Below, piece by piece: positions 1 through 64,000 of a DNA stretch of 64,000 nucleotides. Every line of letters begins with the position of its first letter. Position 1 is the stretch's first letter. The notes under the pieces were generated by a model. That model searched no databases. It was not told the DNA's origin and worked only from the letters and a program-made list of their open reading frames with translations. A program made the translations under genes and the position numbers. This DNA comes from Antedon mediterranea (lineage: Eukaryota; Animalia; Echinodermata): contig NC_092680.1 of assembly GCF_964355755.1 (NCBI RefSeq), positions 18,981,045 to 19,045,044 on the forward strand, read 5' to 3'.

Positions 1-3000
1 TCAACTCATCCAGTCAAGATGTACACCCCATAACAAGACAATTGATGTATTCAACATTCAACTCTACCAGTAACATGTACATCCCATAACAAGACAATTG
101 ATGCATTCAATGCAACTAATACTGTCAAGATGTACACCCTATGACAAGACAATTGATGCATTCAACATTCAACTCATCCAGTTAAGATGTACATCCCATA
201 ACAAGACAATTGATGCATTCAACATTCAACTCATACTGTCAAGATGTACACCCCATAACAAGACAATTGATGCATTCAACATTCAACTCATCCAGTTAAG
301 ATGTACATCCCATAACAAGACAATTGATGCATTCAACATTCAACTCATACTGTCAAGATGTACACCCCATAACAAGACAATTGATGCATTCAACATTCAA
401 CTCATCCAGTGAAGATGTACATCCCATAACAAGACAACTGATGTATTCAACATTCAACTCATCCAGTCAAGATGTACACCCCATAACAAGACAACTGATG
501 TATTCAACATTCAACTCATCCAGTCAAGATGTACACCCCATAACAAGACAACTGATGTATTCAACATTCAACTCATCCAGTCAAGATGTACACCCCATAA
601 CAAGACAAGTGATGCATTCAACATTCAACTCACCCAGTCAAGATGTACACCCAATAACAAGACAATTGATGCATTCAACATTCAACTCATCCAGTCAAGA
701 TGTACACCCAATAACAAGACAATTGATGCATTCAACATTCAACTCATCCAGTCAAGATGTACACCCCATAACAAGACAATTGATGTATTCAACATTCAAC
801 TCATCCAGTGAAGATGTACATCTTATAACAAGACAATTGATGTATTCAACATTCAACTCATCCAGTCAAGATGTACACCCAATAACAAGACAATTGATGC
901 ATTCAACATTCAACTCATCCAGTCAAGATGTACATCTTATAACAAGACAACTGATGTATTCAACATTCAACTCATCCAGTGAAGATGTACATCCCATAAC
1001 AAGACAACTGATGCATTCAACATTCAACTCATCCAGTTAAGATGTACATCCCATAACAAGACAATTGATGCATTCAACATTCAACTCATACTGTCAAGAT
1101 GTACACCCCATAACAAGACAATTGATGCATTCAACATTCAACTCATCCAGTCAAGATGTACATCTTATAACAAGACAACTGATATATTCAACATTCAACT
1201 CATCCAGTCAAGATGTACACCCCATCACAAGACAACTGATGTATTCAACATTCAACTCATCCAGTCAAGATGTACACACCATAACAAGACAACTGATGCA
1301 TTCAACATTCAACTCATCCAGTCAAGATGTACACACCAAGAGGTACATCCCATAACAAGACAATTAATGTATTCAACATTCAACTCGTCCAGTCAAAATG
1401 TACATTCCATAACAAGACAACTGATGTATTCAACATTCAACTCATCCAGTCAAGATGTACACCCTATGACCACACAATTGATGCATTCAACATGCAACTC
1501 ATCCATTCACGATGTACATCCCATAACAAGACAAGTGATGCATTCAACATTCAACTCATCCAGTCAAGATTTACACCCCATAACAAGACAACTGGTGTTT
1601 AACATTCAAATCATCCAGTCAAGATATACACCCCATAACAAGACAAGTGATGCATTCAACATTCAACTCATCCAGTCAAGATGTACACCCCATAACAAGA
1701 CAATTGATGTATTCAACATTCAACTCATCCAGTCAAGATGTACACCCCATAACAAGACAATTGATGTATTCAACATTCAACTCTACCAGTAACATGTACA
1801 TCCCATAACAAGACAATTGATGCATTCAACATGCAACTCATACTGTCAAGATGTACACCCTATGACAAGACAATTGATGCATTCAACATTCAACTCATCC
1901 AGTTAAGATGTACATCCCATAACAAGACAATTGATGCATTCAACATTCAACTCATCCAGTCAAGATGTACACCCCATAACAAGACAATTGATGTATTCAA
2001 CATTCAACTCTACCAGTAACATGTACATCCCATAACAAGACAATTGATGCATTCAACATGCAACTCATACTGTCAAGATGTACACCCTATGACAAGACAA
2101 TTGATGTATTCAACATTCAACTCATCCAGTGAAGATGTACATCCCATAACAAGACAACTGATGCATTCAACATTCAACTCATCCAGTTAAGATGTACATC
2201 CCATAACAAGACAATTGATACATTCAACTCATACTGTCAAGATGTACACCCCATAACAAGACAATTGATGCATTCAACATTCAACTCATCCAGTCAAGAT
2301 GTACATCTTATAACAAGACAACTGATGTATTCAACATTCAACTCATCCAGTCAAGATGTACACCTCATCACAAGACAACTGATGTATTCAACATTCAACT
2401 CATCCAGTCAAGATGTACACACCATAACAAGACAACTGATGCATTCAACATTCAACTCATCCAGTCAAGATGTACACACCATAACAAGACAACTGATGCA
2501 TTCAACATTCAACTCATCCAGTCAAGATGTAGACCCTATGACCAGACAATTGATGTATTCAACATTCAACTCATCCAGTCAAGATGTAGACCCCATAACA
2601 AGACAAGTGATGTATTCAACATGCAACTCATCCAGTCAAGATGTACACCCATTACCATACAACTGATGTATTCAACATTCAACTCAACCAGTAAAGATGT
2701 ACATCCCATAACAAGACAACTGATGTATTCAACATTCAACTCGTCCAGTCAAAATGTCCATTCCATAACAAGACAACTGATGTCTTCAAAATTCAACTCA
2801 TCCAGTCAAGATGTACACCCTATGACAAGACAATTGATGCATTCAACATGCAACTCATCCAGTTAAGATGTACATCCCATAACAAGACAATTGATGCATT
2901 CAACATTCAACTCATCCAGTCAAGATGTACACCCCATAACAAGACAATTGATGTATTCAACATTCAACTAAACCAGTAAAGAGGTACATCCCATAACAAG

Positions 3001-6000
3001 ACAACTAATGTATTCAACATTCAACTCGTCCAGTCAAAATGTACATTCCATAACAAGACAACTGATGTATTCAACATTCAACTCATCCAGTCAAGATGTA
3101 CACCCTATGACCAGACAATTGATGCATTCAACATACAACTCATCCATTCACGATGTACATCCCATAACAAGACAAGTGATGCATTCAACATTCAACTCAT
3201 CCAGTCAAGATTTACACCCCATAACAAGACAACTGGTGTTTAACATTCAAATCATCCAGTCAAGATATACACCCCATAACAAGACAAGTGATGCATTCAA
3301 CATTCAACTCATCCAGTCAAGATGTACACTCAATAACAAGACAATTGATGTATTCAACATTCAACTAATCCAGTCAAGATGTACACCCCATAACAAGACA
3401 ATTGATGTATTCAACATTCAACTCTACCAGTCAACATGTACATCCCATAACAAGACAATTGATGCATTCAACATGCAACTCATACTGTCAAGATGTACAC
3501 CCTATGACAAGACAATTGATGCATTCAACATTCAACTCATCCAGTTAAGATGTACATCCCATAACAAGACAACTGATGCATTCAACATTCAACTCATCCA
3601 GTCAACATGTACATCCCATAACAAGACAATTGATGCATTCAACATGCAACTCATACTGTCAAGATGTACACCCTATGACAAGACAACTGATGTATTCAAC
3701 ATTCAACTCATCCAGTCAAGATGTACATCCCATAACAAGAAAACTGATGTATTCAACATTCAACTCGTCCAGTCAAAATGTCCATTCCACAACAAGACAA
3801 CTGATGTCTTCAAAATTCAACTCATCCAGTCAAGATGTACACCCTATGACCAGACAATTGATGCATTCAACATTCAACTCATCCAGTCAAGATGTACATC
3901 CCATAACAAGACAAGTGATGCATTCAACATTCAACTCATCCAGTCAAGATGTACACCCCATAACAAGACAACTGATGCATTTAACATTCAAATCATCCAG
4001 TCAAGATATATACCCCATAACAAGACAAGTGATGTATTCAACATTCAACTCATCCAGTCAAGATGTACACCCCATAACAAGACAATTGATGTATTCAACA
4101 TTCAACTCATCCAGTCAACATGTACATCCCATAACAAGCCAAGTGATGCATTCAACATTCAACTCATCCAGTCAAGATGTACACCCAATAACAAGACAAT
4201 TGATGTATTCAACATTCAACTCATCCAGTCAACATTTAATAACAAGACAACTGATGTATTCAACATTCAACTCGTCCAGTCAAAATGTCCATTCCATAAC
4301 AAGACAACTGATGTCTTCAAAATTCAACTCATCCAGTCAAGATGTACACCCTATGACAAGACAATTGATGCATTCAACATGCAACTCATCCAGTTAAGAT
4401 GTACATCCCATAACAAGACAATTGATGCATTCAACATTCAACTCATCCAGTCAAGATGTACACCCCATAACAAGACAATTGATGTATTCAACATTCAACT
4501 AAACCAGTAAAGAGGTACATCCCATAACAAGACAACTAATATATTCAACATTCAACTCGTCCAGTCAAAATGTACATTCCATAACAAGACAACTGATGTA
4601 TTCAACATTCAACTCATCCAGTCAAGATGTACACCCTATGACCAGACAATTGATGCATTCAACATACAACTCATCCATTCACGATGTACATCCCATAACA
4701 AGACAAGTGATGCATTCAACATTCAACTCATCCAGTCAAGATTTACACCCCATAACAAGACAACTGGTGTTTAACATTCAAATCATCCAGTCAAGATATA
4801 CACCCCATAACAAGACAAGTGATGCATTCAACATTCAACTCATCCAGTCAAGATGTACACTCAATAACAAGACAATTGATGTATTCAACATTCAACTCAT
4901 CCAGTCAAGATGTACACCCCATAACAACACAATTGATGTATTCAACATTCAACTCTACCAGTCAACATGTACATCCCATAACAAGACAATTGATGCATTC
5001 AACATGCAACTCATACTGTCAAGATGTACACCCTATGACAAGACAATTGATGCATTCAACATTCAACTCATCCAGTTAAGATGTACATCCCATAACAAGA
5101 CAACTGATGCATTCAACATTCAACTCATCCAGTCAACATGTACATCTCATAACAAGACAATTGATGCATTCAACATGCAACTCATACTGTCAAGATGTAC
5201 ACCCTATGACAAGACAATTGATGCATTCAACATTCAACTCATCCAGTCAAGATGTACACCCAATAACAAGACAATTGATGTATTCAACATTCAACTCATC
5301 CAGTCAAGATGTACACCCCATAACAAGACAACTGATGTATTCAACATGCAACTCATCCAGTCAAGATGTACACCCATAACAAGACAACTGATGTATTCAA
5401 CATTCAACTCATCCAGTCAAGATGTACATCCCATAACAAGACAACTGATGTATTCAACATTCAACTCGTCCAGTCAAAATGTCCATTCCACAACAAGACA
5501 ACTGATGTCTTCAAAATTCAACTCATCCAGTCAAGATGTACACCCTATGACCAGACAATTGATGCATTCAACATTCAACTCATCCAGTCAAGATGTACAT
5601 CCCATAACAAGACAAGTGATGCATTCAACATTCAACTCATCCAGTCAAGATGTACACCCCATAACAAGACAACTGATGCATTTAACATTCAAATCATCCA
5701 GTCAAGATATATACCCCATAACAAGACAAGTGATGTATTCAACATTCAACTCATCCAGTCAAGATGTACACCCCATAACAAGACAATTGATGTATTCAAC
5801 ATTCAACTCATCCAGTCAACATGTACATCCCATAACAAGCCAAGTGATGCATTCAACATTCAACTCATCCAGTCAAGATGTACACCCAATAACAAGACAA
5901 TTGATGTATTCAACATTCAACTCATCCAGTCAACATTTAATAACAAGACAACTGATGTATTCAACATTCAACTCGTCCAGTCATGATGTACACCCCACAA

Positions 6001-7392
6001 AAAGACAATGGGTGTATTCAACATTAAACTCATCCAGTCAACATGTACATCCCATAACAAGACAATTGATGCATTCAACATTCAACTCATCCAGTCAAGA
6101 TGTACAACCTATAACAAAACAACTGATGTATTCAACATTCAACTCATCCAGTCAAGATGTACAACCTATAACAAGACAACTGATGTATTCAACATTCAAC
6201 TCATCCAGTCAACATGTACATCCCATAACAAGACAATTGATGTATTCAACATTCAACTCATCCAGTCAAGATGTACACCCCATAACAAGACAATTGATGT
6301 ATTCAACATTCAACTCATCCAGTCACGATGTACACCCCATAACAAGACAATTGATGCATTCAACATTCAACTCATTCAGTCAAGATGTACATCCCATAAC
6401 AAGACAATTGATGTATTCAACATTCAACTCATTCAGTCAAGATGTACATCCCATAACAAGACAATTGATGCATTCAACATTCAACTCATTCAGTCAAGAT
6501 GTACATCCCATAAGAAGACAATTGATGCATTGAACATTCAACTCATTCAGTCAAGATGTACATCCCATAAGAAGACAATTGATGCATTGAACATTCAACT
6601 CATCCAGTCAAGATGTAGACCCCACAACAAGACAACTGATGTATTCAACATTCAACTCATCCAGTCAAGATGTACACCCCATAACAAGACAATTGATGTA
6701 TTCAACATGCAACTCATCCAGTCAACATGTACACCCCATAACAAGACAATTGATGCATTGAACATTCAACTCATCCAGTCAAGATGTAGACCCCACAACA
6801 AGACAACTGATGTATTCAACATTCAACTCATCCAGTCAAGATGTACACCCCATAACAAGACAATTGATGCATTGAACATTCAACTCATCCAGTCAAGATG
6901 TAGACCCCACAACAAGACAACTGATGTATTCAACATTCAACTCATCCAGTCAAGATGTACACCCCAGAAAAAGACAATGGGTGTATTCAACATTAAACTC
7001 ATCCAGTCAAGATGTATATCCCATAACAAGACAAGTGATGTATTCAACTCATCTAGTAAAGATGTACACCCCACAACAAGACAACTGATGTATTCAACAT
7101 TCAACTCATCCAGTCAAGATGTACACCCCACAAAAAGACAATGGGTGTATTCAACATTAAACTCTTCCAGTAAAGATGTACATCCCATAACAAGACAAGT
7201 GATGTATTCAACTCATCTAGTAAAGATGTACACCCCACAACAAGACAACTGATGTATTCAACATTCAACTCATCCAGTCAAGATGTACACCCCACAAAAA
7301 GACAATTGATGCATTCAACATTAAACTCTTCCAGTAAAGATGTTCACCCCATAACAAGACCAGTGATGTATTCAACATTCAAATCATCCAGT
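1..7392. repeat. 57-bp tandem repeat array (about 130 monomers, runs off the left edge)
   Basis: Consensus TCAACTCATCCAGTCAAGATGTACACCCCATAACAAGACAATTGATGTATTCAACAT repeated head-to-tail, matching the 19-aa periodicity in the ORF track (QLIQSRCTPHNKTIDVFNI). It degrades and ends near 7390. Confidence 0.98.
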
Positions 7393-8043
7393 AGACATAT
7401 GGTTTCTTTCTGTTTTTGCTGGATAGTTATGGTTTGTTTTGTAAGTATTTATGTTGGGTAAGTATGTTCCATCATTGGTAATAAAGAATATTATTTATAT
7501 TTATTTATTATTTATATTTTTATTTTTTTTTATTGAATACCCTAAAAATAATCTCCCATTAAATAATTCAACACAATAAATGTGTTCCAACAATTTTCTA
7601 AAAATACTAAACTATAATGAAATCCTTGGCTCCCTATTGACATGTTTTTATGATATATTCTCTCTCAGTGAGTGAGCACATGGTTTCTATTCTTGAGAGA
7701 TGTCAAAGTTGTCTTAGGTACTCATTCATAGGCTGTCCATATAATAGGATGTCCATGATGTATGCGTTAACATTGCCGTTAAGGTAAGTTTGATTAAGGT
7801 AAGCACGATGTAATATTTTTCTTCTCCAGTGTTCTTTTTAGATCTTGATGGTTCCTTGTTGGTCCACTTGGATAAATCAAGAGAATGTGACTCGGCATAG
7901 ATATCATAGACTTATCTACCACATTTAGAGCAGATTTTAGGATTGTAACAGCTGGCTGTAAGTAAATGGTGAACTGTAAATGGTAAACATGTTGATTTTG
8001 TTTAGATATGTATTTGCATTAAAAAGTATAAACTAATGATTCA

Positions 8044-8402
8044 TTTTTTCTATGTATTTTAAAAATAAAATATACTAATAATGTTAATGATTTACATGTT
8101 TCTTTCCCTTATTAGCATAATATTGATTGTTTTTTATGTATTTTATTAATTAATATGCTAATGATTTACAGGTTTCTTTCCTCTATTAGCATAATATTGA
8201 TTGTTTTTCTATGTATTTTATTAATTATTATGCTAATGATTTAAATGTTTCTTTCCCTTATTAGCATAATATTGATTGTTTGTCTATGTATTTTATTAAT
8301 TAAAATGCTAATGATTTACAGGTATCTTTCTCCTAGCATTAATGTTGATTGTTTTATTAATTATTAATATTTTCTTTCATTAGCATAATATTTGATTGTT
8401 TT
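8044..8402. repeat. ~75-bp degenerate AT-rich tandem repeat (4-5 copies)
   Basis: TATGTATTTTA recurs at ~8135, 8210 and 8285. Each unit contains the inverted pair TATGCTAAT...ATTAGCATA. Confidence 0.85.
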
Positions 8403-8404
8403 TC

Positions 8405-11012
8405 ATTATATCTTGGTATTAAATCAGGTTATTTTTTGGTAAATGCATTTCATATAATGTGTAAGGTAACATTATATCTTGGTATTAAATCAGGTTATTT
8501 TTTGGCAAATGCATTTCATATAATGTGTAAGGTAACATTATATCTTGGTATTAAATCAGGTTATTTTTTGGTAAATGCATTTTATATAATGTGTAAGGTA
8601 ACATTATATCTTGGTATTAAATCAGGTTATTTTTTGGTAAATGCATTTTATATAATGTGTAAGGTAACATTATATCTTGGTATTAAATCAGGTTATTTTT
8701 TGGTAAATGCATTTTATATAATGTGTAAGGTAACATTATATCTTGGTACTAAATCAGGTTATTTTTGGTAAATGCATTTCATATAATGTGTAAGGTAACA
8801 TTATATCTTGGTATTAAATCCGGTTATTTTTTGGTAAATACATTTCATATAATGTGTAAGGTAACATTATATCTTGGCATAAAAGGTTATTTTTTGGTAA
8901 ATGCATTTTATATAATGTGTAAGGTAACATTATATATTGGTATTAAATCCGGTTATTTTTTGATAAATGCATTTTATATAATGTGTAAGGTAACATTATA
9001 TCTTGGTATTAAATCAGGTTATTTTTTGGTAAATGCATTTCATATAATGTGTAAGGTAACATTATATCTTGGTATTAAATCAGGTTATTTTTTGGTAAAT
9101 GTATTTAATATAATGTGTAAGGTAACATTATATCTTGGTATTAAATCCGGTTATTTTTTGGTAAATGCATTTTATATAATGTGTAAGGTAACATTATATA
9201 TTGGTATTAAATCAGGTTATTTTTTGATAAATGAATTTTATATAATGTGTAAGTTAACATTATATCTTGGTATTAAATCAGGTTATTTTTTGGTAAATGC
9301 ATTTCATATAATGTGTAAGGTAACATTATATCTTGGTATTAAATCAGGTTATTTTTTGGTAAATGCATTTCATATAATGTGTAAGGTAACATTATATCTT
9401 GGTACTAAATCAGGTTATTTTTTGGTAAATGCATTTCATATAATGTGTAAGGTAACATTATATCTTGGTACTAAATCAGGTTATTTTTTGAAAAATGCAT
9501 TTTATATAATGTGTAAGGTAACATTATATATTGGTATTAAATCAGGGTATTTTTTGGTAAATGTATTTCATATAATGTGTAAGGTAACATTATATATATC
9601 TTGGTACTAAATCAGGTTATTTTTGGTAAATGCATTTCATATAATGTGTAAGGTAACATTATATCTTGGTATTAAATTAGGTTATTTTTTGATAAATGCA
9701 TTTCATATAATGTGTAAGGTAACATTATATCTTGGTATTAAATCAGGTTATTTTTGGTAAATGCATTTCATATAATGTGTAAGGTAACATTATATCTTGG
9801 TACTAAATCAGGTTATTTTTGGTAAATGCATTTCATATAATGTGTAAGGTAACATTATATATTGGTATTAAATCAGGTTATTTTTTGGTAAATGCATTTG
9901 ATATACTGTGTAAGCTAACATTATATCTTGGTACTAAATCAGGTTATTTTTTGGTAAATGCATTTCATATAATGTGTAAGGTAACATTATATCTTGGTAT
10001 TAAATCAGGTTATTTTTTGGTAAATGCATTTCATATAATGTGTAAGGTAACATTATATCTTAATACTAAATCAGGTTATTTTTGGTAAATGCATTTCATA
10101 TAATGTGTAAGGTAACATTATATATTGGTATTAAATCAGGTTATTTTTTGGTAAATTCATTTAATATAATGTGTAAGGTAACATTATATCTTGGTATTAA
10201 ATCAGGTTATTTTTGGTAAATGCATTTCATATGTGTAAGGTAACATTATATATTGGTATTAAATTAGGTTATTTTTGGTAAATGCATTTTATATAATGTG
10301 TAAGGTAACATTATATTGGTACTAAATCAGGTTATTTTTGGTAAATGCATTTTATATAATGTGTAAGGTAACATTATATCTTGGTACTAAATCAGGTTAT
10401 TTTTGGTAAATGCATTTTATATAATGTGTAAGGTAACATTATATATTGGTATTAAATCAGGTTATTTTTTTTGGTAAATGCATTTAATATAATGTGTAAG
10501 GTAACATTATATCTTGGTATTAAATCAGGTTATTTTTGGTAAATGCATTTTATATAATGTGTAAGGTAACATTATATCTTGGTACTAAATCAGGTTATTT
10601 TTGGTAAATGCATTTGATATAATGTGTAAGGTAACATTATATCTTGGTATTAAATCAGGTTATTTTTGGTAAATGCATTTTATATAATGTGTAAGGTAAC
10701 ATTATATCTTGGTATTGAATCAGGTTATTTTTGGTAAATGCATTTCATATAATGTGTAAGGTAACATTATATCTTGGTATTAAATCAGGTTATTTTTGGT
10801 AAATGCATTTCATATAATGTGTAAGGTAACATTATATCTTGGTATTAAATCCGGTTATTTTTTGGTAAATACATTTCATATAATGTGTAAGGTAACATTA
10901 TATCTTGGCATAAAAGGTTATTTTTTGGTAAATGCATTTTATATAATGTGTAAGGTAACATTATTATCTTGGTATCAAAGGTTAATTTTTTGGTAAATGC
11001 ATTGTAAGGTAA
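8405..11012. repeat. 66-bp (65-66) tandem repeat array, about 39 copies
   Basis: Consensus TTATATCTTGGTATTAAATCAGGTTATTTTTTGGTAAATGCATTTCATATAATGTGTAAGGTAACA, giving 22-aa periodicity in ORFs (VNAFHIMCKVTLYLGIKSGYFL). The T-run length varies between units. Confidence 0.98.
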
Positions 11013-11757
11013 GAATATAGAGGTTCAAGTTTCCATGCATTTTGAATCATGTATCCTAAGCATTTACAGGAGGCTGTCAGCACTTGGACACTGGGTATAG
11101 CAGATTATATCTGGACCAGCCTGTCTGGATGAAGACCATCTCAGATACATGTGCAGCACTTGAACATGGGTATAGCAGATTATATCTGGATCAGCCTGCC
11201 TGTCTGGATCAGCACTATCCGGATACATGACATATGCAGCACTTGGATACTGGACATTCAGAGTAGAATATTGGGAAAAACAGGATACATTGGAAGATTC
11301 AGTTTTTGGAAGGACAATCAAAGTAAGTTTTCTATTAACTTAAAAGCACTAAAATTGTGGTCACTACATCCTAAAAGCATTCATTTAAAAAAATTGATGT
11401 TTTTTAATTTTTAATCAATAATTTAGCACCCTTCATTTTCATTACAGTACAGTACTTTCTTTTTGTTATCTTTCCTGATATGAACTAATTGCATTATATT
11501 ACCTTTTCTATTAAAAATAAAATTCATGTTGGACATACATCAAAATTATTATTTTAGTGCATTCAATATTAAATTATTATTATTATCACATTATTAAAAG
11601 TGACTTATATCTCGTGCTACTTAGTAAGATAAGAAATACAGGTACAGCCTACCTAGCCAAGTACCTGCTGCCTAAGTTACTAAAAAACACTATCATAAAA
11701 ATTCAATTAACATAGCGCCCTCATTTGTCCTTAAGCACAACGTCATAGATCAAAACA

Positions 11758-14700
11758 ATGTCTGACGAAAGGTGAGTAATTTGTTTTTATTGTCATTTTT
11801 TTAACAAAATCGTACTTTTAAAAATATTTATTGGAATATTCTGGGTAACAATGTGTGTTTATTTTTCAGTGAAGGTAAAGATGGTGGTAGCTGGTGGGGT
11901 GGTTGGCTACAAACTGCTAAAGAACAGGTACGTATTTTGTTGATCCTTTTCTAGGCCTAGGCTAGGCTAGGCCTATATTTTTATAGGCTAGCCTATACTT
12001 GGCTAATTAATAGCCTGCTGGCAGGATCTAGGCTAGGCCTAACTAGAAGACCTCTAGGCTAGTAGGGCTAGGCTAGTAGGGCTAGCCTAGTACTTGGCTA
12101 GGCCTAGGCCCATACACACACGATGAAAGTAGAGTCAGTTAGGACAATTGACTACATTATTATGCAGTTGTCAATTGTATGGAGAGGAAGTCATTTACAA
12201 ATAATTACGGTCTGATGCAGGGGTGCGTAAAAAAACCTAGATGGTACATCACATCAATAAACAATGGTGTGTCAATGTCCATCAATTTACCACCCACCAT
12301 AAACAACATAGTCATAATGCGTCAAAATGGGTGCATCATTGTCACCTATTTAAGGCAAGTCACATTTATAATGTGTGATGCACATCAGACAAATGACGCA
12401 CCTCTCCCGGGGGTCATGTAGTGTGTCATACAATTGACAAGTGCATTATTAAATAAATTGAATTTAATATATTTTTTTAAAAGGCAATTAAGCTAGGTCT
12501 ATATAATGTAAAATAAAATAATCCAATAATATTATACAATAAATAATTTATATATATAAATTATAATAGAGACCTAAACTGTTTTTTTTTCTTTATATAT
12601 TAATTTAGTCATCATCAGCATGGGACATGATGAAAAAAGATCTTGTTGAATTTGGCGTAACTGTTAAACGAGATACTCAAGCAACCGTAGCTAGCGGAGC
12701 TGCTAACATCAAAGACCAGATTAAGGTAAAACAATACATGTTTCTTGTTTAAGCGGTTAAGACAGTGGAACCGTAATTACGTAGCCATAACATCGGCAAG
12801 GGTTCGAGGCTCACTCGCTCCATGGTTCTGGTGGTAGAACGAGTCTTCTCGGATAAGGACTATAAACCGTAGGTCCAGTGTACACATAGCTCATGCGCAC
12901 TTTAAAGAACCTAGTACATCTTTCGAGACGAGTAGGGGGTTACCCCGGTGTACTAATCCACACAGACACTGTCACACACAGCCACTGTGCAAATTACTCA
13001 CTCGCACCATATCCCACCAAAAGTGCTATAGTCTTCAAGTCTGAAGTTTGCACTAAATTGGAAGAAGAAGTTAATAATATGTTTTACCATCCAAGTCATT
13101 TGATGATAATCTTAATAATCTCATCTATTTTTCTAAAATTAGACGGATGACGCATCTTCAAGCGGAAGTAGAGTGACAGAGGGATTTTCCCGGTTGTTAT
13201 CAGGAATATCAGAAACTCTATCCCCAAGGGATTATGGGCTTGAAGAGGATGACAAACAAAGTGTTCTAATAACAAAAGATGGCGCTCACATATTTGATAG
13301 AAAAAAGGTAAATTTGATAGGGCAAGTGTTGGTAGGGCACATGTTTATACACCACATTATTATTCTTTTTAGACACATTGCCAAGGACTGTTAATTTGGT
13401 TTCACTGTCCTGATATTAGTGACAATCCAATAATACACACAAGATGCTCTACATAAACAAAGTTGGAATGGAGTTGTGTTGTCATGAGAAAAACAACTGG
13501 GAGGAGTTGAACGCAGGGTCGCCTAGCATCCTAACCAACAAACTACAGCTCACATCATGGCGAATGTGTGGAAAACATTACCCAGTTATATTTCATTGTA
13601 AAATATTTGTTTTGCTTTTCAGGCTAAGTTACATGCAATTCAGACAGAGCCTGGAACTTACTGCAATGAGCCTGATGGTCCACTGGATCATTATGAGAAG
13701 TGGTGCCAAGCCTTTAGCCTAGAAGATAACAAAGGAGAAATATCAGAATTACTTGTAGTCAACACCAACGTACGATCCTTATACACCAAAATGGTAAGTT
13801 TTAATATGAGCCTATTTTTCAAATTTACAAACATTACTAATTAACTTAGTTTTTGTAAGGTATTACTGTTTCTGGTTTATTATTCTTGTATTATTTGTCT
13901 TATTATTGAAACATAATTTAAGATAAATTTAAAATGTGAAAATAGAATTTAATCTTTCACCTCATAAAATTATGTGTACCATCGCACTTATAATAAACAT
14001 TCATAATTTGTATAATATATTTCATTTCTTCCATAGAAATTTTAGTAAATTTATGAAATATAATATTTTTAAGGTACCTGCAGTTGTGTCTCATGATGAT
14101 TTCTGGAACCGTTACTTCTATAAAATTTATCAACTCGACCAAGATGAGGCAAGGAAGGCGGCGCTAATGGAAAGGGCTGACATGACATCATCAACGAAAG
14201 AAGATGATGATCTTGGATGGGGTGACGAAGAAGGCGAGTTTTGTTGCAAAATTCAGTGGCGTAACGGTTATGAATGCTCACTGTCTAAACCCAGGGACCC
14301 TGGAGCTTATGAGGCCCCTGAGCAGTGCCTAAAGGGAAAAAGAGGACTTAAAATATGCCAGAGGCATCCAGCGTTGGAGAGCCACTTAGGGTTCCTAAAC
14401 CAGAGGCCTGATATCTCTACATTACGCCATTGGGTAAATTTTGGCAATAAAAAATACATAATTCCTTTTTAATTCATTGTGTTTCATATGATTTTTAGAT
14501 GATTCATGGGATACAGTGCCCGATGCAAAAACTTGCAAGGAACAAACGGACAAACAGAGAGATGATGATAATGCTGAAACATCGGTAACATCTTCAGGAG
14601 CAACAAAACCTGAAGAACCAGTTGTGATCGCATTTATGGAAAGATTAACAGTTGAAGATGATGAACAAAAGGGAGATGAAAATGAGCCAGAACAGCCATC

Positions 14701-15435
14701 TGGACGATTGACACCAGAGGAATATATATTAAGTACTGAATGCGATGGTAAATTGTGTATATCAAATGAAGAGAGTATTGTAGGCAATGAAAAAACATTG
14801 GATTGTACCGCAAACAATGAACCACATAGAGAAATAAAACAAACAATAGACAATAAACTGGACAATGAACTGGAAAGTAACGATGTAGAAATTGACAATG
14901 GAAAAACCTCACCTGTATCTTCAGATCCAAAAGGTTTGTAATATGGCATTATGGTTATTAAATATTCACGTTATTAAATCTGAAGGCTCCGTGCAAATAA
15001 TTCAACAATCATGAATCGCCACTCAACTATACAGATATCGAGTACTTTTTTACACAGGCAAACAAAATTAACCAAGGTTTTAAGGCGTTAAAACTAAACC
15101 ACGTTTAATGAACTGTTGGATGTATCTATACTGTATATCCTTTACACATAGAAACACCTGTTTAAAGGGACAACACTTTATTGGCCCTTAATAGGTGTAT
15201 CCATGTACTAACATATAATATATCCGTTTTTAAAACATGTACGCTAGAAAGTTTAGAACTATTAAAGTGGAAAGTCATTTTATTTAAAGTCTAATGATCT
15301 CTTTCCTCAGATTCAAGTAGCCTGGGTGACGATTGGGATGATTTTGATGACATAGAAGTTACGGAGGAGGATGTAAAAGCTGCCGCAAGCATGACAGCAG
15401 ATGATGATTTAGATGACTGGGAAAACTGGGAATAA
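11758..15435 (+). CDS. BSDC1: BSD domain-containing protein 1 (8 coding exons, 414 aa)
   Basis: Exons 11758-11771, 11870-11927, 12609-12725, 13143-13307, 13623-13793, 14074-14233, 14499-14933, 15311-15435 join in frame (1245 nt). The translation has the BSDC1 hallmarks SWWGGWLQTAKEQ..MMKKDLVEF, the BSD domain TYCNEPDG...KGEISELLV...LYTKMVPAVVSHDDFWNRYFYK, and the C-terminal DDWENWE*. Confidence 0.95.
12163..12445. mobile_element. MITE, PIF/Harbinger (Tourist)-like, family A copy 1
   Basis: TIRs TGCAGTTGTCAATTGTAT / ATACAATTGACAAGTGCA flanked by TTA on both sides. The internal sequence is the reverse complement of 25769-26085. Confidence 0.85.
12748..13078 (+). mobile_element. tRNA-derived SINE with Deu/Nin conserved central domain
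   Basis: Partial A-box (AGCGGTTAAG) and B-box GGTTCGAGGC at 12801, then GGATAAGGACTATAAACCGTAGGTCC...TAAAGAACC...GAGTAGGGGGTTACCCCGGTG, which resembles the Deu/Nin domain of DeuSINE/AmnSINE1/Nin-SINEs. It ends in a GAA-repeat tail. Confidence 0.8.
14254..14432. mobile_element. hAT-like MITE remnant in BSDC1 intron 6
   Basis: TIR CAGTGGCGTAA...TTACGCCATTG. Flanks GCAAAATT / GGTAAATT match at 6 of 8 positions, consistent with a decayed 8-bp TSD. Confidence 0.65.
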
Positions 15436-17164
15436 AACTTTAAAAAACATTTCTTATTCATTGTTAAAGCATGTATCTACCCACCTTTTCTTAGACCTCA
15501 AATATTCTAGTTCTAGCTAAACTACTGGATTAATAATATACTAATATCAGAGGTTTAATATATAGCGGAAGTAAAGCATTATTTATTATTTTCAATTGTA
15601 AAAAGTTAAAAGAATATTTTAGTTGTATCTTTGATGATATATACATAAAAGACTTGTCATTGGTAGTTTTCTTGACCAAGGTTTTGAACCCTATGATGTC
15701 CACTTCGAGTTGCTATTTCCCAAAAAAAAAAAAAATCTCTCTTAAATATTTCTTTAAAAATCGGGTCTGTGTACGGAGATTACTTATTACATGTATAATT
15801 AAATTAATACATTTTGGATATATTGATTGAGCACTTTAATTATGGCACTAACAATTTCATATTGCATTCAAATAAAGTTTATTTGCTTCTTTTCTCAAAG
15901 TTGCATTAAGTCACCAACTGCCACGGCGGTAGTCTGTCTCATCTGTCCATGTTATGGCTGAGCTACCTTACATAGGATACTCCTATTAAGGGGACACTTT
16001 ACGAATAACAATATATTGTGTAACACTACGGGCAACTTTTATTCAGAGGATACTACTACTTTGTTGAGTCCTAAAGGATCCTGCTGTAATCCTTGTAATG
16101 TAAATGGCTTAAAACCAGCAAAAGAGCAAACAAATTTGATTGTGTTGTCATTACTACTTGAATCAATGCACAGTATTATAGGTTTATAGGTAATGGCCAC
16201 ACTACTAGTAAATTATTATACTTATTTATAAATAAAACAAAATATCAACATTATTTTAGTATTATAAAAGCCATAGTATTTTTACAGTTCCAAAAAGTAA
16301 CAATTTTGTTATATTATAATATTATATACATTTTTATGAGGTTTTTAATGAAAATTCTTCATTGCATGAACCAATTATGTTAATGTGATATTTTTTGTAA
16401 TGAAAACATTTATATTTCACTATAACATTAGTTTGTCTTGTTTGTATGGGCCATTACACAATTAAAACGTTGCAAAATAGATTATTTAACTCCACAATAT
16501 TTTTCAATTGTTCTTCCTATGTTTACTTTGATGCATGTATGGTTAAATGTTAAAAATAAATGCATTGTAAATAGTATATCAAATTACAATATAATACAAA
16601 TATCATTAATAAAGATTGCAAACTGTTTATTTCTTTTTCATTTTACCAACATATCACCACTGTGATATGTTATTTCAGTAAGTATGTCGACTCCAATGAC
16701 AATTGAGAGCTTTTGATTTGCAACAACCCGACTACTTTGTAATGTAAATGGATTAAAACCAGCAAAAGAGCAAACAAATTTGATTGTGTAGTCATTATGT
16801 AATAATGATTGCGTACGTATTTGAGTCATGTTATTAGACATGTGTATTGTGTCCTCAATCAAACAAAGATTTCATGGTCCAGACAACGTCGCAAATCGAA
16901 AGCTCCCTCATAACTTATCCTACAGTATTTTTCATCTTTATTTGTCTATTTGTAAACAATTTCAACCTACATTACTGCCAAATAATAATAATCTGAGAGG
17001 AAATGACCTACATTGTTTGTTGTTTTTTCCTTTATGAGCGCCACCAATAGGCGTATGGCACTCCAAATTGTATTGCCATGTATTCATAGGCAGTGAAGGG
17101 GTGTGCAGAACTATTTTTTTTCTCTTAAATTTTAGTGGAAAAATATATGAATACTGTAGTTTAA

Positions 17165-20100
17165 TTACACAGCTCCTGCTTCCATCTTATCTAAATCGTC
17201 CATTGAGATACCAGTCTCATCATTAAAGTCATCACCATCTCCGATAGGCTGGTTGTCTTTTGAGGCTTGAACTGGATTACTGATCTGTGACGATGGTGAA
17301 CGATATGCTAAAGAAAATAGAATAAATTATGTGTAAATAATGAAGGAACATGGGTTAAAATTAGCAAGCACTAGGATTCATTTCATGAATGGTTAGGTGT
17401 GGCAGGTTCAAGATCACACCTTACCACACAATGATTTCTGAGGTCTGAAGATTTTTAATTGTTCAGAAATTAAGAATGGGGAGAAGCCACATTAATTCAT
17501 CATTAATATTCTTAAGTCTACATTTTGAGTTATTAACTGTATTTCATCAACACTTTTTGTTTGTGTACCATTTTTTTTCTTATAATGTAGTGATGCATAT
17601 TTTATGTTTTTGTATTCATAAGCCAAGTTCTATGATAAAACAAATAAAAATCCTTAATACGAATTATTGATAAGGATGAATGTCATGGGCCAACTGAAGG
17701 ACTCTTGACACAAATACAGTACACTCAATAATTTACAAATTAACTAAATAAAATAAATTAATTGAAATCATAATTAAACAAATAATAGTAATAATAAATA
17801 AAATAAATAAATATAACACCATAAATGAGTAGTGTAGCTACAATGAAAAGAAACATAATAATGAATATTCATTCATGGCCTCCAAAAACAATTTCAATCT
17901 ATTCAAAATCACTGAAGCATGGAATGTTCAAAAAGCATACAGATTATATTGTGTTATGAATCACCACCAACCGTTAAATACCAAGTGGCTAGTAAGTGGG
18001 CCTACGCACTGTACCAGGCTAAACAACTTGAACTGAAAAGAGCATGTACACAAGGATCTAACACAATATTTGGATTTATAGGTTTTTAGGTAAGTTAAAG
18101 TATTAATATTAGGCAGTAACAAAGTACTATGAAATCTAATCATGAGAATTTTACAGTTATTATTATGTCATTCTGAGTGACATGTATGTAGGAAGGGAGT
18201 ACAGTAACTGAGTAAGTACCACATTTGTTAGCCTGACCAGACCCATACTAAGTATTCTATATGCTGTCAGTCTACGAATGATCTGCAGTATTGGCATAAT
18301 TTAAGGTAAAATTAAGCACATTATGTATCAACATGTTAAAGTAAAGGACTGTCATGTCATAAATAAAGGAAATCAATTCAACATATTTGTCCATTGTAAA
18401 GGAAGTATTTATACAAAACAAGTAACAATATAACTGATGACCAACCGAGTGGGTTCCCCTCCATTTCCATACAAAATATGGCAGAAAGTATAGGGTGGGA
18501 TAACACCATAGAGTACTACTGTATACTTAAGTCATATAGTATATACAGTGCACATAAAATGATAAGCTTTACTAATGTACAAACAGACCTTGTTGTAGTA
18601 TGATAAAGAAATGCAGTGGGACACCCCTAATCAGGGGACAACACCCCTATTAAGGGAGTTTCCCATGAAATGAACAAGGGGAAATATAATATGTTTGAAC
18701 ACTACACATTCAACAACCCCTATTTAAATAGATCATCCTTATTAAGGTACACCCCCCGGGTCCTGAAGGTGTTCCCTTAATAGGGGTGGTTCTACTATTA
18801 GTATTAGGTAAATAAAAAACTAATTTTTTTATGGTAAACACATCAAAGTACCAGTATGTATTTGAGAACAACAATAGACCCTTTAAGAAAGATGCTTGCT
18901 GATTACACCCAACTCTTAAAGCCTAAATTATGGTGATTATTATTCAATCAGTTATTGTATTAATCAATAAATGATTTTGAGTTTAGGAAAGTTTGTAGAA
19001 AATAATAATAATAATATTAATGGTTTCCTTATAATACATAATTAATAAGGAAAAATAAATTTTTCATAATAAATTAATTTAAGAAATATCATTCTTGATG
19101 TGGTATTGGCAGGTAAAATAAAAATGTCGGTTAATTTTACAATGGTATTTATACCAAATACAGTAATTTAGTAGTTAGTAGAATTAAGAACCTATAGATC
19201 ATAGGAAATCGAAAGACAATTTATGATGAAATAAAGTCACTGTTCCCCTTGGTTACCTTATCATTGACCTAGGTCACAGAAGGAAGTGCATGACTTCCTG
19301 TTTCCTTGAGAGGGGAAAATCTAAAAATCAGTTGTGAATGTGATTTATAAATCAATAACATGATTGTTAGATATTATTTCACAAGACAGTTGTAGAATAT
19401 AAGAACTATAATGTCACATTCTCAACCTTACTGATTTCCTTCTTAGAAACACATGGTGTATCGCTAACCTTACTACCGGTAATTATTTTAGCCTACTACT
19501 TACTTTGTCAGTAGAAACTACAGTAGCAGCCTACCTGTATGAAGTAAATGTCAGAGTTTACAGTATTCATCTGTTTCACTTTCAGCTCTCTATAATTAGC
19601 ATAAATATAAAGTACATCCTACATACTAATAACATGAAGGCATTACTTTAATAAATTATTTTTAAACATCTTACTGTATTTCCTTTGACAAGACACAATG
19701 AAGAATTACATTAAAAAACAAAAATAAAGACTTGGTTTTTACGAAATAAGCTTGTAGAGAGGTATCAACCGTTTGAAAACTCCATGCCTTTTTAAAGCGT
19801 TTATGCTTTTTATCGTATTTTAACTTTTTACTTCCAAAAATCTACTGTACTTATTAAATTTAAGTTTTTGTGTAATATTGTGTGTGTATTCTATTTTGTT
19901 ATGTTTGTTTATATTTTATATACGTATATATCTGTTTTTAATTGTACTAATACTTGCCAATCTTTAAAAAGAATTTCTATTATTATTTAATATGATAATG
20001 AACAAATAAAGCTATTCGGTATTCAGGCCGGCTATAGATAAAAGTAAATAAAATAAATTCAAAAACAATATTATTTGGATAATGAATTACCAAGTGTACA

Positions 20101-23100
20101 ATCACTAAACTCATCAACTGCACATGGGAGTCATCCACATACAGTATTATGTGAATTTTACAGTAGATTATAATTTACTTTTTTATATTTTTAGATATCT
20201 GGAAAGATGGCAGATGACATACTTCATATCCTGGAATGTCCGATGTGTCTTGAAATATTTGACTCAACCCGACATCGACCAAAACTTCTACCATGCCAAC
20301 ACACATTCTGTGTGCCATGCTTGGACATGATAATGAAGAACAACGCCATTGAATGTCCAAACTGTCGTGTACAGGTCCCTCTTCCTGTAGCTGGAAAAGG
20401 TGTTGAGGGGTTTCCTAACAACTTGACTATGTTTGCTCTGATTGATTTGCAAGGAAAGAGTGAACAGAGCAGTAATGTGCAACAAGTGCCCGAATCACCA
20501 TTAACGGCACAACAGTCTGTGAATCTTCAGACAAGACAGACTATTTCTGCGTTGATCAGTCAGTTGAAAGGAAAAGTAAACACATTAAGCCAAACAAATG
20601 TTCAAGAGAACAAACTAGAACAAAGTTATCAGTACGCAAAAGGGCAGATTGATTCTTCACTTGAAAAAGTTGTAAATGAGGTACGAGCGCGGAAGAACAT
20701 TCTTGTATCACAGTTAGAAGCGCAAAGACAGGATGGTAAGCGCCACCTTCAGGTACAAAGACAACAAGCACAGGAATTACTGAAGAGTTTCCAGAATGAG
20801 ATTCAAGCGGTCATGTCTGCCAATCAGCAGCCTTCAAAGGAAGACTTGGACAATATTGTTGCAAAATGCAAGAATTATCTACAGCAGTTACACAATCTGG
20901 AGATGAGGGGTCAAGGGTCATGGTCATGGAGTTACATCGAGGATTCAAAAGAGCAACTTGATCAGGAAATTGCAAACTTTGGACAAATTTACAGCAACAG
21001 GAGTGCAACAGTAACATCAAATCAGTCACAGACTAACACAGATGGCAGATTGTCTGGTCAAACAATGCACATACAAACAGAACAGTTGGCTAATCACCTT
21101 CAGACTAGTTTAAACACTGAGCAATCAATATCACCTCTGTCTGCAGGAAATCCTTTTAACAGCCCTACAATTGTTGGAATACCTCGCAGGGATTCTGGCA
21201 ATTCTTTAAGCAGTATTGGTGCTAGTCAATCCTTTGACTCTGGTATTGATTCTAGAAGGCGATCGGAATCTTTCTCAAGTGAACACTTGCAGAGTTCTCC
21301 ATCATTTAATCAAAGTAATCTTCAGGTTTCAAGACAGATGCCACAGATAAAACCTAATCCTCAAACACAAGCAACTAATCCATTTTCACGACGCACATCA
21401 GCTGGTCCAGTTTTGAATCCACCACCTCCAGTTACAAACAGAAGAAGTTCTAGTCCATTACAAAGGCATCAGTCAACTGGAGCAGTTAGTGTTGTTGCAA
21501 AAAGTTTGCCAGCTCAGCAAACTTTTGTCAGAAACAATCCTCAAAATGTACAACTTTCACAGGTTAGCTCTACAACAAATGCATCTGCAATTTCGCCATC
21601 AGCTGCTCCTAATTACCGACTGAGAGGCAATCCTTGCAAAGTGTTAGGTGAGGGTCCTTCAAGAGGTATCAAATTTTCAAAACCGGTTGCTTTACTTTCC
21701 CTTCCAAACACAAATCTTGCTGTTCTTGACGAGAATTATAATTCCATTGCCATTTTGACTGCAGAAGGACAAATATTAAAATCTTATGGCACAATGGGAA
21801 ATAAACCTGGCCAGTTTTCGGCACCAAAGTCATTCTTCTTAAATAAACGGAATCAATTTGTAGTTTCAGACTCTGGGAATAATCGGGTGCAAATATGGGA
21901 TACAGGACGTGATTTTGTTAATGAATTTGGTTGTGCTGGACATCCATCAATACAACTTAGCAGCCCCATTGGTATTGTAAGTGACCGTCTTGAGAATATT
22001 TACATTTGCGATGCTAATAATCAATGTGTAAAGGTATATAAATCAGATGGAACTTTCTTACGCCAGATTGGTCAAGGTGGAGACAGTGATGGTCAGTTTA
22101 AAAAACCATCTCACATTGCATTCACTCCTGGTAACCAGTTAATGGTAACAGACTCTCTCAAACATTTAGTGCAGGTATTTACGCCGGATGGTAAATTTCT
22201 CTATAAATTTGGCGGTTGGGGTACTGAACCTGGAAAGTTGAACAGTCCTACAGGCATTGCGGTGGATCCGCAAGGATATGTGATTGTTGCAGACACCGGT
22301 AACCATCGTATACAAATATTCTATGCATCAGGAACAATGGAGACTTGCTTTGGTACTCATGGTAGCGAGGAGGGTCAATTTGATGAACCCACTGGTATCG
22401 GGTTTGTACACAATGGAAGATTTGCAGTATGTGATACAGGAAATAAAAGAATTCAGATTATTTAGAATTATATGCATAAAAATCAGAAATAAGTCAACAC
22501 TTAAAATATTGAAAGTGACTGCTACTGTACAAAAACTGATAACCATTATGCACCAAAAACCCTGAAGGCATTTTATGAACCAACAACTGGTATCGGTAAC
22601 GGGTCCCAATATTTCCGCATGTACAATGAACTGACAGTTTAAAATCGAGAGGTCCCCATTTACCAACCTTGGCCACTAAATATATCTTTCCCATTGAATG
22701 GAATGACAATACCATGTGTTACAAAATCGACCAATGGAATTGCAAAGATATACTTTTAAGTATGTATTTAAAGTGTGTTATAATATTATTTTATGACAAA
22801 TGTGTTTATAATTTGTTTTGACACATGAGGAGAATATCAATTTCTTGCCATGTTTACTTTCATTTTCTTTGAATTTCATGTTAATGTGTTTATATCAGTT
22901 CAGGATGGTTTTAGCAACTAGATGTACCAAAGTCATAATAGTTTAAAAAAAACACTACTATTGAATATACAGTAAACTGTTATTATTATAATATAAAATG
23001 TTTGGTATGTCAAACAATTTATTTTTGTTGTAAATGAGTGCTTATTTTTTTAGAAATAAAAAACATCAGTTAATAGCAACTATATAATACAGTAATAAGC

Positions 23101-26100
23101 AATAACAAGAGGTTGAGCTATTTTTATTCATTTATATATTTCTGTTGTGTTATTACTTGATTTTATTTCTTATAGAATAGTATGGACATATGTGTGAATG
23201 AAAGTTACTCTTGCGCAATTTTTATTTGTTTGGACTCAATGTCAACAATTTTAATTTTCATTTGTTTGGACTTCATCTCAACAATTTTCATTATAGTAGT
23301 GAGACACAAAACTGTGAACTCATATTATTGTCACAAATAAAAATCCGCTCCAGTTTTATTAGATATGCTTGACCTTTTGGCAAAATCAATTCACGCTATT
23401 ATACTGTAAATAACAATGGATTGGATGGGCTAGAGAAATGGCTAAGTAGCTACCAGAGTATAATGAACATTATTTGTGGTATATTTTGTGATAGCATGTT
23501 TCTATTTCAATTTAAATGTCATTGTGTGGCTGGTAGTAGGGTAGTACTAGTATTAGTACCAGAATGTTTTACAAATTGAATGCAAGAATAATTAATTTTT
23601 GGTACATGGACACATCAAACTGGTCACAATGGTCTCATGGCAAATGTAATTTGAATTGTGTGTGTCAACTGGTAACATGTCTATTAAATAGGAAAACATA
23701 AAAACAAATAACAAATTCCTAAGTTAAATATGTGCTGTACCTTTCAATCAACAATCAGTATCTATGTAATGTATTATATTTATGATGGAAAAAGATTAGC
23801 TGGTATAAAGTTTATTCTGAAGACCATTTCAGCAATTGTAATCGCTCAACAATGGTAGCATTGCCCTCCCCCACTCCCCTCCCCTCCCCAAGAAGCATCT
23901 TGTAGCATACTCTGGATTGGGTGTCCTTAAACATCTTAAGCTCTGCCTACACTATCAAACATTATGTGACAAAAAAATGTGATATGGACTTGATGATGTC
24001 ATATCACTACCATATTTAAGCATATCACTACCATATTTAGGCATTTTTTGTCATCAAACTAGTTTGATAGAGTATACATACCTTAATAATAAGTAAATAA
24101 CATGTTTTTATCCTAAAAGGGCACCAGCCAGCTTTATTCAATATTGGATGACGGGACATACATTACATTGTAAACACTTTTCATCTATTCTGTTGCTATA
24201 GATATAAAGCATAACAAAATTCTACTCATATTAAAATGATAATTATTTATTTATTTATTTAATTTATTTTCGGTATATAAAATATATTACAAATGCCTAA
24301 AAATTTGTTCAAATTGCTATAAAAATAGAAACATCTTATTAAAATTAGATATCGTACCATAAAATTAAAAACATAGATGAATAAAAAACCTTAAAACATT
24401 CACTTAATACATATCTAAAAAAGAGCTAGTGGTGCCTATTTTAATGAGAACTACACTGCTGATGAATATCGAGTATTACGTAAATATGTCACAAAAATAA
24501 AACCATGTCATTGTCTACCAATGTGTAAAGAGTTTAACTACTAACATAACACAATTTAAGGAAGAAGAACTGTTAGTTTTTTTTCATACGCATGCAACAG
24601 CAAGCACACGCCAATTACAGGATGGTTAAACTATTTTATAATTTATCGTGCTTATAAACTAAGTCTCATTTGAGCCTGTAGGGAGTGGAGTTGAAGGCAA
24701 GCATGTTAACCACCAATTACAGCTCCACTATACTACTATTGATTGAAAAATGAGTACCGTATATGGAATAAAAAGTGAATGAAAATTAGAGTGAGTTTAT
24801 TAGACACTATAGTGTTAGTACACACTGTAAACTCTATAAACATATACTAAGTTAAAGAGAAAAATAAATAGGTCTTCATTTTCTTTCTATTAAGTATTAT
24901 ATTTAAATCTATTTTTGTAAAATGGGTTGCTATCATATTTCTAAGTTTTGTTTTGCTTTCATTTCAATTGACAATCTATGTTTCGCCTGTTGTCGTTATC
25001 ACATGCAATATATCAAATAATATTACTTATTTATTAGTGAAGATCTTTTTCACTTTATATTGAATAAAATAGGATATGCTTAGATTTGCCTAGAGTTGTC
25101 AGTAATTGTTTGATAGAATACAGTAAACCTTCAGTCCTATACCCCCTTAGTGTATAAAAAAATGTGAAATATTTATAAAGTGGAAGAATTAACAATGTGC
25201 TTGCAGTTTGTACACAGAGAAATTAGATATTAATTCTTATATCAGACTGTATGAAACAAGCAAAGAAAACAGGATTTGGTTTTAAACTTTAATTTGTTTT
25301 TTTTTTCATTTTGTAAAAACAAATATCAGTAGGAAACACACAGGGTAAAAATCTCTATGTAAAACGAGATCTTAAATTGTTCCTCTCGTAGATCATTTAG
25401 CTAAAGGCTGCAGTAATGATTTGTTAGGCCTAGATATGTACTAAAATGAATGGAAAATGCACAGAAACCAACATACTATTATTTATTAGATTAGAAAAGA
25501 TGAAATCATTTTATGTGTATGTAAAATTCAGGGAACGTAAAATCAGGGTACATCCAATGTAGGTCCTACTTATGGCAAATCCAACTATTATGTCAGATTG
25601 TTTTTTTTTCTTACCTCCGTTTGTTGGTTTTACTCCTGTTAAAACTTTTCTACTTTCTTCAAAATAATGATTTGGATGCTGGATAGATGTTGTTCCTTCA
25701 GGTAGCTATGTATAAAAACAATACAACAAAGACTACATTATTGCATACATTATATTCCAATATCCTAATGCACTTGTCAATTGTATGACCCACTATACAA
25801 CCCCCGGGAGAGGTGCGTCATTTGTCCGATGTGCGTCATACATTATTAATACCATGACACACTCGTGCATCAAAAATGTGACTTACCTTTAGGTGAACAT
25901 GATGCACCCATTTTGACGGACTGTGACCATGTTGTTTATGATATGTTTAGTGGTAAAGTGACAGACATTGACACACAATCGTTCATTGATGTGACGTACC
26001 TTCTAGGTTTTTTGACGCACCCCTGCGTCAGTAATTATTTGTAGATGACACACCTCTCCCGGGGGTCATATAATTGACAAGTACCTAACTATATAGTTTT

Positions 26101-29100
26101 TCTATTTCTAATATACTATTGGTACAAAAGCATTAAGTTATAATCTACTATAAGGGCGAGAGTATGTATGGTTGTTCATTTAGCACATTTTTGCTATTGC
26201 AGTGCATCCATACACATGGGGTATCAATCATATATTATGTACCTTTATGAAATTATCAAGTGCTGAGTATAGGAAATTCCTGTATGGGAAATTCCAGTGT
26301 TATTATAGACAAGAAACAGATATACAATCAATAACTCTAACCTGATGGGTGACGTCAAAATATCTGGAGCATGCCAGCTGGCAATGGCCACCATTCATAT
26401 ACGTCATGATCTGGAATAAACATAGAAATCAATGCACTTATTCATATATAAGGGAGGAGCGGTCAGTGCGAGTGTAGGAATGAGGTGTTGAAACAGAAAT
26501 TAAGCATTGAATAAGGAAAAATATTGTTTCATTCCCAATCATTACATTGTATGTATTCTTTAATTCATAATATTTTTGATTTGAAAAGCTACCATGATCA
26601 TAGCGCCTCTATGTTATGACTATTTAAGAGAAAAAATAGAGTTGCTTCAACACCAATGCCACATTGATTTACAATCATTCAGGAAATCATCTTAAAGCAG
26701 CTACTGTATAAGAAATTGATGACTAAAAAAACTAAAATGGTTAAAGGTTTCCTCCATTAAGAAATGGTTCCAGAACTTCAAATGCTTTATTAGTAGGAAA
26801 CGATGCCAATGTAGGCTAAATAATCTTTTTCTCAAAGATGGCAAATATAAACACTTCTCTGGGTCCAATTGTTGCACTCTACTGTACATCCATAATAAAT
26901 AATGTTATATTGTGTAATGCTAGGTACAGTAGCCACACTCTGTGGTTAACCTGGTCATGAAATACGTAAATGAACATAAAGAATAAAGAAAGATTGTTAT
27001 TCTAAATACTTACAGAATCAATACTGGTTTGTGAGACACCATAAGATGACATTTGCTGTTTCAGGATTGTGGCATCAGAATGTCGAAAAGGACAGCCTAA
27101 ACAAATTTAAATATCTAATGGGTTACGATGGAGTTAGTTTTATAAATTTCAGTTGTTTGTTGGATATACAGTGTTTACCATGGGCTGTGAAAAGCATAAT
27201 TCATAAATATATAAGTGTAAAGTATCGACCAATCGGTTAAGAAATTTGAATAGCAAAAGATTACAAACATTCACCTATGGTAGATTATATCCACTTTAAT
27301 TAAAAAAATACATACATTACAGAAAGTATAAGCAATCTGGTATAGTGTACAAAAAAAAACTACTAAGTAATGTGAAGTAAGTTGCCTTTCTTACCATGAT
27401 GGTCACCAGCTCCAGGAGCATTTGACGTAATAATCTTCATACAACTGTACGGTGTGTAGTCAACACGCTTACCCTCTTTGCCATAGTTGTGCCGAATGTT
27501 GTATGCATATTGTTTGTCAAACTAAATAAAAAGAAAAACTTAGTTTATAAGTATCGCTGTGAAACATTTAGAAATGATAAAGAACATGAACAGGAATGTA
27601 GAATGCACTTATCTACATCCAACAACATAAGTTAGCAGGCAATTATGGTAAATTTATTGTTTCAGTGTTGTAATGAATGTATTTTTAACAACAATCTCTG
27701 ATCATTCAGGGATTTTGTGTTTCCACCAAGCATTGTAAGAAGGGTGGTAGGAAAGTAAACTAATGGCTATAATAGTATAATAGTGGTGAATTTTAACTAT
27801 TGTTATATATTTTTTATTTGTAATGTTTTTATGTCGCTTGTATTGTTTGCCCCTCAAAATCAGCTTCCGCTGGCTGGGTCACCCTCTTGAAATATTGTTG
27901 AATAAATAAAAAACAACCTATTACAACCTTGGTGACAGCTAGGGTGGAACTGGTAGGTTCTCCCAAAACAAATTGTCAATTTAGATAATTTTTTATTATT
28001 AAAATTACTGATTGCTGGGTCTGTAAATAATTTTTTTTTTACTGCGGACCTGTATCTAATCTAATGGGGTTAAGTATATTCTGATAAGAGCCTCATCAAA
28101 GAAAAAGCTGTTTTTTTTAAATCACATACCTTATCTACATCCATCGTCTTACTAAATTCTGATCTCCAAAATATGAGTGCTTGTTCCAGAGTGATTCCAA
28201 TAGCTTTGAGAAAGAGACCATACTGCATACGTCCCCAGTATTTAAGATGATGGTCATGTTTGAGGGCAGAATGTAGGTGCCTCATGCAAAGAGGGAACGA
28301 CTTGCGTGACAGCTGGAAATCAGAAAAGAAATTTAAGCAAAATTAGTTTGGGAAATAAGTACTTTATCAATCATGGTATAACAAAGGTTAAGTTAAAAAT
28401 TCATTTTTAACACGTTCACTGCCACGGCGTATTTATACGTCAAAAATTGCGTGTCGCTACTTGCCAAGACGTAATACTACGTCAAAATCGTAGCACTTTT
28501 GTATTGTATGTAGAATCGCTGGCAGTGGTGATTGGAACAGGAATTATCGCATGGCAGTTTATGAATGATGTACGTAAACGATAATCTAAAAATAAATGTC
28601 ATATGTTTGTTTGTGTTTATTCCCTCATGCATTGAATATGGTTGATACGATGGCGCCCTCACACTCAATATAATCATCTCAAACATGTCATAAATTGCGC
28701 TAATAGTAAATAAAAATAATAAAGGATGAAATGATTCAGTGTGGTTTACTGTTTTTATCTCTCGATGATAGGGTGGGTCAGAGGATGGGGGTCAGATATT
28801 GACCCCATCATGATAGTCTGTGACCAGATGTTACACTTTCAAACTGTAATTTAATATGTAAACGGGACTTGGCACTGGGACAGAAATTACGGAAAATGCC
28901 TTGGCAGTCAATGTGTTAAAACAACAAACTACTAAAAAACGTCTATTGTGAAATTATCTCAGGGATGTAGTAGATAGTCTAGTCTACGGGGCATCAAGAA
29001 TTGACGGGTGATTTTAAATCCAAACAATAGACTTTTAGACAAATAATTATTGAGTTTTTCATTGATATGCATCGAGATTTTGAAATAGAAAAACATTTTA

Positions 29101-32100
29101 ACAAAATAATACCGTTTCAAACTTGTTTACAATTTGGAACTTTGTTCCTCTCGTAGCCACAAAGCTGGAACGTGGGGAACTTAGAACACCTACATTACAT
29201 TAGCCTAAACAACTTACACCATCTAGCTCTCCTATTGAAACCTTGCCAGCATTTGTCTGCTTTCCTCCATAATCCTGTCCAAGATACTGCTTGCTCAGGT
29301 TGTTAAGCAGAGGAAGGAGTCGGTTGTCTTCCTCAAGCTGCGGTACTGCACGTGCCGTCAGAGCTAGTGCGTGGGACAGGTGAGCACGGTATGCACTAAT
29401 TACGATTGATACAAGGTCATTACTGGGTACATATGCATATCCCTGTAGAAAAAAAAACAAAACTCGTAAATTGATTGCTAATGTTATCAGACAGCGTATA
29501 ATTCATTTTGCAACATTTATTCCAGTTGAAGTTTTTCTTAATTGTCATAATAAAAAGTTTTAAAAAACTTTATAAATCAACTAGAATATACTTCATTTCA
29601 ACCAAGTATGATGCATTTAAATTCTATATAATAATTACCTTGTGAACATATATTTTTCTACTTCTCACCAGATCAAGGGCTTCAGTAAAAGGAACCTTTA
29701 AAGACAGAACAAGCAATATAATTAAATAATAATAAAACAAAATGAAACTGAACTAAAAATGATTAACAAAAGCTTTAAAGTTATATATACAATAATGGCA
29801 GTGATAAATTTAAAATTATCTATAATTCATTTTATTATTAGTCAACTCTTTTGTATTGGGTGAGCCTATTTCACCCTGGCAACCTTTTGTACGGGACAAT
29901 CCAAATTGTACTTGTGGCTTTAATGTTGAGAATCCGCTTCATTTCTTATGTTACTGCCCTAATTATAATACACAAAGAGATATTCTACTTGTAAGCGCTA
30001 ACTCAATTATTGAGGATATCTTAGCCAAGGATTTTTCTTTAACATTTAATTTTACATTTTTAAGTGAAATTTTTATTTTTGGTTCCGATCTTCTTTCGAA
30101 TTGTGAAAAAAATGCTTTATTATTTTATTATGTACAACAATTTCCTGTTAATTCTGGAAGATTTAATTGATGTTTCTGTTAGTTGTTTTAAAATGTTGTA
30201 TTTGTTAATCTGAGGCGCCTTGAAGCTAAGGTGGTTCCATCTTGTAAGGCGCCTCTGTGTAATATACTGAATAAAAAAAAAAACAAAAAAAAAAAAAACC
30301 TTGTACGATACAGTAATGCAAACTATTGGACAAAAATTAGTAAATCAATTCATTAACAAACATGTATATGAGTGACATATAACTATGATTGATCCATATT
30401 CAATAATCTTTGATGACCTTACAATAATATTGTCTGGCCTATGAGTAAACATTCATCATCTCAACATAAAATAAAAGAAACCTAATAATAATAACTCACT
30501 AATAACACCTGTTGTTAATTAGGACAATGGCTAGAAACTGACCAATTAATATTTAATGTAATAAAAACAAATTATAAAGACCTTATAGAATTCAATTCCT
30601 TCAATGCTCATCTCTGTCAAGTTGTAACTTGAGTCAACCAACTGTTTCTTAAGTGCTTCCTTCTCTTTCGCGTCAATCTTAAAAAAAAATAAAATATTAT
30701 TCAAGGACAGAATCTTAAGTGTAATAATACTGTTTAATAATAGAATAATGAATAATATAATATTTTGTGGCGAGTGGCTTTTTCAATATTTTTATGGATT
30801 GTTTGAATCTGGGAGTTTGTTTTATTTTACACTGATGAAAATGTGAAAATGGCAAACACTCTGAAAAGCTTGGTGTTAAAAACGTTTCACCTGAGCAATG
30901 TACTTTAGTCCACTCTACCAATACTGTACACTAGGTCTGGTGTTCCTTAAATCCTATTTTCCAAATGTACTTTAGTGATATAAAATAATTTGGGACCTCA
31001 AGGACAGTCTGATATTCGGAGTGGTTCCAGTTTTCAGAGAGTCCAGTTGGGAGAGTCCAATGAACAGTAAATAATAGTAAGTTTACATCCACAATTTTCA
31101 TGCATTTAAAGAATTATATTAAAAAAAAAGAATAATTTAGTGAACTACTTGTTTGCTAACCAAACAAAATAAACTAGTATAATATAAATTTAGCATTTTC
31201 TATTAGAAATATAAGACAACATTTCGGAGGGCACAATAGAATTTATTGAGAAAGAAATTGACTCCTTAGAGGCAAAACTAAAATAGGCTTTCTACTTACA
31301 GGTTCATAGTGAAGATCATTGTCAATTAAAAACTGTGTTCTAAAAGATGTCCTTTCATCAAGAAATCGAAAACGAAACAACTCAAGTTCCTGAGTTATGA
31401 ACCATCGACGCAACTCTTCTCTACAAAAAAAACCCATTTTAAATAAGTTTTGCCATTCTGCATATTTGGAATCTTTATAAACCATAATAAAACAATAGGT
31501 TATAGATTCATATAGCCTTACGATTTGCAATATGCTAATCGGAGAATAAAATGAGAAATGTGGTCTGATCTTCTTTTCTGAATCTCAGCAGTTGCAGCTC
31601 CTCCCATGGACTAAAAAATAGAAAAAACATCAATAATAATAACAATTTAGAAGATAAAATACATAGATTTTTACTTTCTCCTTTGGCTTTATTCTGGCAA
31701 ATCAATTAGCAACAAGGACACTATTCGATATATTATTACAGTACAATAAGGTGGATTGCAAATAGCTTGATTTAGCAAGGAACGTCATTGCACAATGCAT
31801 GATGGAAGGGTTTGAGAGCAAATGTCGCAGCGCATACGTACAAACAACAGATCACGTACGTACACGTTGTGACGTTTTCTCCCAAACCCTTCCCACTATG
31901 CGTTGCGCACGCTATTTGCGATAAACCTTATGAATGCATCTGAATCTAAAAACACCAAACTTAACTGATATATCTGTCGACCATCTACTAGTACTAGGCT
32001 ACTATAGTTTTCTAGAGCTAGGCCTAGTGCGTTAATTTTAAAACTTTACCTCAGATTTTGGCAAAAATTTATCTTTATTAAATTCGGTTTCTAAAGCTTT

Positions 32101-32460
32101 CTGAAACTGTTTGGAACCTTTCTTTTCTTTAAATGACATCGACTCAATCACCTTTAGAACTGAAACAAGAAATGAACCTAGTATGAGTATTAATTATAGT
32201 GCTGTTTGCATATTCATTGGCTAGGTGAGTACTGACAGTAGGCCTAGACCTTAGTTAGGCCCAGGGTAATGAAGTATAGACAGGCAGCTTTACTCACCTT
32301 TCAGCCGCTGGATAGCAAGGTCTTCAAATTCCTGGAGAGAGATATTATCTGTCGGAGGTTCTTTATAAAATTGGATGGTATGTGCGTATTTTTTTTCTGA
32401 AGGATCACCATCTTCAACCTTTATCTTCTTCTGTCGTTTAGTTCTTTTTGCAAAATTCAT
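17165..32460 (-). CDS. PRIM2: DNA primase large subunit p58 (13 coding exons, 518 aa)
   Basis: Exons 32298-32460, 32050-32159, 31522-31610, 31300-31420, 30582-30677, 29639-29695, 29218-29442, 28130-28312, 27395-27521, 27014-27096, 26342-26410, 25615-25705, 17165-17307 join in frame with GT-AG introns (1557 nt). Motifs: [84 protein letters not shown] (four Fe-S cysteines), [10 protein letters not shown]. The last exon is assigned from phase and its acidic tail and is slightly less certain. Confidence 0.95.
18614..18798. mobile_element. Degenerate short TIR element (Tc1/mariner-type MITE-like); related fragments at ~15148-15208, ~15975-16088 and ~58845-58895
   Basis: CAGTGGGACACCCCTAATCAGGGGACA...TGTTCCCTTAATAGGGGTGGTTCTACTA inverted ends. 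The CCTATTAAGGGGACAC motif is shared among the copies. Confidence 0.55.
19200..19585 (+). promoter_or_regulatory. Candidate promoter and 5' UTR exon region of the nested RING-NHL gene
   Basis: Motif cluster: GAAATCGAAA (19205), palindrome TGACCTAGGTCA (19265-19276), inverted ETS cores AGGAAGTGCATGACTTCCT (19281-19299), GGGAAAATCT (19313), possible donor CCG|GTAATT (19479), and ISRE-like GTTTCACTTTC (19573). A strong acceptor TTTTTTATATTTTTAG ends at 20194, just before the ATG. Confidence 0.4.
20207..22465 (+). CDS. RING finger / coiled-coil / NHL-repeat E3 ubiquitin ligase (TRIM-NHL/NHL-1-like, no B-box), single coding exon, 752 aa
   Basis: C3HC4 RING CPMC...[14 protein letters not shown]...CPNC, a Q/L/E-rich coiled coil, an S/P/Q-rich linker, then about six NHL repeats (e.g. 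[60 protein letters not shown]). The ORF is uninterrupted; AATAAA occurs at ~23055 and ~23336. Confidence 0.95.
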   Translation: MADDILHILECPMCLEIFDSTRHRPKLLPCQHTFCVPCLDMIMKNNAIECPNCRVQVPLPVAGKGVEGFPNNLTMFALIDLQGKSEQSSNVQQVPESPLTAQQSVNLQTRQTISALISQLKGKVNTLSQTNVQENKLEQSYQYAKGQIDSSLEKVVNEVRARKNILVSQLEAQRQDGKRHLQVQRQQAQELLKSFQNEIQAVMSANQQPSKEDLDNIVAKCKNYLQQLHNLEMRGQGSWSWSYIEDSKEQLDQEIANFGQIYSNRSATVTSNQSQTNTDGRLSGQTMHIQTEQLANHLQTSLNTEQSISPLSAGNPFNSPTIVGIPRRDSGNSLSSIGASQSFDSGIDSRRRSESFSSEHLQSSPSFNQSNLQVSRQMPQIKPNPQTQATNPFSRRTSAGPVLNPPPPVTNRRSSSPLQRHQSTGAVSVVAKSLPAQQTFVRNNPQNVQLSQVSSTTNASAISPSAAPNYRLRGNPCKVLGEGPSRGIKFSKPVALLSLPNTNLAVLDENYNSIAILTAEGQILKSYGTMGNKPGQFSAPKSFFLNKRNQFVVSDSGNNRVQIWDTGRDFVNEFGCAGHPSIQLSSPIGIVSDRLENIYICDANNQCVKVYKSDGTFLRQIGQGGDSDGQFKKPSHIAFTPGNQLMVTDSLKHLVQVFTPDGKFLYKFGGWGTEPGKLNSPTGIAVDPQGYVIVADTGNHRIQIFYASGTMETCFGTHGSEEGQFDEPTGIGFVHNGRFAVCDTGNKRIQII
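23938..24084. mobile_element. Short TIR MITE, family B copy 1 (two 21-bp internal units)
   Basis: AAGCTCTGCCTACACTATCAAAC...GTTTGATAGAGTATACATACCTT, homologous to 34331-34620. Confidence 0.75.
24605..24690. repeat. Dispersed repeat fragment; inverted copy at ~38790-38880
   Basis: GCCAATTACAGGATGGTTAAACTATTTTATAATT...TATAAACTAAGTCTCATTTGAG is the near reverse complement of CTCAAATGAGACTTAGTTTATAAAG...AATTATAAAATAGTTAAAATCCTGCTGTAATTGGC. Confidence 0.7.
25769..26085. mobile_element. MITE, PIF/Harbinger-like, family A copy 2
   Basis: TAA|TGCACTTGTCAATTGTATGAC...CCCCCGGGAGAGGTG and CACCTCTCCCGGGGGTCATATAATTGACAAGTACC|TAA, with a TAA target duplication. Confidence 0.85.
28411..28915. mobile_element. 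Non-autonomous piggyBac-like element (TTAA target)
   Basis: TTAA|CACGTTCACTGCCACGGC...GCCTTGGCAGTCAATGTG|TTAA: inverted termini and a TTAA TSD. Confidence 0.75.
29856..30298 (+). mobile_element. 5'-truncated non-LTR retrotransposon (LINE) 3' end with poly(A) tail
   Basis: The ORF fragment [27 protein letters not shown]...IFGS...SGRFN* resembles the C-terminal Cys/His region of LINE ORF2 proteins. The 3' UTR has a GAGGCGCC...GGCGCCTC stem, AATAAA and an A-rich tail (30270-30298). Confidence 0.75.
31746..31931. mobile_element. Fold-back (near-palindromic) MITE in PRIM2 intron 2
   Basis: ATAAGGTGGATTGCAAATAGC...GCTATTTGCGATAAACCTTAT. The internal arms GGAAGGGTTTGAGAG / CTCCCAAACCCTTCC are also complementary. 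Confidence 0.75.
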
Positions 32461-32615
32461 ATTATAAAGTTAAATGATATGGTATTAGACTCTCTCTCTA
32501 GTAGGCTAGGCCTCTCTATTATGTAGGACTTGTTTCGCGCGGAATTTTGTGTGCTTGCTCATGCGCAAAAGGCAATTTTACTGGCGAAAATAACAAAAAC
32601 AAACACATTTTTAAA
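32461..32615. promoter_or_regulatory. Bidirectional promoter shared by PRIM2 and MECR
   Basis: Only 155 bp separate the two divergent ATGs. The interval has an E2F-type TTTCGCGCGGAA (32533-32544), an NRF1-like TGCTCATGCGCA (32556-32567) and a second E2F-like CTGGCGAAAA (32581-32590). Confidence 0.8.
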
Positions 32616-35600
32616 ATGTCAGCAGCCGTAGCGCACATGATGTTTAGAAAGTTAACACTCGTTCACAAAGCGTTTTGTAATGGAACCATAGCTATTGAAA
32701 AGAGATTTGCTTCAGGAATTAATTCCCTTATATATAGTGAATATGGAGACCCGAACAATGTTATTCAGTGCGTACTTAATTCTATCTAGTCCTAGTAGGC
32801 TTTTAGGCTAGTTAGGCCTAGAAGTCAGTTCGAACGATCGTCGATGGTAAACCTGCCCACCAACCTGCCTGGCTGGCTGACACAGCGCTGGCTGACACAG
32901 CGAGCGAGATACTTTATGTAGGCTAGGTAGGCCTGTGATAGGGGTCTGGTGTAGGAGGAGGACGACGAAAACTTTAGGCGGCCAGCAGGTCCTCGTGCCC
33001 TGCCTACCAGCAAGGCTCTCGTACAGACTAGGCATATTTATTAAAGCTAGGTAGGCTATATAGACTAAGTAATTATATGCAACCAGTCATAGTTTAGTTA
33101 GCAAAAATAAGATAATTAATATCTAGCTATTTTTATTAACAATAACTGTAATAACATTATTTTTGCAATTTGTTGTTGTGGCCCGTGGGTATATGCACAC
33201 AAGGCCTATCGAAATGACTACAACAATGTACAACCTTATATTATTTATATTTTACTTTTTAGGCCTATTTACAGTTTATGATCATTGATGAATAGTAGTA
33301 CAGTAGTTGCCTCTCACTGACACTGTTAGTGTCATTCAATTTATCTAATTCTTTTTGCAAGCATATACAGTAGCTTACTGTATATTAAGTAATTGATAGA
33401 TGTTTCTTATTTCCTTCAACATTTAACAAGATTAAAAAAGAGATTAAAACTATCATTTTTCATATACATGATGTTTTAGGTTGCAAACAGACAATAAGAT
33501 CCCAACATTGGATGAAAATTGCCTGCGGATTGAAATGCTTGCTTCTCCAGTCAACCCCGCTGATATCAACACAATTCAAGGTTTGTTCTTGCATCATTAT
33601 TAACATGGACAGCAATAAAGAAAGCATACATTACAAGGTTTAATATGTTTATTGTGTTTTAATAAAAGGAAGATATTATGTTCATCTGCTTCAAGATTTT
33701 TTTCTTTACTTTTTCAATTCAATTACAGGAATTTATCCAGTTAAACCGCCTCTACCTGCTGTGGGTGGTTTTGAAGGTGTTGGAAAGGTCATAGAAATGG
33801 GGAAAAGAACATCAAATATAAAGATAGGAGATCTTGTAATACCAGCTATAAATTCATTAGGTAAGGTTTATATGTCTCCTATTTTGCAATCTGCAGTATA
33901 TGCTGCCAACGTTCATACCAATTGACCAAGATGCATAATAATTGTACTATTATTTAATAATATGGCAATAGGTTGGTTAAAAACTCTTCTCTTAGAAAGT
34001 TATTATCTTCTGTCAGAGGTCACAAAATTGAAAAATAAAAGGATAATTGAACTTTTAGCAAGAGACAGACTTGAAATGTCCTTCGATTCAAGAGACTTGG
34101 TTTTCTCTGCTTACAGTCTTCGTTCTAGAGCTCCTTGGAACTAATTAATCTATGATTTTAGTGTTTTTCAATATACAAGTTTATTAGTCAGTCACTGCAA
34201 TAAGGAGTGCAGTGTACGATCATTCCAAAAACAATCTTGCTAGATTATTTTATAAGCAGGTTTTTAAATAGTAAAACAAATGGGTATTTATTGCAGTAAC
34301 TACAGCAGAATAATTTTAACATTGTCCCTTAAGCTCTGTCTTCACTATGAAATTTATTTGACAATGTGATATGCCCATATATCGACATGATGATGTCATA
34401 TCACTATTATATTTGGGCATATCACCACCATATTTGGGCATATCACCACCATATTTGGGCATATCACCACCATATTTGGGCATATCACCACCATATTTGG
34501 GCATATCACCACCATATTTGGGCATATCACCACCATATTTGGGCATATCACCACCATATTTGGGCATATCACCACCATATTTGGGCACATCATACTAGTT
34601 TGATAGTGTATACAAAGCTTTACAATTTCTAGGAACATGGAGAAGCCAGGTTGTCTGCCCAGCTGAACACGTTTCAGTCATTCCAGAAGGAACGCCCTTG
34701 TTGTTTGCTGCCACTTTACGTGTTAACACATGCACGTCATACAGGATGTTGGCAGATTTCCAAGATCTTGAAGCAGGTAAATTTTTGTTTCCTAGTCCAG
34801 TAAATTCTGGTCTTTTTAGTAATAATCTTTAGCTGAAAAACAATTGTATAAACAATAGGTCTTGTGTGTAACAGTACATGCAAAAACAATAAATACAAAA
34901 AAAAAACAAAATTAAGAAATCAAACTTATTAAATAAACAAACTAAAATGATAAATTGAACAAATCGTCAGTCGTGTTTTAATAGCTCAATTTCCTTGCTT
35001 TACAGCTTTCTACCCTTTTTATAACTAATTACTGGAAACACTGTTTTTAAAATGGTTTACATGATGGAATATTATGGCTTAAATCCTAGGGCAAAAATAT
35101 ATCAATATCATATCAATGTCTTTTATCTATTGTAGGTGATACTGTGATCCAAAATGCTGCAAATAGTGGTGCTGGTCAGATGGCTATCCAAATTGCAGCA
35201 GCTAGGGGGTTAAAAACTATTAATGTTGTACGAGACAGGTAAGACTTTAAATAGCCATTAGTCAAGTCGGTTGGCCAAGCCAGGCAGGGACAGATTTGCT
35301 TAATAATTTTGTTTTCTTATGCAGACCTAACATTGATGAATTGAAAGATCATATGTACAGTCTTGGTGCTAATATTGTTGTCACAGATTCTGAATTGAGA
35401 ATGTCATCACCAGAAAAACTTCTACCGGTAAGAAACAAACCTATATATATGTAAATGTATTTAATGGTCTTCAACTTAAACTGTGTGAACCTCTATGGAC
35501 AGCACAGTGCAGTACCTACCATAAGAGATGATTCCCTACTCATCATTATTATGCACATGTGCATTTTATGTATTCAAGACCAACTATTTCATGTCCCATC

Positions 35601-36976
35601 CAAAGGATGAGTGCAATGAGATTAAAGCATCTAGCTTATGGATACAATCAGTATGGCACAGATAGGTCTTGAACCCATGTTTCTCAAATGCTAGGTGGAG
35701 TTCTTACCATTATGCCATACCACTCACTCTGTTCCCAGCACTACACTCATTACATGGTCTACATATGACAGCGAGTCTGGATGTCTAGTTCAAGAAAATG
35801 ACACCTAAAGTGTCTTGCCTAATCAAGACATAGGCCTACTCCTATAAATAGTTATTGATTTTAAATCATTTTGTTTCAGGGGCTACCAAGGCCTAAGCTA
35901 GGTTTAAATGCTGTTGGAGGAAAGAGTGCAATAAGTCTCATGAAATATCTCCAGTAAGTACAATGTATGCATTTAAAAATATCATTGAATGTTTAGTCTA
36001 AAAGGGCTTTAACTTAGACAATACAAGTAAACACTTATGTGTTCAACATTCAAATTGTATAGTAATTACAAAAAGATAAATTATTTTGCTGTAGACATGG
36101 TGGAACCATGGTTACGTATGGTGGAATGTCAAAGCAGCCGGTTACCGTACCAACAGGAATGCTGATATTTAACAACATCAAAGTAGTAGGATACTGGATG
36201 ACAAGATGGCATGACCGCAACCCAAATAGTAGGGGAATATTTACTTTATATTCTAACATATAAAATATTGTAGTGGATTTCCCCTACTAAAAATAATGGT
36301 TTAGGCCACACCCTCATATTGGCTGTGAATGGCTGATTTATTGGGCCTATGTGTGGCTAATAGATTTTGTTGATGAATGAAAAGAAAACAAACAGTTCTG
36401 TTTAGGTTGTCAGAGGGAAAGACCGGCATGGTTTGCTAGCCAGTTGATCATAGTAACGCACAGTAACATCTTTTTTGATTTAAAATTAATGGTTGGTTGG
36501 TGTCTAGAGTGCTCTCTGTGTATTCTCACAGTTTACCTCATAAGAGTGAATTTTTAACTTAGTTGTTTAGATTCTTGCCTACTGATTCAAAGATCTTGGT
36601 TTCAAATGCTTTTTTCTTCTCAGAAATACTGTATTCGAAATAAAATACCACACTGACTCTGCAATTATTTCTGCTTAAATGTTTATAATACAAAACTCTG
36701 AATAGAAATATTGAAACATTTTCTTTAGAAAAGTATCATCAGTTACCATCTCGTCTTGCGACGATGGTTGGTTTAAACAAAAAATAATTAAACTAAATTT
36801 GTTTTTAAGGTGTAGAAGCTGAACGAATGTTTGATGAATTATGTCAGTGGGCAAAAGAAGGACGACTACAAATTCCTCGACATCGTCTTGTCAACATATT
36901 AGATTACAAGACTGCTATTGAGGGCGCTATGGCAGATTTTACAACTGAAAAACAAATCCTTGTTTTTGATCAATGA
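32616..36976 (+). CDS. MECR: Mitochondrial trans-2-enoyl-CoA/ACP reductase (9 coding exons, 369 aa)
   Basis: Exons 32616-32767, 33480-33580, 33729-33860, 34633-34776, 35136-35238, 35325-35427, 35880-35953, 36095-36228, 36810-36976 join in frame (1110 nt). Basic N-terminal targeting-like peptide, [26 protein letters not shown] (catalytic Tyr), [54 protein letters not shown]. Confidence 0.95.
34331..34620. mobile_element. MITE family B copy 2 carrying an expanded 21-bp minisatellite (GGGCATATCACCACCATATTT, about 9 units)
   Basis: TIRs AAGCTCTGTCTTCACTATGAAA / TTTGATAGTGTATACAAAGCTT, with near-perfect 21-bp units at ~34395-34590. Confidence 0.85.
35570..35720 (-). mobile_element. Degenerate tRNA-derived SINE
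   Basis: The minus strand reads TGGCATAATGGTAAG (A-box)...GGGTTCAAGACC (B-box)...GGATGGGACATGAAATAG. Confidence 0.5.
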
Positions 36977-37748
36977 ATAAAAACTATTTATATTTATACA
37001 AAATATAGAGTTTATCCAGGTAAGCAGAACTTATAGACTGGTGTAAAAAAAATTGATCATAACTTACAAAGAGGTGTTCTGTCATAAACAAATATTTATA
37101 AAAGTGTATTTTAACTTGCTAACCCTTGGGCTCTAACCAAGGTTGCTAGCTTGACCCCGCTTCCAAAAATCCTGGCGACGCCCGTTGTATAATTGAATTC
37201 TGGCTGTAGAAACCATCATAAACAGGTGTTAGCCACACAAGTCATCATATCATCATTTCAGTAATTCATTATTAATGTGCTTAATATGAAATACAACCAT
37301 CGTATGAATGTATTAGTCACTGTCGTGTCTGATGTATATTTATCCACAATAGACATACAAAACCGTGCGCAAATATTATAAACTATCATGTAAAAAGGTG
37401 CCTCTTACATTTGGATTATTCCATTCTTTTATTTGAGTATATTGTGTTTATTTTACCTTGGATTGTTATACTGGAGAACAAAAATCAACAGTGAGTCTCC
37501 ATTCCTCCATTAAAAAAATATTACACCTAATCCAAAAAAACAAACAAACCTGGCACTAAAAAAACGTCTATTTTAATGATTATTCTGAAAAATTTGATGG
37601 AAAGCAAATAATGAAGGTTGATATTAATTCATATTTCTGAAGAAAATCATAATCATAATGATTATACTGTTTACATACAATATATAATAAATGGTATTTA
37701 TAACAATAGTAATAATTATTATTATTATATTGTGTATACATATTGTAT

Positions 37749-38009
37749 ATATCCAATCTGCAGAGTACTGTTTCGATCTTATTAGATCTCGTCAGTGCAA
37801 CTCAGATTTTGAAATAAGTACCGCAGCACAATATATAGGCTGAGCCAGTTATGTAGAACATGGCACACTGATTATGAACATAAAGAGTGCACGAGCGTGC
37901 TTTGCAAAATGCTAATAGTATTCACAACAAAAATGTACTGTTTCGAAAAAAGAATTTTGTATAAAACATCATAATATAGTAGAATGTAGAGGAGGGTAAT
38001 ATCCAATCT
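37749..38009 (-). mobile_element. Retrozyme / Penelope-type hammerhead-bearing ~250-nt monomer insertion
   Basis: Direct repeat ATATCCAATCT at 37749 and 37999 (250 nt apart). A hammerhead core lies at the 3' end of the minus strand, and the 5' end of the unit falls within 3 nt of the predicted cleavage position. Confidence 0.6.
37755..37808 (-). ncRNA. Minimal type I hammerhead ribozyme (stem III possibly defective)
   Basis: Minus strand AATC-TGAGT-TGCA CTGACGA GATCT AATA AGATC GAAA CAGTAC TC^TGCA-GATT has the conserved CUGANGA and GAAA boxes, a 5-bp stem II with a G-C closing pair, a bulged stem I and a UC cleavage site. Confidence 0.75.
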
Positions 38010-41000
38010 TTAGACACATAAGAAAATTATTAGTGTGCTTGTCATGGTCAGGTAAAGGCGTTGCGTTTTCAGCTCATCTATTCTTACCTCACAAGATCTA
38101 TAAATAAACTTTTAAATTTTACATTTAATGCATCTATAAATAATAACTGTAGAACTGTAGAATTTTCCCATAAAAACGAATTATTTAATTTTAAAAGTGT
38201 ATACTGTATTATAATTAATATAAAAAATAAAATTGTTTAGTGTAAATAACTGTAATTTGATAATACCAAAAGTATGATTGTCCTGACCATAGAACAAGCT
38301 ATCCATTTATTTTAACGTATGAAAAAGGCAAATTCATTTTTGAAAATAAAATTCGAGTTTATCCTTTTGGGAAATCTGGAATTTATATTCATAGGCAATT
38401 CTGTCATAACAGTAAAATCTAAAGGTTACAACATAAAACAAAATGAATTTTCAATACAGTATATATATTTTTGTTTAGAAATAGAAATTTGGACACTATT
38501 CAGTGGACACCGTTATTAGGGATACCTTAGGAGTTAGGAGGATGCACCCTCTGGATCCCTCTCTGATGATATTTGGTTATCAAATTTATTGCTCTGACCT
38601 TCACAAAAAAAGACATATTTATTCAGACTCATGGTGTTAAGGTAGTGTTATGTGCAAGAGTACATATTTTTGTGTCTGAACTGAAAAACCGATACAAATG
38701 CTTGTGTCAACTCTGTTTCAAAGGTCCTCTAAACATTCTGTATGACAAGCGATAGAAAATTCCAGGGTTCAATCCTGATGTAGTGCCAGGGTTTTAACTC
38801 AGGATTCTAAGCCTCAAATGAGACTTAGTTTATAAAGCATAATCAATTATAAAATAGTTAAAATCCTGCTGTAATTGGCGAGGTACTCTCTATTTGATAT
38901 AAAATAATAAAAAAATATCACATTATAAACTCAAAACAAGTAAAATTGCAATTTAACTCATAACTCAGAAATTTAACTCCAATAAAGTAGATCATGTAAA
39001 AACATATCTATAAACAATTAAAAAAACACACCATAAAAAAAATCCATTCTTTATATTTTCTGTCTAAAGACAAGACAAATTTATTCCAGTGTGAAAACCA
39101 TCAAAGGACAGTTTAAATAAATAATCAAACAGTGTCTTAACATGTATTCCACTGAAACAAAATCTGTTAACAATTTTTGTATAATTTTTTAATCAATAAT
39201 ATTACTCTCAAGTATTTATCCACACATTACAATTTGTTTATAGAAATTATCTTAGCATATTACATTATCCAGTTATGATTTTTATAATTAAATATTGATT
39301 GAACATTATATTTATAAGTAGATAGGTTCAAACACATGATGAAAATTTAAATAAATATGAAGTTTTATGTATGCTTATCAACATTATGACAGTCACATTA
39401 GTTTTCACATGCCTCTGTGAATTAAATATATTTTTTATGATTTATTACCATGAAATTTATTGTGAACATGTGGATAAATTCTTGAGCTAAAACGTATCGC
39501 TTTACAATTATATTTACAAAACGTGTTTTATTAAAATAATGCATCAAAAAAATTCCCTAGATTTTTAAAATCTATTTTCAACATTAATATTGCTAAATGT
39601 GTGTGATCATTAATATTCTCTAATGAATATGCATTACCCATCAATGTTTATTCATATTTTCATCTTCATTAATGCACTTTATTATTTCATTCATAGCCAA
39701 ACAATTGATATAAATGAATATTTATGTATTCATCATTTTAATGAATTATCATTTTAATGGTTATTCATCATTTTAATGAATACTCATTAAATATTTTAAT
39801 TCATACTATTAAGTATTATATTCATAACCATTCATGAATATTCATTATGAGTAATAAATATATCTTTAATTGTGAAAGTGGCAAGTAGCGTTGGAAATTC
39901 AACGTCTCATTTATCAATGTTATTTTTAAATGTTTTCTTAAAATTAGACAATATATTCAACAAAATGAAGCATAAATATTTGATTAATTAAAAGATATAA
40001 ATATTTTTTCATGTGCAAGAGATTGTCCTGAAAAAAGACTACAAAACTAACAATAAATACTACAGTCTTAGACAGCTTATGGCCAACTATTTAAAAACAC
40101 CAAAATATACTCATTTTACATATATCACAATGAGTAATAAATATTCGGTAAATAAAATGATTTTCTTTTTGGTACGAAACTAAAATTATTTCTAAATAGC
40201 ACAACGCATACAAATAAATAAGCAGACAATAAGTGACATTAAATACATATTTTTGCACTTAAAATATTGGGTCATAGGTCACTGTATCTATGTACATTTT
40301 AATCAGTTACTGTTGGATAAGATTATCACTGAGAAACAAAACAAAAATTATAAATTACTAATAAAAAAATGACTGAGTTGATAAATAAGATATGTATGAA
40401 ATATAATTCTTGTGAAATCAACATGTATTTATTTAATTTAACTAAAATGCTTAATTTATTGAAATATGAATTGCCAATTAGCAGCACACATAATCGTAAC
40501 AATGCCCAGCAACAAAACACTGTGTGAAGTGAACGCGGTTAAACAGTACATTTATTGCACAAAGTTAAATCAAAGACCAAGACCTAAAACCTAAAGCCAC
40601 ATAGATCTACACAATCATGTATCTCTGAGTTTAAATCAAAATTTAATCTTTTCAATCACAATTTTGAAAAAAAAAGTACAAAAATACCTCCTTAAAACTG
40701 CTTTAAAAACTGCGGTTAAAAAGGTTAAAATAAAATATTCATTGATTTTTAAATTTTCTCATTTAAATTTCATAAAGTATTTGAAAGTAAATTTTATTTC
40801 TAATGAGGTTTTTACCAATGCTCTACAATTTTAGTAGAATTACTAAATAAACCTCATCTATATAAAAACTGAAAGAGTGTGACTGTACAGGTAAATGTGT
40901 TCAGTGATGATAGCTTTGTGCTAGCTTGTGTACACACTACAATTAGCACATCTAATTAGTTCTGTTTTAATTGCACAAGCTTAGAGAGTTGAAATGAAGT

Positions 41001-41329
41001 TATTTAATATCCTAAATAAAAATATTTATAAGTTTAAATAATAATGAAAGATTTTTGCACAAGACAAAATATGTACCGATATTGATACACTTGAGTTGTC
41101 ACTGATGACTTCCAGTCACATGGTCGCAAGTGTCATGATGTAACCAAGGCTGCCATCAATGATGAAATGAACAAAAAAAATATCTGAAAGGTGGTATGAA
41201 AAAGTTAATCACAAAGCATTCACAATTTTGAATGGTTCAACCCAAGCAACACCAAAAACACTTAATATGAAATGTTATTTTGTGAAAATTGCTATCCTTA
41301 AAAAATCACAATGAAAGGTTGTTGATTGG

Positions 41330-44300
41330 TTAGTTTTGCTGCAGAAGTAAATTCTCGAGTTCTTCGGCAGATCGGTAAAGGAATGCAGCTGATTCACGGT
41401 AGCTTGTAATCAAGTTGCGTATTTTGGTGATTTCTGACGGACTTAATTGTGTCTTCGCTTTCTTAATGCTAAGATCTGTTGGCCCTGAAAGTAAAAAATT
41501 AACAATTTTTATTAAACTTTTTGCAATGCTAAATTGTAGTTTGTTTCCTCCCAAAATTAATTAGTTTTACTAGCTGTATATAAAGTAGTCAAATTTAGAT
41601 GCGGCAGATGAAGTAGTTTTAGTTTTATCTTTTTTTCTATGGTCAAGTGGGTGGTTAAGACAGGAGCACTGTAAATCATATCTATAAAGTTAGCATAGGT
41701 TCAAAGTTCTCCTTGACAATTGTTCTGGTGGTAGACTAGTGGTTACCCCAGGTCACTGATTCAGCCCCTATCATTCATGGTAGGCGCTGCACAAATCATG
41801 TCCAATTCTTTTCTTCACAGTAGTAATTTTAGAGAGCAGATTTCAGTTGTAAGAAATAACTACTGCATTCGTTTTATTTATTGTTTTATTTTTATTGTTG
41901 CTGTATAACAACAGATATTGCTAACAATCTCGTAACTAGAATTTTCTTGCATCAGCGTGCCAATGCCACTTTAATATATCATTTATAATCTCCTTATTAA
42001 ACTTCAAAGGTAATAATGTTTAAATCCCCTAGTGTGTATATATAAATATACATTGTATTGCAAATAAATGATAATATATTGACACTAGTTCATGAATGAA
42101 GGATTGAATACAATTTATTTTGTGCTACAGTATGCATGCCAAATTATCATTTTAATATTTTTTATATCTTAGCTCCCCTTTCAGTGTGTTCACTGCAGTA
42201 TGCGTGCCAAATTATTTTATTTTAATAATTTTAATTTAGCTCTCCTTCTGTCGCATTTCAATATGTTTTAATGGTGTTTAAGGATTGTATGGAGGTGTTT
42301 TTCAACATTACTCAAATTTAATTCAATTCAACATACAAATAATACAGAGCTGCATAAAAATCTATGAAAGGCCAAATGAAAAAAAAATGAACACATACTG
42401 TAATATTTTATACAATTTAAATTGCATTTTTGAAACACCATATTCAAATTATTATTAAAGATTGTCTTACCATTGGCAAGAGATGGATGCTGAGTGTGCT
42501 GACTGATAATGGGTGATTGACGAGAGACTGGTACCATCGTGGGATAATATGCTTCGTGGGATACGCCATTTGAGTACCTGTAATCCATCGGTGGGGGTCT
42601 AGGTGACGGTTTCATTGGCTCCTCGTATATACGCGTTGTCGGTGCAGGTGGCTGAGGTTCAACTTGTACTTCCGGCTGTTATTTAACAAAGTCAAACAAT
42701 TATGAATTGTCTATGAACTTACAGAACATATAAGAAAAGGAAATAAGCTAAGCCTAGCTAACAGTTGTTTTGGGCCAGATGTAGGGTTTATTTAAATCAT
42801 GAGGCAGCAAGCAGTCTGGGTTTAAATAAGTTGTATGAAAGCTAGATATACCTAGGATAATGATACATTAATAATTATTTTTTAATAATGGGAAAAGATT
42901 ACAAATTACATTATACAGTGTCAAAAATATAAGATTCATAAAAGTGGAAATGAATGAATAAAATGACTAAAAAAGTCAGGATAATTTGCAAGACCTGGGA
43001 AAGTAAATAAATTTAAATATAATTTGAACTTTGTGACTTACATGTCCTTGTTGTTGCAGTAATTCCATCCTAATTCTTTTGGCGTTATCGCTCTCGCTCT
43101 CGCAAGCTGCGGCCAGAATGTGCTCGGCTCTGGCTGATGTAAGATGAGGTGGGGTCGGTCTCAAAGTCTGCAAGAAAATAAATAAATATAAACATTAGGA
43201 TTATTTTAATATTAACCAATATAGAGATTACTTATTTATTATCATTTTTAAATTGGGAATAACAAACGGATATCAAATAGAATATTTCAATATTTATTTT
43301 ATTTTAAGTGTGGTCTTCAATAGAATAACAATTTGAGTTTAACCACAATTTCAGGATCTACAGATATTGACCACTCATTATATTTAAAAAAACACTTCAT
43401 ACAACAACAAATCCAGATCTAATTACAAGGAAAATAAAAACGAGCTACAAAGCTAGTTAATGCTATTGACTTGAAATCGCTACCTCTCAGTTGCATACCG
43501 ATACCAAACAGAAAATTATATAATTTTGTTCAATCTTTTTACTATTATTCAAATAAAAATTACAAAAATAGACTCCCTTTGAACTATATGAGTTTTCGGA
43601 CTACAAAATAAAGACACCAATCTGGCTTAACAATCCATAAAATACAAGCACACAAACTTAAAGTTCATTAATCAATTTGTTCACGTGGGAAAATGTTACA
43701 ATAGACAATATGGTTATATTTTAAATTTTAAAAACAACTAAACAACAACAGATATTAATACAACATTTTATAAAGAAATCGCTAACCTTTGAATGTATGA
43801 AATGAATACAGAAACATAATGAAATAAAACATTATCCAATACAACCCTAAAATATTTTATTACACAATGAAATCTAGTCAGCTTCTTTTTCAAAGTTTCA
43901 AATAACATGATGTTTTATAAATTTAATACAGAATCAAATAGTATTGATATTACTGTACACACCGAATAATATATATACGTTTTTGAATAATCAAAAAAAT
44001 AAATAAATGACTATAATCAAATTATAAAACCACACAAATTAATTGACAAAAATTGTTTTAAAAATATAAATATAGTAGGCTTATGAAGTAATTCAGATTA
44101 TGTCTAATATTTAGAAAGTGTTAGGTATGCCTCTGTATACTAAGAATAAGAATACTAATAACAGATAAGAATTGTTTTAGATTAACGCTGGAATTATCAA
44201 ATTATCCTGAAAAAATTATTTGTTTTAAACTGTAAACATATTCTTTGATGATTATAATACTCACTGTTTATTATTCATGAGTAATCCTAGTAATTGTTCA

Positions 44301-47300
44301 GTAAACAGGGAGGCAACAAAATCACTTTAAAGCATGCAGTTCTTAAAGAACATAAACCGCTGCAATAATTTCCAATTTTCTCTTGCTTGCTAGCATAATG
44401 AACTAACATTGTCAAGAATGAGACTATGCAATAGGGAGGTCAAGCCACGCACTGCTTTGTTACAGCTCAGCCAAATGCAAGACAAAGGACCTCGACATAA
44501 TCACCCAACAAGCGAAAAAACAATAAAAACAAGCGAGTTATAAATAATAAAATATTTAAAAACTACCTGATTTCTTGTGGCAATTTATCTGATTCTCCGT
44601 CCAACACGTGGAACAATAGGATTTTTTGTTAGCTAAGCTTCAACGACCGGCCGTTGAATTGGATTTATGAATATGAAATATAATTTGAGGTGAAAAACAT
44701 GATGCTAGTAAATAATCATCTGACCTTGAGGAATCAATTAGAAGCCCTCTAGATAGTTGTAGCCATCTAGACAGGAAGTGATCATAAGGCTTATAGTACG
44801 GAAAAAAAATCCTGCTGTGATCGTCACAAGATGACTGACAGTTTGACACTTTTTGACTTTTTTATGAATTGGCAATTTTTTAAGGATTTCTTTTAATTTT
44901 TATTATGATTGACATTACATTAATGTTGACATTTGTATTTTAAACATAATTCGTATTATAGATTTAACATTAATATTCTTGTTATTTTTTTAATAATTAA
45001 TATTTTTACTTAGGATTTTATGGTAGTACATTTTGTTTTATTTTAACCTTCTATTAAAAAAAATCATGAATTGAATTTTAGGATCATCTTAAACTGTATA
45101 TTATTGAAATTTTTCTATAAAAAAAATCATGAATTGAATTTTAGGATCATCTTAAACTGTATACTATTCAAATGTTTCTATAAAAAAAATCATGAATTTA
45201 ATTTTAGGATCATCTTAAACTGTATACTATTCAAATTTTTCTATAAAAAAAATCATAAATTCAATTTTAGGATCATCTTAAACTGTATACTATTCAAATG
45301 TTTCTATAAAAAAAAACATGAATTCAATTTTAGGATCATCTTAAACTGTATATTATTGAAATATTTCTATAAACAAATTTTTATTAAAATTCTTCAATCG
45401 CAATATTTTAACCGTATATCAGGATTTAAAATAAACATTTTGTTTAAGATAAAAATATGGATTTTTTGTCACTGAAGAGACTAGATTGATTTAAATTGAT
45501 TGAATCTATTTATAAAATATAATTTATTCAGCAGAATAGCATGTTCAATCAATTATACATATTGTAGTTGAATTTTACGTTGAAACAAACATGATTTTGT
45601 AGTTCATCATAAGGGTAAATGCTGCCCTCGTTGTTCAATTTTTCACGAGATACAATTATCAATCGAGCCTAAGAATTTTAGCCGTTCGTCTTATCTTAAT
45701 AGCACAGAAGGGTTGAATGTTATTTTTCATAATATTAAATACGTTTTTTTTGTAATGTGGTGAAACAGCAAGCCTTGTCTGGGATATTAAATAACCAAGG
45801 GAGTTGACTGCACCCGATCCCTATGGAAAAGCTAACCAGTGACGACATCCACGGCCTAGTAATATAATATGATTAAAAAACATTATTGTCTCTTGTCAAA
45901 GTTTTTACTGTACAATCCATACAAATTTAAAATTTTTGATTAAATTGAATTTAATTATGTATACTGTGAACCCTAAAAAAATACTACAGTATACTTAATT
46001 CTAATTTGACCACCTTAAATAATATGTATATTCGACCGGGCTGTTACTTAGATAATCAGATTATCTATCTGCTCAAACTCCTCACTGATTTTATGGTAGC
46101 AGCAGGAGATCACTGCGAGGTACTGTATTGTGAGTGACCAGTTGAGTATGCCTTATGTGCATAAGCAACTTCAGAATATACAGTACTGTGCTTAGATTTG
46201 TAAAGTTAAAGGTATCTTTACGCCACTGAATGACATGCAATACTATTAATGAATTATTTCACATGGTACCATGTATAACATTTTGTAAGGGAATAATTTA
46301 CAAAATGGTGGGTTGTCTGTTTGGTACCAAAGAACACTTTCAACATAAAAAAAAATATGCCCGTCATTCATCCTCAAATGCGTACTGCACCAGGCCTCAT
46401 GCAGGGTATGAACCTGGCCAGGTCAGATGACACAGACCCTGTATGCTTAGCCCAGCTTAAGTGTTTTGAGTACCTACCAAGATTTCAAAAAAATATTGGG
46501 GAGAAACACACAAATGAGTCAGCAGCGAAGGAAATGATTTAAGAGATGTTAAGCCTGTAGGTCCCAAAGAAAGATAAAAGGCTGTCTAATTTGAGTGATG
46601 TAAACTACATGTCAAAAGAAAACATCTCTTATAAATGGCAGTCAATGGTGGGTCTATCATAACCTAAATCATACTTGTTTGTTAATGATAAAAGGGAGGT
46701 TTCGCAATCTTACGAATACGATAACGAAAACGGATACGTCACGCACACGTATTCGGTTTTCGTAAGCCAGTAAAAATCTGTTTCGCATGGCAACGAAATA
46801 TTGAGAGCGCCGTCCAAAATATGACTGCGGTAAATTTAAGCGAAGCGCAGGTACGTGTTGCTTGGTGCTTGGCTGCCTAGGCCTAGCGTAACATCAAAGC
46901 GAGTGAGGACTTTAAAAACTGCTATTTATCAAAATTGACCAGGCATTTTAGTAAATTACTTTAGTAAATTACTTTCAATAAATCTATAATTATATTATAA
47001 TCATGAATAATTCCTGATTCAAATGCAAAATGTGTAAAATAGATTAAAAACTATACTCGTTTTGTAGTTACGAATATGACTGATGATATTCGTAAACACG
47101 AAAACGCTTTACAAATATGAAATGGAGATCAGCTCAAAAGTTTCACAAATGTGTGACGTATCCGTTTTCGTAAGGTTGCGAAACCTCCCTAATAAGAGTA
47201 CAAACACAGCCTATAATTGTCAGAACGGCGCTACGCAATGGAGCGCCCTTTGATATACAGTATGGGAGGCATTGTGACAGCCAGTCTATTATTCACCCTC

Positions 47301-50300
47301 TCCATTTCAGAAATCATGGATCAGCCCTGAAGTCAGTACCATAAAATATTTTCAGCCTATAATCTTCACACTCTTTTAAAACATTGCTGGAAAATCATCT
47401 TTAATGTATCTTAAAACACACTCGACTACTACTACTTCATAGAAAGAAGAACTCTCTGTAGGCCTAAAGTGTAAATTCTGTACTATCAAAATCAAATCAA
47501 CGTTTTAAATTTTAGAAATTAAAACTGACAATGAATTGTCAAATATGGTTGAAAAGCTTTTCTAGAAAATACTTGGAATCTAAAGGAAGTTATTTAAAAG
47601 ACAAACTAAAGTATGAACATGTTAAAAAGAGTATCCGTGTTTAAAATAATTACATTTCCGAAGTCCCACCCTATTAAAAAGAGGTGTCTTACAGTTTACC
47701 ATCAATAAATTGAACACGGCTAATTCGCCTAATGCATTTTTAGCTTGTCCATAATTAAATTTTCTCGTTAAAAGCATAGAATGATGGATGGAGATCAGTA
47801 TACCGTTACCAGGCAAGTGGCTTCATTTTACTTAGCATAAATTGCTTAAAACGGCGAGTTTAAAATTTTGACCATTTTGAATAATATAAGATTGGAAAGT
47901 CTGAGAGTGCTACCAATGTGTCAGTTCACATAAAATTATTCCAAATTTTTCCTGGTTTTAAATAAAAGGTTGGGTAATTCTAGTTTTTAAATTGCTATTG
48001 AGAATTATCTTAACTACAACCATTTTGGTAGCAAATTTCAAAATTTTAAATCGAGATTTCCTGTTTTTTTTATAGCTTATTTCACGTTTAACGTATGCAT
48101 TCAGAGTTAAAATTAACAATTGCCACTATGGAACTGTATCTTTGTGAATTTACAATACACACCAAGATAAATATTGATTTTCCGTCTAGTTTCGTAATCT
48201 TGTACCGCTTAAACTAGCAAATCCAGGTGGGGGAATGAAATATATTCTTATTAAGAAATAGTCAATTCCAAAATCGGAAGATATATAAACTGACTTTCAG
48301 GTAGACACAATTAAGGAGAGTTGACTGTACAATTTTCAGAAAAAATATAATTATAAATAAATATGGTACACTTGAGTACCACTACCATAATTTATAGTAC
48401 ATTTAAAGTTCAGACACTGTACTGTATTTTTGTTTGCATTGTAAATATGGTATCATATATCTCCAGTTGTGGTATGCATTTTTTTGCATGGTAAATATAG
48501 TATCATAACTCCGGTTGTGGTATGCATTTTTTTGCATGGTAAATATGGTATCATAACTCCGGTTGTGTTATGTATTTTTGTTTGCATTGTAAATATGGTA
48601 TCATAACTCTGGTTGTGGTATTTATTTTTTTTTCATGGTAAATATGGTATCATAACTCTGTTGTGGTATGCATTTTTTTTGCATGGTAAATATGGTATAA
48701 ATCCGGTTGTGGTATGCATTTTTTTTGCATGGTAAATATGGTATCATAACTCCGGTTGTGGTATTCTTTTTTTTTGCATGGTAAATATGGTATCATAACT
48801 CCCGTTGTGGTATGCATTTTTTTTGCATGGTAAATATGGTATGGTATCATAACTCCTGTTGTGGTATGCATTTTTTTAGCATGGTAAATATGGTATCATA
48901 ACTCCTGTTATGGTATGCATTTTTTTTGCATGGTAAATATGGTATATCTCCGGTTGTGGTATGCATTTTTTTTGCATGGTAAATATGGTATCATAACTCC
49001 CGTTGTGGTATTCATTTTTTTTTGCATGGTAAATATGGTATCATAACTCCTGTTGTGGTATGCATTTTTTTTGCATGGTAAATATGGTATGGTATCATAA
49101 CTCCGGTTGTGGTAAATATGGTATGGTATCATAACTCCGGTTGTGGTATTCTTTTTTTTTTGCATGGTAAATATGGTATCATAACTCCTGTTGTGGTATG
49201 CATTTTTTTTGCATGGTAAATATGGTATCATAACTCCTGTTGTGGTATGCATTTTCTTTGGATGGTAAATATGGTATCATAACTCCAGTTGTGGTATTCA
49301 TTTTTTTTGCATGGTAAATATGGTACTGTATCATAACACCCGTTGTGGTATGCATTTTTGTAATGATAACTATGGAACTCTCATTGTGCAGCCCTCCTAT
49401 AATTTACTTACTGAATCTAATCCATTAGCGTCTCTCTGTCTTTTCATCCTTCTACAAGACTTGAGGTATGTTCTTATTCTTTTTCTAGCTCTTTCGTGGA
49501 ACTCTGGAAACTGTCTGTAGCATGCCTCCAGTATTGCCTGTACTTTGTCTTTAGGTTGTTTTGAGATCGGTACCATTCTGTCCAGATTTTCATCAACAAA
49601 AAGCCGTACAAACATCTATAAGATATGAAACATAATAATGTTATTAATAATAAGAATAAAAAGAAACAAAAGAAATCATTTGTTATTGTTTTAATCACTA
49701 ATTCAGGAAGTCAAATAATTTATTTACAAAAGGGAAAGAACCTTTCAAACAGGTAACAGAGTGTATGTCTGAATACTGTGGTTAAGTTTTGTCCTCTCAG
49801 GTGTACCTCTTATTATAATAATTCATAAACAAATCCAAAACCACAATTTTTCATTTCCTTCTAAAAAATTATTTACAAAGTTTTTAATATATTACATTTT
49901 TAGCCTGAAATATATAACTACAGTAACCCAAAATAACTGGGAAACAAACTCTCCTCTTCTCTAAATATATTCGGTTAAATAAAAACAAATAATGTTGCTG
50001 AATTACACACTGCCAATTATTGAGCTTCAACACTGTCTAGCCTCATTAAAAATGATTCACTTAATGCAATAAACATGAACTGTTATTAGTGCATTTAAAA
50101 TTTGATGGTGTAATAGGTTAAATTTCAGACTTGCTTCAACTTGTGCTGTATTCTTATCAGTGAGATTAATGTATGGAAGGCAATCACTGCCAAAAATACA
50201 ATTACAAACATACAATGAACACAACACAAAAGCACACAACATAGTCGGGAAAATTAATGTGTACAATATGACCATTGATATTTTTCGTAAATGCATTTGT

Positions 50301-53095
50301 AATTGTATTTTCGGTGGTGATTGCCTTCCATAGCTATGAATGTAAGGGTATATTAATGTAAATGATAGTATTTTGAACATTTAAATACAGTATTATTATT
50401 CTAATAAAGTAGTGATAACTGAGTAATACCTAAATTAAACTCTTTCATAGGTAGAATCTATGGGTGTTTATAAAGGATGGGAGGGAGGAACATAGCTAGT
50501 GGATATCAACATCATATTTTATGTATTTGTTGTAGGCTTACTGGTAGAACGGTCAAGCTTATTTACGGACTACGAATGATCCACCATTCTATATTGACTG
50601 ACTAGCAGGCAGACTGACCAACTGATTGACCAAACCAATTAACATATGGTGGACAAAATTACCATCAACTGAATCAACAACCAACCAATTGACCAACTGA
50701 TGGAACAACCTTTTGATTGGCTGACCAAGTACAGTAGACAAGCATTTTGTTACTGAAAAGCTGACTGAAAGATGTTGACTTAAAGAAGAGCTTTACTGTT
50801 TATCACTACTGATTGGTAGGTAAAAACATTAATATGTCTTTGTTGGACTGAAGTCATCATTAATGAATGGGATGCCCTTTCAAGTTTCAACAATTTGTTT
50901 TTGACCTATCACATAGATATATTGTGGTGCTCGTCGTCCAGACAGAATCCAATGAAGCAATGTTGAGTACTCAAGTCATGAAGCACATCCCTACATGCGC
51001 AAAATTAATTAACATTGCATAACTAGGTCATAGGTCATCACAAATTGTTCCCTAATGCTGAATGATTAACGTACATTAAAGGCTTTAAGTCTCTCAGGAT
51101 CTACTCCTGGTGTTGATTCATTCAGCTTGTCGCTATCATCATCCCCGTCATCATCTTCGTCCTCTTCTTTTGTTACGGTCAGATCTTCCGGTGCCTCGTG
51201 CGCTCTTTCTTGCTGTGGTTGAGTTAATCCGTAAGGAAAGTGACCATTTGACGGTGCTTGCTGAAAGAATGAATAAAAAACATTGATAAATTCAATATTG
51301 ATGAAAGTATTATCACTAACCAGGTTACACCATATTTTAACACCCTAATTTACCCTCCTATGAAAATTCTGACCGTACCCTCAGGGTGGATCCAGTTTAG
51401 CACTTATAATTTTACATTCTGTCAAAAATAGGTATTAAAGAGTAGTTCATAATTTAATTTTGCCTGTCAAAAGAGGAAGCGGGCTTCCCACCTGGATCCG
51501 CCCTCTGACCCTACAAGAATGAAGTTTATCTATTTACAGTAAATGTTCATAAATATAAAGTCTTGAATGTGATGTGTACTAAGTATATAACCTGCGACTT
51601 GCAGCCTACTGGACTACAGGTGCGGACGACACATACCACAACTTTCTTCTTCCCTAAGGGTCGAGTGCAGCTACCAAACGGCATCCATTCGTCTGTCCAT
51701 AACGACAGGGGCTGCATAGATAACCCCCTACTTTTTGGAAAGATATATGTACTGGGTTCTTTAAAGTGTACACTGGACATCCAGTTTTAAGTCCTTATCA
51801 GAGTTACCATCAGCTACAAATACTTACCCCAAATCGTATTGATGGTGCATAGCTGTCCACATATCCTTTGTATTCCATGTTCTGAGCTGTGAATCTCTCA
51901 ACACCTTGTGGTGATGAAGCCCTCTTCATATCTCTACGGGCTTCAATCAAGGCAACTTGGGGATCGGTAGGCATTGGAGAACGGCTTTCTTCAAGTGTGG
52001 GTGTAGCTTGACCACTGCTTGGTTTTGATGACTTTAAATCTTCTGTAATGAAAAAAATTTTTTTTATAGCTAGACACACTAAAACACACAGAAATAAATA
52101 AAAGTTTTAATTTAAATAATTGGCAGATGTTATTCAATGATAAGTTGGAATTGTTTTATTATTGTTTTTAGTTTATCCATGTTGGATGAATGAAAAAAAA
52201 AATGTTATCCATTCATAGTATACACACTATCCATAGTGGAAGTGGGGTATAGTTATTATATGACCCTCAATTTTCTCCCAAATCATTTCTTGTTATGTAG
52301 GAGGGGAAAGGTACCCATTGAAACGCTATCCAAATTCTAGTTTGTACTTTTTTTTAAATGCGACCATAAGTTGTCTGTCTCTTTTTTGGCTTTAGCCTAC
52401 TGAATTTATTATTACTCTAGGCCCTATGGGGCAACAGTGGACCTAAATAGCCACCAACCACCACACGCACCGCCAAGACGTCACAACACCACGTGTATCA
52501 GTAAACACGTTAACAAAGTTTTCCCAGAGTACAACACAATAAATTAAGTTTTAGAATGAAATATCGGATAAGCTATATACCCCACTCAGTACTTGGCCTA
52601 CTTAAGTATTAAGTAGTACTAGTAGTATTTAAGATATCCTTGCAACCGGACCTAGGCCCAAGATGTTCCTAGTGACTGATGGAACTGGTTCTCCTAGTCT
52701 TTTTTCTTCCAAAGGGTGGTAGGGGGGAGAGAGAAAGGAGGACCCCACCATACCGGGCGCGGGCGCGCGCCCTCAAAGTAAAAACAAATGCCTAGAAAGT
52801 AAAGTTCCATAGAAACATGTCACACCTCATTGCACAACAGGGACGGGTTTCTTTAACTTGAAAACAGGTATTGAAACACTTTTTAGAGACCCACAAGCTA
52901 GTAATACAAACATTTCCCGACAAACAACAACATACCTTTTTTGATATGGTGATCCAGTGCGAGGGGCTGATGAGGACTCAGACTTCGTACCTCTGCTGGC
53001 GTCAAGCTAGCCTCGCCTGCTGGGGTAAGTGTTGGGTCAGAGGTTAAGCTAGGATCGCTAATTTCTGTATCAACACTTGACAATGAGGTATCGTC
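41330..53095 (-). CDS. NOL4L: Nucleolar protein 4 / NOL4-like, 3' portion (7 coding exons, 416 aa; N-terminal exons not found in the window)
   Basis: Exons 52936-53095, 51828-52042, 51075-51260, 49412-49615, 43042-43167, 42471-42675, 41330-41484 join in frame. Conserved NOL4-family blocks: [33 protein letters not shown]...[51 protein letters not shown], and [23 protein letters not shown]. Probably a co-orthologue of vertebrate NOL4 and NOL4L. Confidence 0.93.
41638..41770 (+). mobile_element. Degenerate, internally deleted copy of the 12748-13078 SINE
   Basis: GTGGTTAAGACAG...GGTTCAAAG...GTTCTGGTGGTAGA...GGTTACCCC are shared with the 12748-13078 copy. Confidence 0.55.
43430..43700 (+). mobile_element. 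Possible highly decayed CR1/L2-type LINE 3' fragment
   Basis: One frame reads KRATKLV...LPLS, reminiscent of the RRATKL motif near the end of CR1-group ORF2. It is interrupted by stops. Confidence 0.3.
45050..45372. repeat. 63-bp minisatellite, about 5 copies
   Basis: AAAAAAATCATGAATTGAATTTTAGGATCATCTTAAACTGTATATTATTGAAATTTTTCTAT recurs with a 63-nt period (45064, 45127, 45190, 45253, 45316). Confidence 0.95.
46694..47189. mobile_element. MITE with long TIRs (Harbinger-like termini)
   Basis: GGGAGGTTTCGCAATCTTACGAA...ACGAAAACGGATACGTCACGCA at the left end and TGTGTGACGTATCCGTTTTCGTAAGGTTGCGAAACCTCCC at the right end, followed by TAA. Confidence 0.8.
48425..49360. repeat. ~47-48-bp minisatellite, about 19 copies, in a NOL4L intron
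   Basis: Unit TTTTTTTGCATGGTAAATATGGTATCATAACTCCGGTTGTGGTATGCA with a variable T-run. It begins about 50 nt past the splice donor at 49411. Confidence 0.95.
51382..51507. mobile_element. hAT-like MITE remnant (CAGGG..GGATCCAG family); related end at ~38550-38565
   Basis: CAGGGTGGATCCAG...CTGGATCCGCCCTCTG inverted termini; ACCCT is present on both flanks. Confidence 0.55.
51560..51808 (-). mobile_element. 5'-truncated Deu/Nin-domain SINE with a different 3' tail
   Basis: The minus strand GATAAGGACTTAAAACTGGATGTCCAGTGTACACTTTAAAGAACCCAGTACAT...AGTAGGGGGTTA matches 12852-12942, then diverges. Confidence 0.7.
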
Positions 53096-55064
53096 CTATA
53101 AATGAAGATAAAAATATTTCAAACTTAAAACATTTAGAAAATAATTTGGAAAAACACGAATTATTTAAACACTAAAACCAGCTTCATAAAGTGTCTTTAC
53201 TGTATAAAGAAAAATGTCAGAAATGTTGAAGTAATGCTCGAATATTCAGAGAAGTATCGCGTTGTGAGTGAAAGGTCGTGACGCGAAACAGCGTACAACA
53301 CACGACACAAAAATCTGATGAATCTTGAACAAAATAATGCATAATGAGCTACGGTAGCGTGCAGAACCATCCTATTACCTACCAGCATCAACACACATAA
53401 GGCTGCTTTGTCACACTACTCAGATGAATAATTGATAGCGTAAGTGAAGTTGCCTAGCAAGCTGACCCTTCACAGCACACGTATGCCTCTGTTTAGTTCG
53501 CGTGAGTGTGTCTCTGTTCTCAAAAGATCATTAGCCTATGAATCCCTCGAGAGAGATTTTTAACCGGAGGCTGTAAAACTCACCCAAGTGACGTTTACGT
53601 AAAGCACAAGTAATTTATAGAATCAGTACCAATATTTATGCAAAGTCTTCAGCGTTTATTACAAAACCCCATTGGCGCACTTTTTGGCCATTTACAATTC
53701 ACAGTATTTTGATAGAATCTAATTTCCCACGGCCGCAATACAATTTACGGATGCATCCGATAGTGCTAAAATCTGCTCCTTTGCGCCTGTAGGCGTTGAT
53801 TTAAAAACTGATGACTTATAGTTCCCTTTCTTCGGGCTGGTCATTGCGCCCATTCTTGCTAAATCATTAATCGTCGACCGTGCCTATAAACAAGATTGTC
53901 TAATCCGTTTGTTAGCTTGGCCATCCATCACGCTACCTAATCCCCTTATCTTCACTGAACCCAAGAGAAGTAACATTTCGATTTATATTTACAATGATCA
54001 GTGCCAGTATGGTTTTAGATTTAGGCTTTGCACACTTTCTCATATTCCCTTTTAACTACTTACGTTTTATACGTGTTGGTCTTTTATCTAATGTCAACAG
54101 ATAACACAATTTACAAAAATTAATGAAGCAATGTTGAACTTCAGTACTATACTAAGTCACAAGTGTTTACGTTAGTTTACCGATTTTGTAAGCCGTGTAT
54201 CACATGCTATATCGAATGTTGTGTTCATCACACCACGTTACATTAGCATAACTAATTTTACAGTCAACATAGATAAATGATGCACTACTGTAGGCCTATT
54301 TGTTAGGAACATCAAGTATTGAATGTTAAATTATTTATCACAACAACAGGAGTTCGGATGTCAATGCTGTCATTTCTGACGTGGGAATAACTTAAACGAA
54401 TCCGCGTTTTTCCAATTAATATTCACAAGATTGATGAACGCAAGAGATAAGTGGACCATGAACCAGACGGGACTGCAGGATACACCTAAATTGACTACAG
54501 AGTAGAATAGTAATTTAATAGTGCACGTAGGATTATGTTAAACACGTAAAGCAGTTTAACTTTTTCCGCTACAACGGTACAAAGTACGATAGTAAACAGC
54601 ATTTCGACAACCGCACAATCGCGCTTTGAAAGTCTAACGCCAACTTTGATTAATAATAGAGGGCGCACGCTTGATTATAACAGAGGGGAGGGCGTGTCAA
54701 CTTAAATTTACAGTGTATGTCTACCCATTTTTTAAAGGGTTACCTCTTTTTTGAGAGAAGGGTGTTGCCAAGTAAGTGTTATGAATCATATATCCGACGA
54801 GTAGTTACTCAAACGTGTCAAGTGAGTGAATTAAGAACAGGAAATTATTGTTTTATTGAATGTAAACTGCTGAAGAACAAAGTACGAACCGCGAACACCA
54901 AGACGAGACACTATGTACACAGGGGGCCTATCATGTCCCTCGGTAAATGAATGACATCGTTAAGTAGGCCTGTTAACAATGTGGCCATCCACGAAGCATG
55001 TGCGTGCACGCGCTCCTGCATCCCATCATGATATGATAGTAGTTTACTGAAGAAGCAGAGATCC

Positions 55065-55171
55065 GATGATGAGAAATGATGATGGGTCACATCAACATAC
55101 GGTACCTCCATTAATATGATGAGAAATGATGATGGGTATGAAGATATCAACATACGGTACCTCCATTAATA
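55065..55171. repeat. Short tandem duplication (~50 bp, 2 copies)
   Basis: ATGATGAGAAATGATGATGGGT...ATCAACATACGGTACCTCCATTAATA occurs twice. Confidence 0.85.
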
Positions 55172-58100
55172 AAACCGTATTTGGCAACGCCCATTAAATT
55201 GTGATACCGAAGATTAGTGAAGATCATAGTTACAATATGTATGGCTTGCAATCATAGAGAATGATTATACAAATAATTTTGATTAATTAAACACAATTAA
55301 ACAAAGAAAACCACGAATTGCAGACGCATTCTAGATCAGTAGGCTATATAATACGTACGTTATACACGGATGTCCATTTCTAGGTCAATCAGATTATTCC
55401 AACAGTTATAGACCTAAAAAGATTAACACTTAAGGATACCAACTCTGACAATAATTAGAAACAGTTCCTTCTTGGTTAAGGTTCTAATTACTTGCACGTC
55501 TTGGATTAGTTTTAGTAGCAAGGCCTACAATTTTAAAATAAAGAAACAGTTTTTCGTAGATCATTTTAAGACGTACCGGTACATATTCATAACAATACCA
55601 TGACATGTGATTTAGTCATGTGTTGTATCGCGAAATACAGCAGCATACAATGACGTGTATCATCATAGTACATTGCATACCATTTTTTCCGGGTATAGAA
55701 CCGACTCAAATTATAGTTACTATATTTATTATTCATCACATTAATATGCAACTTCGAATGTTTAATGTAAACTCAGTTACCAGCATATTAACTCTTATGT
55801 ACCCTCCGAGTCTATTAAATATTATTATCAAGGTAAGAGGCATATTGCAATATTATACATAAGTAGTCCAAAATCACATAACACATTTAAGATTGTTTTA
55901 TCGTAATTGCGCCCCATCGTACTTATATTCAATATAGGTAAACCAATAATTTAATAAATCGAACACAGTATTTCTATATTATTATTTGTAAAAATAACAA
56001 AGCACGACTTACGCATTTCCAGGCTAGAAGGCTATATGGTCCACTAAGATATTATGGTCTATAGGTTTGCCAGTAATAAATCCAGGATATTTCCACGACT
56101 GAGCTAAGCAAATTACTGTGGGTTACTATGGTGTTCTCAAGTGCGCTGTATACCGTTAAGTGATGTGGGATACAATCACATTTTAAGCACTCCTTTTGTA
56201 CGCGAACCGGAAAACACGGCGCTATTTGAGCAATTATGATGTCAGGCCTAATTTAAGCGGGTGTACTCGAACTAAAAGAGGACAGACAATAGTGGTTTTA
56301 CTTTCTAGTTTTTTTTGTTGTTGCACATAACATCTTACTTCATGCGTTAAATAAGTTGAAATCGTAATAATTTAGCACACTTTATTGCATTGGATTTCAC
56401 AATGTGTTTCCCCTAGTTTTTCCCCAGTGCTGAATGTTTAGGTTGCTAACAAAGAAATGTTAACTCGCTTTTAAATAGGCCCAATAAAACAGAGGAATAT
56501 CATTAAATGACAAAACACAATTACCGGTATGCCTACACATGAATTTCTTCCCAATATCACTTTCTTTTTATATGTTTCTTTTTGTTATCTTAATTACTGA
56601 ATACAATAATGGCATACATTATTACAGTAATCATGAACTGTTTATCATGACCCCTAACCTCTACACTCCTCCCCTGTTTCTTTGTCTTGCACGCCCCTTT
56701 CGACAAACGAGCAATCGAAATAGTTTTTACACCAAGTATGATAAAGAAGCGGCAAATGCAATAATAGCGTAAATAATAGCCGGCCTTTCGTACGAACGAA
56801 TGCATGATAATTAGTTCATGACCACATCCGAATTTAATGTTGTTGATTTGACTATACTACTATTAGAGAAGCCATTTGGCACGGGTCAACAGTGATAATT
56901 CCAATCATAGATGCTGGAATTCCATCGGTGTCTAGTACCGTTGGTTTTAGCTTAGACCTCTATCTCATCTTTAAGGCGGTACGAGAACGCAAAGAACGCA
57001 CCCTGGACATCCCTGGCATTCCAACTCTCCAACCATATATGGTCAGACGGTAGCTGAGTGGGGTATGATCGTGGACTCTCTGTTTACACCAAGGCGCAAC
57101 CCGTCGCGCGCACGATTTCATTGATAATGTTCAACATGCGTCAGTTGTCTACGATATCCGATTGGTCTTTTGGTTAATTATTTGATTAAATCATAACCCT
57201 ACAATCCATGATATATCAACTTTTTTTTATATCGTTGTGAAGAATAATGACGTAACAGAACACATGCTGTATACACAGACACATTTACACAGGGCATGAC
57301 TTACGTACGTTCTATCACGTCAACACAAAACAACTATTTACGAAAGTGAATAATGCGTAATATATTTAAATAACACCACAACTTAATGAGTATTGTTTTA
57401 TAGGTCGTCAATACAATACAAAGTTCATACAACTAGGTTACAGTGGTATACTTGTAACGAAACGATATTGAACGCTTGTTGTTTTGTCTCATATATTAAT
57501 AAAAAAAGAAAAATAATGACAAAAATATTGTTGATAAGAAAGTATTATAAATGTACACGATTATTCGTACTGTATCTTAATTTTTCGGAGATACAGTGTC
57601 ACGTGTTTGTTGCAATATTGACATATAGGAATTATTATTTTAAAGTTAGGTAAAGCAGTCACATGTGATGCAGTATTTAGCAATTTGCATAGATAATGGT
57701 ACTACATTTAGAAAGAAACCTCATACACTTCAAATCTAAATTTATTCTGCATTCCACAAAAAAGTCGAAATACGAATACTACCGGTATTTCATACATACA
57801 ATCGAAACATTTATAACACCAATATTCGAGACCTTCACTGCCCTTTTCGATCACGATCTGTGTCAACAAAACTTTTCCTCTGAGATTAAATATGAACGAA
57901 ATAAATGGCGCAATTGTTATTAAACTTAGTAGCATCATCGTCTGACCATTCTAGTTACGAAAGGTATTAAAAACTGCGGTTGAATGTATTGTGTTATTTC
58001 TCCAAAGGCCCGTAACTAAACGTGAGTAGGAACATACGGGAAAGACAACACACCACTCAAGTACCATCGAATATCCAGCAATACTAAGCATTTATTGTAT

Positions 58101-61100
58101 TGTATTTCCCGGGAGATTACAAACGGGTGCTCATCGAATATTGCAGGACAATAAGTTACAGTGTAACAGCCTAATACAACTTATATTTTGATGATGCCTT
58201 GTCTTTTGTATTATTGGATCTTGGGGGATTTATTCACTGCGTTCTTCTAGCGAGTATATCGTTTCCTAGGCATAATAGGGAGGCATATGATCCTCGATGT
58301 GTTTGATGTGGTGGGCCTAAACCATAGTAGGATTACTACCGAATATGGACAACATGGTACAGTGGAAGGTCGACAGTAGCGATGGGAAACAGATAAAAGG
58401 TGTCTTTGCCTAATTAGAAAGACTTGACCCGAATTAATGAGAAATACAGTCATTAAATACTAATAAACATCTATGACCGAGTTAAACAGCACGTGAGAAA
58501 AACTAACACTTGGGGTATTAATTTCTAAACGACGAACCGACAAAATAATTAAATTTAAACCCAGCGAGGACTAAGCTATTATATTTGATACCGGTGTTGC
58601 TCGGCGAAAGGAGTCAGTCCAGTCCAGTCCAAAATAATATTCCTCGAAACTCGTTCACCCTTCCTGAAATTCTTTAATTTAAACCTACATTATCCTGCTG
58701 GGGATATCCTAAAACTAAGAATACAATTCAGGCCGGAATAAAGATGTGTGGATAAAGTATAGCCCTCCGATTCATTGGATACGCCTAAACTTTTCCGTGA
58801 AACGAAGACGGGGGGAGTGATTTAGATTATGAAAATGTATGCTTTAGAACACCCTATTAAAGAGACACATTCCTGGGTCCAAGGGTTTTCGTAGTGTTAC
58901 CACATACATAGTTGCATGCCTTGTTTTAACAAAAAGAAAGAATCATAAACAAAATAAAAAGCAAACAATATTCTTTGAGGATGCACAGGTGTAAAAATAT
59001 ACTTATTAATAGGGTATACACATCTAAAGAAAATAAATATATTCAATATTTACTGCATTTAGGGAACTGGTAAATAAGGGGAAATATGTTAATACCGTTA
59101 TTTAATAGTATTTTATAAAGTAGGTTTAGATATTTAGACTCATCGTACCCTAGTGATTCATTGTCGAACATTGAACCCCGGATAATATTATAAGCAACAT
59201 TAAGATAGGCCTATTATATTAATAAAGTAGTCACAACAACTACTTAGGCCTATATGCTCGGTAACTAAAAAGCTTGCTTATTGGCCATACCATGGACAGT
59301 AGTACACAAGTAATTGCAAAAATTCGTCTTTAAACTCCACACCCGCTGTCTACAAAATCTCATTATTATTAGAATTATTCAGTTTTGAGAAAACAATAAC
59401 ATGACTGTCAAACACAGTTTGAGTTACCGCGGTAATAATTAATGTTTTACGCTGCGCGTCAACAAGATGATAACAGAATATTTATAACATGTGAAAAACA
59501 CATCCTTCTATGAAAAAACTACAAAGCAGAGCCTATGATGTCATTTTGTGTGCGTGTCTTCAAGAAAATGTCAATTTGAAAATAAGGATTCATGAGGAGT
59601 GATGAACTTAGGCCTACCTTAATTGCGGGAGGATAATTATCAATGGGGGTTGTGACTATTGGTAATGCCGCTTGTAATTGTGGTATTTCCCGAAGGAAGT
59701 TGTGAAGTGCAAGTATCAACACCATAAACAGATGAGCCTAAGCTGGCTTGTAATTGACGCACTTTATATGAAGTCATAAGTAAAGGATTAAAAGCACAGC
59801 ATTTATCCGAACTCCGATAGAGTAGGCTGTATATTAACGTTGCTGCTTAATTATTTCATCTTCTCTGTCAGGCTTATTTACTCGGGAGTTGGTGACCTCC
59901 CACCAAAGTTAGCCGGACCTATGCCAACTTACTTACTATAGGCTCGATTTTATCAATGTATATCCATCTTTTTCATTGTTTTTAACGTAATCACAGTGAC
60001 GTCATGATAACGTCATCTAAACCAAAGTCCACATAACCACCACCTCCCACGGATTGTTTAGATTGACACAAATTTGAAACTAATCAAAGAAAAATCATTT
60101 CTATTTCAACTTCTAGGCCTAAAGGAAATTATGCATTATATTTTAGTTATATGAATATATCAGTCAGACCTATTATCTTTAGGCCTATATTATCAGTTAG
60201 ATATATTTATTATTGATTAAAGTGCACGGTATTAGGCGTAGATGTTCTCGGTTGATTTTGATTTGTGTGGGGTCGAGACGCAGTGATGACGTGTGATACG
60301 AGGCGTATGTTTTGTAATGTCGCGTTAGCCCGCGGTGCGACGAAAGGACAATTTGAAAAATTTTGCATCGTCTCCTTGTACCTCCATGATCGGATCACTT
60401 CGGTTTCGGATCACTTCGGGTTCGGATCATGGTCCACGAAACATTTATAACGAGTTTCATGCATAAAGTTTAACCAATCAGATAATACTTGCAGTGTACA
60501 CACACAGTGTCTCCCAATTGGTTTCGATGTCGCTTGATTTATCGCACGAGTAGCGCGTTTAGTGTTCTTAAAATAAGAATCTTTTGTCATAATATGTAAA
60601 TGAATCGGTATCAGTATCGATGTATGAGGCTGGCTAACATGCAGTGGGAATAACATACATTGCCACACCTGTATTGAAGAATGTGTATGAGTGGAGTACC
60701 GTAGCGACGTGCTGACGATGTAAAACTAAATTTAACAAATTTAGATAAGAAATTAAACAAAATGTGTTTCCGTGTTTTGTGTTGCAATATGGTATCGGTA
60801 CAGAATTGTATGATCCATAAGTACTATATTCGTTTATTTCTTGTTTGGGGGTTCGGGACAAGATTAGTTTACTGTTAACTGACAGATCTTGTCTGAAAGC
60901 CCCCCCCCCCGCTCCCCCGCAACCAAAAAAGTAAAAATGGAAACTCCGTGCCATCATGGAGTTTCCATTCCCTAAGTCAATTAGTCCTACTAATAACACA
61001 TTTAAAATTTCCATCGTGTCTAATTTGATTTTTTTTTCACAAGAAAGTATAATAATTATAAAGAAATTGTGCACATTAGGCCTATATAATTGTTCACGAT

Positions 61101-64000
61101 GCCTAATGGTACAAAATATGTATTGCTCGGTGGCCTTTATTCACAGAAGGCACGAGAATATCTGAGGGTAATGACTAAAACCGAACCGAATCCCATTAAG
61201 CAGTCTGACTTCCCAACGATACAAATTATTGCACAAGTTAACAGTTAATATTAATAGTTATTAACTACTTATTATTTTGAAGGTACATTCGAGTGTTTCC
61301 AAGATGGCCCAGCCTGCTGCCTCGTGGCAGCGCATTCGAACCATACCATGCATTTAACCACGGGCATAAATCAAATATTACACATGCTGTCCGATGAAGC
61401 AGTGTATTCGCCAATATAGCTGCATATTATACAGACGATTTATAATTTTGAAGCTTATTTGGATGATAATTAACCTCCATGAACTCGAAACTAACCTGGC
61501 TAGATCCTATGCTAAGTATCTGCCACGCGTGTACTCGTGGAGAGTTGAGCCCACAAAACACCTTATGCGCACACGCCTTGGGTTGATGGCCTCGTTCGAC
61601 AGAAATATGATGAAAACAATATATCACTAGCTATTTAAAATGATATTATGAATATAGATATTCAAATTTACACCATACATATGTCAATGTAGGATTTCAT
61701 ATAGAATTTCCGATTTCTTCGGTGCATCGTAAACTTAAGCAAATACAGCTATACAAAGTAAAGCCTCTAGTGAATTAAAACCTTTAAAATTATACATGTG
61801 TAACAATATTGCATGAAAAAGACGATTACATACTGTAGTATGATTTAAAGATGCTACTTTAACTACATAGATCGTATATGCATAATGCATGTGGTGTAGA
61901 TAGGCCTACTACATGTCATCATTAAATAATAAAGGTTTAATCAACCTATATTGCTACGAATCTTTGATGACGAGAATCCAATTATACCGGCTCATTCTTT
62001 CCTTTTTTCTAAAATGGTTTCTAGTCAGAATTGGCCTTTGTTGTGATAATTGGTTATGCTGCACTGTGTGGTTACTAATTAGGCTTATAAAAAAAACGAA
62101 AACCGAACACGTCACCCGTGCGAACAGGAACGATATTCTTATTATAATAATATGGAGGCACTAACTCAAATGTCCGGCTTTTACGGCTTAACTTGGTTTT
62201 TAAATCACAAGATAAAATACGATAACCTCTAAATTCCCGTGTTTGAATGAATCATCGTCATCAATACGACGACACCATTACATCCTCTGATGAACCTTAC
62301 CTTAAATGTAAACAGCTTATCGATTTATTAGGCCTACAAAGTGAAAACAGCCTGGGAAGGAAACTCCTTGTATCAGTCGATGTAGCAGTGCGAGATAAGG
62401 GTGTAACAAGCTCCGCACCCAAGGCCTAGCTTTACTTCTTAATGCGACAAATTCACGAATGCGACAAGAATTAAAATTCACACAGTATTCTTTTACTTTC
62501 CCGAAGACGCGTGCCTGACAGCGGGTGTCCTTATACTACCAAGTACATTTAAATTAACTATGCTCGCGTGCCTTCAAGATAGAGTGGGTAATTTGTTTCG
62601 ATTGGTGCTTTATGCGCCAGTAGCAAACAAAGAGGAGACCATTTAGCACCTGTCTTTATCGCATCAGGGGTACGGAGTAGTAACACTGGTCTTTGTTATC
62701 GTGAATCCTTTGTTACCAAAAAAGGGGTACGGATTTCCACCCAATCAAAATTGTTTTTACGACATAAACCAAATGAAAATAAGCACTTTCTAAAACAGTT
62801 GTATCCCCTTGTAGGCACGGGCAAGCTGTTCTTTCCGATGGACATCTTTTGTTCGATATCGTATAGGTGAACATTCTTATAATACAATGCAAATTTAGAA
62901 ATCATTGCAGACAAGAAGTAGAAACAAAAACAATGAACAATGGGCAATAGAGGTACGTGTAAACAATTCAACGTGGAACATTTGATTTAATGTATAGCTT
63001 TTGCCATAATATCAACGATTGTGTAAATTAGAATACATTTTCTAAAAAAAATATAACTTTGTTATTTTACCTAAATACACAAATGAATTTACTTTTAATA
63101 TCCTTATAACAATGACAAATAAATATAGATTTGATATAAAAATAATACTAATAAGTATATTAAACTTATTATGGTGACATTTTAACGAAGAGTATCTTTC
63201 TAAATGCACCAATGAGTTTTTAATCTAAGCAATAAAAACAGAAATTAAGACAGAATTCGGCAAAAAGTTTATCTTAAATCGATTAACTGTAGTCCAAATG
63301 GTGATTTCAATTTAAGAACAGTGATATGTTCATTGTGAGCATAGGTTATAAATCTATTCATATTGTTTGGTGTATTTATTTTAAAATAGTATGGGGTAGC
63401 TAGCCTATATGTTATATCAGTGTATACATAAGTGTATGCACCCATTAGGCCTACCCACATAAACACAAGCTGATTTCTACCTATGAATGTAATCGATCTG
63501 GTTCGCTCGTAACATGGATATCAAGATGACACTGGATTTTATTTGAATGATTATGCATGCGTTGTTGGGTTGTAAAATTCAAATTCATAAACAGCGGTTT
63601 GCAAGGCCATCGGTCCATTAGCGAAAGGAACGATGAGTGTTCGCTATTCTCCTATTTCCCCCAATAGACGAGTTGAGTGACTATAGGTACTGATTACATT
63701 AAACTCTGTATTGTGTATGGAAACAATGCAAAGCTAATTGCATACAATGCACATTTACTATTAGTTGGTTTCTATAGACACAGGACAACTGGTTCATCAG
63801 ATACATTTCCATCGAATACAACAAATGTTATATATTATAAATATATTTTTATTACATTATTAGCTACCATACATATACGAAAACACTATAATTAGGCTGA
63901 GTGTCATCCTCATGCTGTATGTTACCGTGTTTTTATGTAAACTCTTATACAGTATTTTACGAAAAAGTGTATATTAATCTTAAAGTTTTGCGTTTGATAT

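What the first reader, a model, noticed from the sequence alone, without database searches (positions are those of the whole stretch)
37749..38009. Hammerhead ribozyme at the end of a ~250-nt terminally redundant unit: a retrozyme-like circular-RNA footprint downstream of NOL4L
Seen (minus strand): AATC-TGAGT-TGCA / CTGACGA / GATCT-AATA-AGATC / GAAA / CAGTAC / TC^TGCA-GATT. This gives a bulged stem I, both catalytic boxes, a 5-bp stem II and a UC cleavage site (between 37763 and 37762). The sequence just after the cleavage site (AGATTGGATAT) is repeated exactly 250 nt upstream at the 5' end of the unit, as expected for slightly more than one monomer copied from a circular or multimeric RNA. 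A second CGAAACAGTAC fragment lies at ~37935-37945. Established: minimal type I hammerheads with palindromic loop 3 occur in Penelope-like elements and in metazoan non-LTR retrozymes that yield small circular RNAs. Caveat: stem III has C opposite C; a 2-nt loss from GAAACAGTACTGTC would explain this, so the copy may be inactive. It is in sense orientation 3.5 kb downstream of the NOL4L stop, so an active version could cut an extended 3' UTR or read-through RNA (inference).
Basis: partly seen in the sequence, partly recalled or inferred. Interest (0 to 1): 0.8.

Follow-up and report, generated by a model that had tools for sequence, protein, structure and literature searches.

The report
Broken hammerhead retrozyme copy, feather-star-like genome
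This is an old, damaged copy of a 250-base jumping repeat that carries a predicted self-cutting hammerhead RNA, one of many copies in a feather-star-like animal, likely pasted in from a ring-shaped or multi-copy RNA as known retrozymes are, and unlikely to act on the neighbouring gene.

Summary
A type I hammerhead lies at 37813-37752 (minus strand), and the upstream repeat is a real head-to-tail junction. In a related species and in paralogues, 38016-37999 reads as the cleavage triplet plus the post-cleavage strand, exactly 250 nt before the downstream site. The unit is a high-copy repeat (core depth about 1,000 times, body 80-180 times, junction about 10 times single-copy). A homologous family in another animal shows three compensatory pairs. 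Host genes point to a crinoid-like echinoderm. Verdict: a solo 'monomer-plus' derivative of a metazoan non-LTR retrozyme, likely mobilised by Penelope-like elements; a new member of a known kind. Corrections: the ribozyme is canonical rather than 'minimal'. Cutting of the NOL4-like RNA is unsupported: the copy is broken, 13 AATAAA sites lie in between, and the nearest gene is a convergent MECR-like gene 0.77 kb away, to which the motif is antisense. Circular RNA and cleavage are not shown.

The parts
37763..38012 (-). 250-nt monomer, from the upstream (ancestral) cleavage site to the downstream one; non-coding, 34% GC
   Evidence: no ORF of 90 aa or more overlaps it
37999..38016 (-). Remnant of the preceding hammerhead: cleavage triplet plus post-cleavage strand (terminal redundancy); 2 private substitutions at 38011-38010
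   Evidence: the orthologue in organism B (X6 record 23, X14 record 4) and high-depth paralogous unitigs carry the family letters; a paralogue in X2 continues upstream into helix III letters
37752..37813 (-). Type I hammerhead: outer stem I 37813-37809/37756-37752, inner stem I 37800-37796/37762-37758, CUGACGA 37795-37789, helix II 37788-37785/37778-37775, GAAA 37774-37771, damaged helix III 37771-37764, predicted cut 37763/37762
37763..37766 (-). Site of the 2-nt loss in helix III; leaves C opposite C and breaks the 10-nt palindrome
   Evidence: table 4; self-duplex of the helix III segment -6.0 vs -14.8 kcal/mol in intact L001
37749..37762 (-). 3' tail past the cleavage site, running into TA-rich flank, as in other copies
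   Evidence: (loose ends)
37929..37949 (-). Internal CGAAACAG box, predicted to pair with the hammerhead's 5' stem I strand and catalytic box (possible lock); most copies have G at 37936, which removes the mismatch in the middle of this helix
   Evidence: duplex -8.6 kcal/mol; 37936 variant in 7, 2 and 7 contigs of X1, X5 and X6; function inferred
37808..37945 (-). Repeat body shared by many copies; weakly similar to the body of the homologous family in L013
   Evidence: depth; local score 52, reached by 0 of 2000 pair-shuffles, max 48
41330..41482 (-). Last coding exon of the NOL4-like gene (context)
   Evidence: upstream exons hit PF23079 HTH_NOL4_2nd at E 8e-35 and 2e-5; the last exon has no Pfam hit and is assigned by recall of the NOL4 C-terminus
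36809..36976 (+). Last coding exon of a convergent MECR-like gene (context)

Best explanation
This is a solitary, damaged copy of a 250-nt non-coding repeat with a type I hammerhead, likely a non-LTR retrozyme that a Penelope-like reverse transcriptase would have copied from a circular or multimeric RNA and inserted into AT-rich DNA. Shown: the hammerhead anatomy with covariation, the 250-nt spacing between two cleavage sites, head-to-tail junctions in paralogues of two species, many 5'-shortened copies that end about 12 nt past the cleavage site in TA-rich DNA, presence at the same locus in a second species, and the 2-nt loss. Inferred from the described life cycle: intact multimers are transcribed and self-cleave (helix III as a 3-bp hairpin or as a 10-bp dimer duplex) into 250-nt monomers, which a host ligase circularises. 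Reverse transcription would start about 14 nt past the cleavage site, run once round and stop 4 nt past the site again, giving the 1.07 units seen here. This copy then decayed and is predicted not to cleave; no host function is indicated.
For: Junction: (unitigs spanning cleavage site plus monomer start at depth 2400 vs 273.5 single-copy in X2, and 526.6 vs 56.5 in X6; their loose ends overlap those behind the body, so the junction leads into the short unit, not into an ORF). Repeat status and 3'-biased depth gradient. Intact helix III in the family: and 13 of 13 homologous loci (selected by a pattern that allowed 0-2 nt there). Covariation: 3 pairs changed on both sides, 1 of 500 shuffles as high, 0 in six slid controls. 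Intact homologue L001 matches Rfam Hammerhead_1 at E 1.6e-4. Size, GC and lack of ORF fit PMC7229834; solo monomer derivatives and a PLE origin are described in bioRxiv 10.64898/2026.07.22.740005.
Against: No long tandem array was seen: no genome is held, and no go-back joint appeared in X1, X5 or X6. Junction copies are only about 5-12% of body depth, so most copies look like plain PLE-type 3' ends. The three compensatory changes come from one comparison (window vs one other family). This copy's circle folds no better than shuffles (-40.1 kcal/mol, z -0.34, 38 of 100 as low). The hammerhead fold is not the predicted minimum for the window copy or for L001. Rfam scores are below gathering. No target-site duplication of 9 nt or more. 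The autonomous partner was not identified. Summed contig depth is not a true copy number.
Confidence: 0.72

Rival explanations
1. The locus is a pLTR-plus-tail fragment of an autonomous Penelope-like element, shortened by truncation or internal deletion; the redundancy is the ordinary PLE 'tail' and no free 250-nt circle is involved.
For: Depth falls steeply from the 3' end (core about 1,000x, body 80-180x, 5' end about 10x). Homologues L001-L018 are variably 5'-truncated, end a few nt past the cleavage site in (TA)n, and none shows a second unit. PLE tails and AT-rich targets are described in PMC11167929 (passages).
Against: Junction unitigs continue into the linker that leads to the body in both species. 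There is no ORF between the two sites. The ribozyme lacks min-HHR traits. This rival differs from the best reading mainly in whether the short unit moves on its own.
Confidence: 0.2
2. The locus is what is left of a local DNA tandem dimer whose first unit was deleted, so the redundancy says nothing about an RNA template.
For: The upstream remnant is only 4 nt beyond the cleavage site, and no TSD marks the insertion ends.
Against: No trace of a first unit upstream of 38016 (blastn of the unit against the window). Paralogues begin at similar points with different flanks (X6 record 31 at 38008; X2 record 14 just inside helix III), as 5' truncation during reverse transcription predicts.
Confidence: 0.05
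3. The copy was co-opted to cut read-through or long-3'-UTR transcripts of the NOL4-like gene.
For: Sense orientation; the insertion is old enough to be shared with organism B.
Against: Helix III is broken in two individuals of organism A (X1 record 1 and X5 record 17 span the site with no gap). There are 13 AATAAA hexamers between the stop and the element, the first at 40798. Shared presence in species about 7% apart in the flank needs no selection.
Confidence: 0.02
4. Chance assembly of motifs in AT-rich DNA.
For: Rfam score below threshold; 1.4% of window positions have an 11-mer that recurs 100-400 nt downstream (750 of 52,500).
Confidence: 0.01

Closest known systems
Metazoan non-LTR retrozymes (Acropora, Mytilus, axolotl; Cervera and de la Pena 2020, PMC7229834)
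   Same: Type I hammerhead, unit of 150-450 nt, GC under 50%, no ORF, head-to-tail junction at the cleavage site, high copy number.
   Different: Here a solo 1.07-unit copy with a broken ribozyme; no long array seen; host is crinoid-like, a group not found in the texts read; expression and circle not shown. An internal strand complementary to the catalytic box is predicted, whereas the paper says most metazoan circles (some mussel ones excepted) leave the ribozyme free.
Monomer derivatives of non-LTR retrozymes as non-autonomous PLE sequences (Li, Clavereau, Pollet, bioRxiv 10.64898/2026.07.22.740005)
   Same: Dispersed intergenic solo copy, inactive by their two-complete-units rule; PLE-like ends.
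   Different: That survey covers vertebrates, three insects and a coral; no pLTR match could be tested here.
PLE pLTR with min-HHR and 3' tail (PMC4209133; PMC11167929)
   Same: Hammerhead near the 3' end, short tail past it, AT-rich target, 5' truncation, palindromic helix III region.
   Different: No RT/GIY-YIG ORF between the repeats; 4-bp helix II with no extra base between 9 and 10.1; full helix III in intact copies.

Membership tests
Metazoan non-LTR retrozyme | Type I hammerhead in the repeat unit | tested here: met
   intact in the family, damaged in this copy
Metazoan non-LTR retrozyme | Unit of about 150-450 nt, GC under 50%, non-coding | tested here: met
   250 nt, 34.4% GC; no ORF of 90 aa or more
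Metazoan non-LTR retrozyme | Head-to-tail joining of units at the ribozyme | tested here: met
   junction at this locus and in high-depth paralogous unitigs of two species
Metazoan non-LTR retrozyme | Tandem dimers or arrays with complete ribozymes somewhere in the genome | tested here: inconclusive
   absent at this locus; no assembly held; unitigs too short; one go-back joint only, in organism D (X15)
Metazoan non-LTR retrozyme | Highly self-paired circle | tested here: inconclusive
   this decayed copy z -0.34; no intact monomer available to fold
Metazoan non-LTR retrozyme | Self-cleavage and accumulation as circular RNA | not testable with these tools
   no run on record as RNA and no raw reads
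Metazoan non-LTR retrozyme | Target-site duplication longer than 4 bp, when present | tested here: inconclusive
   no shared word of 9 nt or more between the flanks; two 8-mers not at the ends
Autonomous Penelope-like element | RT plus GIY-YIG ORF between pLTRs | tested here: not met
   only 250 non-coding nt between the two sites
PLE minimal hammerhead (min-HHR) | Long helix II with an unpaired base between 9 and 10.1; helix III absent or minimal | tested here: not met
   4-bp helix II directly after the CUGANGA box; 3-bp helix III with tetraloop in intact copies
Rfam Hammerhead_1 / HH9 | Score at or above the gathering threshold | tested here: not met
   window 20.4 bits vs 52 (HH9); intact homologue 26.5 vs 34 (Hammerhead_1)

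The most novel reading that the evidence does not exclude
Crinoids carry an undescribed, still active 250-nt retrozyme family whose circle locks its own hammerhead with an internal antisense copy of the catalytic box, as viroids and plant retrozymes do, and whose dispersed monomer-plus insertions record Penelope-type reverse transcription running just over once round that circle.
Probability: 0.3. Interest if true: 0.45.

Novelty: new member of a known kind. Interest (0 to 1): 0.24.

Why it matters
Modestly. It extends hammerhead retrozymes to a crinoid-like echinoderm, a group I did not find in the papers searched. It also gives a clean example of the more-than-unit-length insertion that the circular-template model predicts. 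The internal lock is a cheap test of how animal retrozyme circles avoid re-cleavage, which PMC7229834 leaves open. This copy itself is likely inert, and such elements are common (1,772 earlier scan notes in at least 103 genomes mention them).

Tried and rejected
No whole genome is held, so arrays, copy ends and the autonomous partner could not be counted. Expression: no RNA holder listed. X5 is only guessed to be RNA; its contigs cover 37400-37793 and parts of the body but nothing at 37978-38400, which might fit an MECR-like 3' UTR but is not evidence. Viral contigs: 0 matches to the motif. Metagenome scan: 6 of 19 matches (L004, L005, L006, L009, L014, L019) lack the catalytic box and helix II and were dropped as chance. 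L017 duplicates L003, so the 13 family loci are 12 distinct sites. Alignment A1 used 8 of the 13 and A2 used 11 of the 13; cut or truncated copies were left out. GIY-YIG-like fragments in L018, judged by eye, had no Pfam hit (0 of 4), so no link to an autonomous PLE was made. TSD search was negative. The state of helix III in organism B's orthologue could not be read from the truncated tables. Earlier scan notes: none by sequence or for echinoderm words. The supplement of PMC7229834 was unreadable and bioRxiv supplements are closed; either may list echinoderm retrozymes.

Full report
Observation. It is the only CUGANGA-helix-GAAA motif in the window with a stem I and cleavage triplet, and 2 of 300 simulated sequences gave such a hit. 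Rfam gives only a weak HH9 match (20.4 bits, E 0.099). The 11-mer alone is weak evidence, since 750 of 52,500 positions have an 11-mer recurring 100-400 nt on, so the unit was tested with other copies.

Host and neighbours. An intronless RING-NHL ORF at 20210-22465 is 70% identical to a protein of the crinoid Anneissia japonica and 40-46% identical, over part of its length, to sea-urchin proteins, so the host is likely a crinoid. The NOL4-family gene is confirmed by PF23079; its stop is 3.57 kb upstream, with 13 AATAAA hexamers in between. A convergent MECR-like gene on the plus strand ends at 36976, 773 nt from the element, which lies antisense to it.

It is a repeat family. No genome was held, so I laid public contigs. 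Runs X1 and X2 may be the window's own source; X5 is another study of the same organism; X6 and X14 are organism B; X15 is organism D. Summed depth relative to single-copy flank is about 1,100x (X1) and 860x (X6) over the ribozyme core, about 180x (X2) and 80x (X6) over the body, and about 10x over the 5' end. The tool warns that these are not copy numbers, so I use them only as a gradient. In organism D mainly the core matches. Organism B has both flanks joined to element sequence (X6 records 25 and 32, X14 record 4), so the insertion predates that split.

The copy is broken. At 37763, contigs with 2 extra nt make up depth 2734 of 2980 in X1 (12 contigs), 1017 of 1622 in X5 (5), 7983 of 8486 in X6 (13) and 60,060 of 62,606 in X15 (13). 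The locus-specific contigs of X1 and X5 lack them, so the loss is real and not an assembly error. Intact copies have a 10-nt palindrome that can form a 3-bp hairpin or a 10-bp dimer duplex: -14.8 kcal/mol in L001 against -6.0, out of register, here.

The terminal redundancy is a real junction. At 38010 and 38011 the orthologue and all paralogous contigs listed carry the family letters, so 38016-37999 was an 18-nt copy of the cleavage triplet and the post-cleavage strand. Unitigs at about 9 times single-copy depth span that site plus the monomer start in both species. One X2 paralogue continues upstream into helix III letters, and three X1 contigs do likewise. Loose ends before 37974 overlap loose ends behind 37947-37948, linking the junction to the body in paralogues. 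The unit from site to site is 250 nt and 34% GC.

Homologues elsewhere. A metagenome scan gave 19 matches; 13 are one hammerhead family in host-like DNA (12 distinct sites), and 6 were chance. All 13 have intact helix III and end a few nt past the cleavage site, most of them in TA-rich DNA; those not cut by a contig end are 5'-truncated to varying extents, and none shows a second unit. Against 8 of them the window shows two compensatory pairs in helix II and one in an outer stem I, plus two one-sided changes of its own (U-G for C-G and U-G for U-A); 1 of 500 shuffles did as well. These are three events on a single branch. A model from 11 of them finds the window motif alone at 39.9 bits (partly circular), and L001 matches Hammerhead_1 at E 1.6e-4, below gathering. 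The bodies are weakly alike.

The internal box. Most copies differ from the window at 37936, so its 11-nt identity to the ribozyme's 3' half is partly private to this locus. The region is predicted to pair with the 5' stem I strand and catalytic box, and the family letter removes the central mismatch (and inspection). I read it as a possible lock on the monomer or circle; this is inference.

Mechanism. Shown: anatomy, junction, repeat status, damage. Inferred from PMC7229834 (parts 1-4 of 6 read; supplement not seen): multimeric transcript, self-cleavage, ligation by a host ligase, and more-than-unit reverse transcription. PLE dependence and solo monomer derivatives come from bioRxiv 10.64898/2026.07.22.740005 (parts 1-3 of 5). 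Min-HHR traits come from PMC4209133 (parts 1-2 of 4), and tails and AT-rich targets from PMC11167929 (passages). Against this reading: no array seen, the junction is a small share of copies, the circle of this copy has no unusual stability, no TSD, no RNA data. A truncated or internally deleted PLE end remains the main rival (0.2).

Novelty. The class is known. Searches for echinoderm or crinoid cases (seen as listings, passages of PMC7761336 with 0 hits for echinoderm, sea urchin or starfish) showed none: 'crinoid' had 0 occurrences in the 25 of 49 papers listed, and 'Anneissia' 0 in the 25 of 54 listed. Unseen supplements may hold some. Verdict: new member of a known kind, this copy likely dead, interest 0.24.

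Noticed in passing
window 1-7392 and 8404-11003: Long tandem arrays of a 57-bp unit (more than 100 copies, strong strand skew) and a 66-bp unit (about 40 copies).
   Followed up: no
window 20210-22465 +: Intronless 751-aa RING plus NHL-repeat (TRIM2/3-like) ORF; only 5 hits at E 1e-30 or better, the named ones echinoderm.
   Followed up: partly
window 36976-37749: The MECR-like 3' region has AATAAA at 36976 and 37686; a long 3' UTR would end just short of, or run into, the antisense strand of the retrozyme copy.
   Followed up: partly
window 34397-34592, 45049-45377, 48426-49359: Intronic minisatellites of 21, 63 and 49 bp in the MECR-like and NOL4-like genes.
   Followed up: no
window 29826-30170 +: Frame with a C-x-C...H...C motif that by recall resembles the C-terminal end of a CR1/L2-type LINE, within the primase large-subunit gene region.
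   Followed up: no
L018 3-326 (-) and 3123-3371 (+); L015: Fragments that by eye resemble PLE GIY-YIG domains near hammerhead copies; Pfam gave no hit for the four L018 pieces.
   Followed up: partly
window 37751-37799, run X15: One organism-D contig goes back from 37799 to 37751, i.e. two hammerhead cores in tandem.
   Followed up: no
window 37784-37779 and 37757-37754; L001 equivalent: In both families the first four bases of loop 2 could pair with the 3' strand beyond inner stem I, a possible alternative to the outer stem I (by eye only).
   Followed up: no
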